In this document: positions 1 through 64,000 of the stretch, one piece after another | Position numbering within the stretch: the first letter of the stretch is position 1 | Layout of the letters: each line of letters opens with the position of its first letter | The notes under the pieces: model-generated | Databases searched by the model: none | Seen by the model: the letters and a program-made list of their open reading frames with translations, nothing else | What the model was told of the DNA's origin: nothing | Program-made: the position numbers and the translations under genes | NCBI GenBank assembly: GCA_964639945.1 | Contig: CAZXHY010000001.1 | Coordinates: forward strand, 9,527-73,526 | Source: an uncultured Gammaproteobacteria bacterium | Lineage (GTDB): Bacteria > Patescibacteriota > Microgenomatia > UBA10105 > UBA927 | DNA length: 64,000 nt | Direction: 5' to 3'

Positions 1-325
1 GTTCTGGAAATATACCGACGTGCTTGAACGAGGTTGGTTTTAGCATAAATGCTATAGAGTCATAATGTACAATCCAAGGTTCTGGCGGTGGTCGCTTGAT
101 TTGCCAGTCTCCGGAATCTTTGTTCGCACGTATGTATAGCGCGTCTGCGTTATCCCAAACCTCTTTGGGTGCAGATATCTGCCATATGGCTCGGGGATCT
201 GGGCGAGCGATCGTATAGCTGCCGAAGCGTTCGAGTTTACCCCCATCACCACTATCGATGAGTTCGTAATCCTTCCAGTCGTCTGGTATAAAAAGTGGAA
301 TGGTGGGTTGAGATACTTGGGTCAT
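1..325 (-). CDS. Class I SAM-dependent rRNA methyltransferase, RlmI/YccW-like, N-terminal PUA-like part. Partial: C-terminus lies beyond the window start.
   Basis: Reverse-strand ORF from ATG at 325 runs off the window with no stop. Own translation: MTQVSQPTIPLFIPDDWKDYELIDSGDGGKLERFGSYTIARPDP...FKHVGIFPE. The 'FKH(T/V)G(I/L)FPEQ' signature and 'LIDSGDG.KLERFG' are typical of RlmI-family N-termini. Absent from the ORF track because it is edge-truncated. Confidence 0.6.
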   Translation of the reverse strand, partial: MTQVSQPTIPLFIPDDWKDYELIDSGDGGKLERFGSYTIARPDPRAIWQISAPKEVWDNADALYIRANKDSGDWQIKRPPPEPWIVHYDSIAFMLKPTSFKHVGIFPE

Positions 326-357
326 ATGAGTTATTTACAATCCGAAGTATATCATGA

Positions 358-801
358 TTACACAGTCAGGGACGCTATGGCGTCTACAATATTTTGCTTG
401 TGATCAAATGCTAGGTGTTGCGGGATTTTGTCCAGCGGGAACCATTTGGTTTCTAGCGCATCATCGCCGTGTCGAGCGTTCTTGTCAGAAACTTCTACTA
501 TATAGACAAGGTTTATAACCTGTTTGGGGTGACGTGATGGGCTACTTCGGACACAAACAAGCGTTGTGCGTGTTACATCGAGGCCAGTTTCTTCTTTGAC
601 TTCACGAGTGACACTTTCCTCTGCGGATTCATCCCATGACACGTATCCTCCGGGGGTCGCCCAAAATTCTTTATATGGTTCGACACCTCGTTTGATAAGG
701 AGAATTTCAGAATCTTTTATGATAACAGCGTCTACAGAGACACCGCGGTTAGCAAATCTGCCACACACAGTACATGGGTCATGTTTGGAAAGCGATGTCA
801 T
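358..801 (-). CDS. NUDIX hydrolase with N-terminal zinc-ribbon
   Basis: Nudix box 'GGYVSWDESAEESVTREVKEETGL' (GX5EX7REUXEEXGU). N-terminal CTVCG motif. ATG at 801. Confidence 0.8.
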   Translation of the reverse strand: MTSLSKHDPCTVCGRFANRGVSVDAVIIKDSEILLIKRGVEPYKEFWATPGGYVSWDESAEESVTREVKEETGLDVTRTTLVCVRSSPSRHPKQVINLVYIVEVSDKNARHGDDALETKWFPLDKIPQHLAFDHKQNIVDAIASLTV

Positions 802-821
802 GATATATCAAATATACTCTA

Positions 822-2465
822 TTATTTCTTTTTGATGGTATATATGTGAGCTAGTGCGTCGGATGTTTTTTCGTATACTCGATCATCTGCGATATAGTGC
901 TCAAAGAATGGAGTTTTTGCGAGGGTAAGTTTGTTTTGTTCCGATAATCCGACAAAATATATACTCGTTTCATGACGCTCGAGTAGCTCTATGATTTCTT
1001 CTAGTGTGAGTATACCATCGGGGTCTATGTATGCTACGTTCCGGAAGCGGAGAATAACAGTTTTTGATTGCGGTGCCATGCGGTGTATGCGCAAAAGATG
1101 CGCGTCGCGATTGAGATAGGTGAGATCTGTGTTAAATGAGTATACAAATGGGTCGCCTCCATTTTCTAATGCTTCTAGATTTTCACCTACGATGCGGTTG
1201 GTAAGTTTTTTGTTATTATTTACCAAAATTTCATAATCACCTGCACTTAATCGCTGTACTTGTCGAAGCAGCATGACGATCGACCCTAAGCTTACGGCAA
1301 TGATAGGATCTGCGCTTATGGTTACGATGCCTACAACGAGTGATATGAAAAAAGAGGCTTTGTCATGTCGATACAGAAATACAAAATGTTCTTGTTCGAT
1401 CATGTTTATGGCAACATTTACGAGAATAGCGGCGACTATGGGGAGCGGAAGATATTGAAACATTTGAAAGAATACAACGCAAACAATACCGATGGTAATA
1501 GCAGAAACCAATGCGGAAATTCTACTATTTGCCCCTGATTTAATGTTGAGACTTGTCCGTGCGAGTGCTGCGGTGACAGGGATGCCCCCCATAAATCCTG
1601 AGGTAATATTTGCAAGCGCAAGGGCTAGCATTTCTTTGCGTTCGTTAAACCGAGTTTTGGTCATAAGATTTGCTACTTTTGCTGAAAGCATGGTCTCTAT
1701 GATGGCAATAATTGCAATTACCGAAGCGCTTTGGAATAAATATCCAGTAACAAAAAATTTAGGAAACGCGGTAGGAAAAAGGTGGAGCGTAAGTGTGCCA
1801 TATTTGGAAAATAATGTAGGTATAGAGATAGGAATGATACCGATAGTAGATGTGTACCCGAGGACAATTCCGATAAGAGCGAGAAGTATGGCTCCCGGAA
1901 TAAATGGAAATTTTTTCCTTATAAATATGAGAAATGATAATCCTATGCCAAATACCACGATAGATTCTGTTTGTGCATGGGGTAATATCCGTATGGATTC
2001 AATGATATTTAATATGAGGCTTTCGTGAGCGACTGTTGGTTTGAGGGCAAATGCATTATTAAGTTGACCTAGACCAATGATACATGCGACTCCCAGCGTG
2101 AAGCCATGAATGACTGCTCCTGGGATATATATGAGATATTTATGAAAATTGAATAGCCACGCCACCAGTATGATGAGTCCAACTAGAATAGTGAGCATGG
2201 ATGCGGAAGCAAAACCATGAGCTAAGATGAACGTTAAGATAAGTCCAGACAAAGCTCCCGTTGGGCCGATTATGTTATACGCAGATCCTCCAAAAAGTGC
2301 TGCGATGACTCCTCCCCAAAATGCAGAAAGGACCCCTATGACAGGAGAGGCGCCTGAGGCAAGAGCAAGTGATATAGATAGTGGGATAGATACTAGCCCG
2401 ACTGTGATTCCCGGCTTCAGATTTATTCGAGTTTTTTCTGAGTATTTTTGAAACGTTTTTTTCAT
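822..2465 (-). CDS. SulP family sulfate/inorganic anion permease with C-terminal STAS domain
   Basis: 547 aa polytopic membrane protein. Typical SulP N-terminus (KPGITVGLVSIPLSISLALASGASPVIG) and a C-terminal STAS-like domain (ILVNNNKKL...VILRFRNVAYIDPDG). Confidence 0.85.
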   Translation of the reverse strand: MKKTFQKYSEKTRINLKPGITVGLVSIPLSISLALASGASPVIGVLSAFWGGVIAALFGGSAYNIIGPTGALSGLILTFILAHGFASASMLTILVGLIILVAWLFNFHKYLIYIPGAVIHGFTLGVACIIGLGQLNNAFALKPTVAHESLILNIIESIRILPHAQTESIVVFGIGLSFLIFIRKKFPFIPGAILLALIGIVLGYTSTIGIIPISIPTLFSKYGTLTLHLFPTAFPKFFVTGYLFQSASVIAIIAIIETMLSAKVANLMTKTRFNERKEMLALALANITSGFMGGIPVTAALARTSLNIKSGANSRISALVSAITIGIVCVVFFQMFQYLPLPIVAAILVNVAINMIEQEHFVFLYRHDKASFFISLVVGIVTISADPIIAVSLGSIVMLLRQVQRLSAGDYEILVNNNKKLTNRIVGENLEALENGGDPFVYSFNTDLTYLNRDAHLLRIHRMAPQSKTVILRFRNVAYIDPDGILTLEEIIELLERHETSIYFVGLSEQNKLTLAKTPFFEHYIADDRVYEKTSDALAHIYTIKKK

Positions 2466-2540
2466 ACGTGTTGCTTAGTTTTCAAAATTGACATTTTTTT
2501 AGTATAAAGGTAATGCCAAGAGAGGTAAATATACGGTATC

Positions 2541-3047
2541 TTACAATTTTCGACTATCATAGGCCCAGTGAAGAAGTGCCTGTCGTTGCCTCGATCGACA
2601 ATTCCAATCATACCGATAACAGTGTCGCTTGATCTGTGCTATATGTCTAGTCATCGCTTTCCATCGTTGTATTTGTCGTGCGTCATCTTCGTGACGTCGC
2701 CCCATAAAGTAGCGACAATACCACTGGAACCATCCTCGTGGATCGTCTGGGTGTATCCAATCTTTTTTCCGCCACTCAGCGAGTGGTTGACTCGCATCCA
2801 CACCAAAAAAATTTAATGCAGGGTCGTGTCGCGAGGTGCATAACTTTGCTTTGGTGAACCACGATGTTGGAAATTCATTTGTGCAGTCAGTCATGTATTT
2901 GCCACCAAATATACCAAGAGCGAGCATCTCTTTGGGAGTAAGCTCTGGTTTAAACGACGGGTCAAAGTTTTTGCCGACAGGTTCGGTCAGCAAATAGCGG
3001 TAATTGCTTTGCATGAGGTCGTTTACCACGACAACTTTTGGAATCAT
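2541..3047 (-). CDS. Conserved hypothetical protein with a '[18 protein letters not shown]' motif; possibly the DUF4385 family (uncertain)
   Basis: 168 aa soluble ORF. 4-nt ATGA overlap with the upstream DUF1295 gene indicates operon membership. Family assignment is from memory only. Confidence 0.5.
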
Positions 3048-3808
3048 ATATGCTTAGGGGGCCATGGGAAAAAGACACTTGTTCGTTTTTTATATGCATC
3101 AAATTCTGGGCGTCCTATATATTTTTTTTCTAGTAGTGGCACGCCTGAAACAAAGAGTATCAGCCAAGTAATTGTAAGAGGGCCAATAATTGTCAAAACG
3201 CCATCAGGGAGTCCGAGGGCTATACCATATATACCCCACCACATCGCCACTTCTCCAAAATAATTTGGATGTCTGGTGTACTTCCATAGACCGGTTTGCA
3301 TAATTTTTCCATGATTTGTTGGGTTTTGTACAAATCGAGCAAGCTGGGCATCACCCACTACTTCAAAATAAAACCCGATAATCCATATGGCCAATCCGAT
3401 AAAATCCTGAGTGTGTAGAGGGTAGGCGAGTGTGAGATTTATATACACAGCGGGAAGTGCGATGAGGTAGAGGAATGCTCCTTGGAGCATAAATATTTGC
3501 ACAAAACTTCGGAGATACACATGTTTCCACTCTTTTCGCCAAGTCGCATAGCGTGAATCCTCAGGTTTATCTTTGTTACGGCGATATATGTGTCGTGCAA
3601 GACGATATCCCCATAGGGATATCGCAATATTTACCACAAAAGCTCGAGTCGAATGTTCTCCGAAAAGATAGCTAGTCCAACAAAGTAGCGGAAAACCAAG
3701 TCCCCACGCAATGTCTGCTACATCGTTTCGTTTTTTGATGATTGCGACACGAAACCATATACACATGTAGAGAAACAAGATTATTGCAAAAATTCCGTAT
3801 GGATTCAT
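3044..3808 (-). CDS. DUF1295 family membrane protein (ICMT / steroid 5-alpha-reductase-like methyltransferase fold)
   Basis: 254 aa, multiple TM segments. C-terminal '[16 protein letters not shown]' motif characteristic of DUF1295/ICMT-like proteins. Confidence 0.7.
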
Positions 3809-4203
3809 AACCCTAGGCGACGTGCTATAAAAAAACTAACTGTCGAAACACATGTAGCAAGCACTGTTCCCCAGATGAGATCGACGATCGTTACTAAAAG
3901 CGGCCAATTGGCGACAGTGGCAAGATTGGTCAGGTCGTAGGTAGCGTATGTAATAAGTCCAAAGAGTGCTCCGTAGAGCACGGCGTGGTTCCATGATTGA
4001 AGTTTTAACGCAGGTTCAATCACAAACACAACAAGTCCCACGATAAAAAGGAGATAAAAAATTATCGCAGCAGCCCAGTTTACATTTGGTGTCATGAGGA
4101 ATCCTATTTGTTTTTGATAGAAGTTTTTGGCTATCAAACCAAGCCAGAGCATATCGATAATAAAAAACACAGGTAATGCGATAGCGTAGAGTTTTAGGAA
4201 CAT
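3805..4203 (-). CDS. Small integral membrane protein, DUF2177-like
   Basis: The ORF track gives 3805..4260, but the start was moved to the internal Met ([14 protein letters not shown]...) so it abuts the TspO stop at 4206. Four predicted TM helices. 4-nt overlap with the downstream gene. Confidence 0.5.
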
Positions 4204-4205
4204 AA

Positions 4206-4604
4206 TTAGAGATTTAGCAGCGTAATGTTTATCTGTAAAATTGTAGCAAATGACACCCAAAGTCCATAGGGAATGTTGGCATAGACGATGCGTTTATCGT
4301 ATCGCCAGATTGCGTTTGCTGCCCACACTTGAGTCATCAAAACCAATAAAATATCTGCGCATGCCCATAGGTTATTTCTGAGAGTGAATTGGATGGGAGA
4401 AAAAGCGAAATTGAAAATGAGGTTGAGAATAAATGGTGTGGCGACTGCTCGTGGAAGCTCCCCTTTTGCTACACGATAAAAAACATATCCAAAAGTGATT
4501 GCTATGATTACGTAAAGCAATGACCACACAGGGCCAAATAGCCAATTTGGGGGCGCCCATGAGGGTTTGATAAGGAGTGAGTACCAAGAGTAGGCATTAT
4601 TCAT
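4206..4604 (-). CDS. tspO: TspO/MBR family tryptophan-rich sensory protein
   Basis: 'LIKPSWAPPNWLFGPVWSLLY' is the canonical TspO signature. 132 aa with five TM segments. Confidence 0.85.
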   Translation of the reverse strand: MNNAYSWYSLLIKPSWAPPNWLFGPVWSLLYVIIAITFGYVFYRVAKGELPRAVATPFILNLIFNFAFSPIQFTLRNNLWACADILLVLMTQVWAANAIWRYDKRIVYANIPYGLWVSFATILQINITLLNL

Positions 4605-4681
4605 AATAATTTAACTGTAGTTTATAGCGGGTATGCTGCACAAGCACATAAGTCTTTTATGATAGAAAAACGCGCAATGGG

Positions 4682-5401
4682 TTATTTAAGAAAGCTAAAT
4701 GTGGAAAGTGTAGTTTTTCCGACCTCGAAAGACTTACTTCCGCGGGTTTGATTAAATTGATCAAAAAGGTATATTTTCCCTTTGTGACTGATCACCGAAA
4801 TGGTGCTTTCCCCGCGCTGGGCGGAGTTTACGGTGCCTGAGGCGACTATACCCGCCTCTCCTCCGATGAGAGTAGTAGATAGCGTGAATTTGGGTAAATC
4901 TAAAGACGCTGGCTGCGGTTGTGATGCGTCATAAAAATCTTTCACTAATTGGTTGTATTTTTCGACACCTTCCGTTTTCCACCAATCGGCTGCAGTTTTC
5001 TGTGATGGATATACATAGAGGGTGAATAGTATAGAGTCACTATTTGGGATACCCACGGAATACTCGCGTGTAGTTTTTAGTGCGGTGGTATCTTTTACTG
5101 TGTCAAATACTTCATAGGTGTCTGGTTGGTATTGGAAAGAAAAATCCTCTGTCGCGTAGTACTTCCATCCAGGAATCTGTGCCGTTTGAGCCGTTATCTC
5201 GGCTGGTGTCGGGGTGGGCACTATCGGGCCAGATGAATCGACCATGAGCTTTAGAGAAAGGAGATCGTGGGAGAGTTTGGTGTTTTGATTCAGAAGATAA
5301 GCTACGGTACTTCCAAGTCCAATCGTTATGACAAAAATAATCCAAAAGAGTATTTGAAAGATGTGAGATGAGCTACTGTCACTTTGAAGATCTTCTTCCA
5401 T
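4682..5401 (-). CDS. Hypothetical membrane-anchored/secreted protein
   Basis: 239 aa. N-terminal TM helix (IFQILFWIIFVITIGLGSTVAYLL) followed by a soluble domain. A TACAAT -10 element sits 6 nt upstream of the ATG, suggesting a leaderless transcript. No recognised domain. Confidence 0.5.
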   Translation of the reverse strand: MEEDLQSDSSSSHIFQILFWIIFVITIGLGSTVAYLLNQNTKLSHDLLSLKLMVDSSGPIVPTPTPAEITAQTAQIPGWKYYATEDFSFQYQPDTYEVFDTVKDTTALKTTREYSVGIPNSDSILFTLYVYPSQKTAADWWKTEGVEKYNQLVKDFYDASQPQPASLDLPKFTLSTTLIGGEAGIVASGTVNSAQRGESTISVISHKGKIYLFDQFNQTRGSKSFEVGKTTLSTFSFLK

Positions 5402-5420
5402 GCAACAATTGTAGCATATG

Positions 5421-5444
5421 TTTTTATGAGCGGGATAAGGGAAT
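5421..5444 (-). repeat. 24-nt direct repeat of the tRNA-Gly 3' end (mid T-loop through discriminator plus 9 nt)
   Basis: 'tttttatgagcgggataagggaat' is identical at 5421-5444 and 5622-5645. Degenerate similarity continues a few nt beyond. Confidence 0.8.
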
Positions 5445-5627
5445 AAGAGCTTGCTCGTATTTTTAGAATAACTTCGTTATACATCTAAAAATACTGTGCT
5501 TCCTCCTTATAACTTCCACAATAGTGATCCTTCGTTTTCACTATTGTGGGTTAGCGAACCCAAGAGTGTTGCACCCGCAATTCATTCATATAAAGATAAC
5601 GCGAGCTTCGCTCACATTATTTTTTTA

Positions 5628-5700
5628 TGAGCGGGATAAGGGAATCGAACCCTCTTCTCATCCTTGGGAAGGATGCATACTACCACTGTACTAATCCCGC
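5628..5700 (-). tRNA. tRNA-Gly (anticodon CCC)
   Basis: Reverse complement is GCGGGATTAGTACAGTGGTAGTATGCATCCTTCCCAAGGATGAGAAGAGGGTTCGATTCCCTTATCCCGCTCA. Cloverleaf foldable by hand. Anticodon loop is TTCCCAA and the T-loop is TTCGATT. Confidence 0.85.
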
Positions 5701-5763
5701 AAAAGAACCACATCTCATATTAGCATGAGTGTATGATGTCAGCCAATTTGGGTTTACCAAATA

Positions 5764-6312
5764 CTATGGCAACTGCAACACGTTTCCAGCATGAATAGTG
5801 TTGGGATTCGTCAAATTATTTTTCTTTGCAATCTCCTCCCAACGGAATCCAGTACCGTACACATCTGCTGATATGGTCCACAATGTTTCGCCGTGTTTGA
5901 CAGTGTATTTGCCATCTGTTGGCATTTTCACCTCGACACTGTTGGACAGTGTTTGTCCTTCGGGTCGTTTTGGAACATTTGGAACAGTAAGTTTTTGTCC
6001 AACCTCAATCAGGTTGGCATCAGTCAGAGTATTTGCTGTTGCTATATCTACCCAGTTGTAACCACTGCCAAAATATTTTTGTGCAATGCTCCACAAAGAG
6101 TCTCCTGCCGTAACTGTGTAAGTGGCGGGAAGTGACATATTTGTTTCACTTTTTTGCTGTTCTTTTTTTGTTTCAGATTTAGCGGTGTCTGCTTTCTTTT
6201 CTTGAATATAGTTAAAGATAAGGACACCCGTAACTATAACCACCGCAACGCCTAAAAATAATGACACGAGAGAATCTGGGTTTTTGAGTTGTTTTGTAAC
6301 GTCTTCAATCAT
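5764..6312 (-). CDS. LysM domain-containing protein (two LysM repeats), membrane-anchored
   Basis: Two LysM motifs (YTVTAGDSLWSIAQKY...; YTVKHGETLWTISADVYG...). Start placed at the internal ATG (MIEDV...), which is preceded by GGAGGA 9 nt upstream; the ORF track starts at 6375. Confidence 0.8.
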   Translation of the reverse strand: MIEDVTKQLKNPDSLVSLFLGVAVVIVTGVLIFNYIQEKKADTAKSETKKEQQKSETNMSLPATYTVTAGDSLWSIAQKYFGSGYNWVDIATANTLTDANLIEVGQKLTVPNVPKRPEGQTLSNSVEVKMPTDGKYTVKHGETLWTISADVYGTGFRWEEIAKKNNLTNPNTIHAGNVLQLP

Positions 6313-6414
6313 CTTGTTTGTTTCCTCCGTTCTAGGCAGTGATAGTGGGGCAGGTGTGGCATTCATGCAACGCATGAATACAAGAACTCTTTATTTGATA
6401 TAAAGATTCTAGTG

Positions 6415-6489
6415 CGGGACCGAAGGGACTCGAACCCTCGACCTCCTCCTTGACAGGGAGGCGCTCTAACCAGGCTGAGCTACGATCCC
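6415..6489 (-). tRNA. tRNA-Asp (anticodon GTC)
   Basis: Reverse complement is GGGATCGTAGCTCAGCCTGGTTAGAGCGCCTCCCTGTCAAGGAGGAGGTCGAGGGTTCGAGTCCCTTCGGTCCCGC. Anticodon loop is CTGTCAA. Confidence 0.85.
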
Positions 6490-6577
6490 AAAATGTCGGG
6501 TCAAATACCAAATGATTATAATAGAAAATTGAGCTCATAACAATGGTGTGTTAGCATGGGAGAAGAAAATAACTATT

Positions 6578-8353
6578 ATGACGAATTTAGAAATTGCAGA
6601 ACTTCTTCGAAAAGTTGCGGCAGCGTATCAGATACTGAACGAAAATCGATTTCGAGTCATAGCTTACCAGCGAGCAGCGGATAGTGTGGAACATTTGACG
6701 AGCGAGCTTAAAGACTACTGGGATGACAACAAATTGGATGAGGTGTCTGGGGTGGGATCTACGATAGCTGAACATCTAGATGAGTTATTTAAGACTGGAA
6801 AGTCCACTCATTGGGAAAGTGTGTTTGCAAAAGTCCCACAGGGCGTGTTTCCTTTGCTTTTGGTTCCGGGGATTGGCCCCAAAAAAGCTTATGCACTCGT
6901 TACTGAGTTGAAGCTCGGCGGCGAAAAGACAGTAATATCAGATTTAGAGCAAGCGGCAAAAGCGGGTAAAATAGCCACAATGGAAGGATTTGGGGAGAAA
7001 TCCCAGACCGTGATACTGGAGGCTATAGAGATATATAAACGTGGGCAGATAAAAGAAAATCGCATGCCTCTGCCAGCCGCAGATGCCATAGCACGCGAAA
7101 TTATCGAATATTTGAAGGCAGGGGGTCACGTTGATCGAGCAGATGTGCTAGGAAGCCTACGACGTAGCGTATCAACGATTGGAGATATCGACATAGCGGT
7201 AGCTACAAGTAAACCAGAGCTCGTTTTGGATCACTTCGTCTTGTTCCCTCATCAGAAACTTGTGGATCATGGCGCAAGTGGCGCTACGCTTCTTTTGCAC
7301 AACGGTCGACAGGTGGATTTGCGTGTCCAAAACCTTTCGTCATACGGTGCGATGCTTCAATACTTCACTGGAAGCAAAAATCATAATGTTCGGCTTCGGG
7401 AGTTGGCACTTCGAAAAGGAATTTCGCTTTCTGAGCATGGAATTAAAGATGTAAAGACGGGCAAAATACGTTTGTATGAGACCGAAGAATCATTTTACAA
7501 AGCTGTTGGGTTACCGTGGATACCTCCAGAGCTTCGGGAGGACAAAGGAGAGATAGATGCAGCCAAAGAAGGAGAACTGCCAAAGCTTGTTGAGCTGTCC
7601 GACATAAAAGGCGATTTGCATATGCATACAAATTACGATTTGTCGTCATCTCATGATGTGGGAAAAAATCCGCTTGGGGATCATCTGGATAAGGCAAAAG
7701 AATTAGGCTACGACTACATAGGGATAAGCGATCATAACCCAAGTTTGTCCAATCATACTGAAAAAGACATTGTGTCCATCATGAAGCGCCGTAAGGATGA
7801 TTATGAACAATTATATACCTCGTGGCAGAAACGTGAAAAGGATCGAGTACAATATTTCCTCATGTGTGAGGTAGATATTCTAACAGACGGGAAATTAGCA
7901 TTGCCGGAATCTGCATTTGAATACGTCGACGCAGTCGTAGTTTCTTTGCATTCTGGTTTTACCCAAAGCCGTGCGGTGGTGACTGATCGAATTATCAGGG
8001 CGCTGACGAGCCACCCAAAAGTGCGAATATTCGGTCACCCGACTGGTAGACTACTTGGGAGTCGAGAAGGTGCAGATGCAGATTGGCAAGCTGTGCTTGC
8101 GGTTGCTAAAGAAAAAGATATAGCTATGGAGATAAATTCTTATCCAGATAGGCTAGACTTTCCTGACCCCTTGGTATATGACGCGATTAAACATGGAGTG
8201 CGATTTACTATAGACACAGACGCGCATGCTGTAGAGCACATGGACCTGATGCGATACGGTGTATCCGTGGCGCGACGTGGGTGGGCGACAAAACGTGACA
8301 TTATCAATACACTTGGGTATAATGATTTTAAGTCTTGGTTGATAAAAAAATAA
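6578..8353 (+). CDS. polX: DNA polymerase X family protein (Pol beta-like polymerase with C-terminal PHP phosphoesterase domain)
   Basis: N-terminal HhH region (NLEIAELLRKVAAAYQILNENRFRVIAYQRAADS). Central nucleotidyltransferase region (GSLRRSVSTIGDIDIAV). C-terminal PHP with HMHTNYD...SDHNP...H motifs. ATG at 6578 preferred over the GTG at 6548 in the ORF track. Confidence 0.85.
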   Translation: MTNLEIAELLRKVAAAYQILNENRFRVIAYQRAADSVEHLTSELKDYWDDNKLDEVSGVGSTIAEHLDELFKTGKSTHWESVFAKVPQGVFPLLLVPGIGPKKAYALVTELKLGGEKTVISDLEQAAKAGKIATMEGFGEKSQTVILEAIEIYKRGQIKENRMPLPAADAIAREIIEYLKAGGHVDRADVLGSLRRSVSTIGDIDIAVATSKPELVLDHFVLFPHQKLVDHGASGATLLLHNGRQVDLRVQNLSSYGAMLQYFTGSKNHNVRLRELALRKGISLSEHGIKDVKTGKIRLYETEESFYKAVGLPWIPPELREDKGEIDAAKEGELPKLVELSDIKGDLHMHTNYDLSSSHDVGKNPLGDHLDKAKELGYDYIGISDHNPSLSNHTEKDIVSIMKRRKDDYEQLYTSWQKREKDRVQYFLMCEVDILTDGKLALPESAFEYVDAVVVSLHSGFTQSRAVVTDRIIRALTSHPKVRIFGHPTGRLLGSREGADADWQAVLAVAKEKDIAMEINSYPDRLDFPDPLVYDAIKHGVRFTIDTDAHAVEHMDLMRYGVSVARRGWATKRDIINTLGYNDFKSWLIKK

Positions 8354-8367
8354 GGAGGATTGTGTAT

Positions 8368-8922
8368 ATGAATCTTTACTACATACTTGGAGCCGTTGGA
8401 TTATTTCTTCTCTATGTTTGGTCTCTCTACAATGGCCTAGTTGGCATGAAAGCAGCCATAGAAGAGGCGTGGAGTCAGATAGATGTTCAGCTAAAACGTC
8501 GCGCAGACCTTATCCCAAATCTCGTAGAGACGGTTAAAGGATATGCGAAACATGAAAAGACAGTGTTTACTGATGTCACGAAGGCGCGTAGCGCGCTTAT
8601 GGGTGCCAAGTCTATGGATAGCAAAGCAGAAGCAAGCGATATGCTTACTGGAGCACTTGGAAAGTTGTTTGCTATCGCCGAAGCATACCCACAGCTACAA
8701 GCAAATACTTCTTTTGTGCAGTTGCAAAAAGAGTTATCTGACACAGAGGATAAAGTGGCGTATTCACGTCAATATTACAATTCTACTGTTATGGACTATA
8801 ACGTAAAAATTCAACTGTTCCCAAATTCTTTGATCGCAGGCCAGCTTGGGTTTAAAGCCAAAGAGTTCTTTGGTGCGTCTGAGGCTGAGCGTAAAAGTGT
8901 GAAAGTGGAATTTGACAAATAA
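8368..8922 (+). CDS. lemA: LemA family protein
   Basis: N-terminal TM helix, then the LemA-typical region (WSQIDVQLKRRADLIPNLVETVKGYAKHE...YYNSTVMDYN). AAGGAGG lies 9 nt before the ATG at 8368. Confidence 0.85.
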   Translation: MNLYYILGAVGLFLLYVWSLYNGLVGMKAAIEEAWSQIDVQLKRRADLIPNLVETVKGYAKHEKTVFTDVTKARSALMGAKSMDSKAEASDMLTGALGKLFAIAEAYPQLQANTSFVQLQKELSDTEDKVAYSRQYYNSTVMDYNVKIQLFPNSLIAGQLGFKAKEFFGASEAERKSVKVEFDK

Positions 8923-8989
8923 TCTATATCCCCGAAAATGCGCGGGGATCCTCACGTTGTAGGATTTCTGCTCTGGGATATATACAACC

Positions 8990-9889
8990 ATGAGTATTCA
9001 ATCTTCGATTCGGTCAAATGTAACGAAAACGTATTTTCTCATGACTGGCTTTATTGCTTTCGTCATTTTATTTTCATATGTGTTGGGTCAAGGGCTGGGG
9101 TATGGGAATGGGTTCATGTGGTTTGCTGTCCTTATAAGTATAGGATCTAGCCTTATAAGTTATTATTGGGGCGATTCGCTAGTTTTGGCTATAAGTGGGG
9201 CCAGACCCGCAGATAGAAAGCGAGATTTTGACTTTTTTACTGTAGCAGAAAATCTATCTATAGCCGCAGGAATTCCCAAACCTAGGCTGTATGTGATAGA
9301 AGATACCGCAATGAATGCATTCGCCACAGGTCGAGATCCTGAGCATGCGGTGGTGTGTGCTACCACAGGAATTCTCGATCGACTTGACCGTAGAGAGCTA
9401 GAGGGAGTTATCGCACACGAGCTTTCCCATATCAAAAATTTTGATATACGACTTATGGCAGTGGTCGCGGTGCTAGTAGGCTCCGTGGCATATATGGCGG
9501 ACATATTCCTTCGAACGCTATGGTGGGGCGGGAGAGATCGAGATCGGAATAACGATAATAGCCTAGGGCCAATTCTGCTTGTGGTAGGTATTGTGCTTGC
9601 GATCCTTTCTCCAATTCTTGCTAGTATCATTCAGCTTGCTGTGTCTCGTAATCGAGAATTTTTGGCAGATGTGTCGGGTGCTGAGCTTACTCGATATCCA
9701 GAAGGTCTTGCACGTGCGCTCGAGAAGCTAGATAAAGATAAAGAAGTCCTCGAAGCCGCCACAAACGCAACGGCGCATCTGTATATAACCAATCCATTTA
9801 AAGATAAAAATTTTGGCGCGTGGTTTGCGGGACTGTTTAATACGCACCCACCGATTGAAGAACGTGTTAAAAGATTGCGTGCCATGTAA
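8990..9889 (+). CDS. htpX: M48 family zinc metalloprotease HtpX
   Basis: HEXXH motif 'HELSHIKNFD' with flanking TM helices. Classic LemA-HtpX gene pair. Confidence 0.85.
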   Translation: MSIQSSIRSNVTKTYFLMTGFIAFVILFSYVLGQGLGYGNGFMWFAVLISIGSSLISYYWGDSLVLAISGARPADRKRDFDFFTVAENLSIAAGIPKPRLYVIEDTAMNAFATGRDPEHAVVCATTGILDRLDRRELEGVIAHELSHIKNFDIRLMAVVAVLVGSVAYMADIFLRTLWWGGRDRDRNNDNSLGPILLVVGIVLAILSPILASIIQLAVSRNREFLADVSGAELTRYPEGLARALEKLDKDKEVLEAATNATAHLYITNPFKDKNFGAWFAGLFNTHPPIEERVKRLRAM

Positions 9890-9937
9890 GAGTTTGTGTG
9901 CTATATTCTTTCATAACCTACCCATCAGTATCTGAAT

Positions 9938-10432
9938 ATGATGTCCTTCTTAGAAAGAATTCATGTTGAGACAAATCCTCCTATCAACTCTATAGCCTTT
10001 ATTATTCCCGTTACCGGAACGCTACGAAACCCCGGTATTATAGTAGCTGAACGCTTGGAAGGTTTTAGGAAAGGAAGGCTTACATTTCCTGGTGGTGGTG
10101 TAGAACTTGGAGAGCGTCCAAGTCGTGGGGCAAGACGTGAAGCATGGGAGGAAGCTGGGTTACGTTTTAGAGAATCAGATTTGATTCCTGCACAACGCAA
10201 TCCTAGTCCTGAACGCTGGGATTTTAGTTTTCACAATGTCTACATGTACTGGGCATATGTAGATAGAAGAAAAATGAAGCCACAACGTAAAGAATCGAAA
10301 CTTGGAGAGTGGCAGGTGTTTTCGTTGCCCCAGATAGCCGATGCTGTTCGTGATATGAGACTTCCTCGATTTGTGTTAAACGGTTGGTGGTATGAGACGT
10401 TGCAGGACACTCGGTACGACAAGTTGAGTTAG
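9938..10432 (+). CDS. NUDIX hydrolase
   Basis: Nudix box 'FPGGGVELGERPSRGARREAWEEAGL'. Confidence 0.75.
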   Translation: MMSFLERIHVETNPPINSIAFIIPVTGTLRNPGIIVAERLEGFRKGRLTFPGGGVELGERPSRGARREAWEEAGLRFRESDLIPAQRNPSPERWDFSFHNVYMYWAYVDRRKMKPQRKESKLGEWQVFSLPQIADAVRDMRLPRFVLNGWWYETLQDTRYDKLS

Positions 10433-10468
10433 ATTGTCTTCTCGATGTGATTGCGCGATAATTAGATC

Positions 10469-11752
10469 ATGTCATTCCTCGATCGGGTCGTCATCACCAA
10501 TGCAAAAACTGTTTCTAGAACCAGTACGACATTGAGGTTGGGTGCTGGTGAAACATGGCCCGGAGAACTTGCCCTTTCTATTCGCCCAAAAATAGCCTCG
10601 TATTTCGCAAATCAACTCACCAAAGGTGTGATTTTGGTAGCTGGTACGAACGGGAAGACTACAACGACACTCATGATCAAAAAAATTCTGGAGTCCAAAG
10701 GCGATCGCGTGGTGACGAACGCAAGTGGGGCAAATCTCCTTAATGGCATTGTTTCTTCGTTTATAAAAAGTGCTGATTGGAAAGGTGACCTTCATGCAGA
10801 TGTCGGGCTATTTGAAGTGGACGAAAATTCCCTTCCAGTTGTGCTTCAATACATCACGCCGAAGCACATTGTTATATTAAATCTCTTTCGTGATCAGTTG
10901 GATAGGTACGGCGAAGTAGATATCATTATAGAAAAATGGCAAAAGGTGTTGCGAAACCTACTTTCCGGAACAGAAGTTATTTTAAATAGCGATGATCCGA
11001 GCGTGGCGTATCTGGGTAAACTAGTTTCGGGAAAGGTTACCTACTTCGGACTGAATGATGCGAAGAAATATATAAAAGAGAAAGAACATGCTACGGATTC
11101 TACCTTTTGCCCAAATTGTGGCGAACGCTTGAATTACAGCGGTGTATATTATTCCCATATTGGAATTTGGGAATGTAAAAAATGCGGGACGAAACGGCAA
11201 ACTCCAGATGTACACATCTTTCCACAGGTTCTTTCGGGGTTATATAACCAGTACAACACACTCGCGGCGGTAGCTTGTGCCAAGACGATGGGAATAAGTG
11301 AGGACACAGTTGCTTCTGCATTGCAGAATTTTGAGCCTGCATTTGGACGTCAGGAACTCCTTTCGTATCGAGGAAAAAAGGTGAAGCTTTTTTTGTCAAA
11401 AAATCCAACTGGGTTTAATGCATCGTTGCGCACTGTACAAGGCTTGGGAGCAAAACATCTTTTTCTCGTGCTCAATGATCGTATTCCAGATGGTCGTGAT
11501 GTGAGTTGGATATGGGATGTAGATTTTGAGATGCTAAAAAAAACTAGCACGTATGTGGCTGGTGACCGTGTATACGATTTGGCACTTCGATTGGCATATT
11601 CAGACGTAACACCTATTGTCGCTCGCGACCTTCAGGTTGGGTTACATGAGGCAGTTTCGGGGATGCCAAAAGGTGAGGTGTTGTATGTATTGGCTACATA
11701 TTCGGCGATGCTGGATGTGCGAAAAATATTGACAGGGAAAAAAATATTATGA
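10469..11752 (+). CDS. murT: Lipid II isoglutaminyl synthase subunit MurT (Mur ligase family with Cys4 zinc ribbon and DUF1727 C-terminus)
   Basis: Mur ligase P-loop (VAGTNGKTTTT). Cys4 ribbon (CPNCGERL...CKKCG). Immediately followed by gatD with a 4-nt overlap. Confidence 0.85.
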   Translation: MSFLDRVVITNAKTVSRTSTTLRLGAGETWPGELALSIRPKIASYFANQLTKGVILVAGTNGKTTTTLMIKKILESKGDRVVTNASGANLLNGIVSSFIKSADWKGDLHADVGLFEVDENSLPVVLQYITPKHIVILNLFRDQLDRYGEVDIIIEKWQKVLRNLLSGTEVILNSDDPSVAYLGKLVSGKVTYFGLNDAKKYIKEKEHATDSTFCPNCGERLNYSGVYYSHIGIWECKKCGTKRQTPDVHIFPQVLSGLYNQYNTLAAVACAKTMGISEDTVASALQNFEPAFGRQELLSYRGKKVKLFLSKNPTGFNASLRTVQGLGAKHLFLVLNDRIPDGRDVSWIWDVDFEMLKKTSTYVAGDRVYDLALRLAYSDVTPIVARDLQVGLHEAVSGMPKGEVLYVLATYSAMLDVRKILTGKKIL

Positions 11753-12510
11753 AACAAGTATTACGCATAGCGTGGCTCTATCCTGATCTTATGAGTACCT
11801 ACGGAGATCGTGGAAATGTTATCGTGCTCCAAAAAAGGTGTCAGTGGCGTGGGATAGAAGCCGAAATTGTTCCCGTGACGCTTGAGACTGATACAAAAAA
11901 ACTGAAAGAAAGCGATATAGTGTTTATGGGGGGTGCTCAAGATAGGCAACAAAAACTCGCTGGATCTGATTTCCTGAATCGCAAAGGACCTGTCGTGAAA
12001 ATCATGGTGGAGGGCGGCGTACCAGCGTTGTTTGTATGTGCAGCGTATCAGTTTGTTGGGAATTATTATAAACCGTATCAAGGCGAAAACATCGTTGGTG
12101 CTGGGATTTTTGATCTCTACACAGAACACTTAGGTGATCACGCAAAGCGCCTAATTGGGAATGTGGTTGCAGAAATTATCGATCCATACGAATTACGTGG
12201 ACAGAAGATCGTAGGTTTTGAAAATCATGGAGGATACACTCATTTAGGCACCAAAATGAAGCCATTTGCAAAAGTTGTAATAGGTGGCGGAAACAATGGT
12301 AGCGATGGATACGAGGGTGCCACATATAAGAATGCTATCGGTAGTTATTTTCATGGCCCACTGTTACCAAAAAATCCACATATAGCAGATTGGCTCATCC
12401 AAAAAGCTATAGAAAAAAAATATGGGAAGAGCGATATGCTCAAGCCTATTGATGATGCGCTGGCGCAAAACGCCCAACAGGCTGTAGCTAAGCGACTTGG
12501 GATTATATGA
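11749..12510 (+). CDS. gatD: Lipid II isoglutaminyl synthase glutaminase subunit GatD (CobB/CobQ-like glutamine amidotransferase)
   Basis: Type-1 GATase-like sequence (MKQVLRIAWLYPDLMSTYGDRGN...FVCAAYQF...). Translationally coupled to murT. Confidence 0.8.
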   Translation: MKQVLRIAWLYPDLMSTYGDRGNVIVLQKRCQWRGIEAEIVPVTLETDTKKLKESDIVFMGGAQDRQQKLAGSDFLNRKGPVVKIMVEGGVPALFVCAAYQFVGNYYKPYQGENIVGAGIFDLYTEHLGDHAKRLIGNVVAEIIDPYELRGQKIVGFENHGGYTHLGTKMKPFAKVVIGGGNNGSDGYEGATYKNAIGSYFHGPLLPKNPHIADWLIQKAIEKKYGKSDMLKPIDDALAQNAQQAVAKRLGII

Positions 12511-13112
12511 TCAAATTTATATATTTTGATTTGGGTGGAGTGGTTATAGATAACCATAAAGCACATAAAGAAATCGCAAAAATGGCTGGCTCGACGCCTG
12601 AGCAAATTTCTGACTTTTTTTCCGTAAATTGGAAAAAGGCGTGTGAAGGGGCCATGGATAGCGTGGCGTATATGAAATTGCTCAAAGATCAATTTAATGC
12701 TCCTCATCTGTCCAATGATTTTGTGAGCGTGCTGACTGACGCACAGGGCTTTTACGAAGAGACGCATCTTCTCATAGAAGAGTTGGCAGTAGATTACAAA
12801 CTTGGCATTCTTTCGAATGCAGAGTTTGGGGTCATAGACGCTTTATTTGCTAAAAAGAAAATCCCCAATGTAGCGTGGCACACTATAGTAGAATCCGCTC
12901 AGTACAATGTGGTGAAGCCTGATCCTAAGATATACGAAATCGCAGAAAAACTGGCAGGCGTATCTGCAGATGAATTGTTTTTTATCGATGATTTAGAGCA
13001 CAACGTAGATGCAGCTCGTGCCCGAGGTTGGCATGGAGAAGTGTTTGATCCGCATAAACCCACAGAATCAGTAAAAAAAATTAAGTCTGCATTGCGCGCT
13101 CATCAGAAGTAG
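12507..13112 (+). CDS. HAD-IA family hydrolase (phosphatase)
   Basis: Motif I 'IYFDLGGVVI' and motif IV 'FFIDDLEHNVDAA'. 4-nt overlap with gatD. Confidence 0.75.
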   Translation: MIKFIYFDLGGVVIDNHKAHKEIAKMAGSTPEQISDFFSVNWKKACEGAMDSVAYMKLLKDQFNAPHLSNDFVSVLTDAQGFYEETHLLIEELAVDYKLGILSNAEFGVIDALFAKKKIPNVAWHTIVESAQYNVVKPDPKIYEIAEKLAGVSADELFFIDDLEHNVDAARARGWHGEVFDPHKPTESVKKIKSALRAHQK

Positions 13113-13122
13113 AGACCCCGCC

Positions 13123-13494
13123 TCACCCCAGTTTGCGTCGGATGTTTTCGAGGCGCTCAAGTAATGTATCTACAGTTCTCATCTCTAGTGGGAGATGTGC
13201 CAAGACCTCCATAGCAAGTTGATCTGGCTGTAGTCCGCGACGATTTTTGCGAGAGCGAATTTCACCGCTTTTAATTTGGTAGGTTACTTTGCCTCCGGCA
13301 GCACTTTCGTCGATGAGAAAATGCACCTCACGGCCTCGACGTTTTTTTCTCCCTTTTCCATTGGAATGAGATTCGAATGAGACAATTCGAAGTTTGCGAA
13401 TAGCATCGTGTTGGGTGGATGCTTCCGCTCGTACCTCATCTAGCACGGATCGCTCGTAATCTTCTACGGCTTCTGGTTTACGACCTTTTCTCAT
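13123..13494 (-). CDS. Small basic protein, possibly the SUI1/YciH translation factor family
   Basis: 123 aa. 'GKGRKKRRGREVHFLI...AAGGKVTYQIKSGEIRSR' has the same order and spacing as the YciH 'GRKGKGV...CGCGGAVKDGVIEIQGD' segment. Weak match. Confidence 0.35.
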   Translation of the reverse strand: MRKGRKPEAVEDYERSVLDEVRAEASTQHDAIRKLRIVSFESHSNGKGRKKRRGREVHFLIDESAAGGKVTYQIKSGEIRSRKNRRGLQPDQLAMEVLAHLPLEMRTVDTLLERLENIRRKLG

Positions 13495-13550
13495 AGGACG
13501 AGCAGTTTACGATACTGTACAAGAGGTGCGTGCCAGAGAGCAAGAGGAAA

Positions 13551-13838
13551 TTATTCAATGCCAATAAACATGATTTTTGAGAAGATTTTTTGAATTTCCT
13601 CCATAAATTTTTCTGAGAGATTCATGGAGAATTTGCTGTATTGGCCTGCACCCATTTTCGCACAAAGTTTGCGTTCATAGTCACGGATGATATCCATGAC
13701 TTCGCTTCCTATAGCGTTAAATTTTTGTTTATTCATTTCAGGATTTAACACGTAGGCATCGTGTACCAAGGTGAATGAGTCAAATAGCTCTTTGTTATCG
13801 TCGAGCATTTCTTGTACGGCTAATCGATACTTTGTCAT
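13551..13838 (-). CDS. Hypothetical protein (95 aa)
   Basis: Protein-like composition. 4-nt overlap with the stop of the upstream large membrane protein gene. No recognised motif. Confidence 0.4.
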   Translation of the reverse strand: MTKYRLAVQEMLDDNKELFDSFTLVHDAYVLNPEMNKQKFNAIGSEVMDIIRDYERKLCAKMGAGQYSKFSMNLSEKFMEEIQKIFSKIMFIGIE

Positions 13839-16756
13839 ATATTACTACGATATCGATTTTTTTTGATTCGATCAAGAAGAAGATGTATATACCCAAGTTG
13901 CCATGGTAAAAATACGACAGATATTCCGCTTACCATGATGCCGATTATCGTGAGATTTTGTGGCCAATATATGATGCGGATAGACCGAGCAGGTCCACTT
14001 GGCACTATCCAACCGTTTGCATAGCCGTTTACTTGTATATGGCGCGTTGTGGTATTCGGGGTTGTCTCTATTGTCCATCCTTCGTCGAACGCATCACCAA
14101 AAGTGATTATATACGGTTCACTTGATGCTGAGACCTCTCCTTCAATTGAAGTAGGCGATGTACGGTGGTATACGATGCGCGGCGCTGTATGCGTCTCTAT
14201 ATTTTTTGATGAAATGCTATACAGTCTCGGTGGTTCCTCTTGAATTGTGTTATCAGATAAAATAAGCGTTACCTTTTGGACTCCCGCGCTGAGTAAAATT
14301 GGATATGTTGTGTCATGCTCATGACCATTTATAAGAAGTGTAGAATCAGCAGGTCTGTATTCCAAGTGAAGCATATATGAATCGGTACGAGGCAATGCGA
14401 ACGTGTATCGTAGCGTATTCGGTTCGGCTGTATATCGAAAAGCGTCGAGCGTAGCATACGTTTGTTTAAGCTTATTTTGTATGGGTTCGCTTATAGATTG
14501 AGATAAAGCAAGCGACGCTAACTGATTTTGGTAAAATGTCAGAAAATCCCAAGCACGGTTTGCATAATTGATTTGTGTTTGTCCTGACAACTCTGTGACA
14601 AGATCAGCTATCGCGCCAACATTATCGAGTAAACGGCTTGTGGTGTCTTCTATATGTGCGTAATTTTTTGACGATGAGCTTGTTAAATATGCGAGCTCTG
14701 CAATACGTTTTCCCATAAAGCCAATATGAAGATCTACCATACTTGCTCTGTTTTGTCGCATGGCTTGACTTGTTCTATTTTCTTTTGCAATTACGAGCTG
14801 GTATAGAGGAAAATCTGGAAATATTTTTAGATTTGGCAGAGACAAGTTTTTTATAGATTCACGTTCATATGGATCGCATCCGTGACATGTGGCTTCTATA
14901 ATTTCTCTTGTGATTGGTAGAGGGGGTTGATCGTGCGAAATAATTACGCTATTTTGTGGATTTTGTCCGATGTCGGCAATACTTGGTTGAAGTGAAGTAA
15001 ATATATCAACAGTTGAAAAAGTCTGCACTTGATGCGCAGTTGATTGTGCCACCTTGTAGAGTCGCCACGCACCATGTGTTGCTACATGTTGTGTGTCCGG
15101 AAGGGATAACAGTGTGTTTAGGTATGGAGCAAAATGCATTGATGTCGTAACCCCGTCTGTGTAGCGGATATCGTCTTGCCATAGTACATGTGTGATGCCA
15201 GTGATGCGTGCGAGTGCAGTGATTTTTTGTGTATCGCCAGTCTCAAAGGCACGATATATGTCTGATATAAGCATCGGTGCGTTTTTTTCATTGGCTACTA
15301 TGCTTCTAGCTGCGCCAAAATTAGGAAGCAGCGCGATGCTCCAATATCCCCATGTGTATGAATTAGAGAGAAATTTGTTATCGAGCGGTGGCAACAGTAG
15401 TATGCGATCTGTTTGTGCTGTTTTTGATTTTATGCTGGCAAGCATCTGGGGCACATATTCTGGGACAATGACTTTGGTGCTAAACTGAGGCGCGAACGCG
15501 AAAAATTTTGAGTCAAAATATTTGGAGTGATACGGGAAAATACCAATGAGTAGTATGCATGCAAGGAATAATCGAAGTTTCTTATTTTGTATTCGAAAAA
15601 GTAAATGCTGAAAAGAAATCCCAGAAAGTACAATGATAGGAAACCAAAGAGCTGGTGCAAATTTGAAAAATGAAGATCGAAATATTGCAAATCCGGGGAT
15701 ATGCTCGATCATAAAACGATAGATAAATCCGAGTGGGGGATGTGTGCCTGCTGCAAAAATAAGCCCAATAGGAATTAGGAGTAAAAGAGGTAAAACAATC
15801 TCTGACTTTTTGTGGTTTTTAGAAACATGCTTCCAGTCAAGCAACAAGAGTGCGATGAGTGTTATCGGAATAAAACTTGCGAGTTTCCCCAAGAAGTTGG
15901 TTTCGCCGAGTAAGCCCGGAACACCTTGTAGCCTGAGAAGGTTGAAATAACTTGTGCTAGTCGAGACTGTCGCTTCCCACGCAAGTATCCCCGCGGTCCC
16001 TCCGTGAGCACTAAGTTGTGCGGTATACCCAGTTATGGTTGTATGCGCCAGTGGAAGTATCCACCACGCGTTGGTAAGTACCGAAAGGATAAGGGTTGTA
16101 AAAACAAAGAGAATTAGTTGACCTCGAATACGCGTGTTTTTCTGTATCCAGAATAGTGTAACAATTGTTGTGCCCAGTGTAATGATGAGTGCGCCAAAAA
16201 GTGGCACAGAGCCACCGCCATTAAAAAAGAAAAGTATCAATGCTGCCAGCATGGCCGCTCGTATACCAGAAATGTTGCCCTGCGAGACGCGGGTGACAAG
16301 GGAAAACAATAGTGGGAGTGCGCAAAAGAGTGAAAATTTTGAGCGGTCTATATTTATCCATCCCTGAAGGATGTAAAAATTGTACATCCAAAGGAGACTG
16401 CACCAGAGACGGAGTGCCCAGAATTTGGATGAGGGATAAAGCGAACGTAAAGCAAAAAACATACTCGCGCCTATTAGGAAAAACCAAAAGACGAACATGA
16501 GTTGTTGTCCACTGTGTAGCGATCCGGTAAGAGTGTGAAAAAGAATTTCTGGCATTTTGACCATAAGAAGGCCCTTGTTTACAGACCAGTTATATCCGAA
16601 TGAAAGCGTGGGATTCCAAGAGTAAAAAAGATTCACTATGTGTTGGATTGCATCAATACGTCCGCCCGAGTCATTTCCCAAAATCACCTCCTGTGCATTC
16701 AACCACAAAAGAGGGGTAAAGCTTGATAGTGCGATGACGATGAGTTCCCAAATCAT
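13835..16756 (-). CDS. Large polytopic membrane protein, GT-C-like glycosyltransferase (DUF3367/AftD-like arabinofuranosyltransferase family?)
   Basis: 973 aa. The N-terminal ~430 aa carry many TM helices, followed by a large extracytoplasmic domain and a C-terminal TM anchor. This architecture is typical of GT-C enzymes. Family call is tentative. Confidence 0.6.
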   Translation of the reverse strand: MIWELIVIALSSFTPLLWLNAQEVILGNDSGGRIDAIQHIVNLFYSWNPTLSFGYNWSVNKGLLMVKMPEILFHTLTGSLHSGQQLMFVFWFFLIGASMFFALRSLYPSSKFWALRLWCSLLWMYNFYILQGWINIDRSKFSLFCALPLLFSLVTRVSQGNISGIRAAMLAALILFFFNGGGSVPLFGALIITLGTTIVTLFWIQKNTRIRGQLILFVFTTLILSVLTNAWWILPLAHTTITGYTAQLSAHGGTAGILAWEATVSTSTSYFNLLRLQGVPGLLGETNFLGKLASFIPITLIALLLLDWKHVSKNHKKSEIVLPLLLLIPIGLIFAAGTHPPLGFIYRFMIEHIPGFAIFRSSFFKFAPALWFPIIVLSGISFQHLLFRIQNKKLRLFLACILLIGIFPYHSKYFDSKFFAFAPQFSTKVIVPEYVPQMLASIKSKTAQTDRILLLPPLDNKFLSNSYTWGYWSIALLPNFGAARSIVANEKNAPMLISDIYRAFETGDTQKITALARITGITHVLWQDDIRYTDGVTTSMHFAPYLNTLLSLPDTQHVATHGAWRLYKVAQSTAHQVQTFSTVDIFTSLQPSIADIGQNPQNSVIISHDQPPLPITREIIEATCHGCDPYERESIKNLSLPNLKIFPDFPLYQLVIAKENRTSQAMRQNRASMVDLHIGFMGKRIAELAYLTSSSSKNYAHIEDTTSRLLDNVGAIADLVTELSGQTQINYANRAWDFLTFYQNQLASLALSQSISEPIQNKLKQTYATLDAFRYTAEPNTLRYTFALPRTDSYMLHLEYRPADSTLLINGHEHDTTYPILLSAGVQKVTLILSDNTIQEEPPRLYSISSKNIETHTAPRIVYHRTSPTSIEGEVSASSEPYIITFGDAFDEGWTIETTPNTTTRHIQVNGYANGWIVPSGPARSIRIIYWPQNLTIIGIMVSGISVVFLPWQLGYIHLLLDRIKKNRYRSNI

Positions 16757-16802
16757 GTGCTATAGTATACACGACGCTTCACACATTGGTCGTGTCATTA
16801 TC

Positions 16803-17807
16803 ATGATACAGTTTTTTATTAATATAATATTGTCAGTGTTACTGATCCCGTTGGGTGTTTGGTACTTCATACACGATCTACAGGTGAAGCCAGATCGTCG
16901 TATGCCAGAGCTGCATATGCCAATCACCAAACCCGCTGGTACATGGAAGCGTCTTCCTCGACTTCCTACGGATCGTTATGAGTTTGGTGCCGATAGAATT
17001 GGAGATAATATTTATGTAGTGGGCGGACAGTTTCTCCCCACAGTGTACGCACCATCAAGGAGAGTTGATGTGTATAGTATATCCAAAAAAACATGGACGA
17101 CTGCTGCAGATATTCCGCAGCCGGTACATCACCCCGGAGTCGTAACACTTGGAGACGAGTTGTATGTCGTAGGGGGCAATAGTTTTTACACAAACGCTAC
17201 TCGCGCGGTTTTTTCTTACTCACCCAAGACAAATACGTGGACGCAAAAAAAAGACTTACCCAGCAGGAGGGCGGCGTTGGGAGTCGTGAGTTTGGATGGG
17301 AAGCTTTATGTGTTTGGTGGATCTGAGCACGCAACAGGATACAAAGATGCATATGTATATGATCCTCAGAAAGATATGTGGTCAGAGATAGCATCGCTTC
17401 CTACTCCTCGTGAGCATTTGGCGAGTGCTGTGGTAGGTGGAACTATATATGCCATCGGAGGACTGACTGAACATTGGCTCAAACCATTGAGTACGGTGTA
17501 TGCATATGATCCTAAAAAAAATAGTTGGTCAGAAAAAGCCTCTCTTCCTATACCACTTAGTGGCATGGATGCTGTCGAATATGCCGGACAATTGTACGTG
17601 GTGGGTGGTCAGCAAAAGTGGGCGGTATCAAAATATACATTTGCATATGATCCGATGTCTAACACATGGACGAGAAGAGCAGATGTGCCTACTGGTAGAT
17701 ATGCGGGAGCAGTCGTGTCTTCGTCACTCGGCGTACATCTGATAGGAGGCGACGATGTAGTGTACGATACAAAATTTTTTCCTGAACATGATTTGTATCA
17801 TCCATAA
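16803..17807 (+). CDS. Kelch-repeat beta-propeller protein with N-terminal TM anchor
   Basis: About six repeats of '...LYVVGG...Y(D/S)P..N.W...' (DNIYVVGG, DELYVVGG, GKLYVFGG, GTIYAIGG, GQLYVVGG, LGVHLIGG). Start placed at ATG 16803 (MIQFFINIILS...) beyond the end of the divergent gene. A TATAGTAT -10-like element lies in the 46-bp divergent region. Confidence 0.75.
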   Translation: MIQFFINIILSVLLIPLGVWYFIHDLQVKPDRRMPELHMPITKPAGTWKRLPRLPTDRYEFGADRIGDNIYVVGGQFLPTVYAPSRRVDVYSISKKTWTTAADIPQPVHHPGVVTLGDELYVVGGNSFYTNATRAVFSYSPKTNTWTQKKDLPSRRAALGVVSLDGKLYVFGGSEHATGYKDAYVYDPQKDMWSEIASLPTPREHLASAVVGGTIYAIGGLTEHWLKPLSTVYAYDPKKNSWSEKASLPIPLSGMDAVEYAGQLYVVGGQQKWAVSKYTFAYDPMSNTWTRRADVPTGRYAGAVVSSSLGVHLIGGDDVVYDTKFFPEHDLYHP

Positions 17808-17865
17808 ACATACGACGGGTGACTAATGTATGTTCAATGCCTTCTGTCCGCGTTATAATCATCTC

Positions 17866-18207
17866 ATGAGTGGTATAAAAAAAATAATTAACACATCTTC
17901 GTCTACAGCGACTCTTTCTGTTTTAGACATTGATCGTATTGCTCGCTTAGCGCATATACCACTATCCGAAGACCAAGCAAAGGAGTTGGTGGGGGAGGTT
18001 GGTGTGACGGTTACATATGTATCGCAGCTTTCTGCAGTTTCTACAGAAGGGGTTGTGGAAACATCGCAAGTCACTGGGCTTGAAAATGTATTACGTGAAG
18101 ATGAGATAGACACCACGCGAATGTTTACCCAAGAAGAAGCATTGGCAAATGCCAAGCGCACGTATAACGGATTTTTTGTCGTGGATGCAGTGCTAGATGA
18201 AAAATAA
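17866..18207 (+). CDS. gatC: Asp-tRNA(Asn)/Glu-tRNA(Gln) amidotransferase subunit C
   Basis: 'LSVLDIDRIARLAHIPLSEDQAKEL' is a GatC N-terminus. ATG at 17866 lies 6 nt after a perfect TATAAT (17854-17859), suggesting a leaderless transcript. 2-nt gap to gatA. Confidence 0.75.
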   Translation: MSGIKKIINTSSSTATLSVLDIDRIARLAHIPLSEDQAKELVGEVGVTVTYVSQLSAVSTEGVVETSQVTGLENVLREDEIDTTRMFTQEEALANAKRTYNGFFVVDAVLDEK

Positions 18208-18209
18208 TT

Positions 18210-19628
18210 ATGTATATAGATTTACCAATTAGCGAACTTGCCAAAAAAATTAGATCGAAAGAACTTTCTATCGCAGAACTTGTATCTGAGTGTTACGATC
18301 GCATCGAACAGTTTGATCACTCGGTTCGTGCGTTTATAACACTCGTAGACAGATCAGAAGCGCTCAAACGTGCCTATGCATTAGAAGCGCGTTTAGACTC
18401 CGCTGCGTCGCCACTTTTGGGAATTCCTTATGTTATGAAGGATGCATACCTGACGCGAGGAGTCAGGACTACCGCAGCAAGCAAGATGTTGAGCGACTTT
18501 ATCCCGACATATAGTTCTACCGTGCATTCTCGTTTAGAAAGCGCTGGTGCAATTTTGATCGGGAAGATGAATATGGATGCATGGGGACATGGAGCAAGTA
18601 CTGAAAATACCGATTTTCCAATCACGCAAAATCCATGGGATAGCACGCGATCTGCAGGGGGAAGCGGCGGAGGGCCTGCAGCTGCTATCGCATCGCGATT
18701 TTGTGTGTTTGGTATGGGGGAAGACACAGGTGGCTCTATAAGGAATCCCGCAGCATGGAACAACATCACCGCACTCAAGGTGACATATGGTCGCGTATCT
18801 CGCTATGGCGCTATTGCATATGCGTCATCTTTGGACACCATGGGTCCGACAGCCAAGACTGCAGAAGACTGTGCACACATTTTGCAAGCTGTAGCTGGTC
18901 TTGATCCCTACGACGCAACTACTTCACCTCACATCGTGCCAGAGTACGCTAAAGCATTAGCTGGTGGTGTAAAAGGTAAAAAAATTGCATTTCCAAAAGA
19001 ATTTTATGGCGAAGCGCTTGATCCAGAGATACGCGATGCCATACTGAAGGCTCGTGATGAATTTATCAGTCTGGGTGCAATTGTTGAGGAAGTATCATTG
19101 CCTCTCTTAGAATATGGTGTACCTGTGTATTACATTCTCGCTCCTTCTGAAACCAGTTCGAATTTGAGCAGATATGATGGAGTACGATTTGGCGGGAGTA
19201 GAGAGTTGTTTACCAAAGAATCCAAACGTCGCATTATGACGGGCACATATGCGTTATCGAGTGGATACTATGACGCGTATTACAAAAAGGCTCAAAAAGT
19301 TCGGTCACTATTTATCAAAGAATATACAGCGATGCTTACCAAATACGATGCAATTCTATCTCCAGTGACCCCCATGATGCCGACCAAATTTGGAGAGCTC
19401 GTTAATGACCCGCTCAAAAACATGATGGCGGATTTGTATACCGTTACTGTAAGTATCGTCGGACTTCCATCGTTGTCATTGCCTTGCGGGTTTAGTGCAT
19501 CAGGGCTCCCTATCGGCATGCAGTTGGTTGGCAAGATGTTTAGTGAAGATGTACTACTTGGGATGGGCGCTGCATATCAGGGAAAAACCGGTTGGCATGC
19601 AATGCAGCCGTTGTTGCTGTCTAAATAA
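18210..19628 (+). CDS. gatA: Glutamyl-tRNA(Gln) amidotransferase subunit A (amidase signature family)
   Basis: Amidase signature 'GGSGGGPAAAIAS' and an overall GatA-like sequence (YVMKDAYLTRGVRTTAASKML). Confidence 0.9.
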   Translation: MYIDLPISELAKKIRSKELSIAELVSECYDRIEQFDHSVRAFITLVDRSEALKRAYALEARLDSAASPLLGIPYVMKDAYLTRGVRTTAASKMLSDFIPTYSSTVHSRLESAGAILIGKMNMDAWGHGASTENTDFPITQNPWDSTRSAGGSGGGPAAAIASRFCVFGMGEDTGGSIRNPAAWNNITALKVTYGRVSRYGAIAYASSLDTMGPTAKTAEDCAHILQAVAGLDPYDATTSPHIVPEYAKALAGGVKGKKIAFPKEFYGEALDPEIRDAILKARDEFISLGAIVEEVSLPLLEYGVPVYYILAPSETSSNLSRYDGVRFGGSRELFTKESKRRIMTGTYALSSGYYDAYYKKAQKVRSLFIKEYTAMLTKYDAILSPVTPMMPTKFGELVNDPLKNMMADLYTVTVSIVGLPSLSLPCGFSASGLPIGMQLVGKMFSEDVLLGMGAAYQGKTGWHAMQPLLLSK

Positions 19629-19630
19629 TT

Positions 19631-20953
19631 ATGAATACCTACGAACCAGTTATCGGGATGGAGATACATGTAGAGCTCGCAACCCGAAGCGGCATGTTTT
19701 GTGGTTGTCCTGCGGACCATTTTGGCAAAAAGCCAAACACAGGAACATGTCCTGTGTGTTTAGGACTTCCTGGAGCGCTCCCTATCCCGAATAAAAAAGC
19801 GATTGAGTGGACGATTATGCTGGGATTGGCGATAGGATCTGACATAGCGGAGTTTTCTAAATTTGATCGAAAGCATTATTTCTATCCTGATTTGCCTAAA
19901 GGGTATCAGATATCTCAATATGACCAACCATTCTGTACCGGAGGAAAAATCTCTACGTCATTTGGCGACGTCCGTATTCGTCGCGTGCATCTGGAGGAAG
20001 ATACAGGCAAGCTGCAGCATGCTACGGTCGATGGCAAACGGGTGACCCTTGTAGACTTCAACCGCTCAGGTGTTCCGTTGGTTGAGATTGTTACAGAACC
20101 CGACATCCATAGTAGCGAGCAAGCCAAAGAATTTTTGAAAAAATTGCATCAAATCGTGCGATATCTAGGGATTTCCGACGCCGATATGGAAAAAGGTTCT
20201 ATGAGACTTGAGCCAAATATCTCTATACGAAAATCTGGTGAGAAAAAATTACCAGAATACAAAGTGGAAGTAAAAAATATTAATTCATTTCGATTTGCCG
20301 CTGCAGCTATAGATTTTGAAGTGGCACGTCATCAAGTGATTTTGGAAAGTGGAAAAATTCCTGTCCAAGAAACACGTGGATGGGATGAAGGGAAAAATGG
20401 TACGGTTTCGCAACGCATAAAAGAAGAAGCTGCCGATTATCGATATTTTCCTGAGCCAGATATTCCTCCATTGCGGTTTACTAAAGAGCAAATTACAACG
20501 ATCGGTAGGGCGATCCCAGAATTGCCCGAGGTAAAGCGAAAGCGTTTTATAAAAGAATTTTTACTACCAGAAGTAGACGCAGCGATTTTGACTGAGAGTC
20601 GAGCATTGGCTGAGTATTACGAGGAGGGACTTCGAGTGCTTATCGCAACCAAAGAGCCGCTCACCGCAAAAGACCTTGCAAATTGGTTGATAAATAAAAA
20701 AGTAAATATAGATGAGATAGTGCCCGCACAACTTGTAGAGTCTCTTGTTATCGCAAAAAAAGTAGTTGCTATATCCGACGAGGATGTATACAAGGTCATA
20801 GATGCAGTGCTTCTAGATAATCCTAAAGCTGTAGCAGACTACAAAGCAGGGAAAGAACCAGTTATTATGTTTCTTATGGGTAAGTGTCGAGGTCTTCTGC
20901 CAAAAGTCGACACTGCTATTATTATCAAGCTATTGCGATCACGATTAGTATAA
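19631..20953 (+). CDS. gatB: Asp-tRNA(Asn)/Glu-tRNA(Gln) amidotransferase subunit B
   Basis: 'YEPVIGMEIHVELATRSGMFCGC' canonical GatB N-terminus. 440 aa. Confidence 0.9.
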   Translation: MNTYEPVIGMEIHVELATRSGMFCGCPADHFGKKPNTGTCPVCLGLPGALPIPNKKAIEWTIMLGLAIGSDIAEFSKFDRKHYFYPDLPKGYQISQYDQPFCTGGKISTSFGDVRIRRVHLEEDTGKLQHATVDGKRVTLVDFNRSGVPLVEIVTEPDIHSSEQAKEFLKKLHQIVRYLGISDADMEKGSMRLEPNISIRKSGEKKLPEYKVEVKNINSFRFAAAAIDFEVARHQVILESGKIPVQETRGWDEGKNGTVSQRIKEEAADYRYFPEPDIPPLRFTKEQITTIGRAIPELPEVKRKRFIKEFLLPEVDAAILTESRALAEYYEEGLRVLIATKEPLTAKDLANWLINKKVNIDEIVPAQLVESLVIAKKVVAISDEDVYKVIDAVLLDNPKAVADYKAGKEPVIMFLMGKCRGLLPKVDTAIIIKLLRSRLV

Positions 20954-20958
20954 AATTT

Positions 20959-23900
20959 ATGGCAGATTTCGTACACCTTCATGTTCATAGCGAGTTTTCT
21001 CTCCTTGATGGTCTGGGAAAGTTAGATTTTTTGATTAATCGTGCCAAAGCACTTGGCATGAAAAGCCTCGCCCTCACCGATCATGGCGCGATGTATGGCA
21101 GTTTCAAGTATTATCTTAAAGCCAAAGCTGCAGGCATAAAACCAATTATTGGCGTTGAGACCTACATGGCCAAACGTAGTCGTCACGACAAGGAAGGCAA
21201 GATTGATACTGATCCATATCATTTGGTGCTTTTGGCAGAAAACAATACGGGGTATAGAAATTTGATGAAGCTTGTGACATTTGCGCATTTAGACGGGTTT
21301 TATTACAAACCGCGTATAGATTGGGACCTCCTTAAAGAACATCACGAAGGTATTATTTGTCTTTCGGCATGTATTCAGGGGCAAATTGCGCAGCTTTTGT
21401 TGGCTAACCTTGATAGCGAAGCAGAAAGAGTCGCGAAAGAATATTCCGAGGTGTTTGGAAAAGATCATTATTATTTAGAAATTCAAAAACATGTAAAAAT
21501 TCCACAGGTCGAAGCACTCAATGAAAAAATCGTAGCACTTTCCAGAAAGTGTGGTATTCCATTGGTCGCGACCAATGACGTGCATTATGTAAACCCTGAC
21601 GATGCTGAGGCTCAAGAGATATTGTTATGCGTGCAGACTCAACGCACAATCGTGGAAAAGAATCGACCGCTATCCATGATGGATTCGCCAGATTTTTATA
21701 TGCGAAGTAGCGAAGAGATGACAGAGCTTTTTGCTCAGTATCCTGAAGCGATATCCAACACGGTGAAAATCGCCGATATGTGTAATTTAGATCTTTCCGT
21801 CGGAAAATGGGTATTGCCTCATTTCCCAATTCCAGAAGGCGAAAAACCAGCAACCTTTCTAGAAAAAATGGTATATGAGCGAGTTTCGAAGCGATACCCC
21901 ACTGTGACGTCAGAAATCAAAGAGCGTATAGAGTATGAGCTGGGGATTATAAATAAAAAAGGATATCCTACGTATTTTTTGATCGTGCAGGATTTTATAA
22001 ACTGGGCCAAAGACAACGGTATAGGAGTCGGTCCTGGGCGCGGATCGGCTGCTGGGTCGATTATTTCTTATATCCTAAACATCACTGGTATTGATCCCTT
22101 ATATTTCAAACTTCCGTTTGAGCGGTTTCTCAATCCAGAACGCCCTAGCCCTCCTGATATAGACCTAGATTTTGCGGACGATCGTCGTGATGAAGTGATC
22201 GCCTATGTTACCAAGCGATATGGTGATGATAAAGTGGCTCAGATTATCACATTTGGTACCATGGAGGCTCGGGGTGCTGTGCGTGATGCAGGGCGGGCAT
22301 TGGGGATGCCGTATTCGGGTCCAGATCGAATATCAAAATTGATTCCCCCAGGGCAACAAGGCGCTTCTATGTCGATAGACAAAGCGCTTGATATATCTCC
22401 CGATTTGGCTACTGCGTATCGGACAGAAGTAGAGACCAAAAGGCTTCTGGACGTAGCGAGAAAACTTGAAGGCGTAGCGCGCCACGCATCTGTGCATGCG
22501 GCTGGAGTCGTCATTGCAGATAAACCACTCGTTGAATACACACCTCTTCAGAGAGAATCAAAGGGTGATCGTGTGATTACCCAATATGATATGTACACCG
22601 TGGGAGAAGATGGAGTGGGATTATTGAAAATGGACTTTTTAGGCTTGCGGAACTTAACCATCATGTCTCAGGCTTTGGCGTTTATCAAAAAGACGCAAAA
22701 CAAAGTTATAGATCTCTATGCGATTGCCTATACAGATAAAAAAACATACCAAATGCTTTCCGATGGGGAGACCACAGGCGTGTTTCAGTTAGAGTCTGCA
22801 GGGATGCGTCGATACATCAAAGATCTGAAGCCTACAACAATTTTTGATCTTATGGCCATGGTTGCGCTATTTCGTCCGGGACCTATGCAAGTGATCCCTG
22901 AGTTTATTCGCCACAAAAACGATCCAAAGAGTATCACCTATCCTGACCCCCGTTTAAAAGATGTATTGAAAGAATCCTACGGACTTATCTGTTACCAAGA
23001 TGACGTGCTGCTTACTGCGATAACGCTCGCTGGGTATTCTTGGGGAGACGCAGATAAGCTGCGAAAGGCAGTAGGAAAAAAGATCGCCTCGGAGATGAAA
23101 AAACAGCAGGAAAAATTTACCGATGGATGCGTGAAGAACGGTTTATCACGGGCCAAAGCAGAAGAAATCTTTCACCTTATTGAGCCATTTGCTGGCTACG
23201 GATTTAACAAAGCACACGCAGCGTGTTATGCCGTGATAGCCTATCAAACTGCGTATCTCAAAGCGAATTACCCTGTCGAATATATGACTGCAGTGCTTAC
23301 TGCTGAATCACGAGCAAACACAGGAGACACGAGAAATGAAAAAATAGCCATGATTGTGGCAGAGTGCAAACGTACAGGATTGACACTGCTACCTCCCGAT
23401 ATAAATAAATCAGATATAGAATTTTCTATAGAGAGTGGCAATATTCGATTTGGACTCTCTGCTATCAAAAACGTGGGTGAGGCGGCTATACAAAGTATAC
23501 TCGCCGCGCGCATCTCAGATGGTATATATCACGGATTATCGGACTTTTTAGCGCGAGTCGATGTGTCTAAGGTAAACAAAAAAACATTGGAAAGTCTTAT
23601 AAAAGCAGGTGCTATGGATGCATTTGGATCGCGGTCTGCGCTTTTGGCTGCTATCGAAGCATTTTTGGAAAATGCTCATCGCGTGCGTAAAGCACACGCA
23701 GCTGGGCAAACTGGATTATTTGATGTAGGAAAAACAGAAGATAAACCGAAAGAAACACTCCCTGCTGTTACGGAACTGAGTGAACAAGAATTGTTGTCTT
23801 TCGAAAAAGAGCTTCTTGGGTTTTATCTGACTGCACATCCGCTTGAGCGAGTTATGGCTACATTTACCGATACAGCCGGAAAGATCGTGCCTGTGGTCGA

Positions 23901-24180
23901 AGTTACCCGTGAGCGAGTGGGCGATCATGTTTCGATTCTGGGAACCGTGACACAAGTAAAAAAAATAGTGACCAAAAGCTCAGGCGCTGAGATGGCGTTT
24001 ATCCGTTTGGAAGATTTGACGGGGTCTATGGAAGTCGTAATTTTCCCGAAAATGTACGCCAAATCGGCGCATATGTGGGTACGGGATAGTGTTGTTATGA
24101 TAGGCGGGAAGGTAGACGAGAAAGAAGATCGAGTTACCATGCTTGCCGATGAAGCTCGAATTCTTTCATCTGCTGCCTGA
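20959..24180 (+). CDS. dnaE: DNA polymerase III alpha subunit (DnaE-type) with N-terminal PHP domain
   Basis: Begins MADFVHLHVHSEFSLLDG at ATG 20959, 5 nt after the gatB stop. The ORF track's upstream extension overlaps gatB and was rejected. ~1073 aa with a C-terminal OB fold. Confidence 0.9.
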   Translation: MADFVHLHVHSEFSLLDGLGKLDFLINRAKALGMKSLALTDHGAMYGSFKYYLKAKAAGIKPIIGVETYMAKRSRHDKEGKIDTDPYHLVLLAENNTGYRNLMKLVTFAHLDGFYYKPRIDWDLLKEHHEGIICLSACIQGQIAQLLLANLDSEAERVAKEYSEVFGKDHYYLEIQKHVKIPQVEALNEKIVALSRKCGIPLVATNDVHYVNPDDAEAQEILLCVQTQRTIVEKNRPLSMMDSPDFYMRSSEEMTELFAQYPEAISNTVKIADMCNLDLSVGKWVLPHFPIPEGEKPATFLEKMVYERVSKRYPTVTSEIKERIEYELGIINKKGYPTYFLIVQDFINWAKDNGIGVGPGRGSAAGSIISYILNITGIDPLYFKLPFERFLNPERPSPPDIDLDFADDRRDEVIAYVTKRYGDDKVAQIITFGTMEARGAVRDAGRALGMPYSGPDRISKLIPPGQQGASMSIDKALDISPDLATAYRTEVETKRLLDVARKLEGVARHASVHAAGVVIADKPLVEYTPLQRESKGDRVITQYDMYTVGEDGVGLLKMDFLGLRNLTIMSQALAFIKKTQNKVIDLYAIAYTDKKTYQMLSDGETTGVFQLESAGMRRYIKDLKPTTIFDLMAMVALFRPGPMQVIPEFIRHKNDPKSITYPDPRLKDVLKESYGLICYQDDVLLTAITLAGYSWGDADKLRKAVGKKIASEMKKQQEKFTDGCVKNGLSRAKAEEIFHLIEPFAGYGFNKAHAACYAVIAYQTAYLKANYPVEYMTAVLTAESRANTGDTRNEKIAMIVAECKRTGLTLLPPDINKSDIEFSIESGNIRFGLSAIKNVGEAAIQSILAARISDGIYHGLSDFLARVDVSKVNKKTLESLIKAGAMDAFGSRSALLAAIEAFLENAHRVRKAHAAGQTGLFDVGKTEDKPKETLPAVTELSEQELLSFEKELLGFYLTAHPLERVMATFTDTAGKIVPVVEVTRERVGDHVSILGTVTQVKKIVTKSSGAEMAFIRLEDLTGSMEVVIFPKMYAKSAHMWVRDSVVMIGGKVDEKEDRVTMLADEARILSSAA

Positions 24181-24202
24181 TAGAGACAACCAGAGTTTGT
24201 CG

Positions 24203-24232
24203 TTGACGAAGAGATAAAAGGCGAGATACAAT
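24203..24232 (+). promoter_or_regulatory. Candidate sigma-70-type promoter of the atp operon
   Basis: TTGACG (24203-24208), 18-nt spacer, TACAAT (24227-24232), about 25 nt upstream of the atpZ ATG. Confidence 0.45.
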
Positions 24233-24257
24233 TACGATAATTATTTAAAGGAAACAC

Positions 24258-24545
24258 ATGGGGGAACGGTACGATTTAGTGTTTGATAAAACAAAAACTC
24301 GTATAACCCCACGCACATTACCAGCGAAAAAGACTCGACGAGTACCGATACTTATGTATTTGGGAGGAGCAGGGGATATAGGATTTAGTTTTGCTATTCC
24401 ACTGTTGATTTCCTTATATATTGGATCAAAACTGGATGCATATCTAGGGACAAGACCATGGGCTGCCCTAGTATTTTTATTTCTTGGGCTTGTCGTTTCT
24501 GTCATAACCGTAGGCAAAAGAATACGGGATTTGATTCGCGCATAA
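24258..24545 (+). CDS. atpZ: AtpZ/AtpI-like small membrane protein of the ATP synthase operon
   Basis: 95 aa with two TM helices, located immediately upstream of atpB. Confidence 0.6.
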   Translation: MGERYDLVFDKTKTRITPRTLPAKKTRRVPILMYLGGAGDIGFSFAIPLLISLYIGSKLDAYLGTRPWAALVFLFLGLVVSVITVGKRIRDLIRA

Positions 24546-24564
24546 TGTCAGAAAGAATTTATTC

Positions 24565-25317
24565 ATGTTAGAAATATCATTAGCAGCTGAAAAGATTGGG
24601 TCTATTGGCCCGCTTCCTGTTACCAATTCATTACTGACTACATGGGTAGTTATGGCAATATTGGTAATTTTTTCCGTGCTAGCCACCAGAAAATTATCCA
24701 AAGTTCCGGGGAATCTTCAATCTATCGCAGAGGTAGCCGTTGGTGGATTGTATGAATTCTTTACCTCGGTGGTTGGTAAGAATGTAGCCCAATTTTTTCC
24801 TCTCATCGCTTCGTTGTTTATTTTTATTTTGATTTCCAACTGGATTGGGCTTCTTCCGGGAGTTGGTACCATAGGTTTCCATCATGAGCACGCATTTTTG
24901 CCATTATTCCGCGGTCCTATGGCAGACTTGAATGCAACCATAGCTTTGGCACTTGTGTCTGTTATTGCCATGCAATACTACGGGTTTAAAAATGTCGGCG
25001 CACATTACTCCACTCGATTTTTGAACTTCAAAGATCCAATTATGTTTAGCGTTGGTATTCTTGAGATTGCTTCTGATGTGTCGAAAATTGTTTCTTTTGC
25101 TTTTCGTTTGTTTGGAAACATTTTTGCAGGAGAAGTGTTGCTTGCCGTCATGGCGTTTTTGATGCCATTTTTGGTTCCATTACCCTTCCTTCTCATGGAG
25201 CTTTTTGTAGGACTTATACAAGCACTCGTGTTTTCTATGTTGACTGCAGCATTTTTCAAGCTCGCCGTAGAACACGGCGAAGAAGAGCATGGAGGGGGGG
25301 TGAGTTCGCATGGATGA
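24565..25317 (+). CDS. atpB: F0F1 ATP synthase subunit a
   Basis: Conserved 'FRLFGNIFAGEVLL' arginine-containing helix. Polytopic membrane protein. Confidence 0.9.
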   Translation: MLEISLAAEKIGSIGPLPVTNSLLTTWVVMAILVIFSVLATRKLSKVPGNLQSIAEVAVGGLYEFFTSVVGKNVAQFFPLIASLFIFILISNWIGLLPGVGTIGFHHEHAFLPLFRGPMADLNATIALALVSVIAMQYYGFKNVGAHYSTRFLNFKDPIMFSVGILEIASDVSKIVSFAFRLFGNIFAGEVLLAVMAFLMPFLVPLPFLLMELFVGLIQALVFSMLTAAFFKLAVEHGEEEHGGGVSSHG

Positions 25318-25537
25318 AGCATCAGTACGTTTAGTTATGACCGGTTTAACAGTGTCAATTGGTGGTGGTATGCCAGCATTGGCAATAGGTTTACTCGTGG
25401 GTAAAGCATTGGAAGCTATAGGGAGAAATCCTGAAGCAGCAAACGAAATCCGAACAAGTATGATTTTGGGAGTCGCGTTTGCAGAGGCAATCGCTATTTA
25501 CTCGCTCGTTATCGGTTTGATGATAAAATTTGTTTAA
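25310..25537 (+). CDS. atpE: F0F1 ATP synthase subunit c
   Basis: 75 aa hairpin proteolipid ('GLLVGKALEAIGRNPEA...FAEAIAIYSLVIGL'). GGAGGGGGGG RBS upstream. Confidence 0.9.
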   Translation: MDEASVRLVMTGLTVSIGGGMPALAIGLLVGKALEAIGRNPEAANEIRTSMILGVAFAEAIAIYSLVIGLMIKFV

Positions 25538-25543
25538 TATTAT

Positions 25544-25591
25544 TCACACGTGATTGCAGGCAAACAAATATTGTACCTGTATCACGTGTGA
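25544..25591 (+). other. Inter-cistronic stem-loop between atpE and atpF
   Basis: Perfect 11-bp inverted repeat tcacacgtgat (26 nt) atcacgtgtga, just upstream of the atpF RBS. No T-tract follows. Confidence 0.5.
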
Positions 25592-25603
25592 GGAAAGATA
25601 GTC

Positions 25604-26119
25604 ATGGAAAAATTAGGTATAGAACCAACATTATTAGTAGCACAAGCCGTAAATTTTTTTATCGTTCTCGTGCTTCTCAATAAGCTTTTGTACAAGCCAA
25701 TTCTTGCCATGCTTGCCAAGCGAAAAAAAGAGATCGAAGAAGGTCTCGCTCTGACGACCAAAATGAAAGAAGAGGAAGAGAAAATGAAGGTACGGGAAGA
25801 GAAGGCTATGGCCAAAGCGCGTGAAGAGGCGCTTGCCATCATTGAGACGGCCAAAAAACAAGCAAAAGAGGTCGAAAAAGAGTTAGTCGCAAAGGCGCAT
25901 GAACAAGCCGCAGCGGTTGTGGCTCGGGGCAAAGAAGAGGTAACAGAGCTAAAAAAAGAAGCGCAGGAGTCCTTACAAAAACAATCAGTTGAGCTTGCCG
26001 TTATTATGGCAAAGCGACTGCTTGCATCTGTGTTGACCGCTAAAGAACAGCATGCGGTGATTACAACCAGAGTAAAGGATTTGGAGAAATGGGCAGCCGA
26101 TCATAAAAATCGGGTATAA
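25604..26119 (+). CDS. atpF: F0F1 ATP synthase subunit b
   Basis: N-terminal TM helix plus a long charged coiled coil. Confidence 0.85.
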   Translation: MEKLGIEPTLLVAQAVNFFIVLVLLNKLLYKPILAMLAKRKKEIEEGLALTTKMKEEEEKMKVREEKAMAKAREEALAIIETAKKQAKEVEKELVAKAHEQAAAVVARGKEEVTELKKEAQESLQKQSVELAVIMAKRLLASVLTAKEQHAVITTRVKDLEKWAADHKNRV

Positions 26120-26137
26120 AATTTACAACGAAGTGTT

Positions 26138-26488
26138 ATGAAAACAACGACAAAAGATGCAAAAGGCTTTGTGACAGGAATCATGGATTATTTGCGCCGT
26201 GACGGCAAGGAGGTCCATGGGGTTCCTCGCGTGCAGACGTTGCTCAATAAAATGAGTTCGAATGCACGCAAAGAGCGACAAGCTACCGTCGAAAGTCCAG
26301 TGAGACTAACTGCGGGAGAAGAGCTTGCTATCGCTCGATTGTTGTCACGAGTTGTCGGACATGATGTCGCAGTAGATTCACGGCTCAATACTGATTTGGT
26401 TGCGGGTATCCGTATCCAAATGGCGGATTGGGTTGTCGATACGAGTTTTCGCGGTCAGCTTGAACAAATGGCCGCCATTTTGTCATAA
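26138..26488 (+). CDS. atpH: F0F1 ATP synthase subunit delta (OSCP), truncated form
   Basis: 116 aa, corresponding only to the C-terminal half of canonical delta ('[26 protein letters not shown]'). Correct operon position between atpF and atpA. Confidence 0.7.
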
Positions 26489-26502
26489 CAGAAGGAACAG
26501 AT

Positions 26503-28011
26503 ATGAAATCAGATGTCTCATCACTCATAGCAAAAGAATTAATAAAAAAATTAGAAAATTTCGAGCCAAATGTATCTGCTCGTCGCGTAGGCTATGTGGT
26601 TTCTATCGCTGATGGAGTGGCGAAAGTGTCAGGGCTGCCGCATGTAGCATATTTGGAGCTTGTAGAGTTTCCAAATGGTTCAGCGGGCGTAGCTATTAAC
26701 CTCGAAGAAGAATCTGTGGGTATCATCGTACTCGGTGATTATCTATCGATAAAAGAAGGTGATGAAGTAAAAGGAACAGGCGAGCTACTTTCTATCCCAG
26801 TCGGCGAGGGGTTTTTAGGGCGTGTAGTAAACCCTTTGGGTCAACCAATTGACGGAAAAGCAGCAATTTCTACCAAAAAAAGATATCCGCTCGAAAAAAT
26901 TGCTTCTGGTGTTGTGCATCGTCAGGCAGTAAATACACCACTTCAAACAGGAATAAAAGCTGTGGATGCCATGATTCCGATTGGACGTGGACAACGCGAA
27001 CTTATTATTGGAGACAGAAATACTGGTAAAACAGCTATCGCAGTCGATACCATCATAAACCAAAAAGATCAAGATGTTATCTGTATATACGTAGCTATTG
27101 GGCAAAAAACAGCTCGTATTGCACAAGTGATTGCCGATCTTGAGAAACATGGCGCGATGGAGCATACGATCGTCGTTTCTGCCAGCGCTAGTGACCCTGT
27201 CACATTCCAATATTTGGCCCCGTATGCGGGGAGTGCAATCGGTGAGTACTTTATGGATAAAGGAAAAGACGTATTGGTTATCTTTGATGATTTATCCAAG
27301 CATGCGTGGAGTTATCGACAAATTTCATTGACCTTGCGTCGCCCATCTGGTCGAGAGGCGTATCCGGGAGATGTGTTTTATCTCCACAGTAGACTGCTTG
27401 AACGAGCGTGTCGATTATCAGCGGCTAAGGGTGGTGGCTCTATGACTGCGCTTCCGATTATCGAGACCCAAGCGTCAGACATGTCAGCATATATTCCTAC
27501 AAATGTTATCTCTATCACTGATGGACAGTTATATTTGGAATCAGATTTGTTTAATGCAGGGCAACGCCCCGCTATAAACGTAGGACTTTCTGTGTCTCGT
27601 GTAGGAGGATCCGCACAAATTAAAGCTATGAAAAAAGTGGCTGGAAATCTCCGCTTGGATTTGGCTCAATATCGAGATTTGGCTGCTTTTGCGCAGTTTG
27701 CAGCAGATGTAGATGAAACAACCAAGAAACAAATCGAGCGCGGTAGTCGCATGATGGAGCTTCTGAAGCAAGGTCAGTATCAGCCACTTTCTGTGTCTGA
27801 ACAAGTCGCGATCATGTGGGCAGGAGCAAACGGGTATCTCGATGATGTGCCAGTAACCAAAGTTATGGAATTTGAAAAACAATTCTTATCACTCCTTGGA
27901 AACAGGCACAAAAAAGCGCTTGCTGCTATAGCCAAAGAAAAAGTACTTTCTCCAGAAGTAGAAAAAGAATTAGAAAACGCTGTGAAAGATTTCAAAAAGT
28001 CGTTCAAATAA
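26503..28011 (+). CDS. atpA: F0F1 ATP synthase subunit alpha
   Basis: Walker A 'GDRNTGKT'. Full-length alpha. Confidence 0.95.
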
Positions 28012-28021
28012 GAAAATTGTT

Positions 28022-28882
28022 ATGGCAAACATCCGGCTCATCAAAGGTCGCATTAAAACATCGAAAAACATCGCACAAATTACAAAAGCGATGGAACTTG
28101 TCGCAGCCGCAAAGATGAAAAAAGCCCAAGTGGCAGCGCTTGCGGGTAAACTATACGCAGGTAAAATTTATGAAATGGTTATGCGGTTAAGTCGTCGTAC
28201 GGATTACCGTAGTCATCCGCTACTTATGACTCCAGCACCTGCTGGCAAACGACTTGTGCTGCTTATTTCCACGAACAAAGGACTGTGCGGAGGCCTCAAC
28301 ACGAATCTTTTTCGATATGTGCTACAGCAATATCCAGACTTTAAATCTCATGATGTGATTACACTTGGGAAAAAAGGCGCTGATTTTGTCACAAGACTCG
28401 GAAAAACCGTGAAAGCTGATTTTTCGGAAGCGCTGGTATGGGAAAACACCGTGCCTGCAATTGTCGATGTATTGACTCGAGAATTTATATCGGGTCAGTA
28501 CGATGGTGTAGATGTGGTGTCTAATGAATTTTTATCAGTAGTGAAGCAGAATCCGCGAAAAAAAGCCGTGCTTCCTTTATCACTCGAACCTCAAGCCGTC
28601 GAGGTTTCTGAAGAAAAAGCGTATGATTTTGTCATAGAACCATCTGTAGAAGAAGTGTTTGACGCACTGCTCCCACACTATATAGAAAATCAAATTCGAG
28701 ATGCAGTGCTTCAAGCACGAGCAAGCGAATATTCTGCACAAATGATCGCGATGCATAATGCTACCGATAACGCAAAAAATTTGCAGCAAGAACTTACATT
28801 GGTATACAACAAGGCGCGTCAAGAAAAAATCACCTACGAAATAACCGATATGGTGACGGCGCGACTTGCCGTTGAAGTTTAA
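28022..28882 (+). CDS. atpG: F0F1 ATP synthase subunit gamma
   Basis: 286 aa. Typical gamma N-terminus (IKGRIKTSKNIAQITKAMELVAAAKM) and C-terminus. Confidence 0.9.
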   Translation: MANIRLIKGRIKTSKNIAQITKAMELVAAAKMKKAQVAALAGKLYAGKIYEMVMRLSRRTDYRSHPLLMTPAPAGKRLVLLISTNKGLCGGLNTNLFRYVLQQYPDFKSHDVITLGKKGADFVTRLGKTVKADFSEALVWENTVPAIVDVLTREFISGQYDGVDVVSNEFLSVVKQNPRKKAVLPLSLEPQAVEVSEEKAYDFVIEPSVEEVFDALLPHYIENQIRDAVLQARASEYSAQMIAMHNATDNAKNLQQELTLVYNKARQEKITYEITDMVTARLAVEV

Positions 28883-30304
<1,422 letters not shown>

Positions 30305-30313
30305 GGGTGACTT

Positions 30314-30742
30314 ATGAAATTTCACTTGGATATCATCACGCCCGAACGAAAAGCATTCTCAGAAGATGTGGATCAGATTTCTGTCGCTACACCAGACGGT
30401 ATGATTGGAGTATTGGCTCAGCATGAGCCACTTTTTACCTCTCTTTCTGACGGAGAGGTGAAAATCACGCAGGATGGTAAAGAGTTTTTCTTGGCGATTG
30501 GCGGGGGTTTTATGGAGGTGCGCCAAGACGGAACTGCTACTATTCTTGTATCTCGCGCGGTGCATGCCACAGAGCTAAATGAAGCCGAAATCAAAAAAGC
30601 CATGGAGTCTGCCAAGTCATTGGTAGCTCGAAAAGTGACTGGTGAGGAGCTCACCACGGCTCTTTCCACTCTTCGTCGTTCGTTGCTTGAACTAAAAGTC
30701 GCTCGACGACGCAAATCTACTCCATTCCCCGGACAGCACTGA
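30314..30742 (+). CDS. atpC: F0F1 ATP synthase subunit epsilon
   Basis: 142 aa in operon position. Beta-sandwich plus helical hairpin. Confidence 0.85.
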   Translation: MKFHLDIITPERKAFSEDVDQISVATPDGMIGVLAQHEPLFTSLSDGEVKITQDGKEFFLAIGGGFMEVRQDGTATILVSRAVHATELNEAEIKKAMESAKSLVARKVTGEELTTALSTLRRSLLELKVARRRKSTPFPGQH

Positions 30743-30756
30743 TATTTTCTAGGGCA

Positions 30757-30786
30757 TTGACAAGAAATTTAGATCGCGCGTATACT
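30757..30786 (+). promoter_or_regulatory. Candidate promoter for the CBS-domain gene
   Basis: TTGACA (30757-30762), 18 nt, TATACT (30781-30786), then AAAGGA and the ATG at 30811. Confidence 0.4.
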
Positions 30787-30810
30787 CTCTCAAAGGACCA
30801 AAATTTCCAT

Positions 30811-31302
30811 ATGCTAGTCGCAGAAATCATGTCCAAGACCATAGTAACCGTAAGCCGCGACACCCCTTTTAAAGACATCTGGAAGAAAATTTTCGTAAAA
30901 CGCATACATTCTATCCCTGTGGTTGATAACAAAAGTAAGCTTGTGGGACTGATTAGTCGAGAGGATTTGCTGAAATCTCTGTACCCTAAGTATCAGGATG
31001 TCATGGAAAATTTAGAAACCGCAGGGGATTTTGAGGCCATGGAAGCTCGAATGGAGGATATGAAGGGCTTAAAAGCTGGTGATTTGATGAGTAAAACTGT
31101 CATCTTCACTCGGGATTCTACACTCATTATGCGGGCACTCTCTCGTATGATAGTGAGGAATTTAGCCCAGCTTCCCGTTCTAGATGATCATGATACCGTG
31201 GTAGGTATCATCACCAAAGGAGATATTTTTTATTCACTCTTCCAAAATCATTTCGAGAAAAAGAAAAAGATAAAACGCACACCCGTAAAGAGAAAAGCCT
31301 AA
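30811..31302 (+). CDS. CBS domain pair protein
   Basis: Two CBS motifs (IMSKTIVTVSRDTPF...IHSIPVVDNKSKLVGLISREDLL; LMSKTVIFTRDSTL...LPVLDDHDTVVGIITKGDIF). Start moved to the ATG downstream of the candidate promoter; the ORF track's 30757 start would include the promoter. Confidence 0.75.
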   Translation: MLVAEIMSKTIVTVSRDTPFKDIWKKIFVKRIHSIPVVDNKSKLVGLISREDLLKSLYPKYQDVMENLETAGDFEAMEARMEDMKGLKAGDLMSKTVIFTRDSTLIMRALSRMIVRNLAQLPVLDDHDTVVGIITKGDIFYSLFQNHFEKKKKIKRTPVKRKA

Positions 31303-31341
31303 CGTGTTGACGCCAGACGCAGTTATGCGTTATCATAAACC

Positions 31342-32997
31342 ATGCCGAAGTACATCTTCGTTTCTGGTGGAGTTTTGTCAGGTTTAGGAAAAGGCGTCAC
31401 AGCAGCCTCGATCGGTTATCTCCTCCAAGCCCGCGGATATAAAGTTACCCCCGTAAAATGTGAAAATTATCTCAATATTGATTCAGGTCTTATAAACCCA
31501 ATTGAACACGGGGATCCATATTTGTGCGATGACGGTACCGAAGCAGATATGGACATGGGTACATACGAAAAGATTTTGGGCAAAAATGTACATCGCCATA
31601 ATTTCATCACCATGGGGCAGATCTATTCGGAAGTTATCCGTCGTGAGCGAAATTTTGAATATAACGGAGAAGATGTCGAAGCAATCCCTCATGTAACCGA
31701 CGAGATCATCCGACGCATTGATGAGGCGGCGCAAAAAGATAAAGCAGACATTGTAGTAGTGGAACTGGGTGGAACAGCCGGTGAATATCAAAATATTCTC
31801 TATTATGAAGCCTCTCGCGTGCTCAAAATTAGTCGTAATGCACAGGTTGTCCATGTGCACGTAAGTTATCTACCTACCCCAGAGCATTTGGGTGAGCCAA
31901 AGACCAAACCGACACAGTTATCCGTGAAGTTTTTGCAATCTATGGGAATACAGCCAGATTACATCGTATGTCGTGGTATGAAACCTATAGATAAGCGTAG
32001 ACGCGAGCGATTGGCCATGTTTTGTAATGTGCATGGGGATCACGTGATAAATAATCCCGATGAATCGACTCCGTATGCCGTACCTGTAACGTTCGAAGAG
32101 CAAGGATTTGCACAAAAATTACTTGCCAGTCTTGGACTTCCAGATCACCCAGCAGATTTATCCGAATGGAAAAACTTTTTGTCAGGGGTTGTTGAAAGCA
32201 AAAAAAAGACTGTCGAGATCGCTATCGTGGGTAAATACTTTGCTACAGGTGACTATGAGTTGAGAGATTCGTATGCAGCGCTTATGGACGCTCTGGATCA
32301 TGCAGGCTGGAGTCAAGGGGTGCAGATCAAAACCAGATGGGTGAATTCGGAAAAAATTGAAAAAGGTGAATCTGTAGAAAAGTTGCTCAAAGGGACAGCG
32401 GGGGTAATTGTACCCATCGGTTGGGGAGCACGAGGAGTGGAAGGCATGATCACTGCTATACAATATGCACGCGAAAATAAGGTTCCATATCTCGGCCTTT
32501 GCTATGGTATGCAATTGGCTGTCGTGGAGTTTGCCAGACACGTAGGGGGAATAGCCGATGCTAACAGTGTGGAGGTAAATCCGGAATCCAAAAATCATGT
32601 CATCCACCTCATCCCTTCGCAGAAAGATCAAATGGAACGACGTGCGTATGGAGGTACCATGAGGCTTGGGAGATGGGAATGTTTGGTCACCCCAAATACC
32701 CTCGCAGATGAAAGTTATATTAAACATAATGGGTACGATGACCCAAAGAAGCACATGGTTGGAGAGCGTCACCGTCATCGCTACGAATTTAACGATGAAT
32801 ACGCCAAACAGCTAGAGGACAAAGGGTTGGTTATTTCGGGACGATCTGCTGTGGAGAATTTAGCAGAAATTGTAGAGCTTCCAAAGAGTGCCCACCCGTT
32901 CTTTTTAGGCACGCAATTTCACCCTGAATACCGTTCTACCCCCCTTCATCCACACCCGTTGTTCGTAGAATATGTTGCAGCTTGTCTGCGAGGCTAA
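31342..32997 (+). CDS. pyrG: CTP synthase
   Basis: '[17 protein letters not shown]' N-terminus. C-terminal GATase domain carries the catalytic 'GLCYGMQ'. Confidence 0.95.
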
Positions 32998-33023
32998 ACG
33001 ATGGTAAAATAGACCTCTTACCT

Positions 33024-33431
33024 ATGGCAAACTCAATTGTCTGGACCGGAAAAGACGGAGAAAATGAAACAAAAGTCGAACTTCATGTCGGCGATACGGT
33101 CCGCGTACACTACAAACTTATCGAAAAAGAAAAAGTCTCAGGCAAAGCCAAGCGTGAGGTAAAAGAAGAGACACATGAGCGCATTCAGGTCTTTGAAGGA
33201 ATAATCATCGCAATCAAAGGGGTAGCAGAAAACACCATGTTTACGGTGCGAAAGATTGGAGCAGGTGCCGTAGGAATCGAAAGAATTTTCCCACTTATCT
33301 CACCATGGATTCGAAAAATGGAAGTAAAACGACGAGGTGTGGCAAGACGCGCAAAGTTGTATTACCTCCGAGCAAAAATTGGAAAAGGTGCCACACGTGT
33401 CACCGAATATAAAGAGCAGCCAGCTAAGTAA
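33024..33431 (+). CDS. rplS: 50S ribosomal protein L19
   Basis: '[14 protein letters not shown]...[45 protein letters not shown]' aligns along its length with the E. coli L19 sequence. Start placed at the internal ATG after the pyrG stop. Confidence 0.85.
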
Positions 33432-33446
33432 TTTATTGCCTACCTC

Positions 33447-33956
33447 ATGAACTTCGAAGTTGCGAAATCTCGATATCCTATTGTGTCATCGCACTTCGGT
33501 GCATATATAAATCGTGCTATGCTTCCGATTTTAGATATAAATAAACTTGATGCATTGTGTGTTGTAGGGACTGATCGCAAAAGTTTGAAAACTACGACTA
33601 CAGGTGTCATGAGTTTGATATTACGGTATAAACAAAAAGAAGGCGCTGTCTCAAGTTTTGATAATGTAAAGGATGATTTAGTTTTGCTACAGCTTCAAGG
33701 TGCACGCTCTAGTGTTTCTTTCCGTGTTTCTCGAGGGTTTTATTGGACTGATTTTATGGCTGATGAAGCCATTGCCATCGCGTCGCATCGAGATAGCGGA
33801 ATTCGTCGCTTGGCTATGCCAAAAATCGAAAGCATTGAGGGAATCGACCATGGTCAGTCCGAACAATTGATAAATAGATATAGAGATTTTGCTACACGAG
33901 CACAGTTACGTTGGTCACGTACAGATGACGCATATGTTCGTGATGTCCGCAGATAG
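33447..33956 (+). CDS. Hypothetical protein (169 aa)
   Basis: No recognised motif. Convergent with Cys-rich paralog A. Confidence 0.45.
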   Translation: MNFEVAKSRYPIVSSHFGAYINRAMLPILDINKLDALCVVGTDRKSLKTTTTGVMSLILRYKQKEGAVSSFDNVKDDLVLLQLQGARSSVSFRVSRGFYWTDFMADEAIAIASHRDSGIRRLAMPKIESIEGIDHGQSEQLINRYRDFATRAQLRWSRTDDAYVRDVRR

Positions 33957-33989
33957 TTCATGTGTGATATGTGAAGTTTGGTCGTGTAT

Positions 33990-34385
33990 TTATCTTCGTA
34001 GCCTCTGACCAGTTGGATAAAAAGTCCCATGTTCTTGATCCCGTGAATATACTTTTCCTGTTTTGGTAATGCCACGTAACTGCAAGATATGTGTTGGTTT
34101 ATCTTTTGATCCAAATATAGCTAACTGAAGCGACACAGAAGGAGCCCCCCAAGGCTTCAGTCTTGCACGTACGTAGATAAACGTGTTTTTTTGAAGTGCC
34201 GTCTCCGCTGCTTCTTCACCATCTCGTTCGCACATAAAATGGCGACAAAAGTAATCAGACGGATACGTAGATGAGTGAGGGATTGGTTTTATGGCACCGT
34301 GCTCATTTACTATTTCAGGTTGTAGTGCTTCTGGACAGAGCTTGCGTATGCGGCACTTGCCGCATAGTTTTGATTCTTTATTCAT
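33990..34385 (-). CDS. Cys/His-rich small protein, paralog A of an unrecognised family
   Basis: 131 aa. Homologous to 52703..53092 by self-comparison: shared C-x2/3-C-R-I-R-x2-C...L-x-PE-x2-N...FCRHxxC...G-x2-YS-x3-G-x-F-x-TGQ. Confidence 0.6.
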   Translation of the reverse strand: MNKESKLCGKCRIRKLCPEALQPEIVNEHGAIKPIPHSSTYPSDYFCRHFMCERDGEEAAETALQKNTFIYVRARLKPWGAPSVSLQLAIFGSKDKPTHILQLRGITKTGKVYSRDQEHGTFYPTGQRLRR

Positions 34386-34411
34386 TTGGATTTGCTCAAT
34401 ACGGTGCAGGG

Positions 34412-36076
34412 TTATTGAGGTTTCTGAGTTGTGAGTATTTTATACGCACTTGTGCCATCGTGTCTATTTATCGCGTCGAGGCCTATGAGTCCATCTCTTC
34501 CGCCACACGTAGCATTGTCTATGACTAGCAATTTTTTATTTAATGCCTCTTGAGGAATCATGGATGATGCGCAGTTGTGGTCCACAAATGTGACATTATC
34601 GACTGTTTTTATAGAAAATCCTGCCTCAAATTGCTCGGTGAGTTTAGTGTCAAAATTGTCTGCATAAAAAAGATAGTAGAGTGGTATGCGATCAAATTTG
34701 GTTAGATACACGTGGTCGTATTCGGTGCGATGCATAATTACATATTTAACCACTTCTGGATCCCCATCGTTTCGCAATGTGGACTGGAATGAAGTGGCAA
34801 TTTCTGCGTATTGATGCCAGAAATAAATCGTTTCTACAGCCATAAGAGCAAGCAAAGCATACACAAATAATTTTTTATATCGGTTCGTATCCCAAAGCAC
34901 ATGAAACCCACCGCTCGCTAGGAGAATGATCGGCAAGATCATAAATATAGATCTGTGTGCATGCGGAACAAAATCCGTGGTGATAGCAGAGGAAAGTGGA
35001 GAGACGGCGAGTATAAAAAGCGTGTATATGATAAATCGGGAAAGTAGCCGCGTTTGAGTGAGTAGTAAAACTGCAGCGATAAAAGGAATGACTGCCAAAA
35101 AGAATAGCCCTTGATCGGGGACATTATAGTATCGGAATTGTCCACCAGATTCAAAGAATAAGTATTTTGGAGAAAAATAACTCAGGTATTGGCTTACAAA
35201 TTCTCTACTATAGAGCACATATTTGTTATGAAATACACGAGCCTTTGTCACTTGATTGGCTCCTAACATGTTGCTGAGCGACTCGCTTCTACTTTTTATC
35301 GTTTGACGCATGATGGGATCACCAAGTAGGGATGTCTGTTTAAATCTCGCTTGCCCCCACGTGGTACTACTTATGTATGCAGTGAGCACAAAAGAGCCGA
35401 CTATACCGTAGATCAGTGCTTTTTTTACCAGTGGCTTTACAGCGGTAAAGATAAATGGCAAGGGAAGCAAAGTGAGAGGGGTAAGCACACGAAGTCCGGG
35501 GTAGAGAAAATAGGTCAAGAAAAATAATCCAAAACTTTTGTATATGTGTTTCGTATCCCCGTTTTGTATTCCTTGAAGTATCCAGAGAATGGCGTATGCA
35601 TAGACAGTGAGACCCACGACGCCTTCTGCGGTGGTTCGAGATAGCACGATATGCCATGGGGTAATGGCACACAGGAGTGCGGCAAAAAGCGCAGTAGCGC
35701 GTTTTTGAAAAAATAGGAAAGTGAGCTGGTAGACGGGAAACACAAGGAGCGCGCCTATGAGTGCTAAGGGGAATCTCCCTGCAAACTCTGAGGTGCCCAA
35801 AATAAGCGCTCCCAGACCCGAAAGGTATAGCGGGAGAACTGGTGGATAGTCTCCAAATTTATCGAAGTATACGAGTGGTACCCAATGATTGAATATGTCT
35901 TTGCCATGCATGAGGATAAATTTGCCTACATATGTATTTGTCATTTCCTCTACATAAAACGACGCAGGAACAATGCCTAGTTTATAGACGCGGAAAAATA
36001 GCGCTACCACAAAAATAAGAAGTAGTAGTATGTTGCGTGGTTGGACTACAGAATTTATGCGTGATGCTTTTGGCAT
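34412..36076 (-). CDS. GT-C family glycosyltransferase, GT39/ArnT/PMT-like
   Basis: 555 aa polytopic protein. N-terminal region (LLIFVVALFFRVYKLGIVPASFYVEE...FDKFGDYPPVLP) resembles PMT/ArnT family enzymes. Start trimmed to ATG 36076 (MPKASRI...) to avoid overlapping the divergent YraN gene. Confidence 0.65.
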   Translation of the reverse strand: MPKASRINSVVQPRNILLLLIFVVALFFRVYKLGIVPASFYVEEMTNTYVGKFILMHGKDIFNHWVPLVYFDKFGDYPPVLPLYLSGLGALILGTSEFAGRFPLALIGALLVFPVYQLTFLFFQKRATALFAALLCAITPWHIVLSRTTAEGVVGLTVYAYAILWILQGIQNGDTKHIYKSFGLFFLTYFLYPGLRVLTPLTLLPLPFIFTAVKPLVKKALIYGIVGSFVLTAYISSTTWGQARFKQTSLLGDPIMRQTIKSRSESLSNMLGANQVTKARVFHNKYVLYSREFVSQYLSYFSPKYLFFESGGQFRYYNVPDQGLFFLAVIPFIAAVLLLTQTRLLSRFIIYTLFILAVSPLSSAITTDFVPHAHRSIFMILPIILLASGGFHVLWDTNRYKKLFVYALLALMAVETIYFWHQYAEIATSFQSTLRNDGDPEVVKYVIMHRTEYDHVYLTKFDRIPLYYLFYADNFDTKLTEQFEAGFSIKTVDNVTFVDHNCASSMIPQEALNKKLLVIDNATCGGRDGLIGLDAINRHDGTSAYKILTTQKPQ

Positions 36077-36144
36077 ATATGCTACATAATGTACTATAAA
36101 AGTGTATGAAGAGCGAGATAGGAGATGCGTCTTCAGCGCATAAG

Positions 36145-36498
36145 ATGCACATAGGAAAAATAGGCGAAGATGTGGCAGAGAAGTATCTTCGAAAAAAAGG
36201 TTGGAAAATTCTTCAGAGAAATTATAAAGCACGATACGGAGAAATAGATATAGTGGCACAGGATGACGAAACACTTGTGTTTGTCGAGGTGAAGACCCGA
36301 ATGGGTACTTCGTTTGGTACTCCAGAGGAGTCAGTTACTACGAGAAAATTACGAGAGGTCGTAGAGACAGCTCAATACTACAAAACGCTTCATCCTATGC
36401 TACCTGAGGCTATGCGGGTAGATGTGATCGGGATAGTGTTGGATGTGTCACATAATTCAGTAATTTCATTGAATCATGTAATAAGTGTAACCTCTTGA
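36145..36498 (+). CDS. yraN: YraN family (UPF0102) endonuclease-like protein
   Basis: 'GEDVAEKYLRKKGWKILQRNYKARYGEIDIVAQDDETLVFVEVKTR' matches the YraN signature. Confidence 0.75.
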   Translation: MHIGKIGEDVAEKYLRKKGWKILQRNYKARYGEIDIVAQDDETLVFVEVKTRMGTSFGTPEESVTTRKLREVVETAQYYKTLHPMLPEAMRVDVIGIVLDVSHNSVISLNHVISVTS

Positions 36499-36520
36499 TA
36501 AGTATGATATTATAGGCTTT

Positions 36521-37000
36521 ATGAGTGGTGAAGTAGTTATCGCCGGATTGTATATAAGCCCTGATGCGAGAGAGCCTATGATTTCAGTTTCGGAAGTCGA
36601 GGCTATTGCTGGCGTTGGCCTTCGGGGAGATCGATATTCATTGGATATTCGAAAGGGTGAATTTCAACAGCACGGTAAGGCAAAAACTCGCGTGCGGCAA
36701 GTAACTTTTTTTTCAATGGATGCGCTACGAAACACTGGTTTTGAAGGCATAGATACACGTCGCAATGTTGGAATTTCTGGACCATTTGAAGCGTACAAAT
36801 ATTTGGGGAGACGATTTCGAGTTGGTGAGGCAATTTTTGAGGGGGATTGGGAATGTGCACCATGTAAAGTACCATCAATTGTTTCTGGAAAGGTGGGATT
36901 TGAAAAATTACCTCCAGAAATCGGTGGTATACGCGCCAAAATATTGGAGGGTGATATACTTCGGATCGGTCAACCTCTCGTGTTAATACCAATCAAATAA
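36521..37000 (+). CDS. MOSC domain-containing protein
   Basis: 'GLRGDRYS...RQVTFFSMDAL' is MOSC-typical. A conserved Cys is present near the C-terminus. Confidence 0.65.
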   Translation: MSGEVVIAGLYISPDAREPMISVSEVEAIAGVGLRGDRYSLDIRKGEFQQHGKAKTRVRQVTFFSMDALRNTGFEGIDTRRNVGISGPFEAYKYLGRRFRVGEAIFEGDWECAPCKVPSIVSGKVGFEKLPPEIGGIRAKILEGDILRIGQPLVLIPIK

Positions 37001-37064
37001 TGAACGTTCTCTAGTTCAAGTCTCCATATTTTGCTATAATTAGCTTTAGGCTTGTCAAAAGTAA

Positions 37065-37080
37065 ATATAGGGTCGGTAGC
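37065..37080 (+). repeat. Near-copy of the tRNA-Lys 5' end (gggtcggtagc plus 4 upstream nt)
   Basis: 'atatagggtcggtagc' at 37065-37080 versus 'atattgggtcggtagc' at 37167-37182 (15/16 identical). The latter includes the first 11 nt of tRNA-Lys. Confidence 0.7.
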
Positions 37081-37171
37081 CGCTATCACGAGCAGTGCGA
37101 GTGAGAAGCACTCTCGGGGTGTCAATGTGGGGAAAACTCTGTTATAGAAAGTCTGCAGAAAATTTAATATT

Positions 37172-37243
37172 GGGTCGGTAGCTCAATGGTAGAGCAGTAG
37201 CCTTTTAAGCTATTGGTTCAGGGTTCGAGCCCCTGCCGACTCA
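37172..37243 (+). tRNA. tRNA-Lys (anticodon TTT)
   Basis: GGGTCGGTAGCTCAATGGTAGAGCAGTAGCCTTTTAAGCTATTGGTTCAGGGTTCGAGCCCCTGCCGACTCA. Anticodon loop is CTTTTAA. Confidence 0.85.
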
Positions 37244-37247
37244 CTAG

Positions 37248-37284
37248 ATAAAATATGCCACCTTGTGTGGCATATTTTATATAT
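37248..37284 (+). terminator. AT-rich hairpin just downstream of tRNA-Lys
   Basis: Perfect 14-bp inverted repeat ataaaatatgccac (cttgt) gtggcatattttat. Confidence 0.5.
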
Positions 37285-37338
37285 TGAATTTGAGGGGCGA
37301 GAAGCGACGGTATGAAGATACCTAGTCCTCTTGTAGGA

Positions 37339-37355
37339 AGCCCCTGCCGACTCAC
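37339..37355 (+). repeat. 17-nt direct repeat of the tRNA-Lys 3' end
   Basis: 'agcccctgccgactcac' at 37228-37244 (T-loop 3' part to discriminator plus 1) is repeated exactly at 37339-37355. Confidence 0.8.
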
Positions 37356-37376
37356 AAAGTTAGTTACTTTAAACAT

Positions 37377-37826
37377 CTATTGTTTAAACTTTATCTTAGA
37401 AGACACCGGAGTGAAGAAAGGTCTATGTTCCAGTGTGTATACAGCCTCTTTCCACACTGGAGTAGGTTTGACCGTTAAACGCTCATCTTCGATGTCTACA
37501 CCTTGACAATGAAGTCCCCATGCTAAATTTTTGGCATTTTCTTTTAACATATGCTCACCGGTATACCCGTCAAGTTTATTTAATGGTATTGTGACTCTTT
37601 CAGCGCCCGCTCTTAGGCATTTTTTGACGGCTCGAGCTACGCAAAGGCTGGCTATCGATCCCACTACGGTGACTGATGCACGAGGCATATGTGAAGGGAT
37701 GAGTGTGTCGACATCGTCATTTGTTCGACAGACAATTTGACCTCTACTTCTTAATTTATTCGCAAGAGGTAAGTGAACTGAAAACTCCCCCTCACCAACC
37801 ATAATTACTTTATGTTCTTGTTTCAT
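37377..37826 (-). CDS. Hypothetical protein (149 aa), alpha/beta-like, family not recognised
   Basis: ORF with protein-like composition. No SD at either candidate start. Located immediately downstream of the tRNA-Lys 3' repeat. Confidence 0.45.
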   Translation of the reverse strand: MKQEHKVIMVGEGEFSVHLPLANKLRSRGQIVCRTNDDVDTLIPSHMPRASVTVVGSIASLCVARAVKKCLRAGAERVTIPLNKLDGYTGEHMLKENAKNLAWGLHCQGVDIEDERLTVKPTPVWKEAVYTLEHRPFFTPVSSKIKFKQ

Positions 37827-37966
37827 AAAGATCGAGTTTCAAGGTAAGAGCATGAAAGCGATATTTTTTTTGTTTTGTTGAGCGAGAGTCTTTCATGGGG
37901 ATATCATATCATGCTTATAAATTGCCTCGCAGTATGTGGAGATTTTGGCAAAAAAATAAACACCCT

Positions 37967-38018
37967 CACTTATAATTCCTTTCGGAATAACCTGAAAACA
38001 GGCGGAGGGTGTGTGAAT
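37967..38018 (-). terminator. Rho-independent terminator of the 38831->38032 operon
   Basis: On the minus strand: CACCCTC...(nested ATTCC-GAAA-GGAAT)...GAGGGTG followed by TTTATTTTTTT. Confidence 0.6.
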
Positions 38019-38031
38019 TTCATTGAAGCAT

Positions 38032-38394
38032 TTATGGCCCGTTAATCACCTCGTATGAGAAGATATCGGGCTGCATGAGACGCCAGCCGAAAAAGTTGAT
38101 GTTTCGCCCGCGAGCGACAAATTGAATTTTCATGCCTTCGATCATGCGGTCCCATTGAGGTTTCCAAAAGACGCCGTAGATGGAGCCGTCTTCGAATTGC
38201 ACGATATACTTGGTTGAACAAGTGGTTTCGCCATCGCTGGTGGAGCATGAGGTCTCGGGCCATTTGCCAGAGATAGTGCCTGTGCCCTCAAATTTCACAG
38301 CATAGAACCAGAGATAGAATATCAATCCCAGCACTAGCAGAAAAACGTTCGCCCAGAATTTGGCGCTTTCATCGGAACTACTTGAGCTAGTCAT
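38032..38394 (-). CDS. Hypothetical membrane-anchored protein (120 aa)
   Basis: Start chosen at the internal ATG (MTSSSSSDESAKFWANVFLLVLGLIFYLWFY...), which overlaps the stop of the upstream gene in an ATGA-type junction. One TM helix plus a soluble domain. Confidence 0.5.
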   Translation of the reverse strand: MTSSSSSDESAKFWANVFLLVLGLIFYLWFYAVKFEGTGTISGKWPETSCSTSDGETTCSTKYIVQFEDGSIYGVFWKPQWDRMIEGMKIQFVARGRNINFFGWRLMQPDIFSYEVINGP

Positions 38395-38396
38395 GG

Positions 38397-38831
38397 CTAC
38401 TTCCCTCGCTTCTTGTTCGGTATAGAACGCCACGCGACTGCGTATCCTGCCGCGGAAGTTGCAAATCCGTAGGCGAAAAATACGATTTTCGGATTGACCA
38501 GCGCGTACAAAGTGGGTGAGAATGGGACGAGAGCCGACCCGATAATACCCACTATGATGCCCGCGGCAATGGATAATGCGAATCCATAGATGAAATGGTA
38601 ACGCCATGGGATTTCCACAGCATACTCATCGCTATCATCCAGCCAGTCAATGAGCTTGGCGACATCATGGGAAAAATTTCCCGCCGAAAATCCGATGGCA
38701 AGAAATGCCACGATTTTCCCAATCGACGGAATGAACGTAATTGCCATCAAAATTCCAATGGCGAACAACACGGTGTTGATTAACTGGTTGTTGTTCATAT
38801 TTCTGAGACGTTGTAACAAAAGCTTTTTCAT
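38397..38831 (-). CDS. Integral membrane protein (144 aa, four TM helices)
   Basis: Hydrophobic segments throughout. First gene of a two-gene operon. Confidence 0.55.
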   Translation of the reverse strand: MKKLLLQRLRNMNNNQLINTVLFAIGILMAITFIPSIGKIVAFLAIGFSAGNFSHDVAKLIDWLDDSDEYAVEIPWRYHFIYGFALSIAAGIIVGIIGSALVPFSPTLYALVNPKIVFFAYGFATSAAGYAVAWRSIPNKKRGK

Positions 38832-39179
38832 AATCCTTTTACTCCTTACGTTGGTGAGATATGGTCTCTAAACTAAGCAGGCCCACAAAACGAGTAGATT
38901 GTGCTCGGCTTGTGCGCCTGCTCAGCGCGTAGGAGTGAGGATAAATGCTTCAAATGTAAATGTGCGAAATTGTACGTAAATTACAAAAAAAAGCGCAGCA
39001 ATGAGCGCTATCTGGTAACTTATGTAGGCTCAAAATATACCACAAAATGAGTGCTAAGTCAATGTTATAGGCTATAATTTTGAGGCTAAAAATGACGTTT
39101 AAGTAGCTTCTTGTTGCCTCAGGTAATCACGAGCGTGTATAGTATGAAAAAGCGCGTCTTCTGCCCATCTAGATGACGT

Positions 39180-39701
39180 ATGAGGCAAAGTAAAGAATTT
39201 TACCGTTCTATTCCACTCGACAGGGTGAATCAGCCCAATTCTACCGACCCTGTATTGTTTTATCCCAAAGAATTTAATGTATTTGATAACTTTACGGCGT
39301 ACCAAGTACTATACGATCACTACCTGTGGCCCACATCAGAGCACGCGTTTCAGGCTGCTGGGTTTAAAGGAATGTCAGAGGCTGTGGTCGAGCAGATAAA
39401 ACAGGCAAGGTCAGCGCATGATGCACAAAAGGTTATGCAGGCAAATAGCGCAAAACTGCGGCCCTATTGGGATGAAGAGCAGCGTGATACCATGAAGGAT
39501 ATTTTGCGCTGTAAGATAGAGCAGCATCCGTACGTACTCAAAAAGCTTTTGCAATCAGGAGATCGGGAGATCATCGAGGATTCATGGCGAGATACGGTGT
39601 GGGGATGGGGAGAGAACAAGGATGGTAAAAATCGATTGGGTGAGATCTGGATGGAGTTGCGTGAGGAGTATATAAAAAGGGAGGAGTTGCGTTTGTCTTA
39701 G
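39180..39701 (+). CDS. NADAR (YbiA/DUF1768) family protein
   Basis: 'FSNF..YQV.YDHYLWPTSEHAFQAAGFK' and 'RPYWDEEQRDTMKDILRCKIEQHP' match the NADAR/YbiA N-glycosidase fold signature. Confidence 0.75.
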   Translation: MRQSKEFYRSIPLDRVNQPNSTDPVLFYPKEFNVFDNFTAYQVLYDHYLWPTSEHAFQAAGFKGMSEAVVEQIKQARSAHDAQKVMQANSAKLRPYWDEEQRDTMKDILRCKIEQHPYVLKKLLQSGDREIIEDSWRDTVWGWGENKDGKNRLGEIWMELREEYIKREELRLS

Positions 39702-40117
39702 CGCACTGCCCGAAAATGTCTGGTGGATCGAGCAGCTTCCTCTGCAGCCTCAAGCGAAAGTATACGTACACGTCCTCCCAAATACGTTTGTCTTCCGCCC
39801 AAGGATTCGATTTGATACGCACCTATGTTTAATCCTCCCATTTTTCCAATGAGTTCTTCGTTTATTTGCCTATGGTCTTGGTAGTCGTACACACATATTT
39901 GTAGCGTATGTAAGTACGGTAACGTTGCCTGTAGAAAGCTCTCGCCAGCAACTTCCAAAAATCGTACAGAGATATTTTTGCGTATAACCCCTAGTCGTGC
40001 AGGGTATACACCGACATCATTCACTCGTTTGAGGTTTGATGTATCTGGCCCCACGAATAATGCGCCAAATATATTTTTTCCAAGTATTTCTCGTTCTACT
40101 CGTATGATTCCTGCCAT
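39698..40117 (-). CDS. Hypothetical protein (139 aa)
   Basis: Protein-like ORF. 4-nt convergent overlap with the NADAR gene. No family recognised. Confidence 0.45.
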   Translation of the reverse strand: MAGIIRVEREILGKNIFGALFVGPDTSNLKRVNDVGVYPARLGVIRKNISVRFLEVAGESFLQATLPYLHTLQICVYDYQDHRQINEELIGKMGGLNIGAYQIESLGGRQTYLGGRVRILSLEAAEEAARSTRHFRAVR

Positions 40118-40451
40118 AGTTCGGGATTATCTCATAGTATACAGAAGATTTCTATATTGACCGCACCGTCTTGCAGTTGGTATATATGATCCATATGAAT
40201 TTAGTCGGCGGATCGTATAGAAAATGCATTGGAAAAGATTGTGCAGTGCTGCCCACTATAGTGTTTGACATCAAAGGCGAGACACGTCAAAGTCGATACA
40301 CCATCATGATTCTTTCCTGTAGCCAGCATGAAACAGAAGCGCAGACGCTGCGAACAGAAAAATACGCCTCGTTTCCATATCAACGGTTAGAAAATCCTAA
40401 ATGGTTAAAAGGGGCGCAAGAGTCAGAGTTGGCACGAAAAAAAGAAACGCT

Positions 40452-41372
40452 CTAAAATAACACTTCGACTGTGTACACATGATAATCCTTGCCGCCGAGT
40501 TCATATTTGTATCGTTCTGCACCTTGGAGAAAATTAAATTCAGAAAATCCCTGCTCTATGGCCCATTGCATGGACTTGGCTTTGAGATAGAAACCAGCCC
40601 CTGCGTATTCTCGTAAAAAACCAGAGTTGTACAGGAGAAACATGTGACCTAGTTTAAAACCGACCATACTCGCGAGTGTAGTTTCTTGATGTGACAAGCT
40701 TAGTTGCACCAGCGAGTTTTCTGTGGTTTGTGGCAAGCGAAGGAAAAACTGCTCCATGGGAGGAGTGAGAAATTCTTGTTTGCTTTTGTCTGATTTCATA
40801 AGAGCAACCAATTCATTCATGCGCACGTCTGCGCCATTTCGCGTGGAGATAGTGGGGTTGGGAAAATCCTCTTCAAATTTACGTATTTTCCGTTTAAACT
40901 CGTGGCGTTCTTTTTTGTCTAGAGATTCTAGGTATGCGTCGAGTGTAGCAGGAAGGACTGCAATTGGCGTTGTGTCCTCTTGGGCGATGGTGGCGGAAGC
41001 GAGCGTACCGAAGTAATGAATGGATTCCGAATCCTGAGGAATGTTTCGTAGTACAAGTTTTTTGACTCCATGGGTGGTAAGGATGGATAACGCTTCTTGC
41101 CATGCGTGCACCTTGGCTCGTTCTGGTCCTATAGCATCGAGATAGTCCGCTATTTCCTCGCCTCCTGCGAAGTGCGCTGTTTCTCCGTCAATTTCTAGTG
41201 GGATAAGTATGGAATGTTCGCGGTCCACAAGGATTATAGGATGGGTGTCAAAGGCTTCCATATACCCTAGGTGCCACTCATAGGTGAGAAATGGCCATCT
41301 ATCGCGTACATGGGTCAGACAGTTCCTCCAAAGAAGATCGAGATCAGAGCTAAATTGCACTTCTTCCAACAT
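40452..41372 (-). CDS. FemAB/BioF2-like GNAT-fold acyltransferase
   Basis: C-terminal 'ASMVGFKLGHMFLLYNSGFLREYAGAGFYLKAKSMQWAIEQGFSEFNFLQG...YKYELGG' resembles the FemAB/CelD-like acetyltransferase family. Start trimmed to ATG 41372 (MLEEVQF...). Confidence 0.55.
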   Translation of the reverse strand: MLEEVQFSSDLDLLWRNCLTHVRDRWPFLTYEWHLGYMEAFDTHPIILVDREHSILIPLEIDGETAHFAGGEEIADYLDAIGPERAKVHAWQEALSILTTHGVKKLVLRNIPQDSESIHYFGTLASATIAQEDTTPIAVLPATLDAYLESLDKKERHEFKRKIRKFEEDFPNPTISTRNGADVRMNELVALMKSDKSKQEFLTPPMEQFFLRLPQTTENSLVQLSLSHQETTLASMVGFKLGHMFLLYNSGFLREYAGAGFYLKAKSMQWAIEQGFSEFNFLQGAERYKYELGGKDYHVYTVEVLF

Positions 41373-41392
41373 ACCGTTATTATACCCTAAGC

Positions 41393-42097
41393 ATGAAGAA
41401 AAACTCGCTCGTTTGTGTCGTGGCTCACCCAGACGATGAAGCATTTGGCCCATCAGGAACACTGGTAAAATTGTCACAGTTTTATGATGTGCATATCGCG
41501 TGTGTGACCGATGGGCAGTCCGACCCTAGGTTTCACGCAAGCTCTGGCGAGTCTCTGGCCAAACTACGAGCAGAAGAGTTGCAGCAGTCGGCTACCCTTT
41601 TGGGCGCCAAGGAAATTCATTTTCTTCACTTCCAAGACGGAACGCTCAACAACAATCAATATCATGAGATAGCAGCTAAGCTCACTGCGCTTTGCGACGC
41701 TATCCAGCCGACAGTATTTATGACCAATGATTTGAAAGGCAATTCTGGGCATTTAGATCATGTGGCGGTCGCCATGGTAACCAGTTTTGTGTACGAAAAG
41801 CGTGCTGAGGTGCAAGGAATTTTATATAACTGCGTGCCGCGCGCGGTAAGTGATGCGATGCGAGAATATTTTGTATTTTTCCCACATGGGTACGATGTCG
41901 CTGATGTAGATCTAGTGGTTGATGTATCTGATGTGTTTGAAAAAAAGTTGGCCGCTGCCCGCTGTCACGCATCACAGGCTGCTGATGTGGAGCGAGTGAC
42001 AAAAAGATGGCTCGCACAAGAGAAGCAGGAAGAATTGTTTCTTATCGAGTCGCGAAGCGATGCGTTTGTGATAGAGATGAAAAAACTGTTGGGTTAG
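41393..42097 (+). CDS. PIG-L family (LmbE-like) deacetylase
   Basis: 'CVVAHPDDEAFGPSGTL' and the downstream 'HLDH' zinc-ligand motif. Confidence 0.8.
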   Translation: MKKNSLVCVVAHPDDEAFGPSGTLVKLSQFYDVHIACVTDGQSDPRFHASSGESLAKLRAEELQQSATLLGAKEIHFLHFQDGTLNNNQYHEIAAKLTALCDAIQPTVFMTNDLKGNSGHLDHVAVAMVTSFVYEKRAEVQGILYNCVPRAVSDAMREYFVFFPHGYDVADVDLVVDVSDVFEKKLAAARCHASQAADVERVTKRWLAQEKQEELFLIESRSDAFVIEMKKLLG

Positions 42098-42267
42098 TGA
42101 TCTGCTTTTTGTAACGACTGTACCTCGGTAGTGAGTATTTTTATCAGTTCCTGTTGTTCAGTTTTGGTCATGTCTGGGTAGATAGTTTGCCAAAACGCCA
42201 ATTCTTCGCGATCTTCTCCGAGGTTTACAAGTTCGCTGATAAGTCTCTCTAGTTCTTGCTGCATAGA

Positions 42268-42777
42268 TTAGGGTTTGAAAAATAATTTTTTGGGCGACTC
42301 AACAATTTTCGAAAGTGTGGTCAGCACACGTGCTGTTGATGCATGCTTTCCCTCTATTTTGCTTGCGGTGTTTCGTAGTGCGGGAGCCAGCAAATCTGGT
42401 CCATACATCAGCCCGTATGCGCCCCATGACGCACCATACGATATAGCAGCGAGATCTACTCTACCAGATACCCCGAGTGCGTATGCTCCCAAACCCGTGG
42501 TGACAATAAATGCATGGACAATTCTTCCAAGAGGAGTGAGGTTCTGGTTATCAATAGTTTTGCCAGCGTATGCCTCAATGCTGAGTTTGGCATACGACCC
42601 GACTGTGGCATTTACTGCAGCAGAAAGAAACTTTGCGATATCGGGATGTTGCTTGATCTTTTCCGACATTCCTCTCCAAAGCGCGAGGCGTTTTTCTTGA
42701 AAAGATTGAATAATAGTTTCTTTTTGGGAAACCGCTTTTTGTTCCTGAGGTGCTGGTTGTTCGCTTTGGGCATCCAT
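42268..42777 (-). CDS. Hypothetical protein (169 aa), Gly/Ala-rich
   Basis: ORF only. No motif recognised. Confidence 0.4.
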   Translation of the reverse strand: MDAQSEQPAPQEQKAVSQKETIIQSFQEKRLALWRGMSEKIKQHPDIAKFLSAAVNATVGSYAKLSIEAYAGKTIDNQNLTPLGRIVHAFIVTTGLGAYALGVSGRVDLAAISYGASWGAYGLMYGPDLLAPALRNTASKIEGKHASTARVLTTLSKIVESPKKLFFKP

Positions 42778-42802
42778 GGATGCGTTTTGTTTGGCAGATG
42801 GA

Positions 42803-43300
42803 CTACTGTCTTCGAGATTTCTTGATGAGTTTGGCGATATAAATTATTTCTCGTACATCACCATCTTCGCCTTCTATCTCACTTGCGCCACTTAGGCGTT
42901 GATACTCACGAAGGTATTCAGAGAGACCAGTGTTGAGTTCTTTGATTTCTTGCGTCAAATCCTTTATTTTCTCGTTGATGCTACGTGTCGCGGGGTTTGC
43001 CAAGACATTTAGTTTTGCCTTACCCTTTACTTTTGCTGCTTCTTTGGCTTTTTCGCTCGCTTCTTTATATGTGTCGTCATTACCGAGCGCACTTTCGAGC
43101 ATTTCCTTTAGTTTTTTGAGTTCAGTTTTGTTTCGATCTGTTGTGGCCATGCTGTTTTTGATCATGGACTCTAGTTCCAAGATCATGGTGGCATCTTGTG
43201 AATTGTTTGCAGTGTCTTGCGGGGAAGTAGGTGAATCTTGGGTAGGTTCTACTACTTCAGCTTCTTGTACTGGAACAGAATCATCTGATGTGTCATTCAT
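42803..43300 (-). CDS. Hypothetical coiled-coil protein (165 aa)
   Basis: Acidic N-terminus, K/E-rich heptad-like middle section. Confidence 0.45.
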   Translation of the reverse strand: MNDTSDDSVPVQEAEVVEPTQDSPTSPQDTANNSQDATMILELESMIKNSMATTDRNKTELKKLKEMLESALGNDDTYKEASEKAKEAAKVKGKAKLNVLANPATRSINEKIKDLTQEIKELNTGLSEYLREYQRLSGASEIEGEDGDVREIIYIAKLIKKSRRQ

Positions 43301-43417
43301 ATCTAGATATTAAACGTCAAATGAGCAGTCAATATCAAGTGGGAAAATGAACTATTTGCAAACGTGTGTGCAGTTGCTATAGTGATTGCAAGTATTTATT
43401 TTTCCAAAGGAGGCCAT

Positions 43418-43993
43418 ATGGCAACCAAAGCCGCAGAAAAAAAGTCCTCGAACTCTAAACCTATTATTGGGATCGCTATTGGGTGTTTTGTGTTCCTTTT
43501 ACTCATAGGCATAGGAATATCTTTCGCAGTCAAATATTTCGCCCAAAAAATTGGATCAAGCGTGGTGTCTGGAGTTATAGAAAGTAAAACGGGTATCAAA
43601 ACCAACCTATCTGATATAGATAATGGAAAAATGACATTCACTGATAATAAAACAGGTCAAACTGTGACAGTGGGCACGCAGAAGCTTCCCGAGGATTTTC
43701 CCAAGGATTTTCCTGTGTATAGCGATGCAAAAGTAGCGGGATCGGTTTCGGGAATGCAAGAAAGCAATAGCGGATTTTTGGTGACATTCACAACGAGCGA
43801 CAGTATAGAAAAGGTCATAAGTTTTTATAAAAACGCATTGGCAGCAAATGGATACACTACGTCTGCTTCGTTTAATACAGACAAAATGCAAACGTGGGCA
43901 GTAAAAAAGGGATCCATGGAGGGAAGCGTGAGTATAACGGCAGACGATTCGCAAACGACCATACTTGTTACACTCGGGTCAAAATCTGAATAA
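43418..43993 (+). CDS. Hypothetical membrane-anchored protein
   Basis: Strong SD (AAAGGAGG) 6 nt before ATG 43418. TM helix followed by a soluble domain. The ORF track's 43364 start lacks an RBS. Confidence 0.55.
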   Translation: MATKAAEKKSSNSKPIIGIAIGCFVFLLLIGIGISFAVKYFAQKIGSSVVSGVIESKTGIKTNLSDIDNGKMTFTDNKTGQTVTVGTQKLPEDFPKDFPVYSDAKVAGSVSGMQESNSGFLVTFTTSDSIEKVISFYKNALAANGYTTSASFNTDKMQTWAVKKGSMEGSVSITADDSQTTILVTLGSKSE

Positions 43994-44001
43994 TTGCCAC
44001 T

Positions 44002-44535
44002 ATGGGATTTGTATATAAAAGTGCGCTGTTTTGTATCGGAATACTTGCTGTTATAGGCGGGTATTTCCTGTACAAAGATCGCGTAAGCTTACCAAAAGGT
44101 GCCAGTGTGCACGGAAAAATTGTTTCTGGCTCGTTTGACCGTACACAAGTACGGACAGATAGCGAATGGCGAAAGTTGCTGACTCCAGAGCAGTATCGTA
44201 TCGTGCGTGAGCAGGGCACGGAGAATCCGTTTACCGGTGAACTCAATGATGAGAAACGATCGGGGACATACTACTCAGCAGGATGCAATCAGGCTGTGTT
44301 TCGCTCCGACCAAAAGTTTGACTCGGGTACTGGGTGGCCATCGTTTTGGGCGCCTATACACCCAGATGCATTGGTATTGCGAGAAGATACATCACTTGGT
44401 GGAGTGCGTATAGAAGTATTAGATAAATGTGGAGGTCATCTAGGACACGTGTTCGACGACGGGCCAGATCCTACCGGAAAGCGTTATTGTATAAACTCAC
44501 TGGCCTTGAAGTTTGTCCCTGATCCAAATCAGTAG
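44002..44535 (+). CDS. msrB: Peptide-methionine (R)-S-oxide reductase MsrB with N-terminal TM anchor
   Basis: 'YRIVREQGTENPFTGE...GTGWPSFW...RIEVLDKCGGHLGHVFDDGP' is the canonical MsrB (SelR) sequence with a catalytic CGGHLGH. Confidence 0.9.
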   Translation: MGFVYKSALFCIGILAVIGGYFLYKDRVSLPKGASVHGKIVSGSFDRTQVRTDSEWRKLLTPEQYRIVREQGTENPFTGELNDEKRSGTYYSAGCNQAVFRSDQKFDSGTGWPSFWAPIHPDALVLREDTSLGGVRIEVLDKCGGHLGHVFDDGPDPTGKRYCINSLALKFVPDPNQ

Positions 44536-44537
44536 AA

Positions 44538-45122
44538 TTATGGACAGGTAAGAGTGAATTCTGCTTGATTGCTGAGTGCATCATTTGGCGCGGTCACTTT
44601 TATTCGCTGCCAACCAGTCCTCGTTCCGCTCCCGTTTGCAAAAAGCGTCCATGTGGTCGATACGGATTGCATACCTGCACCTGTAAATGTGATAGATTGT
44701 TCTGCACTGACCGCGTTATCGCTTCGTAGCCAAGTGTATTTCACTGTGGTTGCGGCGTTGGTATATATCTTTGCGGTAAAAGTAAATTGTTGATCGCTAC
44801 AAGTGTTTGTCGTTCCACTGGGGGTAACGGAGGTTTCTATGTTTACAACCGATGGCGCAGGCGTGGGGCTTGGCGTAGATGTTGGTGCAGATGTGGGCTT
44901 TATGGTTGTTGTTGGTGTGGGCTTGAGTGTAGCAGTTGGTGTCGGGGTTTCAGATGGAGTAGGTGAGACCTCCAGTGTCGGCTCTGGGGTTGCGCGTGGC
45001 GAGACCAGAGTTGGCTCAGGATTTCCAGAACTTTGTCTGCCAAAATAAAATGCAGCGCCTATGATAAGGAGAAGTAAAATAACACCACCCGCGATCATAA
45101 GTGCTTTTTTGTGTTTGAGCAT
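44538..45122 (-). CDS. Membrane-anchored protein with Pro/Thr-rich linker and C-terminal Cys-Pro
   Basis: Start at the internal ATG (MLKHKKALMIAGGVILLLLII...). (TPTP)-rich linker. C-terminal domain ends ...TLTCP. Architecture matches 59110..59673. Confidence 0.55.
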   Translation of the reverse strand: MLKHKKALMIAGGVILLLLIIGAAFYFGRQSSGNPEPTLVSPRATPEPTLEVSPTPSETPTPTATLKPTPTTTIKPTSAPTSTPSPTPAPSVVNIETSVTPSGTTNTCSDQQFTFTAKIYTNAATTVKYTWLRSDNAVSAEQSITFTGAGMQSVSTTWTLFANGSGTRTGWQRIKVTAPNDALSNQAEFTLTCP

Positions 45123-45329
45123 AGCAATGTTTATACACTGTAAGGGCAAAAAGTGCAACCAAGGTGGAGTATACGATTGACATGTACGCTCTTGTGTTTT
45201 AGGATACTGGGTATGAACGCAAAGCTTCACATTGTTATTTGTCTCACCCCCGCATAACGGGAGGACGATGGCGATGTGAATGGCCAGAAATCCCCCAAAT
45301 ATGAGGGGATTTTTTTGTAGAATTTTCGT

Positions 45330-46076
45330 ATGCATTCACAAGAAGTAAAAAAATTTGTACCTGATCCACGTTGGAAAGAACACAGCGGAGCATTGCTTGT
45401 GGTTCCACATGCTGATGATGAAGTGCTTATCGGATGGGGACTTATCCAAACGCTAGTGGATAGTGGAGTTCCAGTCACTGTCCTTTTATTATCATTGGGT
45501 GAAAAAGGAAAAGTGTATGGAAACGAGACGCCAGAAAAAGAGATAAAAGCGATACGTCGTGATGAGTTCTATAATGCTACAGAAGCACTGGGAGTGCGTG
45601 GGGTTATCTATGAGCCGACGTTTCCTGACTCAGAATTAGCTCAACATCAAGAGGAGTTAAACAAAGCCCTTACCCGCTATGTGCGAGAGCAAAGATTTGA
45701 TGTGTTGGTCTCGTTTGCTCCGAGCGAGCGGACATATGGATTTGATCATACTGATCATCATGCAGTAGCTGCGGCAGCAGTGATAGCTTCAGAGAAGGCT
45801 GATATGCCATCCATGTTTCCTGATAGCGGTAAAGCATTGTCGTATCGGCCTAGTCTACTTGGGTGGACTACGAATTTACATATCGGAGCAATTCACCAAC
45901 TATCAGAAATAGCTCTTACTGAGGAGTCAAAGATGAAAATGGGTGAATTCCTATCTCAGCATTATCCATCTCAGTTTTCCCGAGAGGCAAAAAATTTATG
46001 GGGTCCTATATTTGATCGAATTACCCAATCCTCAGATGCCTCTGGTCATCGTCAATTGTATTTTCAGATACGATAG
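45330..46076 (+). CDS. PIG-L family (LmbE-like) deacetylase, second copy
   Basis: 'LVVPHADDEVLIGWG' and '...FDHTDHHA...'. Confidence 0.8.
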   Translation: MHSQEVKKFVPDPRWKEHSGALLVVPHADDEVLIGWGLIQTLVDSGVPVTVLLLSLGEKGKVYGNETPEKEIKAIRRDEFYNATEALGVRGVIYEPTFPDSELAQHQEELNKALTRYVREQRFDVLVSFAPSERTYGFDHTDHHAVAAAAVIASEKADMPSMFPDSGKALSYRPSLLGWTTNLHIGAIHQLSEIALTEESKMKMGEFLSQHYPSQFSREAKNLWGPIFDRITQSSDASGHRQLYFQIR

Positions 46077-46102
46077 GTGTATAAGTTCGTTGTTAAAAAC
46101 GA

Positions 46103-46130
46103 AAAACCCCGTGGGTTACACGGGGTTTTT
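46103..46130. terminator. Bidirectional rho-independent terminator between convergent genes
   Basis: aaaaaCCCCGTGggttaCACGGGGttttt: A-tract, 7-bp GC-rich stem, T-tract. Confidence 0.8.
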
Positions 46131-46157
46131 GTAGATAATGCGTATCTTGCGATACTA

Positions 46158-46355
46158 TTACGCTAATTTTACATTTTTGGCACTTGGGCCTTTTGGTCCG
46201 TCTACCACTTCAAAGGTAACGGTTGCACCTACTTGTAGTGCATCAAAGGTTACTCCAACCAAATCTTTCGAATGAAAGAAAAGGTCTTTTGATTCGCCTT
46301 CGCGGGTTATGAACCCAAATCCTCTATCGGTTTTCGTTTTAACTGTACCTGTCAT
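46158..46355 (-). CDS. Cold-shock domain protein (CspA family)
   Basis: 'RGFGFITREGESKDLFFHSKDL' RNP motifs. 65 aa. Long 5' UTR upstream. Confidence 0.8.
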   Translation of the reverse strand: MTGTVKTKTDRGFGFITREGESKDLFFHSKDLVGVTFDALQVGATVTFEVVDGPKGPSAKNVKLA

Positions 46356-46468
46356 AGAATTTTTTACGTAAATTGGTTAATTAATCTACGCCTGTCTCCT
46401 TTCTGTAACCCTAAGTATATCATACGAGAGCGATACAAGGACAGAGAGCACTGGATTTTTGTGCCTGT

Positions 46469-46750
46469 TTACGGGGATTCGGAGGTGCGTTTCCACTCGA
46501 CAATTCGCGCGATAGATCTATTGAGTTTTCGCAGATGTTGTTCGATTGCGATCGTGAGTATCGAGGGGGGATCACGTCTATCTGGTATCAAGCCTAGTAT
46601 TGGGTCATATAGGCCACGAGTGCGCATATACATGATTTTTTTTCGAGCGCGTGTAGCTTTGTTTATAACAGACGCCCGTTTAGCAGAAACCGATCGTTCG
46701 ATAGCATGAATAAGGCTCATAAAATGTGCGTCCGCAGGCTTGTACACCAT
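46469..46750 (-). CDS. Hypothetical basic protein (93 aa); coding status uncertain
   Basis: Only a weak RBS. Basic, R/K-rich. Confidence 0.25.
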   Translation of the reverse strand: MVYKPADAHFMSLIHAIERSVSAKRASVINKATRARKKIMYMRTRGLYDPILGLIPDRRDPPSILTIAIEQHLRKLNRSIARIVEWKRTSESP

Positions 46751-46819
46751 ACATCCGATGAGCTGCTTTTTGCAATAGGTTTATTATGTTGAAGAGTCGT
46801 GATGTTCTTGATATAGTGC

Positions 46820-47554
46820 TTGTTCATGAACATACCCAAAAAATACGATGAAGAAGAAGCAAAAGCGTATACTGCCACGCGCTCCACATGGCCAGAGGTT
46901 ATTGAATTTTTTCTGAAATATATACAAACACCTGCGTTTCTCGACGCTGGGTGTGGCACTGGAAATGATTTGAATCATATCTATGAAAAAACAGGCTGGG
47001 TAGGATCTGGATGTGATGGCTCACTCGCCATGATCGCTGAGGCGAAGAAAAAATTACCAAACGCGGACGTGCGACAGGCGAATTTTGACCGCGACTTTCC
47101 ATTTACAGAGATATTTGACACTATTTACACACACGATGTGATTCATCACCTGAACTCACCTGAGGTATTTTTCAAAAATATATACGAGCATCTGGCGCCA
47201 AACGGGACCCTGTGTATCGGGAGTGAGTTTTCGGAAGGCTTGGACAAAAAATTCACATCGCTGTATTTTCCTACTGCACTAGATATAGATAAAGCACGAT
47301 ATCCGTCGTATGGAAAAATTCATTCCATTCTCACAACTCTTTGTTTTGTCGATCTCGAAGTAGTACATATACATGATGAGGAGCCCTTTACCGAAGAAAT
47401 ATTTGCTCAAGCAAAAACAAAATCTCATTCAATTCTTCGATTGTTATCCGAAAGGAATTTTGGCGCGGGGATAACCGCACTTACTCAGGCTTTCGAGTCT
47501 GGCAAACTAAAAACTGCGACTCGTAACTATACGCTCCTTGCTGTTCGAAAGTAA
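46820..47554 (+). CDS. Class I SAM-dependent methyltransferase
   Basis: Motif I 'FLDAGCGTGNDL' and motif II-like 'FDTIYTHDVIHHL'. Confidence 0.8.
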   Translation: MFMNIPKKYDEEEAKAYTATRSTWPEVIEFFLKYIQTPAFLDAGCGTGNDLNHIYEKTGWVGSGCDGSLAMIAEAKKKLPNADVRQANFDRDFPFTEIFDTIYTHDVIHHLNSPEVFFKNIYEHLAPNGTLCIGSEFSEGLDKKFTSLYFPTALDIDKARYPSYGKIHSILTTLCFVDLEVVHIHDEEPFTEEIFAQAKTKSHSILRLLSERNFGAGITALTQAFESGKLKTATRNYTLLAVRK

Positions 47555-47704
47555 TCATTCGCTCACTATCTATCACATTTCCTTTGTTTATATTACGGAT
47601 ATCATCAATAATTGTATATATTGTAGTTATACAACATTTACAACATATTGTTCATTGACAACGCATTGTAATAAGAACAAGATGAGATAAGAGAGAACAT
47701 ATCT

Positions 47705-48004
47705 ATGGTTGATACCGCGTCAAAACATCCCACACTCCTCAAACAACGACTCACAGCATTCGTGGATCCAATACTGGTAAAACGAGCCAAAGTGCGTGGC
47801 GCGCTTGAAAACTTGACCATCTCAGAAGTAGTCGAAAAAGCACTTGATGCATATGCTCCTATTATAGATTTCGATGAGGGGAAAAGAGTAAAGGTTACTT
47901 TTTCTCAAAAAAATATGACAAAGGCAGCCTTGTCTCGATCAATATTGCAAGTAAGTAGTGCAAAAATAAAACATACTCGAGATCTCTCTGTAGACAGACC
48001 ATAA
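47705..48004 (+). CDS. Small ribbon-helix-helix-like (CopG/Arc-type) DNA-binding protein, putative
   Basis: 'RLTAFVDPILVKRAKVRGALENLTISEVVEKALDAY' fits the RHH beta-strand plus two-helix pattern. The upstream region carries several short palindromes. Confidence 0.4.
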   Translation: MVDTASKHPTLLKQRLTAFVDPILVKRAKVRGALENLTISEVVEKALDAYAPIIDFDEGKRVKVTFSQKNMTKAALSRSILQVSSAKIKHTRDLSVDRP

Positions 48005-48152
48005 TCCTCTATTGTGCACGAGCGCCGAGTCAAGCGTAACCGTGTGCCCCGAAGCTAGATACCTATTTCCCAAATATACGCGATGGATTTTCTACATTGG
48101 TAGGGAAACTACGGTAAAAAATATAAATTTTTTTAAAGAAAGCGAGATATAT

Positions 48153-48596
48153 ATGACACAAATTGAAGAAACACAGGTGACAGACACTACACAAGTAATT
48201 CGAGAAATACCATTTGGGCAAAGACGTACGACGACGGTAAAAGTAGTGTCACCCAAGGACTATGAGACCAAGAAGGCGATATTTCGCACGTATCAGGTGA
48301 TTTGGTATGTGCTCGGAGTCATAGAAGTATTGCTAGCTTTTCGAATACTTTTGAAGTTATTGGGTGCAAATACCTATAGTAGCTTTACTGTGTTCATATA
48401 TGCGTTAAGTAGGCCATTCTCTCAGCCATTTGCTGGGATTTTGGGAATAAGCAGTAGTTCCGAAATGGTATTTGAGTGGTCGACACTTATCGCTATGGCA
48501 GTGTATGCAGTGCTTGCGTATGGTTTGGTAGCGCTGTTTCAGCTGGTGAAACCTACAAACCCACAAGAAGTAGATGAGTCGATAGCAAATCAATAA
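48153..48596 (+). CDS. YggT family membrane protein
   Basis: 'FRILLKLLGANTYSSFTVFIYALSRPFSQPFAGILGI' resembles the YggT core. Start at ATG 48153; the ORF track's TTG-initiated extension was rejected. Confidence 0.55.
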   Translation: MTQIEETQVTDTTQVIREIPFGQRRTTTVKVVSPKDYETKKAIFRTYQVIWYVLGVIEVLLAFRILLKLLGANTYSSFTVFIYALSRPFSQPFAGILGISSSSEMVFEWSTLIAMAVYAVLAYGLVALFQLVKPTNPQEVDESIANQ

Positions 48597-48600
48597 ATAT

Positions 48601-48804
48601 ATGAAATTAAAAAAACAATTGATTGCGAAGAAAAAGTTAGGAAGGGTTTTGGTGGGGATGTTTGTGGTGCTTATGTGCATGCAGCTTCTTGTAAACCTAG
48701 GTGTGCCGCTTTTGCAAAAATATGTAGCATCACATGCACCAAATCCACCATCACAAGCAAGTATGGTGAGCGAGAAGGTTGAGACAGGTAAACAGTTGAA
48801 ATGA
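48601..48804 (+). CDS. Small membrane protein (67 aa)
   Basis: One TM helix. Follows yggT by 4 nt. Confidence 0.4.
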   Translation: MKLKKQLIAKKKLGRVLVGMFVVLMCMQLLVNLGVPLLQKYVASHAPNPPSQASMVSEKVETGKQLK

Positions 48805-48844
48805 CTGAAAAGATTTTTGTAATACGGGAGGAGGTGAAAAATAT

Positions 48845-49096
48845 ATGGATATACTTTTATGGATTATTTTTGGGGCAATAGCAGGGTGGATAGCATCCAT
48901 GCTTATGCATACTGATGGAGGACAGGGTACGGTGATGGACATTGTGTTGGGTATTGTCGGGTCTGTGGTGGGAAATTATCTCTTTGGATTAGCTGGACAG
49001 TCTGGCGTTTCTGGATTTAATTTGTACAGCATGGGAGTGGCAATAGTTGGCGCGGTCGTTGTCATTTATGTCGGGAGATTGTTACGAGGAAGATAA
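48845..49096 (+). CDS. GlsB/YeaQ/YmgE family stress-response membrane protein (transglycosylase-associated protein)
   Basis: 'ILLWIIFGAIAGWIASMLM...VLGIVGSVVGNYLFGLAG' is the family signature. SD GGAGGAGGTGA 8 nt upstream. Confidence 0.75.
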   Translation: MDILLWIIFGAIAGWIASMLMHTDGGQGTVMDIVLGIVGSVVGNYLFGLAGQSGVSGFNLYSMGVAIVGAVVVIYVGRLLRGR

Positions 49097-49125
49097 TCAT
49101 AAAAATTTGAGAGGAGGTGAAACAT

Positions 49126-49407
49126 ATGACAAATACACAAATCGATAAAAAGAAGCTTGATGGAGGAGTGAATCCGATTATAGCGGGAGTAGCAGGCGTT
49201 ATAGCTGGTGGAATGGCAGTAGCTGCAGCAGTTGCGATAAGCAACAAAGATAATCAAAAGAAAGTTGCAGATGCCGTCATTGGTGCAAAGGACAAAATAG
49301 TCGGATACGTCGACGAAATGACCGATAAACCAGCATTAGAAAAAGCTGCACGCGCAGTGACCGACAAGGTCACAGAGGTGAAAAAGAAGATTGAAGCAAA
49401 AATATAA
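49126..49407 (+). CDS. Small membrane-anchored protein with K/E-rich coiled coil (YtxH-like?)
   Basis: SD GAGGAGGTGA before ATG 49126. TM helix (IIAGVAGVIAGGMAVAAAVAI) followed by a charged helix. Confidence 0.5.
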   Translation: MTNTQIDKKKLDGGVNPIIAGVAGVIAGGMAVAAAVAISNKDNQKKVADAVIGAKDKIVGYVDEMTDKPALEKAARAVTDKVTEVKKKIEAKI

Positions 49408-49445
49408 TAGGTTTTTATAGACCTACGTAGGGAGGTGAATAATTT

Positions 49446-49643
49446 ATGACAACAATAGTTCAAAACCCAGCGCCTCAAGAATCCGGAAATGGCGTGGGGA
49501 TGATGGTTGGAATACTTTTGGTGGTGCTTGTTGCTATCCTATTTTTTGTGTATGGCATTCCCGCCATGCGAGGCGCAGCATCTGTAGTACCGCAAGTAAA
49601 TATTCCAGATACGATAAATGTAAATGTTCAACCTGCGAAATAA
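49446..49643 (+). CDS. Small membrane protein (65 aa)
   Basis: SD GGGAGGTGA. A single TM helix. Confidence 0.45.
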   Translation: MTTIVQNPAPQESGNGVGMMVGILLVVLVAILFFVYGIPAMRGAASVVPQVNIPDTINVNVQPAK

Positions 49644-49656
49644 GTAATTGTGATAT

Positions 49657-49689
49657 GCCTGCTGGGAGTAATCCGAGCAGGCTAGGTTT
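49657..49689 (+). terminator. Terminator-like hairpin after the small-protein array
   Basis: gcctgctgg...ccgagcaggc followed by 'taggtttt'. Confidence 0.45.
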
Positions 49690-49758
49690 TCAGCTGAAGG
49701 AGAGTTATCGCACAGCGCAAATTATTTTGGAGTGATAGTATTTTAGACAGGAGGCCAT

Positions 49759-50157
49759 ATGAAAGGTTTTGCCAAAAATATAGAGAAATTGACCGAAGAA
49801 AATATTAATTTCCGAAATGTCTTATATACAGGAAAACATAGTCAGCTAGTGCTCATGAGTTTGTTGCCAAACGAGGAGATTGGATTGGAAACACATCCGG
49901 ACAATGATCAATTTTTCCGTTTCGAAAAAGGAACAGGAATGTGTGTCATAGATGGAAATGAATATCAAGTGAGCGCAGGTGACGCGGTGGTAGTACCAGC
50001 GGGTGCTGCGCATAACATTATCAATACGTCAAAATCTGAAAGTCTAAAAATCTACACCCTCTACAGTCCTCCCCACCACAAAGATGGTATTGAGCGAAAG
50101 ACCAAGATAGAAGCCCAGCGGGATAGTCCAGATTATGATGGGGTAAACACGGAGTGA
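49759..50157 (+). CDS. Cupin domain protein
   Basis: Cupin motifs 'G(X)5HXH'-like 'ETHPDNDQFF' and 'GDAVVVPAGAAHNIINT'. SD AGGAGG. Confidence 0.7.
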   Translation: MKGFAKNIEKLTEENINFRNVLYTGKHSQLVLMSLLPNEEIGLETHPDNDQFFRFEKGTGMCVIDGNEYQVSAGDAVVVPAGAAHNIINTSKSESLKIYTLYSPPHHKDGIERKTKIEAQRDSPDYDGVNTE

Positions 50158-50206
50158 CTTGTGTAAATATTTGACCCGAACCTAATAAAGACATATAGTA
50201 GCCCCG

Positions 50207-50548
50207 ATGGCACCATACAAGAATCCAGAGCACGGTACGTATGCGTCGCATTATATTTTTCTTGATGGGAGGCTTTATTCCACCCTTCCAACAGAGAGTG
50301 TTCGAGAAATCACCCATGTGATGTTGGCCAAGCGGGATAACATATTGCGTAAATTTCGCCAAGCAGCACGAAAAGATGAGGATTCAGTCTATGCTGCGTC
50401 ATTTATGGTCGTTGGCGACCGTATCACAGTATATAAATCGCTAAAAAGATATCGAACTCTAGAGTTTCCTGCAACCAAACAAGCGTTTGACAATACACTG
50501 AAGGCGTTCCGTACGTTAAGTCCAGCGTTCACTGTCGAATCTGGCTAA
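50207..50548 (+). CDS. Hypothetical protein (113 aa)
   Basis: Protein-like ORF, no motif. Confidence 0.4.
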   Translation: MAPYKNPEHGTYASHYIFLDGRLYSTLPTESVREITHVMLAKRDNILRKFRQAARKDEDSVYAASFMVVGDRITVYKSLKRYRTLEFPATKQAFDNTLKAFRTLSPAFTVESG

Positions 50549-50564
50549 ATATATCTGTAGATGT

Positions 50565-50942
50565 ATGAGAAGATTCGAACGAAAAGCACATCACGAAGCT
50601 ATCGGTCACGAATACGATTGGTATCGTGCGCATGGTGGAAAATTGACTGAGTCGGGATACAAATCCGTGTTTGCGGAAGTTAATAGAGAAGAAATGTCTT
50701 CCTCTACTCGATCGCAGGCGATACACATGATGGATACTATTCCGAGAACCGCCTCTGGTCGTGTGCGACGGTATATACATAGCGAAGTCGCTACACGTGT
50801 ATATGGCGCGTTGCGAGAACCGATGAAGCATGAGTGCGCGAGTTGGTCCGATCAACAAATATTTGCAGAAGTACTGCTGATTTTGCATTATGTGGCAGGG
50901 AATGCTGCATTTGAAAGAAAATATCCAAACATTTTTCATTAA
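50565..50942 (+). CDS. Hypothetical protein (125 aa)
   Basis: Balanced composition. The antisense ORFs covering it look non-coding. Confidence 0.4.
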   Translation: MRRFERKAHHEAIGHEYDWYRAHGGKLTESGYKSVFAEVNREEMSSSTRSQAIHMMDTIPRTASGRVRRYIHSEVATRVYGALREPMKHECASWSDQQIFAEVLLILHYVAGNAAFERKYPNIFH

Positions 50943-51007
50943 GAAAATTTTTATAATGATGTATAGTAGTAGAGAGGGAAAATAATTGTAAACGACTAAG
51001 GAGGTAT

Positions 51008-51361
51008 ATGAAAAAAAAGTATGCATTGGACTGGTGGATGGTGACAGGGGTAATTGAGATGGTCGTCGGTATAGTAGGAGTGCTTTCTCGTGTAAACACC
51101 GATGCATTGGCTGGAGCGCTTGTACTTGGTGCAGTACAGATGGTGTTTGGAGTAGCGCTTATGCAAAAAAGCAAACTAGTCTTTTGGCTAGGGCTGATTA
51201 TGGCGGGTATGAATTTACTATCTGTTCTCAACAATCTTGCCAAAGGATCAATCGATACATCTTTGGCATACATGATTGCGATCATGTTTGTCGGAGTTCG
51301 GTTTGCTGCATATGTGATGCTATATCAGCAAATTCGCGCAGTAAAGATAAAGAAGGTCTAA
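51008..51361 (+). CDS. Integral membrane protein (117 aa)
   Basis: SD AAGGAGG 6 nt before the ATG. Three or four TM helices. Confidence 0.55.
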   Translation: MKKKYALDWWMVTGVIEMVVGIVGVLSRVNTDALAGALVLGAVQMVFGVALMQKSKLVFWLGLIMAGMNLLSVLNNLAKGSIDTSLAYMIAIMFVGVRFAAYVMLYQQIRAVKIKKV

Positions 51362-51365
51362 GTGT

Positions 51366-51926
51366 ATGATGTCGCCTGCCACTCATCATCCAAATCTTTA
51401 TGTGGTAGCGGGGGCTGAGTTATCCCGATCGGAGATTGATCAAATGATGGCCTCTTTGAAGCGAGAATTTGGGCTTACACCCACCCTAGAGTCCTTATAT
51501 GAGAAAATATTTTTTCTACTCAAAGACGGTGAGGAAATTCTTGCTATGGCAGGGATATGGAGTGTTCCGCCATTTGTTTTTGAGGGGAAGACATTCCCAG
51601 TGCACGCACTCGTCGAGGTCATAGCAAATATAAAAGGCGAGGGGTATGGCAAACGAGTGGTATGTGCGATTCACGACTACCTGCAGGCAAAAAATCTAAC
51701 AGGATTTGGTTTTTGTGCTCCAAAGACCAGTGAGTTTTACAAAAAATGCGGATTTGCGGTGGTAGAGGGTGTGACTGATCGGTTTATCTACAGAGAGAAA
51801 GGGAAAGATATCACCAATCAAGATGGTCAAATAATTTTTTATCTCGATAACTCTGATGAGTTTATCAAAAGGGTGTTAGCAGATCCCAGTCACGATATTT
51901 TTATTTCTACGCCCGAGCTTTGGTGA
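51366..51926 (+). CDS. GNAT family N-acetyltransferase
   Basis: 'GEGYGKRVVCAIHDYL...GFGFCAPKTSEFYKKCGF' GNAT motifs A and B. Confidence 0.6.
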   Translation: MMSPATHHPNLYVVAGAELSRSEIDQMMASLKREFGLTPTLESLYEKIFFLLKDGEEILAMAGIWSVPPFVFEGKTFPVHALVEVIANIKGEGYGKRVVCAIHDYLQAKNLTGFGFCAPKTSEFYKKCGFAVVEGVTDRFIYREKGKDITNQDGQIIFYLDNSDEFIKRVLADPSHDIFISTPELW

Positions 51927-51972
51927 GTGGCGCAGACTATCTGATTTTCTACAAAAGTGATATACTCTGATC

Positions 51973-52359
51973 ATGAAAGAGACAGTTAATCCAAATATCG
52001 AAGTGCTTAAGCAGCAGCCAATCTCAGTGCGTGATTGGGAGCATATGAATGGTCGCGAAAAGCGATCATATCTGGCACCTCTATCTTGGAAAGATCGGGC
52101 CACATTCATGCTCACAGCAGCACAGGACTTTGAGTCTCTCCCATGGGAGGAACGTAGGGAAATACGTTTAGAGTCTATCGAAAAACTTGAGAGTCAGCCT
52201 AAAGCATCTCTGGGAGATAAGGTAAATCTAGCGTTTTTGAAAGGGTCGGTGAAAATTGGCGATTGGGTAAACGTACGATTGCCTGCGCAATTGTCCCGCG
52301 GCAAAGAACTCATGCGACGTCGTAGTCCCTATATAGTGCCTGAAGTAAAAACCGTGTAA
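51973..52359 (+). CDS. Hypothetical protein (128 aa)
   Basis: ORF only. Confidence 0.4.
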   Translation: MKETVNPNIEVLKQQPISVRDWEHMNGREKRSYLAPLSWKDRATFMLTAAQDFESLPWEERREIRLESIEKLESQPKASLGDKVNLAFLKGSVKIGDWVNVRLPAQLSRGKELMRRRSPYIVPEVKTV

Positions 52360-52369
52360 CCATACATAT

Positions 52370-52600
52370 ATGGCAGATGGATTCAAAGAGGTGTGTGTAG
52401 ATTGCCGATTTCATCAAGCCGTAAAAAAAGAATTGGTAAGGTTTAAAAATGGACAAATGTATATGGTGACAGGAGTATGTACAAATGAACGAAGTATTTT
52501 AAACAAAATTCAGGTTGCAGGAAATTTAACTCCAAAGTCAAATATCATATATAGAAAGCTTCAATTAGCGGATTTCAAAGAGTGTTTTGTTCAGAAGTGA
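52370..52600 (+). CDS. Small Cys-containing protein (76 aa)
   Basis: 'CVDC...C...C' arrangement suggests a zinc-ribbon-like fold. Confidence 0.35.
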   Translation: MADGFKEVCVDCRFHQAVKKELVRFKNGQMYMVTGVCTNERSILNKIQVAGNLTPKSNIIYRKLQLADFKECFVQK

Positions 52601-52702
52601 TTATTCGGTGGATACGACAATTCACATTTTTTATATAGTATCCTACCCTCAAGCCATAAAAGATGGATATAGGGGTGTTGTGAACGGTATTTATAGATAA
52701 GA

Positions 52703-53092
52703 TTATCCCTCATTTATTGATTGGCCGGTGGCGAAATAAGCGCCATCTTGAAACGAATATATATACCCACGAGTAGACACGATACGCAATTTTTCTTTTT
52801 CTGTAGGTTTTTCAAATGTGCCAAATGCCCAACCTCTGATTGTATGTCCTCTACCATTTCTTTCTATGACCATAAAAGATTCTGCGCTACCAGATTTGGC
52901 TTTTTTGGCCGCATTTTCTCCTCCGCCAGACCAACATGTGTAGTGTCTGCAAAACGTTCCTGCGACATGGAGGTGCTTGTCTGTGATAACACCAGTACCA
53001 CCTGCTATATTTATAGTTTCTGGACGAAGCTCGGGGTGGCAAATATCGCGAATTCTGCATGTATTTTTGCAGGCATGAATATCAGGCTTCAT
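52703..53092 (-). CDS. Cys/His-rich small protein, paralog B of the unrecognised family
   Basis: 129 aa. Alignable along its full length with 33990..34385: CKNTCRIRDICHPELRPETIN / CGKCRIRKLCPEALQPEIVN; FCRHYTC / FCRHFMC; GYIYSFQDGAYFATGQ / GKVYSRDQEHGTFYPTGQ. Confidence 0.6.
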   Translation of the reverse strand: MKPDIHACKNTCRIRDICHPELRPETINIAGGTGVITDKHLHVAGTFCRHYTCWSGGGENAAKKAKSGSAESFMVIERNGRGHTIRGWAFGTFEKPTEKEKLRIVSTRGYIYSFQDGAYFATGQSINEG

Positions 53093-53150
53093 AACACGTG
53101 ATTATATCAAACTATAGGGTATTTATACAGAAATAGAGTATAATCCGCGA

Positions 53151-53606
53151 ATGCCTGCTTTAAACGAACATTTAATCTGTAGAACAAAAAATGTTTCTGT
53201 AGCCGTCCCAGCTGAGTGGTATCCCGATCAGGCCGTCGTAGTGGCCATGGCATATATCTCACAAGAGGTTTTAAACAAGCTACATCTCAACTTTGGGCGT
53301 GCAAGAATACGATTTATCGCAGATGCAACTCTCGGTGCTGACCATATTTTACTTCGTACATCAGATACGATTTGGAATACTGAGGCAAAAATTTTGGTTC
53401 ACCCAAGAATGAAGAATATGGTAGTAAGTTCTCGCTCAAGTGATGCTATAGCAGGTTTGGTGGCATCTGCTGCTGCAGTTTCTCGACATATAATTTTTCA
53501 CCCATTTACCAAAGAGCCTGCTATTCAAGTAGTGCAAGATCGGGCAAATACATTAGCATTGGATTTTATAAAGAATGCGAGGAGAAAGCAGGGATCTGTA
53601 GGGTAG
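53151..53606 (+). CDS. Hypothetical protein (151 aa)
   Basis: ORF only. Confidence 0.4.
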   Translation: MPALNEHLICRTKNVSVAVPAEWYPDQAVVVAMAYISQEVLNKLHLNFGRARIRFIADATLGADHILLRTSDTIWNTEAKILVHPRMKNMVVSSRSSDAIAGLVASAAAVSRHIIFHPFTKEPAIQVVQDRANTLALDFIKNARRKQGSVG

Positions 53607-53610
53607 CACT

Positions 53611-53841
53611 ATGACCGATATTGAATCACGATTAGAAGCGCTCGCGAGCCAGTTTGATCCAGCCAAATCCAAAAATAAACCTGTGCGTGCGCAATGTATA
53701 TCTACGTATTTATCCATGGCGGACGACGGGCTAATTGTACTAGAGCATGGAGAGTATGAGTTTTACAAGCTTCGTTTGATGCGACTCGCAAATCGTATGG
53801 AAAAGCATAAACTCCAAACACACCGCTCTCTTCAAAAATAA
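53611..53841 (+). CDS. Hypothetical protein (76 aa)
   Basis: 5 nt after the previous gene. Helical. Confidence 0.35.
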   Translation: MTDIESRLEALASQFDPAKSKNKPVRAQCISTYLSMADDGLIVLEHGEYEFYKLRLMRLANRMEKHKLQTHRSLQK

Positions 53842-53907
53842 CCAGTGTTGCTTGACGAAAGTGCGTATTGCGTATGGTTCATGTAAATTTTGATATAATC
53901 ATCTCCC

Positions 53908-54570
53908 ATGATTAAGCTCGTTCTTCTAGATTTTGACGATACGCTGTGTCTCACAGAAGAGACGGCGTTTGTGGTGGAAAACGAGGTCGCTAAAGCTATG
54001 GGTCATGCTCCTATGACACGTGCTGCACACCAGAAAAACTGGGGTGATTTGCTGGAGATAGCTATCACAGAACGAATTCCGGGGATTGATGCCAAGGAGT
54101 TTATGAGTAAGCTTGGTGGATATATAAAGCGATTTATAGAAAATGGGACATTGGATGCTATACGCACTGAGAATATTCGCACGCTACAGACACTGAGGGC
54201 GAAAGGAAAAAGAGTTGCCATACTGACGTCTAGATCGTTGCCAGAAATCACGCATCTGATGCTTCCATCGCATCCGTTGAGTGCTCATATAGAGCAGTTT
54301 TATCACAAAGATAATTCTCGACATCTCAAGCCTGATCCTCGTACGTTTGAGCAGGCGTTGATAGACTTTGCAGTTCTCCCTGACGAAGCAGTATATGTAG
54401 GAGACGCTGTCACCGATGCGGTAGCCGCCAAAGGCGCCGGACTCCACTTTATAGCAGTGTTGGAAAGTGGATTGAGGAAACGTGCGGAATTTGAAGATGA
54501 AAAAGTAGATTTTTTTGCACCGAAATTTACTGATATTGCGACCTATATTCTGCACAAAGGTGCAAAATAG
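53908..54570 (+). CDS. HAD family hydrolase (phosphatase), second copy
   Basis: Motif I 'LVLLDFDDTL' and motif IV 'VYVGDAVTDAVAAKGAG'. Confidence 0.75.
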   Translation: MIKLVLLDFDDTLCLTEETAFVVENEVAKAMGHAPMTRAAHQKNWGDLLEIAITERIPGIDAKEFMSKLGGYIKRFIENGTLDAIRTENIRTLQTLRAKGKRVAILTSRSLPEITHLMLPSHPLSAHIEQFYHKDNSRHLKPDPRTFEQALIDFAVLPDEAVYVGDAVTDAVAAKGAGLHFIAVLESGLRKRAEFEDEKVDFFAPKFTDIATYILHKGAK

Positions 54571-54576
54571 ATGGGG

Positions 54577-55113
54577 TTATTTTGTGCTTTCCAGTACCTG
54601 CTTTTCCAAAATTTTTTCTATCCTATCAACATTTGTGGGCTTGATCATAGACTGAAGGTCTTTATCGCTCTGTATATCTATCCCATTTTTTTCCATGAGA
54701 ATGCTTGTCATGTGGATCAATTTGGTAAGTTCTTGTTCTGTGATGATGTCTACCTGTAGGTCGATTTCTTCGCGTAGGTCGTCTATTTTGGACGCGCGAT
54801 TTTGAGAGATAAGCACAAAGATTGCAAGGATGATCGCTTCAAGCGATACGATCATGGTGAGAAGTCCAAACGGATATGGGTCAAATGGAGTGATAGTTGG
54901 GATAGCTCCAACATTTATAAGAATCCATGTCGTAAACCATACGACGTTTATGGAAAGAAACGGTATGCTTCCAAGCGAGGCTGTCATCCAATCTGCGATA
55001 ATTTCGGGTAGCGTGCGTCGTGCGTTTGCTTTGGCTTTTAAGCTTTTGAATATTCTTCGGCCAGTATAAAGTTGGGATTGTAGGATTGGATCTGGAGGTG
55101 TATTTAGGCTCAT
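54577..55113 (-). CDS. DUF1003 family membrane protein
   Basis: 'FLSINVVWFTTWILINV...FDPYPFGLLTMIVSLEAIILAIFVLISQNR' is the characteristic DUF1003 core. Confidence 0.55.
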   Translation of the reverse strand: MSLNTPPDPILQSQLYTGRRIFKSLKAKANARRTLPEIIADWMTASLGSIPFLSINVVWFTTWILINVGAIPTITPFDPYPFGLLTMIVSLEAIILAIFVLISQNRASKIDDLREEIDLQVDIITEQELTKLIHMTSILMEKNGIDIQSDKDLQSMIKPTNVDRIEKILEKQVLESTK

Positions 55114-55118
55114 GCCAT

Positions 55119-56051
55119 CTATTTTACACTATACAATCGAAAGAATTCATGGAGGATTGCCGTAGCACGTTTTCTGGTAGCCGGGTCTTGAAGAGCTGCG
55201 GTGACTTCCTCGTGACTCGTAGCATTTGTCCCGTCTTGGGCGATAACGTTGGAAACGAGTGATATCCCCAACGTATCCATGCCAATGTTTGATGCTGTAA
55301 TAATTTCTGGGACTGTGGACATACCCACAGCATCAGCGCCTTCTACTCGCAATGCTTGCGAGTCTGCGGCGGATTCAAATGTTGGACCGGTGAGTGCAGC
55401 ATATACACCATCATGCAGATGAGAATTTTCCCCTACATTTGATGCCGCTTGATGGAGCAAATCTCGTAATGATTTTTTATATTGATCTTGTTGTGGTTGA
55501 AACCTCTGGGGATCCATAAATGATACTTGGGGACCGAGTAATACATTTGGGAAATGGATATCCAAATGAGAAGAGATTGCCATAAGATCTCCGGGGTTTT
55601 GCGCGCTATTTAATCCTCCTGCTGCGTTTGTGGCGATATACAATTCTGCGCCAAGGGCGCGGGCTACATAGACAGGGAATACTACGTTTTTCAGCGCGAT
55701 GACTTGATTTGGTTGCCCACCATCTTCGTAATAATGTCGTCGTCCTTGGTAGCCGATGACTGGTACGCCTTCGATATATCCTGCAATCAGTTTACCCGCG
55801 TGTCCTACCACCGTGGGCTTGAAAAACCCCGGAATATCTTCGTACGGGATGGTGGCCACTTTATCTATACTCTCTGCTATGTCACCCAAACCTCCAGATC
55901 CCAAGGTAAGCACAACTTTGGGCGTAAAGTTAGCAGGAAGTTTGTCTTTGATATAGGCGGCAGCCGTATCTATATTTTTTCGATACGCTTCTGGATCAAA
56001 GCGAGAAGGTGCTTCTTGGTATTTAGCGCGTATACGCTCTATGTGTAGCAT
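55119..56051 (-). CDS. Purine nucleoside phosphorylase / MTAP family (PNP family 1, trimeric PunA-like)
   Basis: 'LTLGSGGLGDIAESID...VVGHAGKLIAGYIEGVPVIGYQGRRHYYE' resembles PunA/MTAP. Confidence 0.75.
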   Translation of the reverse strand: MLHIERIRAKYQEAPSRFDPEAYRKNIDTAAAYIKDKLPANFTPKVVLTLGSGGLGDIAESIDKVATIPYEDIPGFFKPTVVGHAGKLIAGYIEGVPVIGYQGRRHYYEDGGQPNQVIALKNVVFPVYVARALGAELYIATNAAGGLNSAQNPGDLMAISSHLDIHFPNVLLGPQVSFMDPQRFQPQQDQYKKSLRDLLHQAASNVGENSHLHDGVYAALTGPTFESAADSQALRVEGADAVGMSTVPEIITASNIGMDTLGISLVSNVIAQDGTNATSHEEVTAALQDPATRKRATAILHEFFRLYSVK

Positions 56052-56106
56052 TGGCCCTGAGTATACTGCGACATTTGGATAAATACAATAAACCCACAGA
56101 TAGAGC

Positions 56107-56778
56107 TTAGTCTGTGACGATTGCGATGCGTGATTGTACGAGGTTTGCCACGACGTTTAGCTGAGACTTCATCTGCACGTGATAGAGTTTGGGTCCTGAG
56201 TCGTAGGTCACTACAGGGGAAATAAAATGATACGTATTTGCAGTTCCTTCGCCTGTGATTTCAGAGTTCCATACGGGATGATTGTCTGTTTTGTTGTAGA
56301 GCCGAACTGAGACGGTGCCATTGGAAGTCGGAACATTTATAAATGCTTCGAAACGAACTTCTTTTATGCGAGCGTATTCACCTATATCTGCAGTGGTTGC
56401 AGCGCCAAATACATCTGTCCACTCAGTGGATTGGTTCGTCCCAAATCCTGTATTGATATAGGCATTTTTTGCTACAGTATTTTTTATAACTTTTTGCGTT
56501 TGCTGGGTGGGGAGTGGGGTTACGGTTGTAGCAGGTTGCGAAACGCTCGGCGCGATCGATACTGAAGGGGCTATGGTGTTTGCTTTTTGCAATTTCGTTT
56601 CTTCTCGGTTTAATGCGCCAATTTCTCGGACAAAATACAATGTCACACCGGTAAATATCACAACAAAACCAACCAGAAGCAGTGTCAAAATGTTTACACG
56701 CCTTTCCTCCGTATGAAGAAGTTCTTCATCGTGATGAAGCTCTTCGAGTAAACTAGAGTTGGTTGGTTCTGTTATCAC
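56107..56778 (-). CDS. Hypothetical membrane-anchored protein (223 aa)
   Basis: TM helix (ILTLLLVGFVVIFTGVTLYFV) followed by a beta-rich domain. Confidence 0.45.
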   Translation of the reverse strand: MITEPTNSSLLEELHHDEELLHTEERRVNILTLLLVGFVVIFTGVTLYFVREIGALNREETKLQKANTIAPSVSIAPSVSQPATTVTPLPTQQTQKVIKNTVAKNAYINTGFGTNQSTEWTDVFGAATTADIGEYARIKEVRFEAFINVPTSNGTVSVRLYNKTDNHPVWNSEITGEGTANTYHFISPVVTYDSGPKLYHVQMKSQLNVVANLVQSRIAIVTD

Positions 56779-56897
56779 TATGATTTACTGTACAAAAGAA
56801 TGTGAGACAAGTAAAGATTTGTTCAGGCATACAATTATTGCACACATTGTCATGTGTCTCACAATACGCTAAGCTTTTCTCGAAAGGAATTTGCACT

Positions 56898-57329
56898 ATG
56901 AGTACAACCACAAAAAAAGTCACGGGATTTACCGAAGAGGAACGAGCCGCCATGAGAGAGCATATCCTTGAGCAGAAAGCAGAAGCCATGGGGCAAGATG
57001 GGGAAAAGGCAATTCTTACAAAGCTTTCGCAAATGCCAGAGCCAGAATGTACTATAGGGAAGAGGCTACATGCTATCGTCCGTGCCAATGCGCCGAAACT
57101 TATGCCAAAGCTTTGGTATGGGATGCCAGCGTATGCAAACAAAGAAGGGAAAGTTGTGTGTTTTTTCCAAGCAGCCAGTAAGTTTAAAGCTCGATATTCG
57201 ACGTTTGGATTTAATGACTCCGCAAATTTAGATAGTGGTGCTATCTGGCCGACTGCTTTTGCGATCCAGAAATGGACTCCTGAGGTAGAGGTAAAGATTG
57301 TAAGTTTAGTAAAGCAAGCGGCTAGCTGA
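56898..57329 (+). CDS. DUF1801 (YdhG-like) domain protein
   Basis: Start at [10 protein letters not shown]. '[33 protein letters not shown]' is the DUF1801 core. Confidence 0.55.
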
Positions 57330-57354
57330 ACAACATGTCTATTCTATTTTACCT

Positions 57355-57753
57355 ATGATTAGCACTGATACTCTCGCCTACAACGCAAAACTTTCCGAAA
57401 CAGATAAAGCGATTTGTGATGCATTGGCCCGAGAGATACATACACACCTTGCCGAAGCAGAAAATAAAGTGTGGCACGCACATCCTGTGTGGTTTCTCGA
57501 AGGAAATCCAGTGGTGGGGTATAGCAAACAGAAAGACGGAATACGTCTCATGTTTTGGAGTGGTGCTGATTTTGACGAAGAATCGCTCACGCAAGGCACG
57601 GGGAAGTTTAAAGACGCCTCGATGTGGTATACAGAAGTTGCGCAAATACAGACTGGAGAACTTGTGCGATGGCTCGGTAAATCTAGGGATATTCAGTGGG
57701 ACTACAAAAATATTGTGAAGCGAAAAGGAAAGTTAGTGAAGATAAAATACTGA
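57355..57753 (+). CDS. DUF1801 (YdhG-like) domain protein, second tandem copy
   Basis: 'WHAHPVWFLEGNPVVGYSKQKDGIRLMFWSGADF' has the same fold signature. Confidence 0.55.
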   Translation: MISTDTLAYNAKLSETDKAICDALAREIHTHLAEAENKVWHAHPVWFLEGNPVVGYSKQKDGIRLMFWSGADFDEESLTQGTGKFKDASMWYTEVAQIQTGELVRWLGKSRDIQWDYKNIVKRKGKLVKIKY

Positions 57754-57814
57754 TAGGAAAGTGTTACTCCCTCAATATAGCTTCTTCTTTTACCCTATAG
57801 TATAATCTTCTCTT

Positions 57815-58462
57815 ATGCTTTCAGAAGGTATCCATCGTCTCGATCTTGCTGTCGCTCCACGAAATGGTTTTCGTGTGCTGGATTGGAAAGTGATCACACC
57901 TCGTGCAAATGAGTTATACATAGGTTTCGGAAGAGTAGGAATGAAACATGCATTGGCGGCTTTAGATGATGGTATAGAGCGCCAGATAACTGGAAAGGCT
58001 GAAAGTGGGGTAAAGGCACGTGTTGTCGCGTGGAATGGGGTAAATGGGTGGGTAGCTGGATATTCTCGAGATGGTAGGCAGGTGGGATATGGACACATCA
58101 CCTATCAGCCAAAAATTTCTGTGGCTGACCTTTTGGGGTACCAGAGTGAATATGTCGTAGGTAGCGCATATCAGCGAAAAGGTATCGCTCGCGCCATGAA
58201 AGATTTGTTGGAGATGTATGCAGCGTCAACCGTGATGGATCCGCATCGTGGTATAGGTATACTAAGCACTGTACGTGCCAGTGATGCGGAACATGCAGAC
58301 GCATCGCGCAGATTGCTACGGCGCGTAGGAGCAGTGTCGATCTCTTCGCAGGATGATATGTATCGCCGAATTATCATACGACCTGATTATGCCAAGCGTG
58401 AGCGTATTGCTGGGGTTATGTATCTGAAAACAAGTGAAGTGGAACCTAGAGTGAACTACTGA
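57815..58462 (+). CDS. GNAT-like acetyltransferase (putative)
   Basis: 'VVGSAYQRKGIARAMKDLL' resembles GNAT motif A (Q/R-x-x-G-x-A). Confidence 0.4.
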   Translation: MLSEGIHRLDLAVAPRNGFRVLDWKVITPRANELYIGFGRVGMKHALAALDDGIERQITGKAESGVKARVVAWNGVNGWVAGYSRDGRQVGYGHITYQPKISVADLLGYQSEYVVGSAYQRKGIARAMKDLLEMYAASTVMDPHRGIGILSTVRASDAEHADASRRLLRRVGAVSISSQDDMYRRIIIRPDYAKRERIAGVMYLKTSEVEPRVNY

Positions 58463-58474
58463 TAGGTTCGAATG

Positions 58475-59011
58475 TTACTTGAACTGCACAAATACTCCAT
58501 ACTCCTCGAAAGTATTTTTTCGTGCAAAGTGTTTTATGGTAAGAACCTCTGAGGTTGGCATTCTTTCATTATCCGCATTTAATATGAGGTCAATATCAGA
58601 TGGTAGATTTCTGGTTCCATGACCTTTTGTGACATTTCGATGTGCATCTTCCAAGGTGTATTCCATGGGGTAGATGCCCAATCGTGGACCTTTTGCTCTG
58701 TTTAATAAAAGTGATTTTAAGATAGGTAATCTGAGCACAGATGCCGTACTTCCAAACAAGTTCCACTCTCTGATGCGTAGACCTGATGAGATGAGACGCT
58801 TACGCAAAAACCTCAATGATTCTTGATAGTTTTGTAAGCAAAGTTCTTTTGCGTGCATATCTTGTGCCACTCCAAATTCATTAAGTGATCCCGAGAGCTG
58901 CGTCAATAGTCGTTCGCGGTGAGTTCTAGTGTGCTGTTCACCTTCGTGACGAAATAAGTCCATATGCCTAATACTAACAAAACATACTGTAGCTGTACAC
59001 GCGATAAACAT
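58475..59011 (-). CDS. Hypothetical protein with a nucleotidyltransferase-like 'GS...SDIDL' motif (atypical spacing)
   Basis: 'LFGSTAS' ...52 aa... 'LPSDIDLIL'. Spacing is much longer than in canonical minimal NTases, so the call is tentative. Confidence 0.3.
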   Translation of the reverse strand: MFIACTATVCFVSIRHMDLFRHEGEQHTRTHRERLLTQLSGSLNEFGVAQDMHAKELCLQNYQESLRFLRKRLISSGLRIREWNLFGSTASVLRLPILKSLLLNRAKGPRLGIYPMEYTLEDAHRNVTKGHGTRNLPSDIDLILNADNERMPTSEVLTIKHFARKNTFEEYGVFVQFK

Positions 59012-59109
59012 TGGTTATAGATAATGATATCCACACGATGTGAAATATCTCACAATGTATCCCATAGTATATTGACTTTACTTGTCATTGCTCGTAAAAT
59101 ACACCTCTT

Positions 59110-59673
59110 ATGTTAAAGACTGCCCTTGTTGCGACAATATTGTTTATCGGCTCCCTCACACAACCGATCGTCTCACGGACAACGGATACACTCCGAACCA
59201 TGACGACCTCTCAAGGGAAAGTTCGACCGACACCTAAACCACCACGTAAGCCTACTCTTACTCCAACTCCAACACAGATACCTACGCCTACCGTGACACC
59301 GACTCCTACGCCACAGTCCACAGCCACTCCAACACCCACACAGACACCTACACCTACCGCGACACCTACACCAACGCCATCTGTCGGCATCACTTCCGTC
59401 ACAGTACGTTTTTGTAGTGAGAATTCAAGTTGCAATGGTTGGCTCACGATAGTTGATGTAAACGGGTACGGGTTCGCTACAGATTCCCGAGTAACTCTAA
59501 AGATAAGCGGGGTAGAGTCCTACTATAGCGGATCTTATACGGGAGGGAATGGCAGCACACGAATACTTACAGATTTTTATTTTCTTCCTCACTGCACTTA
59601 TTTTGATGTGAAAGTGGCGGGATCTTCAGGGATTGTGACTTCGGCCGCTCAGATCGCCTCAGTTTGTCCGTAA
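59110..59673 (+). CDS. Secreted/anchored protein with Pro/Thr-rich linker and C-terminal Cys-Pro
   Basis: N-terminal signal/TM. (TPTP)n linker of about 60 aa. C-terminal domain ends ...SVCP. Same architecture as 44538..45122. Confidence 0.55.
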   Translation: MLKTALVATILFIGSLTQPIVSRTTDTLRTMTTSQGKVRPTPKPPRKPTLTPTPTQIPTPTVTPTPTPQSTATPTPTQTPTPTATPTPTPSVGITSVTVRFCSENSSCNGWLTIVDVNGYGFATDSRVTLKISGVESYYSGSYTGGNGSTRILTDFYFLPHCTYFDVKVAGSSGIVTSAAQIASVCP

Positions 59674-59674
59674 C

Positions 59675-59699
59675 CGCCATTAAGGCGGATTCTTTTGCT
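59675..59699 (+). terminator. Rho-independent terminator
   Basis: ccgcc-attaa-ggcgg followed by 'attcttttgc', starting 2 nt after the stop codon. Confidence 0.65.
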
Positions 59700-59838
59700 T
59701 GTATAGGTGTTGGGATGAGATTGGAAAGAAATTAAACAAAAATCTTTGAATTCAATCCAATTGAAATATCATTATAAGATTTTTGAAACCATCTACAGAG
59801 CAAAACCTATTTTTTGCAAATTACATTTAAATGTTCAT

Positions 59839-60090
59839 TTAGCGAACCGAAGAGTAAAGTATGATCAATCCAATTATAAGAATTAATGCACCGAACATAT
59901 GAATAAAACTTGCTATAACAGGAGTGATTGGTTTATTTCTAGATAACAAATTTCCGATTGATGGATACGATCTAGACCATATTCTGTATCGCTCCATCAT
60001 ATCGCGGGGAATAAAAATAAAGAAAGTGCCAATAGCAATATATATTATCGAAAATACTGTATTGTCCATGAATGAATTATACTCCTTCAC
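59839..60090 (-). CDS. Small integral membrane protein (83 aa)
   Basis: GGTGAAGGAG lies 12 nt upstream of the ATG. Two TM helices. Confidence 0.45.
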   Translation of the reverse strand: MKEYNSFMDNTVFSIIYIAIGTFFIFIPRDMMERYRIWSRSYPSIGNLLSRNKPITPVIASFIHMFGALILIIGLIILYSSVR

Positions 60091-60118
60091 CTTGAGGGTG
60101 TCATAGGATCTTTTCGTT

Positions 60119-60136
60119 TGTACCCCCAGTCGGATT
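60119..60136 (-). repeat. 18-nt direct repeat of the tRNA-Glu 3' end
   Basis: 'tgtacccccagtcggatt' at 60119-60136 equals 60363-60380 (tRNA-Glu T-loop 3' part through discriminator plus 'AC'). Flanks show a further ~17 nt of degenerate similarity. Confidence 0.8.
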
Positions 60137-60330
60137 TGGTTGGATTACCAACCACTCACCAGCAGTATAACTCTCCTTCGACAAGCTCAGGATCGTTAAC
60201 TGCTGGATTGTCTCCTTCGGATTTCCCCTACGGGGACTGATGGTTCGTAAACTCGCAAATCAGAATTTACTTGTAAACGAACCAGTCAGCGGACCGGCAA
60301 GCCGGTTTAAACCCCGATGAGATAGACACA

Positions 60331-60359
60331 AAAAATCCGCCGTTAAGGCGGACTTTTTT
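60331..60359. terminator. Bidirectional terminator hairpin adjacent to the tRNA-Glu 3' end
   Basis: aaaaaa-TCCGCC-gttaa-GGCGGA-cttttttg. Nearly the same hairpin as at 59675. Confidence 0.7.
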
Positions 60360-60363
60360 GCGT

Positions 60364-60438
60364 GTACCCCCAGTCGGATTCGAACCGGCGATTCTCTGGC
60401 TGAAAACCAGATGTCCTAGGCCGCTAGACGATGGGGGC
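60364..60438 (-). tRNA. tRNA-Glu (anticodon TTC)
   Basis: Reverse complement is GCCCCCATCGTCTAGCGGCCTAGGACATCTGGTTTTCAGCCAGAGAATCGCCGGTTCGAATCCGACTGGGGGTA. Anticodon loop is TTTTCAG. Closely resembles bacterial tRNA-Glu. It has a G1-U72 pair and one T-stem mismatch. Confidence 0.7.
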
Positions 60439-60564
60439 GGTATGTGAATTGTACCAAAAATCAGGCTACTCGTCATGATACCTAAAAAATAACGCCCAAA
60501 TCGGTATAAAACCATGCATATCATGCATAGTCTATACAGACGGGCGTTGTGATACATACTTCAT

Positions 60565-60981
60565 TCATGTGCGGTTTATGCGAATAATAAATTTTAGCAC
60601 TATGCCTAACGTTCCAGACAGTATCATAGTCAGGCAGAAATTCATAAAAAAATACCAAACAAGGCCTTCGCCGTATTCTGCGTTTTGTAAATTCGCGAGG
60701 CCGTAAAACGGGACACCGATAAGCATCACGTGCCAAAACGCTGTGTAAAAGCAGATGATCAACCACCATGAGGGGCTTTCCTCAAGTCCAAACACAGTGG
60801 CCGCAGTGAGTATGAGTATCCATGAAAGGAAATTCATGAAATCGTCATCTGCCATTTTCGTGGGTGATATCATGTATGTGGCAATCGGTGCTGCGATACT
60901 GATAATCAGTGCAGTAATTTTTAGTAATTTTTGTATAGTTTTTTCTCTTTTGTTCTGTTGTTGTTTTTTTAGAAGTTGCAT
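60565..60981 (-). CDS. Hypothetical integral membrane protein (138 aa)
   Basis: Four hydrophobic segments. Confidence 0.45.
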   Translation of the reverse strand: MQLLKKQQQNKREKTIQKLLKITALIISIAAPIATYMISPTKMADDDFMNFLSWILILTAATVFGLEESPSWWLIICFYTAFWHVMLIGVPFYGLANLQNAEYGEGLVWYFFMNFCLTMILSGTLGIVLKFIIRINRT

Positions 60982-61238
60982 AATAATCCTCTCTTTTCCG
61001 AAAATAGTGGGTGGGTTAAATAAAGCGCTTCAGCGTGTAGTAGTTTCTACACACCAAGGCGCTTTATTTACCCCAAGAGAGGTACACAATGTAGAAATAT
61101 GTAAATGTGCGATTGATTGCAGCGCTTTTCGGTTCAGCTGTAGACCCGCAGCGGTGTAATCGGTGAAAATTATACCGTAGAGAGCGGGATAAGTCGAATT
61201 TGGCTTAAGCCCTTCACAGCGTGCTGTATAATATATTC

Positions 61239-61538
61239 ATGTCAGAGAAATTAACCGCAGCTCATGCAGCTGCAAAACTTGCTAGAGAATTGGTAGACGC
61301 GGGGAAGATGTCCCGTGAGGAAGCTATTCTTTTTTCAAACTGGATAGATCTAAAGGTGAAATTAGGACAGCTTCCAGATGATGCGGTTATGCTTGGGCTT
61401 GTAGAATCAGGTGAATGGAAGACCGCCTCTTCTAGTGGTGCTTTTCGTCGAGCAGGGAGAGTAATGAGTGTTGGCCCTTGGGGAATTTCTTTAGATGTAT
61501 TTAAACCGTCTAGGTACTATCGCAGACGTAAGTCCTAA
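61239..61538 (+). CDS. Hypothetical protein (~100 aa)
   Basis: ORF only (MSEKLTAAHAAAKLARELVDAGKMSREEAI...). Confidence 0.35.
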   Translation: MSEKLTAAHAAAKLARELVDAGKMSREEAILFSNWIDLKVKLGQLPDDAVMLGLVESGEWKTASSSGAFRRAGRVMSVGPWGISLDVFKPSRYYRRRKS

Positions 61539-61621
61539 TTATCTCAGTTTCGGGTATTTTATAGTATTTGATCTATTTCATCCTAGTTGACCGCCTATCC
61601 TTTCGGGTTTATTATGGTTTT

Positions 61622-61876
61622 ATGGCAGAAGTGATAAATGAATCCGTGTCAGTAGCCCTCTGGAGCAATCAGGCAACCAAAACGATTTTACCCTACAGCG
61701 TGTATTGGCATGGGAGGCGATATCCCATCACAAAAGTCGGCTTTCACCACACTGTTCGGTTAGGACGAGTGCTCACCCATATCTTTTCGGTTACCGATGG
61801 GAGTACGTTTTTCAAACTTATTTTCGACACCGAGACACTTATGTGGACATTGGCCGAAGTTGAGACACAAAATTAA
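61622..61876 (+). CDS. Small hypothetical protein immediately upstream of the Y-family polymerase
   Basis: ~84 aa starting MAEVINESV. In the position occupied by YolD/UmuD-like accessory genes in other genomes, but no sequence evidence. Confidence 0.3.
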   Translation: MAEVINESVSVALWSNQATKTILPYSVYWHGRRYPITKVGFHHTVRLGRVLTHIFSVTDGSTFFKLIFDTETLMWTLAEVETQN

Positions 61877-61911
61877 CAAATTGACCAAGTAACAAATTAA
61901 CAAAACAACGT

Positions 61912-63216
61912 ATGGAATTTAATTCTGCGCCCCCAGTTATCATGCACGTGGATATAAATTCCTGTTTTGCGACGATAGAGCAGCAAGCCAATCCAGCACT
62001 TCGCGGCAAGCCTGTGGTGGTTGCAGCGTATGTCACTGGCAACGGGTGCATCCTGACAGCATCAGTCGAAGCCAAGCGCATAGGAATAAAGACAGGTATG
62101 CCAGTGCGGGAGGCTCGATACATCTATCCGCGGCTTGTTGTGCTCCCCCCAGACCCAGACAAATACCGCGCGGTGAACAAACAGCTTACCGCATTGCTTT
62201 CGTCTTACACGTCGCACCTGAGTGTCGAATCTATCGATGAGATGGTATTGTCGCTTGCAGATACACCAGCGCTTACTAAACTGTTGCTACAGGGATCTAC
62301 GCATTTAGATGCGATGAAAATGATAGCATCTGAGATAAAAGCCAGAGTTCGGGCAGAGATAGGGGAGTGGATTACGGTTTCGGTAGGTATCGCCCCCAAT
62401 CGGTATCTAGCCAAAGTTGCTTCGGGATTACAAAAGCCCGATGGATTACGGTGGATCACGCGAGAAAACATTGTAGAAGTTTTATCTGTCATGCAGCTTA
62501 CGGATTTGTGTGGCATCAAAGAGGGGAATGCAAATCGTTTGCATAGTGTCGGTATCTACTCTCCACTTGCTCTCTACCAATCTCCTTCTGATCTACTCGC
62601 GCGGGGACTGCGCTCTATCGTGGGACATCATTGGTATTTACGACTTCATGGATGGGAAGATGGCGCACGGTACACATCATTTGGCAATTCAGAAAGTTTT
62701 GGTGATTCGGATAACGTACATTACGAAGAGCCCAAACAAAAAAGTTTTGGGCAATCCTATGCATTGCCTGTGGCATACGTGCCGACTGATCCTAAGCTTT
62801 GGCAAATACTTGCACAATTGGTTATGAAAATGGCTAGACGGTTGCGGCAAGATGGTTGTTCGGCGCGGGGAATATCGGTGTCGCTTTTATATGCCGATCA
62901 CACGCATTGGCACTCTCAGGAATTGCTTAGCACTTCCCTATTTGCGGATAGCGATTTTTTTCAGCACATGCAGCGAGCGCTTATGGGGGCGCCAGATCGC
63001 ATGGTACGAATACTTGCCATCACGTGTTACCGATTAGAAAAGGATTTGTATAACCAGCAGTCGCTTCTCGTCGAAGACAATCGGAAACAAAATCTCACGG
63101 TAGCGTTGGATGCAGTGCATGACCGATTTGGTGCATTTGTGGTGACCACCGCTCGCATGCTTGCTATGGAACGCAAAGTTTTGGATCGCATAGCTTTTGG
63201 AAAAGCATCACTGTGA
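61912..63216 (+). CDS. dinB: Y-family DNA polymerase (DinB/Pol IV-like translesion polymerase)
   Basis: 'IMHVDINSCFATIEQ' (motif I), 'SVESIDEM' (catalytic SIDE) and 'SVGIAPNRYLAKVASGLQKPDGL' (motif III/HhH) are canonical DinB motifs. Confidence 0.8.
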   Translation: MEFNSAPPVIMHVDINSCFATIEQQANPALRGKPVVVAAYVTGNGCILTASVEAKRIGIKTGMPVREARYIYPRLVVLPPDPDKYRAVNKQLTALLSSYTSHLSVESIDEMVLSLADTPALTKLLLQGSTHLDAMKMIASEIKARVRAEIGEWITVSVGIAPNRYLAKVASGLQKPDGLRWITRENIVEVLSVMQLTDLCGIKEGNANRLHSVGIYSPLALYQSPSDLLARGLRSIVGHHWYLRLHGWEDGARYTSFGNSESFGDSDNVHYEEPKQKSFGQSYALPVAYVPTDPKLWQILAQLVMKMARRLRQDGCSARGISVSLLYADHTHWHSQELLSTSLFADSDFFQHMQRALMGAPDRMVRILAITCYRLEKDLYNQQSLLVEDNRKQNLTVALDAVHDRFGAFVVTTARMLAMERKVLDRIAFGKASL

Positions 63217-63254
63217 GCTATATTGCTTGACAAACATTTGCTAGACGGCGTATC

Positions 63255-63445
63255 GTATCTTTTGAGAGTCTAAATCAAGAGTGACGGTGAGAGATCTCGC
63301 TCAATGATCCGTCCGGCAACCGAGGAAATGTGCCCACGGTGCCCCAACGAGTCCTGACTTATGTCGGGGGAGATTTGCCAGAATAAGGAAAAATTCTATC
63401 TGGCTTCCCGTGAGGAAGCTTATTTTTCTTCTTAGGGCGAGAAAG
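63255..63445 (+). promoter_or_regulatory. SAM-I (S-box) riboswitch with terminator expression platform, in the metK leader
   Basis: 'ATCAAGAGTGACGGTGAGAGATCTCGCTCAATGATCCGTCCGGCAACCGAGGAAATGTGCCCACGGTGCC' matches the S-box core consensus (AUCAAGAG.GG.GGAGGGA.UGGCCC.AUGA..CCCGGCAACC...GGUGCC). Followed by the terminator gcttcc-cgtga-ggaagc plus 'ttatttttctt' (63403-63430). Confidence 0.75.
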
Positions 63446-63452
63446 GATCTAT

Positions 63453-64000
63453 ATGATCAAAACCAGTTTTACTTCCGAGTCGGTCGCCAGTGGGCATCCA
63501 GATAAAATTTGCGATCAAGTGTCAGATGCGATTGTGGACGCAGCACTAGCTGCTGATCCGATGGCGCGAGTTGCGGTAGAGACACTTGTCACGACAAATC
63601 GTATTGTACTTGCGGGTGAAGTGACGTGTAAGAAAAAATTAGATTACGAAAAAATAGCACGGAAAACCATTAAATCGCTTGGGTACACAAAAAGCGCATA
63701 TAATTTTTCTGATAAATCACCCATCTCTATCTATATCCACCAGCAGTCGAGAGACATTGCTCAGGGTGTCGATGACGGCGGTGCTGGAGATCAAGGGATG
63801 ATGTTTGGCTATGCGACCAACGAAACGCCAGAATATATGCCTATGCCGCTTATTATCGCGCATCGCCTCGTAGAGCGCATGGACAGCTTGCGAGAAAGTA
63901 AAGCGATGCCCTATTTGCGACCAGACGGCAAAAGTGAAGTAAAAGTAAATTACGAAAACGGAAAGCCAGTAAGTATAGAGCGTATCGTTTTGGCGGTGCC
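63453..64000 (+). CDS. metK: S-adenosylmethionine synthetase. Partial: C-terminus lies beyond the window end.
   Basis: Own translation from ATG 63453: MIKTSFTSESVASGHPDKICDQVSDAIVDAAL...GGAGDQGMMFGYATNETPEYMPMP, a canonical MetK N-terminus. Runs off the window. Confidence 0.9.
   Translation, partial: MIKTSFTSESVASGHPDKICDQVSDAIVDAALAADPMARVAVETLVTTNRIVLAGEVTCKKKLDYEKIARKTIKSLGYTKSAYNFSDKSPISIYIHQQSRDIAQGVDDGGAGDQGMMFGYATNETPEYMPMPLIIAHRLVERMDSLRESKAMPYLRPDGKSEVKVNYENGKPVSIERIVLAV

Follow-up and report, generated by a model that had tools for sequence, protein, structure and literature searches.

Lineage-restricted small genes in a probably native, flexible stretch of the chromosome of a Woesebacteria-like member of the Patescibacteria

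The window, i.e. the whole stretch of DNA analyzed, is 64,000 nucleotides long, and the block described here occupies positions 49759-53841 of it. The block consists of ten non-overlapping ORFs (O1 to O10) of 76-186 aa, nine on the plus strand and one, O8, on the minus strand; the ORF list bears out the run of ten small genes given in a preliminary description, with the strand of O8 corrected to minus. It is bordered by an array of small membrane protein genes (48012-49643) on one side and by a HAD hydrolase gene (53908-54570) on the other. MsrB, PIG-L, methyltransferase and YGGT genes lie just upstream, and DnaE, ATP synthase, CTP synthase and DinB are encoded elsewhere in the window. A CTP synthase at least 90% identical to that of the window carries the label Candidatus Woesebacteria. 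No other run of consecutive genes shorter than 190 aa in the window is as long as the one of 14 genes that ends at O10.

Eight of the ten proteins (all but O1 and O5) had no Pfam, NCBIfam, PADLOC or meaningful PHROG match, and neither paralogy nor a common motif was found among the members of the block. All seven dark soluble proteins are basic (pI 9.1-9.9). Sequence, profile and fold searches returned no function for seven families, and homologues of the dark genes fell into no more than a few clusters when collections of 1.8-5.8 billion proteins were searched.

The locus was compared with seven metagenomic contigs, some of them short and none from the species-representative genome collection; presence and absence of genes were recorded in a matrix over the relatives L007, L024/L025, L017, L018, L022 and L019. 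All ten ORFs are genuine genes: the codon log-odds score is positive in the annotated frame alone in each case, and the orthologues of all ten in related metagenomic genomes are under purifying selection (dN/dS approximately 0.05-0.16; 0.045-0.16 against L007). Together with the long run of small genes, these data place the high density of short genes, noted earlier, above chance. Three long minus-strand ORFs over the block (50021-50362; 50529-51107, 192 aa; 50791-51285, 164 aa) are frame shadows. Their coding scores are negative or near zero, two of the three gain stop codons in L017, and the longest ORF opposite the O3-O4 orthologues of L007 measures 67 aa; the preliminary description had already called such ORFs non-protein-like. 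The latter two, which lie over O3 and O4, were rejected as genes with scores of -0.15 and +0.01. A plus-strand ORF overlapping O8 (52721-53101) was also rejected as a shadow (codon score -0.13 vs. +0.10 for O8), and independent gene callers place a gene on the minus strand at O8.

O1 (49759-50157, plus strand, 132 aa) encodes a monocupin. The match to Pfam Cupin_2 (PF07883; E = 6e-16) reaches 58 bits with a cut-off of 27; the preliminary description had counted two weak domain calls, a cupin and a GNAT, and while the count stands and the GNAT call is borderline, that of the cupin is strong. Residues 3-119 align with PDB 2oa2 (E = 2e-23), the BH2720-type monocupin, which is itself without an assigned function, and the protein also matches phrog_13536 (E = 7e-26), a family of phage proteins whose function is unknown. 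As read from the sequence, O1 shares with BH2720 the second cupin motif G-x5-P-x-G-x2-H-x3-N (GDAVVVPAGAAHNIIN) but differs in the first, which is H-P-D...Q instead of H-x-H...E. It would be a metal-dependent cupin enzyme or binder. Orthologues in L007, L024, L018, L022 and L019 are 73-83% identical (dN/dS approximately 0.06-0.07), and O1 has its own Shine-Dalgarno sequence, AGGAGG, kept in five species.

O4 (51008-51361, plus strand, 117 aa) is a membrane protein with four hydrophobic segments, approximately four TM segments being predicted (GRAVY 0.97); its orthologues are 79-85% identical in all six relatives covering the slot (dN/dS 0.06-0.09), and its Shine-Dalgarno sequence is conserved. 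O5 (51366-51926, plus strand, 186 aa) starts 4 nt downstream of O4 and is probably a GNAT-fold acetyltransferase. It exceeds the gathering score of Pfam Acetyltransf_1 (PF00583) by 0.1 bit (20.8 vs. 20.7 bits) and has weak GNAT matches in NCBIfam, PHROGs and PDB, the best of the latter being streptothricin and GCN5-type acetyltransferases. A motif-A-like K-G-E-G-Y-G followed by KRV is present as in GNAT N-acetyltransferases, from which O5 differs in being very divergent, in a C-terminal extension of approximately 50 aa, and in having a 4-TM protein as partner rather than an antitoxin or regulator. O5 may be an acetyl-CoA-dependent N-acetyltransferase acting with or beside O4. Its orthologues in L007, L024 and L019 are approximately 70% identical (dN/dS 0.16); in L018 and L022 it is replaced by an ArsR-glutaredoxin-rhodanese trio on the opposite strand.

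O6 (51973-52359, plus strand, 128 aa) is a basic, soluble protein for which neither single-sequence nor profile searches gave a Pfam, NCBIfam or PDB match; orthologues in five relatives are 76-84% identical (dN/dS 0.05-0.06). An extended -10 element of leaderless type (TGATATACT; 51958-51966, plus strand) lies 6 nt upstream of its ATG as the promoter of the O6-O7 unit, and the window, L007, L018, L019 and L022 all have the same arrangement of TGATATACT, 6 nt and ATG. O7 (52370-52600, plus strand, 76 aa) has four conserved cysteines (C9-x2-C12, C37 and C72), a pattern that suggests a small zinc-binding protein. Its slot is variable: orthologues in L018 and L019 are 76% identical (pN/pS 0.16-0.18), the copy in L019 has a TAG at codon 32, and L007 and L024 carry an unrelated 71-aa gene instead.

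O8 (52703-53092, minus strand, 129 aa) combines an N-terminal half with invariant Cys4/His4, which would bind metal, and a beta-rich C-terminal half. Its extended -10 element, TTGATATAATCA (53099-53110, minus strand), lies 6 nt upstream of the ATG and is kept in L007; L013 has TGCTATAAT followed by 8 nt and ATG. In more distant Patescibacteria O8 occurs alone, in other contexts and without other members of the block, and the O8 homologue of L015 has a zeta-toxin gene nearby. O9 (53151-53606, plus strand, 151 aa) belongs to a family that is very rare and whose members are stand-alone proteins of approximately 150 aa; in their alignment H84-P85 is invariant and H117-P118 near-invariant. It has no Pfam or PDB match, and an exhaustive phmmer search against 1.84 billion representatives gave five real matches (29-81% identity; dN/dS 0.07-0.09). 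A TATAAT -10 box (53139-53144, plus strand) precedes its ATG by 6 nt, an arrangement kept in L007, L024, L018 and L022. O10 (53611-53841, plus strand, 76 aa), basic and of no known family, starts 4 nt downstream of O9. Its position differs between relatives: an 82% identical orthologue occupies the same slot in L024/L025, and a 72-aa gene adjoining O4 in L022 matches it with 77% identity over 53 aa (dN/dS 0.10-0.12); in L007, L018 and L019 O10 is absent and O9 leads straight into the promoter of the HAD gene. The latter (53890-53901, plus strand; 6 nt upstream of the ATG) is the second of the only two sites of the exact 12-mer TTGATATAATCA, the other being the O8 promoter, and the two form the only notable inverted repeat, I10. 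At the HAD promoter, ATTTTGATATAAT does not vary between the window and L007, L018, L019, L022 and L024.

The block is not one operon but consists of approximately six units of one or two genes each (O1, O2-O3, O4-O5, O6-O7, O8 and O9-O10). The promoter or Shine-Dalgarno elements of the units are conserved across three to six species. A -10 box lies 6-8 nt upstream of the ATG in the units of O2, O6, O8 and O9, as well as in the neighboring HAD and PNP genes, and because of this position these are probably translated from leaderless mRNAs. Boxes 4-10 nt upstream of the start were found at 15 of the 79 genes of the window, vs. 2.4% at random positions. The tight spacing (4-10 nt) of O4-O5, O6-O7 and O9-O10 may mark functional pairs.

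The backbone genes (cupin, O4, O6, HAD and PNP) are syntenic in every relative with a contig spanning the region. The remaining seven of the ten block genes, O2, O3, O5, O7, O8, O9 and O10, are present in some close relatives and missing in others, and other genes are found in the same slots of relatives. Over 5.35 kb, L024 and L007 share 99.57% identity, yet the former carries O10 and O9 where the latter carries O9 and O8. This difference falls in the interval from the HAD promoter to the next gene; the variable O8/O9/O10 segment has its right boundary at the HAD promoter, where the swap stops. The locus thus exhibits strain-level cassette replacement and partial synteny.

These observations favor, with fair confidence, a region native to the chromosome of a Woesebacteria-like member of the Patescibacteria (CPR) and flexible in content, whose lineage-restricted small genes are grouped in separate units and subject to slot-wise exchange. 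Less likely by far is that the ten genes form one co-functional cluster, e.g. a regulon for redox or metal(loid) stress, or a small pathway to which the cupin, the acetyltransferase and the metal-binding proteins contribute. The genes are mostly co-oriented and tightly packed, MsrB and stress-type small membrane proteins are encoded upstream, relatives have ArsR-glutaredoxin-rhodanese or glutaredoxin genes within the same region, and O7 and O8, rich in Cys and His, are potential metal binders; a functional link between units may exist. Against a single cluster stand the conserved promoter or Shine-Dalgarno sequence at every unit, the independent loss or replacement of members even between near-identical strains, the solitary occurrence of O8 in more distant genomes, and the lack of paralogy or a common motif among the members.

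The two adjacent genes O2 (50207-50548, plus strand, 113 aa) and O3 (50565-50942, plus strand, 125 aa) lie 16 nt apart and encode basic proteins, O2 being soluble and O3 all-alpha. A promoter-like site, TTGACC-17-TATAGT (50171-50199, plus strand), is the top scorer of the promoter scan (10 of 12); its -10 hexamer ends 7 nt upstream of the O2 ATG, as in the leaderless type, and both hexamers are retained in L017 and L018. O2 gave no match in family searches including Pfam, NCBIfam, PADLOC and PHROGs; orthologues were found in L017 (94%) and L018 (81%; dN/dS 0.084 and 0.127), a 33-aa remnant is left in L022, and the gene is absent from L007, L024 and L019. O3, also of no known family, has a fast-evolving N-terminal half and an invariant C-terminal WSD..IFAEVLL..PNIF, and its fold search matches were non-specific. 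Against L017 both genes have a dN/dS of approximately 0.08. Over the O2-O3 segment (approximately 850 bp) the window is 86-98% identical to L017 at the nucleotide level (dS 0.2-0.3), vs. 68-83% from the O4 start on (dS 1.56), and left of 50158 the sequences are unrelated. The segment is thus bounded by a sharp recombination boundary, as seen in L017, a single 1.6-kb contig for which an assembly chimera is possible.

With their small size, short unit, patchy O2 distribution and signs of inter-lineage exchange, these genes resemble type II toxin-antitoxin pairs, and a self-contained mobile, addiction-like pair moving between lineages within an otherwise ordinary block might be proposed. This is improbable, somewhat more so than the single cluster. 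No toxin, antitoxin or DNA-binding domain is recognizable in the pair, Pfam, NCBIfam and PADLOC having returned no toxin or antitoxin domain; the O3 fold search was non-specific, and L017 is one short contig. Unlike in such pairs, one partner is stably kept alone: O3 persists without O2 in L007, L024 and L019, in the same chromosomal slot each time, which argues for allelic replacement at a fixed locus and not for transposition.

The composition of the block is native. Its G+C content (0.419) falls at the 5th percentile of same-size windows (0.434 ± 0.010) and within 1.5 standard deviations; its tetranucleotide distance is exceeded in 42% of the windows of that size and its synonymous codon-usage distance in 28% of the gene sets of that size, so both are ordinary. 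Nucleotide identity to the sister species L007 is the same in the block (73-77%) and its flanks (72-79%). No integrase, transposase, direct or bounding repeat was found at the block and no tRNA within approximately 6.5 kb. In the defense screen proposed in the preliminary description, PADLOC identified no defense system among the ten block proteins and nothing for nine of ten flanking proteins, the tenth giving one weak 17-bit match to PD-T4-6. A defense island or other acquired genomic island, a mobile element remnant with anti-phage or host-interaction functions, is therefore largely refuted and very unlikely. Its attractions were small, dense, unannotated genes of variable presence, the match of the cupin to a phage family and the zeta-toxin gene in L015; apart from composition, divergence and the searches above, the synteny of the backbone in all relatives and the lack of O3 and O8 relatives in viral contigs speak against it. 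The label accessory-like, used in the preliminary description, accordingly holds for gene content, since seven genes of the block are variable and relatives have other genes in these slots, whereas the foreign or island nature that it implied is not supported, and the stress or host-interaction roles suggested with it would be speculative; composition is uniform, synteny is conserved in part, and no homologue of any of the eight dark genes has an established function.

That some of the ten are chance ORFs or pseudogene remnants of a decaying region, as the lowest codon scores of the block (O7, 0.04; O8, 0.10), the nonsense codon of O7 in L019 and the O2 remnant in L022 might suggest, is already refuted for this genome by full-length orthologues of all ten, whose dN/dS or pN/pS values are far lower than 1, and by their calling in several assemblies by independent pipelines.

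Under the favored reading of a native, flexible region, the backbone (cupin, O4 membrane protein, O6, HAD and PNP) would be inherited vertically, while the slots between backbone genes would gain, lose or swap entire genes, presumably through homologous recombination among relatives that occur together, its breakpoints falling between genes or within promoters. Flexible genomic regions of free-living bacteria (plasticity regions, hypervariable or 'metagenomic' islands) likewise hold cassettes between conserved flanks that are exchanged by homologous recombination, and typically have glycosyltransferase, surface-structure or defense content. The block resembles them in its conserved flanks and backbone, in slots that vary between species and 99.6% identical strains, in sharp intergenic recombination boundaries and in native composition. 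It differs in its very small size (approximately 4 kb), its single-gene cassettes, its setting within a reduced CPR genome and its freedom from glycosyltransferase, surface-structure, defense or mobile-element genes. The ten genes would make no single system, and the seven dark soluble basic proteins would act individually. They may perhaps act on nucleic acids or in redox or metal stress, the latter being a weak suggestion drawn solely from relatives, in which these slots contain or adjoin ArsR-glutaredoxin-rhodanese, glutaredoxin and MsrB genes.

As most genes of this phylum lack annotation and lineage-specific dark genes are usual in it, such a block is fairly ordinary. In Patescibacteria, 283,874 lineage-specific unknown genes were reported, mostly at the species or genus level (Vanni et al. 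2022, eLife, PMC9132574); eight of the ten block proteins are similarly without a known family, with homologues restricted to species up to genus.

Ten non-overlapping ORFs of 76-186 aa, O1 to O10, lie between an array of small membrane-protein genes (48012-49643) and a HAD hydrolase gene (53908-54570). The plus strand carries O1 (49759-50157), a Cupin_2 monocupin; O2 (50207-50548); O3 (50565-50942); O4 (51008-51361), a small membrane protein with about four transmembrane segments; O5 (51366-51926), a marginal GNAT protein; O6 (51973-52359); O7 (52370-52600), with four conserved Cys residues; O9 (53151-53606), from a His-Pro-motif family of ~150 aa; and O10 (53611-53841). O8 (52703-53092), a Cys4His4 protein, is encoded on the minus strand; the count of ten ORFs in the preliminary description stands, and its account is amended as to strand. 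The two recognisable domains reported there were borne out: Pfam recognised only O1 and O5, and NCBIfam, PADLOC and PHROGs returned nothing for the other eight. Both domain calls had been termed weak, which holds for the GNAT call of O5 (Acetyltransf_1, 20.8 bits, cut-off 20.7) and does not hold for the cupin call of O1 (58.4 bits, cut-off 27.2, E 6e-16).

Coding status was assessed with codon log-odds scores from a model that had been trained on 21 long window ORFs (training genes 0.225 ± 0.057 per codon). O1-O10 score 0.04-0.26 per codon, all ten being positive in their own frame only, and public gene calls on several assemblies of this organism include the exact protein sequences of all ten. 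Exact-protein look-ups recovered seven related metagenomic loci (L007, L017, L018, L019, L022, L024 and L025), with L007 and L024/L025 representing two strains of a sister species. The dN/dS against L007 is 0.045-0.16 for O1, O3, O4, O5, O6, O8 and O9; against L017 it is 0.084 for O2 and 0.076 for O3; O10 gives 0.12 against L024 and 0.10 against L022, and O7 has a pN/pS of 0.16-0.18 against L018 and L019, dS being saturated. The long, non-protein-like antisense ORFs noted earlier do exist (50021-50362, 50529-51107 and 50791-51285); their codon scores are negative or about zero, stop codons are present in L017 for two of them, and the longest ORF on the strand opposite the O3-O4 orthologues of L007 is 67 aa. 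O1-O10 are all genuine protein-coding genes; none of the antisense ORFs is a gene. A plus-strand ORF at 52721-53101 was rejected as the shadow of O8.

O1 belongs to the Cupin superfamily, scoring above the curated threshold with motif 2 intact and motif 1 degenerate (HPD...Q), and is a monocupin near BH2720 (PDB 2oa2, E 2e-23). Taking the GNAT acetyl-CoA motif A as Q/R-x-x-G-x-G/A, O5 has K-G-E-G-Y-G, in which Lys replaces Gln/Arg, and would be a highly diverged GNAT-like protein. All seven dark soluble proteins have a basic pI (9.1-9.9), in contrast to the acidic enzymes recognisable nearby. No paralogy was found among the ten block proteins, and PDB searches with single sequences (O2, O3, O6, O8, O9) and with profiles (O6, O8, O9) gave nothing below E 0.1. 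An exhaustive HMMER search with O9 as a single sequence yielded five real relatives among 1.84 billion representatives, all of them stand-alone proteins of ~150 aa in which one His-Pro is invariant and another nearly so, and no Pfam domain was found in any of the five. A 1043-aa match (P0028) was discarded as a low-complexity repeat protein, and a weak similarity of O9 to another protein, g215 (E 0.1), was dropped because g215 has a GNAT-like motif A (alignment A9). The families of O8 and O9 are compact, stay dark after sequence, profile and fold searches, and are small enough for direct biochemical or structural study, which may be of interest to work on CPR/Patescibacteria.

The window is chromosomal: it contains four tRNA genes and genes for DnaE, F-type ATP synthase, CTP synthase, DinB and a family X polymerase. 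Genes immediately upstream of the block encode MsrB, a PIG-L deacetylase, a SAM methyltransferase, a YGGT protein and a Transgly_assoc (GlsB/YeaQ/YmgE-type) protein; downstream are genes for HAD, a DUF1003 protein and purine nucleoside phosphorylase (PNP). The 90%-identity cluster of the CTP synthase includes an NCBI protein labelled Candidatus Woesebacteria bacterium, and an O8 homologue, 70% identical, is assigned to 'Patescibacteria group bacterium'; this places the host in the CPR/Patescibacteria. Patescibacteria rank among the phyla with the highest ratio of unknown to known genes, and their lineage-specific unknown genes are mostly restricted to a species or genus (Vanni et al. 2022, PMC9132574).

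The accessory-like character first ascribed to the stretch agrees with the relatives: between cupin/methyltransferase on one side and HAD/PNP on the other, gene content differs in L007, L024/L025, L017, L018, L022 and L019. O1, O4, O6, HAD and PNP are present in all loci spanning them. O3 is absent only from L022, O9 is absent from L019, and O5 is absent from L018 and L022, where it is replaced on the other strand by an ArsR-type regulator, a glutaredoxin and a rhodanese. L018 and L019 both carry O7, whose slot in L007 and L024 is taken by an unrelated 71-aa gene. The O7 orthologue of L019 (12737-12967) has an in-frame TAG at codon 32 and is not called as a gene; a pseudogene or a sequencing error would explain the TAG, a recoded stop being less likely. 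Among the seven loci, O2 is confined to L017 and L018, L022 retaining a 33-aa remnant of it, and O8 is confined to L007; O10 occurs only in L024/L025 and, in another slot adjoining O4, in L022. Extra genes in the relatives encode a PAS_4 protein between the cupin and O2, a 386-aa protein, a 132-aa protein and a methyltransferase before O9, a 153-aa glutaredoxin-domain protein and a 102-aa membrane protein. Between HAD and PNP, the DUF1003 membrane protein gene (54577-55113, minus strand) is unique to the window's lineage; in its place the relatives carry a phosphoribosyltransferase gene together with one to three small genes. The flexible region therefore reaches further than the preliminary description had drawn it.

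More distant Patescibacteria (L013-L015) have O8 without other block members, adjoining an Rsm22-like methyltransferase. The O8 homologue and the Rsm22-like SAM methyltransferase occur together in two contexts (L013 8471-9927 and L015 790-2194), and a zeta-toxin-domain gene lies near the homologue in L015. The adjacency may represent a functional link for O8; its distant neighbours (Rsm22-like methyltransferase, EamA) have no counterpart in the window.

The window and L007 share 73-77% nucleotide identity within the block and 72-79% in the flanks, so the block diverged together with its surroundings. The sister-species strains L024 and L007 are 99.57% identical over 5.35 kb, and from the HAD promoter to the end of the 71-aa gene L007 (5050-6011) carries O9 and O8 and L024 (4474-5269) carries O10 and O9, a strain-level cassette swap in which the two O9 genes are only 75% identical. 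The HAD-to-PNP side of the two strains is only 94.9% identical; several recombination tracts therefore meet at the swap site. The 1.6-kb contig L017 was compared over its positions 1-1574 with window 50158-51491. From 50158 to ~51009 (O2, O3 and the spacer) identity is 86-98%, with dS of 0.33 and 0.20, versus 68-83% and a dS of 1.56 from the start of O4; left of 50158 the two are unrelated, and there L017 carries a PAS gene on the opposite strand, as does L018. The break in divergence at the O3/O4 spacer points to recombination between lineages, a chimeric contig being less likely. Taken together, the L024/L007 swap and the L017 boundary indicate that slot turnover is recent and recombinational.

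The best-supported reading is that the block is a native, flexible chromosomal region. Its backbone (O1, O4, O6, HAD and PNP) would be inherited vertically, with interspersed slots where genes of lineage-restricted families, singly or in pairs, are acquired, lost or exchanged for others, presumably by homologous recombination among co-occurring relatives, each unit with its own conserved expression signals. The variable content between conserved flanks in the block and its relatives, and the strain-level swap of L024 and L007, place it among the regions of genome plasticity. Flexible regions rich in lineage-specific dark genes are a known phenomenon in CPR genomes; these particular protein families are undescribed, and nothing points to a new kind of system. 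The clear evidence for homologous recombination with single-gene cassette replacement among very close strains of an uncultured, episymbiont-type lineage may interest students of CPR/Patescibacteria.

A loose redox or metal-stress theme is suggested, by association only, by MsrB, the glutaredoxins, rhodanese, ArsR, the cupin and the Cys/His-rich O7 and O8. That the adjacent genes O2 and O3 form a toxin-antitoxin-like pair is possible but weak: O3 is stably retained without O2 at a fixed locus (L007, L024, L019), and Pfam, NCBIfam and PADLOC find no toxin or antitoxin domain in either protein. O2-O3 is not recognisable as a type II toxin-antitoxin module, there being neither such domains nor obligate co-occurrence.

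A bolder reading, which we consider improbable, would make the region a CPR-lineage-specific miniature hotspot of cassette exchange, with promoter-led single-gene cassettes for new small proteins (basic, metal-binding or with a His-Pro motif) active in strain-specific interaction with host or phage. The cassettes of O8 (Cys4His4), O7 (Cys4) and the 'VHP' family of O9, each behind a conserved leaderless promoter, would move among coexisting strains on account of a role in strain-specific interaction with the host cell or its phages. If so, O8 and O9 would found new functional families, and promoter-bounded swapping would constitute a separate way for ultra-small bacteria to turn over accessory genes.

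The block is furnished with separate expression signals. A conserved AGGAGG stands 5-7 nt 5' of the ATG in O1 and O4. O2 has the top promoter-like site of the region, TTGACC-17-TATAGT, with 7 nt between the end of the -10 box and the ATG and both hexamers kept in L017 and L018. O6 is preceded by TGATATACT, 6 nt and the ATG, identical in five species; O8 by TTTGATATAATCA, 6 nt and the ATG, a pattern kept in L007 and still discernible in distant L013; and O9 by TATAAT, 6 nt and the ATG in five species. Upstream of the flanking HAD gene, ATTTTGATATAAT is invariant in six genomes. With a -10 box so near the start codon, the transcript is predicted to begin at or adjoining the ATG. Such a box lies 4-10 nt upstream in 15 of the 79 probable genes of the window, compared with 2.4% at random positions; a Shine-Dalgarno-like motif is present in only 11 of the 79, and no gene has both. 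Examples with a TATAAT-like box ending 4-10 nt before the start are 4682-5401 (-), 13835-16756 (-), 36521-37000, 45330-46076, 53908-54570, 54577-55113 (-), 55119-56051 (-) and 57815-58462. This pattern suggests that leaderless mRNAs are widespread in this CPR genome; the conserved promoter architecture would imply them for about one fifth of the window genes, of possible interest for CPR/Patescibacteria, and a literature search on leaderless mRNAs in Patescibacteria found no paper on the subject. A 25-nt translation-initiation repeat, (G)GGAGGAGGTGAA-N-ATATATG (48821-48847, 49104-49130 and 49424-49448), is common to the three small membrane-protein genes that directly precede the block, and the strong Shine-Dalgarno sites of these genes differ from the leaderless type found within it.

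From the promoter and Shine-Dalgarno elements and the gene spacing, we infer the units O1, O2-O3, O4-O5, O6-O7, O8 and O9-O10, the second gene of each two-gene unit starting 4-16 nt after the first. On this sequence evidence the ten genes are not one operon: a single operon or co-functional cluster is disfavoured by the separate conserved promoter or Shine-Dalgarno elements before O1, O2, O4, O6, O8 and O9 and the independent losses of members, and a single functional system is unlikely.

The GC and codon-usage tests proposed earlier, together with a tetranucleotide comparison, show native composition and no sign of foreign origin, judged against the 64-kb window alone. Block GC is 0.419 versus 0.434 ± 0.010 for all same-size windows (5th percentile, ~1.5 sd low); 42% of same-size windows lie further than the block from the whole window in tetranucleotide usage, and 28% of same-size runs of consecutive genes lie further in synonymous codon usage. 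Pfam and NCBIfam detect no integrase, transposase or recombinase domain at the block, and the closest tRNA genes are at 37172 and 60364. The sole notable bounding repeat, I10, is an 18-nt inverted repeat bracketing O9-O10 (arms 53099-53116 and 53884-53901) and consists of two copies of a conserved promoter, those of O8 and HAD, facing each other; its exact 12-mer occurs nowhere else in the window. I10 was rejected as a terminal inverted repeat of O9-O10 because both arms are conserved promoters. Scans found no relatives of O3 and O8 in viral contigs and none of O8 and O6 in metagenome contigs; in species-representative genomes, searched with N-terminal patterns, the O8 alignment found no relative and the PNP alignment only an unrelated Methylococcus match. 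The suggested defence role fared no better, as the proposed PADLOC screen (PADLOC-DB v2, E up to 0.1) gave 0 matches for the ten block proteins. A horizontally acquired island or mobile element was rejected, recombinase genes, insertion next to a tRNA gene, bounding repeats other than I10, and deviant composition all being absent; the block is neither a defence island nor a prophage remnant or integrative element. The main value of these results is negative: a stretch that by eye resembles defence or accessory DNA is native chromosome with real lineage-restricted small genes, and it should not count as a candidate new defence system.

The ten flanking proteins gave a single PADLOC-DB v2 match, of 17 bits (E 7e-4) to PD-T4-6, in a 265-aa ORF at 44538-45335 (minus strand) that has no Pfam match; it probably reflects a distant similarity of the kinase type and does not count as evidence of defence. 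Elsewhere in the window, a 973-aa ORF at 13835-16756 (minus strand) with good coding statistics has no Pfam domain at E 1e-5 or better, and this dark protein is possibly a surface or host-interaction protein. A 215-aa protein at 57815-58462 (plus strand), with no Pfam match, combines a GNAT-like motif A (YQRKGIARAM) with a leaderless-type promoter and may be another divergent acetyltransferase overlooked by profiles.

Follow-up and report, generated by a model that had tools for sequence, protein, structure and literature searches.

The 64-kb stretch of DNA analyzed here (the window) derives from a Candidatus Woesebacteria (CPR) bacterium and contains a tRNA-Glu gene whose 3′ end occurs a second time downstream, beyond a 226-nt non-coding segment. 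The question raised by this locus is how the tRNA end came to be duplicated and what the enclosed segment is. The initial annotation had described an 18-nt repeat of the tRNA 3′ end, and this was borne out: TGTACCCCCAGTCGGATT occurred exactly at two sites (copies A and B; Table 1), and two matches were found in none of 100 shuffles. The similarity reached 31 nt at 84% identity (60106-60136 vs 60350-60380). A flank extension of about 17 nt had also been claimed; similarity did run on from copy B as far as 60106, but over 13 nt (8 matching) and only beyond the tRNA 3′ end. Within the tRNA gene, the identity ended sharply at T-loop A58, immediately after GGTTCG. The T stem contains a C50.A64 mismatch, which was flagged as a non-canonical pair by the Rfam alignment, and G1.U72 was a further pair noted. 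Because both copies of the 18-mer share the mismatching A64, neither looks like a pristine original. A promoter-like site, identified as a consensus match only, ends 10 nt ahead of the tRNA 5′ end. An origin of the 18-mer from a retroelement or a tRNA primer was rejected on two grounds: the repeats have no CCA, and they continue into the flanking DNA.

Table 1. Positions of the tRNA-linked features in the window.
Feature	Position	Strand	Basis
tRNA-Glu(UUC), intact	60364-60438	-	ARAGORN; Rfam tRNA 52.1 bits
Promoter-like site for tRNA-Glu, ATGACG-17-TACAAT plus extended TG	60448-60476	-	consensus scan
Proximal copy A, T-loop A58 to tRNA 3′ end plus CA	60363-60380	-	within functional tRNA
Intrinsic terminator T1, bidirectional; A-run, stem TCCGCC/GGCGGA, T-run	60330-60360	.	
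Small hairpin CCGGCAAGCCGG = CCGG-CAAG-CCGG, between T1 and unit 0	60294-60305	.	
Helix GGTTCGT/ACGAACC	inside 60241-60284		
Module-like unit 0	60217-60289	-	architecture only, not a model match; sequence and folds
Helix CCCCTACGGGG	60225-60235		
Helix CCAGCAGT / ACTGCTGG	60159-60166 / 60199-60206		
Double-hairpin module	60137-60215	-	covariance model R1, pair counts, folds
Distal copy B (displaced), A58 to tRNA 3′ end plus CA	60119-60136	-	
Promoter-like site ATGACA-17-TATAAT, 11/12	60076-60104	-	consensus scan
77-aa hydrophobic ORF, between copy B and T2	59839-60072	-	no Pfam family
Terminator T2 plus TGTA (copy C)	59674-59703	.	repeat comparison
tRNA-Gly repeat, 28 nt	5417-5444 vs 5618-5645		
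tRNA-Lys repeat, 17 nt	37228-37244 vs 37339-37355		

The segment was strongly structured on both strands. The predicted folds had energies of -88.3 and -97.1 kcal/mol for the + and - strands, with z-scores of -7.47 and -7.44, respectively, and none of 200 shuffles was as good in either case. All four helices named in the initial annotation were found, as was its bidirectional terminator at the segment end, which appeared as a terminator-like hairpin with an A-run and a T-run (T1). The T1 stem (60336-60352) is followed by CTTTTTT and, for the other strand, preceded by AAAAAA, as is typical of an intrinsic terminator. T1 directly adjoins the tRNA-Glu 3′ end and separates the tRNA from the rest of the segment. 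It was 87% identical to a second terminator, T2 (60337-60366 vs 59674-59703; repeat family D3), which probably served tRNA-Glu originally and is now shared with a convergent ORF (59110-59673). In a unit resembling the double-hairpin module described below (unit 0), a long hairpin, CTGACTGGTTCG...CGAACCATCAG, is followed by a small one, CCCC-GTA-GGGG, and then by AATCCGA, a truncated copy of the tRNA 3′ piece. By analogy with the two tandem units of locus L022, unit 0 may be an older tandem unit. Outside the segment, the promoter-like site ATGACA-17-TATAAT lies just past copy B and ahead of a 77-aa ORF, which is bounded by an imperfect 17-nt repeat, TACAAACGAAAAGATCC / TACAAGCAAAAGAATCC (13/17). 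The exact sequence of this ORF was not on record when looked up, and the ORF is, tentatively, a separate small insertion.

The segment was compared with known RNA families. In an Rfam 15 scan of the window, only the tRNA passed its gathering score; the best non-tRNA match, at 24.8 bits, fell short of its gathering score (51.4) and covered only the terminator. A permissive Rfam scan (E up to 10) of the window and eight related loci yielded nothing beyond tRNA, and no tmRNA was found by ARAGORN. The earlier dismissal of tmRNA, RNase P RNA, and SRP RNA was thereby confirmed, and other Rfam families were likewise rejected. A hammerhead-like GATGAG...CGCAAT in loci L067, L118, and L022 was also rejected, because inspection by eye showed that its core is not a fit and no hammerhead or other ribozyme was listed for these three loci in the permissive Rfam scan.

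The distal 97 nt of the segment (60119-60215, including copy B) formed a double-hairpin module. Hairpin 1 reads CCAGCAGT-TAAC-GA-TCCT...AGGA-GA-GTTA-ACTGCTGG, with a conserved, purine-rich internal loop of tandem GA/GA on the tRNA-sense strand; a linker, TGAGT, leads to hairpin 2, TGGTTGG-TAAT-CCAACCA. A covariance model, R1, gave 101 bits for the window module and 106, 99.8, 87.9, 78.6, and 41.8 bits for loci L137, L067, L118, L022, and L018, respectively, so that the matches spanned 42-106 bits in six loci; weaker matches were obtained in L028/L136 and L043. The window module is homologous to those of L137, L067, L118, L022, and L018. Hairpin 1 was 93% paired over five sequences, with three pairs altered on both sides; its covariation score was reached by 2 of 500 shuffles, and pairing dropped to 28-65% in slid controls. 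The sequence of hairpin 2 differed in each of seven loci, with full pairing in six and one mispair in L022. The two-hairpin architecture was thus retained across copies with compensatory changes. The model detected only one copy of the module in the 64-kb window. In viral contigs, two specific patterns gave no matches, and a loose pattern gave 120 chance matches, none with the 5′ arm of the hairpin.

These features bear on the possibility that the segment functions as a structured RNA, whether a novel small RNA or a cis-acting RNA linked to the tRNA, with the repeat being incidental or a part of it. The fold z-scores of -7.4, the covariation of hairpin 1, the pairing of hairpin 2 despite sequence change, and the conservation of the GA/GA loop on the tRNA-sense strand are in line with this reading, as are the somewhat more stable sense than antisense folds in seven of nine units and the lack of a terminator between tRNA and module in L067. 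The covariation that the initial annotation had proposed to look for was present as compensatory changes in both hairpins, but it was drawn from few and related sequences. On the other hand, the module is set apart from the tRNA by strong terminators in L118, L022, and the window, and Rfam families were unmatched even in the permissive scan. The consensus scan detected no promoter-like site within the segment or on the + strand, and a + strand small RNA terminating at T1 was rejected on the latter ground. The energies were near-symmetric on both strands, the stems were nearly free of G.U pairs (0-2 per unit), like DNA palindromes, and C-GAA-G triloops recurred, which are known as unusually stable DNA mini-hairpins. 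Furthermore, the distribution of the module was patchy, and elsewhere it occurred inside the T-loops of pseudo-tRNAs. The free-standing small RNA gene suggested initially is not supported by these results, and a functional structured RNA in general appears unlikely. The module itself may act as a structured RNA or as single-stranded DNA.

The recurrence of the module also bears on an origin without any mobile element, in which repeated breakage of the tRNA gene and fold-back or template-switch repair would have left partial duplications and palindromes as local scars. Several hairpin arms do derive from the tRNA and pair with an inverted copy of themselves, for example AACCGG..CCGGTTCG in L067, CCACGAACC..GGTTCGTGG in L137, and GGTTCG..CGAACC in the window. 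However, genomes that are unrelated and differ in their resident tRNA contain the same module sequence (79-106 bits), and it is accompanied by tRNA 3′ ends of foreign origin: the tRNA 3′ pieces of L137 and L018 do not belong to the resident tRNA. Because of this recurrence and these accompanying 3′ ends, horizontal movement of a defined unit is suggested, and local repair scars are quite improbable as the source of the segment. The module was found in six other loci, inside pseudo-tRNA T-loops and beside cassettes carrying a GIY-YIG gene; in L137, it immediately adjoins such a cassette, and in L028/L136, it abuts the stop codon of the GIY-YIG gene. Alternatively, the module could be a separate hairpin element with no other connection to the cassettes than a common niche.

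The initial annotation had counted the tRNA-Glu locus as the third occurrence of the same pattern in the window, rightly: tRNA-Gly and tRNA-Lys likewise carry repeats of their 3′ ends, whereas tRNA-Asp has no such repeat. The segments enclosed at tRNA-Gly and tRNA-Lys were also strongly structured (z -5.0/-5.6 and -4.8, respectively), the interiors at all three tRNAs measured 94-226 nt, and each repeat started at T-loop G57/A58. The Glu, Gly, and Lys segments shared no sequence apart from their own repeats; those of tRNA-Gly and tRNA-Lys have the grammar of the tRNA-Glu segment in a different sequence. Recurrence of tRNA ends was surveyed for 192 tRNAs in related metagenomic loci by searching for the 3′-end 14-mer and the 5′-end 13-mer. 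The 3′-end 14-mer recurred downstream within 1.5 kb for 14 tRNAs and upstream, as a control, for none, and the 5′-end 13-mer recurred upstream for 20 and downstream, as a control, for none. The 3′ repeat started at T-loop G57/A58 in approximately 11 of the 14 cases.

An integrase that acts on a tRNA gene classically leaves as its footprint a repeat extending from the T-loop to the tRNA 3′ end. The segment might accordingly be the relic of a tyrosine-integrase element, with the 18-mers as attL and attR and the interior as its decayed, CIME-like remainder. The exact 18-nt repeat starting at A58 has the form of such a footprint, and in L006, a relative whose DinB is 62% identical, tRNA-Glu is immediately followed on its downstream side by a Phage_integrase gene (Pfam E 6e-15). 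In the window, however, no recombinase was detected: tblastn with the L006 integrase found nothing, and the ORFs flanking the segment belonged to no recombinase or other relevant Pfam family. Random decay of kilobase-sized elements is unlikely to have left only 94-226 nt between perfect repeats at three different tRNAs. Moreover, integrases are not normally the source of 5′-end duplications, which occur too, and homologous short elements elsewhere carried GIY-YIG or nothing, never an integrase. An integrase attP relic is therefore improbable as a form of the attP remains proposed earlier, and we regard a decayed integrase element of this type as hardly likely.

The DNA enclosed by tRNA and repeat contained a GIY-YIG ORF of approximately 90 aa (Pfam PF01541, E about 1e-15) or its remnant in five cases of the 3′ type and 12 of the 5′ type, 17 in total. 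The gene lay within the element in L108, L114, L116/L139, L097, L137, and L028/L136, and the intact relatives contain an 85-95-aa GIY-YIG nuclease gene as their sole gene. Of 47 GIY-YIG matches, 42 had a tRNA no more than 400 nt away, in every case on the same strand, where 14% would be expected from the share of bases (p = 2e-30). When loci were obtained via the GIY-YIG protein instead of via the tRNA, six of seven distinct genes lay 100-250 nt downstream of a tRNA (Glu, Leu, Tyr, or Gln) on the same strand. At the loci that were read (four for Glu and those for Leu, Tyr, and Gln), a conserved leader formed the beginning of the element, which coincided exactly with the tRNA 3′ end. A clear distal repeat was not seen for the GIY-YIG elements of L143, L150, and L152. 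The 177-nt element of L038 retained the first ~27 GIY-YIG codons, an example from which ORF-less copies appear to derive from ORF-bearing ones. The GIY-YIG proteins of the CPR elements consist of essentially the catalytic domain alone, whereas characterized GIY-YIG homing enzymes possess separate DNA-binding domains; for this reason, the site specificity of the ~90-aa proteins is only putative. An HMM built from 120 homologues detected no GIY-YIG gene or remnant in six frames of the whole 64-kb window, so that the link between the window and the nuclease is one of architecture and module homology only. Insertions other than introns in the rRNA genes of CPR have been noted to contain GIY-YIG ORFs (PMC11270868), and our literature searches returned no description of tRNA-linked GIY-YIG cassettes in CPR.

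An empty and an occupied site were available for comparison at one tRNA-Glu locus. The near-identical contigs L023 (empty) and L038 (occupied) share a 200-nt upstream flank with 100% identity and a downstream flank of ~95 nt, and they differ by the element plus a 17-nt duplication. L132 represents a third state of the same locus, with a GIY-YIG ORF at this position. The tRNA-attached copy in L038 has a G2.G71 mismatch, and the displaced copy has the native sequence, which indicates that the 3′ end now joined to the tRNA came with the element. No empty allele was found for the window locus, which had the same arrangement in three samples (L001 and L142 among the contigs); the contigs L002 and L003 stop inside the tRNA. 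L005 (DinB 91% identical) was uninformative on the junction because synteny is lost at about 60484.

From these results, we consider that the 226-nt segment is probably what is left, without any ORF, of a small mobile cassette directed at the part of CPR tRNA genes from the T-arm to the 3′ end, and the data support an insertion that left the duplicated tRNA 3′ end as its footprint. Of the two initial suggestions, a novel small RNA and attP remains, the second is thereby retained in spirit, as remains of inserted mobile DNA, though probably not of an integrase attP. The cassette would insert at T-loop position 57/58 and carry on its tRNA-proximal side a replacement copy of the tRNA from nt 58 to the 3′ end, followed here by the terminator. 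Owing to this replacement copy, the tRNA would stay intact and the old 3′ end would be displaced downstream as a direct repeat. In intact relatives, the nuclease may cut unoccupied tRNA genes in a SegB-like manner, and the two tRNA-derived ends may provide the cassette with homology arms that it carries along, allowing it to be copied by repair (homing). The copy in the window would descend from a GIY-YIG-bearing element and would have lost the nuclease gene, or never had one, retaining T1, one conserved double-hairpin module, and one module-like unit. T1 is likely the only part that matters to the cell today. The loci are mosaics in which the order of events is not recoverable. This reading draws on the architecture of the cassette, its recurrence and directionality, its association with GIY-YIG genes, the homology and covariation of the module, and the pair of empty and occupied sites in relatives, from which we infer the mobility of the cassette and the specificity of its nuclease.

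Tentatively, and with less confidence, the model may be extended to a family of minimal homing cassettes in CPR with a ~90-aa GIY-YIG protein only, using tRNA halves as universal homology arms, of which the Glu, Gly, and Lys segments would be non-autonomous members. Such a family would aim at the two most conserved tRNA blocks, the T-loop at 57/58 and the D-arm, and each cassette would bear a replacement copy of the tRNA end that it displaces. By decay, the cassettes would become ORF-less double-hairpin modules, possibly mobilized in trans or acting as structured single-stranded recognition sites.

If this is correct, the tRNA genes of the ultra-small CPR bacteria are recurrent landing pads of a very compact selfish element, which avoids killing its target by supplying a spare tRNA end. 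It would explain the odd tRNA-end repeats, pseudo-tRNA fragments, and assembly breaks at tRNA genes in CPR bins, mismatches in tRNA stems (for example, C50.A64 in the window and G2.G71 in L038), and many unannotated genes for "GIY-YIG nuclease family protein". A ~90-aa nuclease with tRNA-gene specificity would be of interest to enzymologists. For annotation of these genomes, strongly folding intergenic segments beside tRNAs should not be called small RNA genes without expression or covariation evidence.

Several known systems resemble the proposed cassette in part. Integrase-borne islands and prophages at tRNA genes have the same 3′-segment repeat from the T-loop, and in both systems the tRNA is made whole by the copy on the element, with the displaced copy at the far end; in contrast, the window segment has no integrase and an interior of 226 nt rather than kilobases, 5′-end versions exist, and the sole gene of the intact relatives is GIY-YIG. 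A mobile GIY-YIG ORF occurs at the 3′ end of fungal mitochondrial genes, as in Allomyces atp6, and mitochondrial double-hairpin elements and GC clusters are small mobile two-hairpin elements associated with such junctions. The Allomyces ORF shares with the cassette an endonuclease ORF near the 3′ end of a gene, a replacement end, and the old end as a downstream fragment, but its host is an organelle protein-coding gene rather than a bacterial tRNA gene, so the likeness is one of analogy only. MITE-like non-autonomous derivatives are short ORF-less copies that keep the ends of a gene-bearing element, as in L038; unlike these, the cassette has neither transposase-type terminal inverted repeats nor a short target-site duplication.

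By analogy, the closest precedent is SegB of phage T4, a phage protein of about 220 aa. To our knowledge, no tRNA 3′-end duplication, double-hairpin modules, or ORF-less derivatives have been reported for SegB. It is a free-standing GIY-YIG homing endonuclease of the T4 tRNA gene cluster, and its 27-bp recognition site lies wholly within tRNA genes, starting at GGTTCRANTCC and ending near the tRNA 3′ end, where cleavage occurs (PMC2330249). The CPR proteins differ from this phage protein in that they reside in cellular genomes and comprise 85-95 aa with essentially the catalytic domain, and the window copy, unlike SegB, has no nuclease gene at all. Both nuclease genes are found among tRNA genes, and the interval recognized by SegB corresponds to the one found duplicated in this locus, from nt 57/58 to the tRNA 3′ end. 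The place near this 3′ end where SegB cuts is also where the CPR GIY-YIG elements begin.

The tRNA-Glu(UUC) gene predicted by ARAGORN and Rfam is followed by a second copy of its 3' end, as the initial annotation had stated. The 18-mer TGTACCCCCAGTCGGATT occurred exactly twice in the 64-kb window, and two matches were obtained in 0/100 shuffles. Similarity between the copies ended sharply at T-loop A58 within the tRNA and continued for 13 nt past its 3' end (84% identity over 31 nt in all); the degenerate flank similarity described previously is thus present on this side, over 13 rather than about 17 nt. The 226 nt between the copies folded at -88.3 kcal/mol (z = -7.47) on the plus strand and -97.1 kcal/mol (z = -7.44) on the minus strand, and contained every helix named in the initial annotation, as well as the bidirectional terminator-like hairpin reported beside the tRNA (T1). 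No Rfam family other than tRNA matched the window at gathering scores or at E values up to 10, in agreement with the earlier rejection of tmRNA, RNase P RNA, and SRP RNA, and no tmRNA was found in the window. No integrase was detected in the 64 kb, and the ORFs neighboring the segment had no informative Pfam family. The coordinates of these and nearby features are listed below.

Features of the tRNA-Glu locus and of the other repeat-bearing tRNAs in the window
Feature	Position	Strand	Remark
tRNA-Glu(UUC)	60364-60438	minus	
18-nt 3'-end repeat, tRNA-attached copy	60363-60380		
18-nt 3'-end repeat, displaced copy	60119-60136		
T1, terminator-like hairpin	60330-60360		bidirectional
Double-hairpin module	60119-60215	tRNA-sense	distal 97 nt of the segment
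Terminator T2 + TGTA, a partial third copy of the Glu 3'-end repeat	59674-59703		87% identical to 60337-60366
Promoter-like site before tRNA-Glu	60476 to 60448	minus	outside the segment
Promoter-like site before the 77-aa ORF	60104 to 60076	minus	strong; just past the displaced copy, outside the segment
77-aa hydrophobic ORF	59839-60072	minus	between the displaced copy and T2
ORF with Pro/Thr-rich stretch	59110-59673		stretch at 59230-59379
138-aa membrane ORF	60565-60981	minus	
29-nt inverted repeat	61012-61075		83% complementary, 6-nt loop
tRNA-Gly 28-nt 3' repeat	5417-5444; 5618-5645		
tRNA-Gly segment	5417-5645		
tRNA-Lys 17-nt 3' repeat	37228-37244; 37339-37355		
tRNA-Lys 5' duplication	37057-37080; 37159-37182		AAAAGTAAATATAGGGTCGGTAGC; AAAATTTAATATTGGGTCGGTAGC

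The tRNA-Gly and tRNA-Lys genes also had 3'-end repeats, which makes the tRNA-Glu case the third occurrence of the pattern, as noted before. The segments enclosed downstream of these two tRNAs were strongly structured on either strand tested (z = -4.8 to -5.6). The tRNA-Gly segment consisted of a GAGC-GAA-GCTC hairpin with a T-run and a pseudo T-arm, GGGTTCG, followed by two long perfect hairpins, one with the apex C-GAA-G, and the repeat starting from A58; it shared this grammar with the tRNA-Glu segment, with no sequence similarity between the two. The 5' end of tRNA-Lys, together with its promoter-like region, was duplicated 102 nt upstream. Beyond the displaced Glu repeat, the 77-aa ORF region was flanked by a 17-nt imperfect repeat (13/17) and may represent a further small insertion in the original tRNA-Glu terminator region; no record of the exact protein was found elsewhere. 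The Pro/Thr-rich stretch (TPTPT...) in the next ORF is a 48-nt repeat family, and the 29-nt inverted repeat precedes the start codon of the membrane ORF by about 30 nt.

Repeats of tRNA ends were counted in 192 tRNAs from the window and from 120 CPR loci that a 28-mer of the tRNA 5' half retrieved from metagenomes (related loci are designated by L numbers). The 3'-terminal 14-mer recurred within 1.5 kb downstream in 14/192 tRNAs (upstream control, 0), and the 5'-terminal 13-mer recurred within 1.5 kb upstream in 20/192 (downstream control, 0). T-loop G57/A58 was the starting point of the 3' repeat in about 11 of these 14 downstream cases. L067 showed the same architecture as the window, with tRNA-Glu, a 102-nt segment, and a repeat of AATCCGGCACGGGGTAC, and L022 carried two such units in tandem.

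The sole gene type found inside these elements encodes a mini GIY-YIG nuclease. In L108, L114, L097, and L116/L139, the DNA enclosed by the tRNA and the 3' repeat encoded a protein of 85-95 aa, and in 12 cases of the 5' type a GIY-YIG ORF separated the upstream repeat from the tRNA; the L028 and L114 proteins matched Pfam GIY-YIG with E values of about 1e-15. Among the tRNA-centered loci, 42/47 GIY-YIG hits were located less than 400 nt from a tRNA, all 42 on the same strand, even though only 14% of the bases lie within this distance (binomial p = 2e-30). In a second set of loci, fetched by the GIY-YIG protein and hence free of tRNA bias, six of seven distinct genes followed a same-strand tRNA (Glu, Leu, Tyr, or Gln) at a distance of 100-250 nt. 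A conserved leader, CGCACCAGTCGGTGCATGGCTTYGCC, marked the element start exactly at the tRNA 3' end in the four Glu loci and the Leu, Tyr, and Gln loci that were inspected. Copies that lack the ORF arose by deletion, as in the 177-nt element of L038, which still contains MYYTYMLRNYKINRYYIGYAKDL, the beginning of a GIY-YIG protein. The 64-kb window contained neither a GIY-YIG gene nor a remnant of one. In L152 (1058-1782; also L154, L158, and L159), one tRNA-Gln was bracketed by two same-strand GIY-YIG genes, of which one ends within the 5' region of the tRNA and one starts about 100 nt past the 3' end. The tRNA-Glu of L116 was likewise bracketed, and its upstream gene copy appeared frameshifted by eye. 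In L143, the tail AAATCCAATGTACC (1762-1830) after the tRNA-Leu-linked gene resembles a degenerate 3' end of the tRNA-Glu type, brought from a previous host tRNA.

The distal part of the window segment is a conserved module with the order hairpin 1, linker UGAGU, hairpin 2, and AAUCC, with which the displaced tRNA 3' end begins. Hairpin 1 is built of a base of 8 bp with an extension of 3-4 bp, an internal loop of tandem GA/GA, and a variable apex. A covariance model built on five copies scored its training copies in L137, the window, L067, L118, and L022 at 106, 101, 99.8, 87.9, and 78.6 bits, respectively, and newly found L018, L028/L136, and L043 at 41.8, 28, and 24.5 bits, respectively. Pairing in hairpin 1 was 93%, and both partners had changed in three pairs, against 28-65% in slid controls; hairpin 2 had seven sequences in seven loci and was fully paired in six, with one mispair in L022. 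The conserved GA/GA loop, and the higher stability of sense than of antisense folds in 7/9 units, are consistent with a single-stranded fold of the tRNA-sense strand. The hairpins may alternatively be DNA palindromes, as suggested by the nearly symmetric fold energies of the strands, stems almost without G.U pairs, recurrent C-GAA-G triloops, which form unusually stable DNA mini-hairpins, and several arms in which tRNA sequence pairs with its own inverted copy. Judged by its architecture, the proximal part of the window segment appears to comprise T1, a small hairpin, and an older module-like unit with a long GGTTCG...CGAACC hairpin, CCCC-GTA-GGGG, and a truncated AATCCGA.

In L137 and L018, the module separated the T-arm 5' half (GGTTCA or CGCCGGTTCG) from AATCC... 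of a pseudo-tRNA exactly at 57/58. In L137 it was directly followed by a GIY-YIG cassette with two copies of the same foreign 3' end around it; in L028/L136 the module 3' half adjoined the GIY-YIG stop codon, and L043 had a related module within the D-loop of a tRNA-Leu 5' fragment. The tRNA 3' pieces accompanying the elements in L137 and L018 came from a tRNA-Glu other than the resident one, that of L018 having the acceptor end of the window tRNA, TGGGGGTAC.

Evidence that the elements move and bring a tRNA end of their own came mainly from related loci. L023 and L038 shared a 100% identical 200-nt upstream flank and a downstream flank of about 95 nt; the tRNA was joined directly to the latter in L023, and the element and a 17-nt duplication intervened in L038. 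L132, with an upstream flank 99.5% identical to theirs, had a GIY-YIG ORF at the site instead. The tRNA-attached 3' end of L038, GGGAGCAC, creates a G2.G71 mismatch; the native sequence is found in the displaced copy, GGGATCAC. The window tRNA-Glu (only 52 bits) has a G1.U72 pair and a C50.A64 mismatch in the T stem, the type expected of a hybrid tRNA; this argument is weak here because the A is present in both window copies. Its CCGAC T-stem strand also occurs in L022 and L028, and the matching CCGGC in L067 and L018. L023 also carried a 3.3-kb insert with two large ORFs downstream of tRNA-Glu (3361-6860). On both sides of this insert lay direct repeats of the flank that follows the tRNA, about 95 nt long, with a third copy (88%) at 11768.

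The DinB-like gene flanking the locus identifies the window as DNA of a Candidatus Woesebacteria (CPR/Patescibacteria) genome, with 91% identity to the best genome match. No clean empty allele of the window locus was found among same-species contigs and this 91% relative. The former, from other samples, were 99.6-99.97% identical and had the same arrangement or ended inside the tRNA; the latter offers none because synteny is lost at about 60484. L002 and L003, from two other samples, were identical upstream and ended within tRNA-Glu at window positions 60375 and 60411, respectively. Contig names imply an assembly k-mer (k141, for ENA contig L003) longer than the 18-nt repeat, so that these contig ends may be due to strain heterogeneity on the downstream side of the tRNA. 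In L006 (4232-5513), a 62% relative with tRNA-Glu at the syntenic place, a Phage_integrase gene was located directly downstream of this tRNA. Upstream, at a distance of 54 nt, the intact gene was preceded by the 5' half (41 nt) of an older tRNA-Glu, which had the ancestral promoter. The site is evidently an insertion hot spot.

SegB of phage T4 is a GIY-YIG homing endonuclease within a tRNA gene cluster, and its 27-bp site lies wholly in tRNA genes, starting with GGTTCRANTCC and ending near the 3' end, the cut point; cleavage is more proximal without CCAR present (PMC2330249). Because the tRNA 3' end is where the CPR elements start, and the interval from 57/58 to that end is exactly what they duplicate, we propose a homing mechanism. 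The mini GIY-YIG nuclease would cut unoccupied tRNA genes in this interval, and the cassette would be copied from an occupied allele by repair, with the tRNA body providing the homology arm on the left and the distal tRNA 3' piece of the cassette that on the right; the proximal copy would keep the tRNA functional. Of this picture, the data show the architecture, the nuclease association, and the polymorphism, and the specificity of cleavage and the homing are inferred from them. The copy in the window is most likely a non-coding relic, probably descended from a GIY-YIG-bearing one, and its interest lies in the family to which it points.

Searches of the literature found neither GIY-YIG cassettes linked to tRNAs nor duplications of tRNA ends described for CPR; GIY-YIG ORFs have been noted in non-intron insertions of CPR rRNA genes (PMC11270868). 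The elements share the nuclease family and target interval with SegB, and the repeat logic with integrase islands at tRNAs. Also among the closest known systems are mitochondrial GIY-YIG ORFs by which the 3' end of a gene is replaced, as well as double-hairpin elements.
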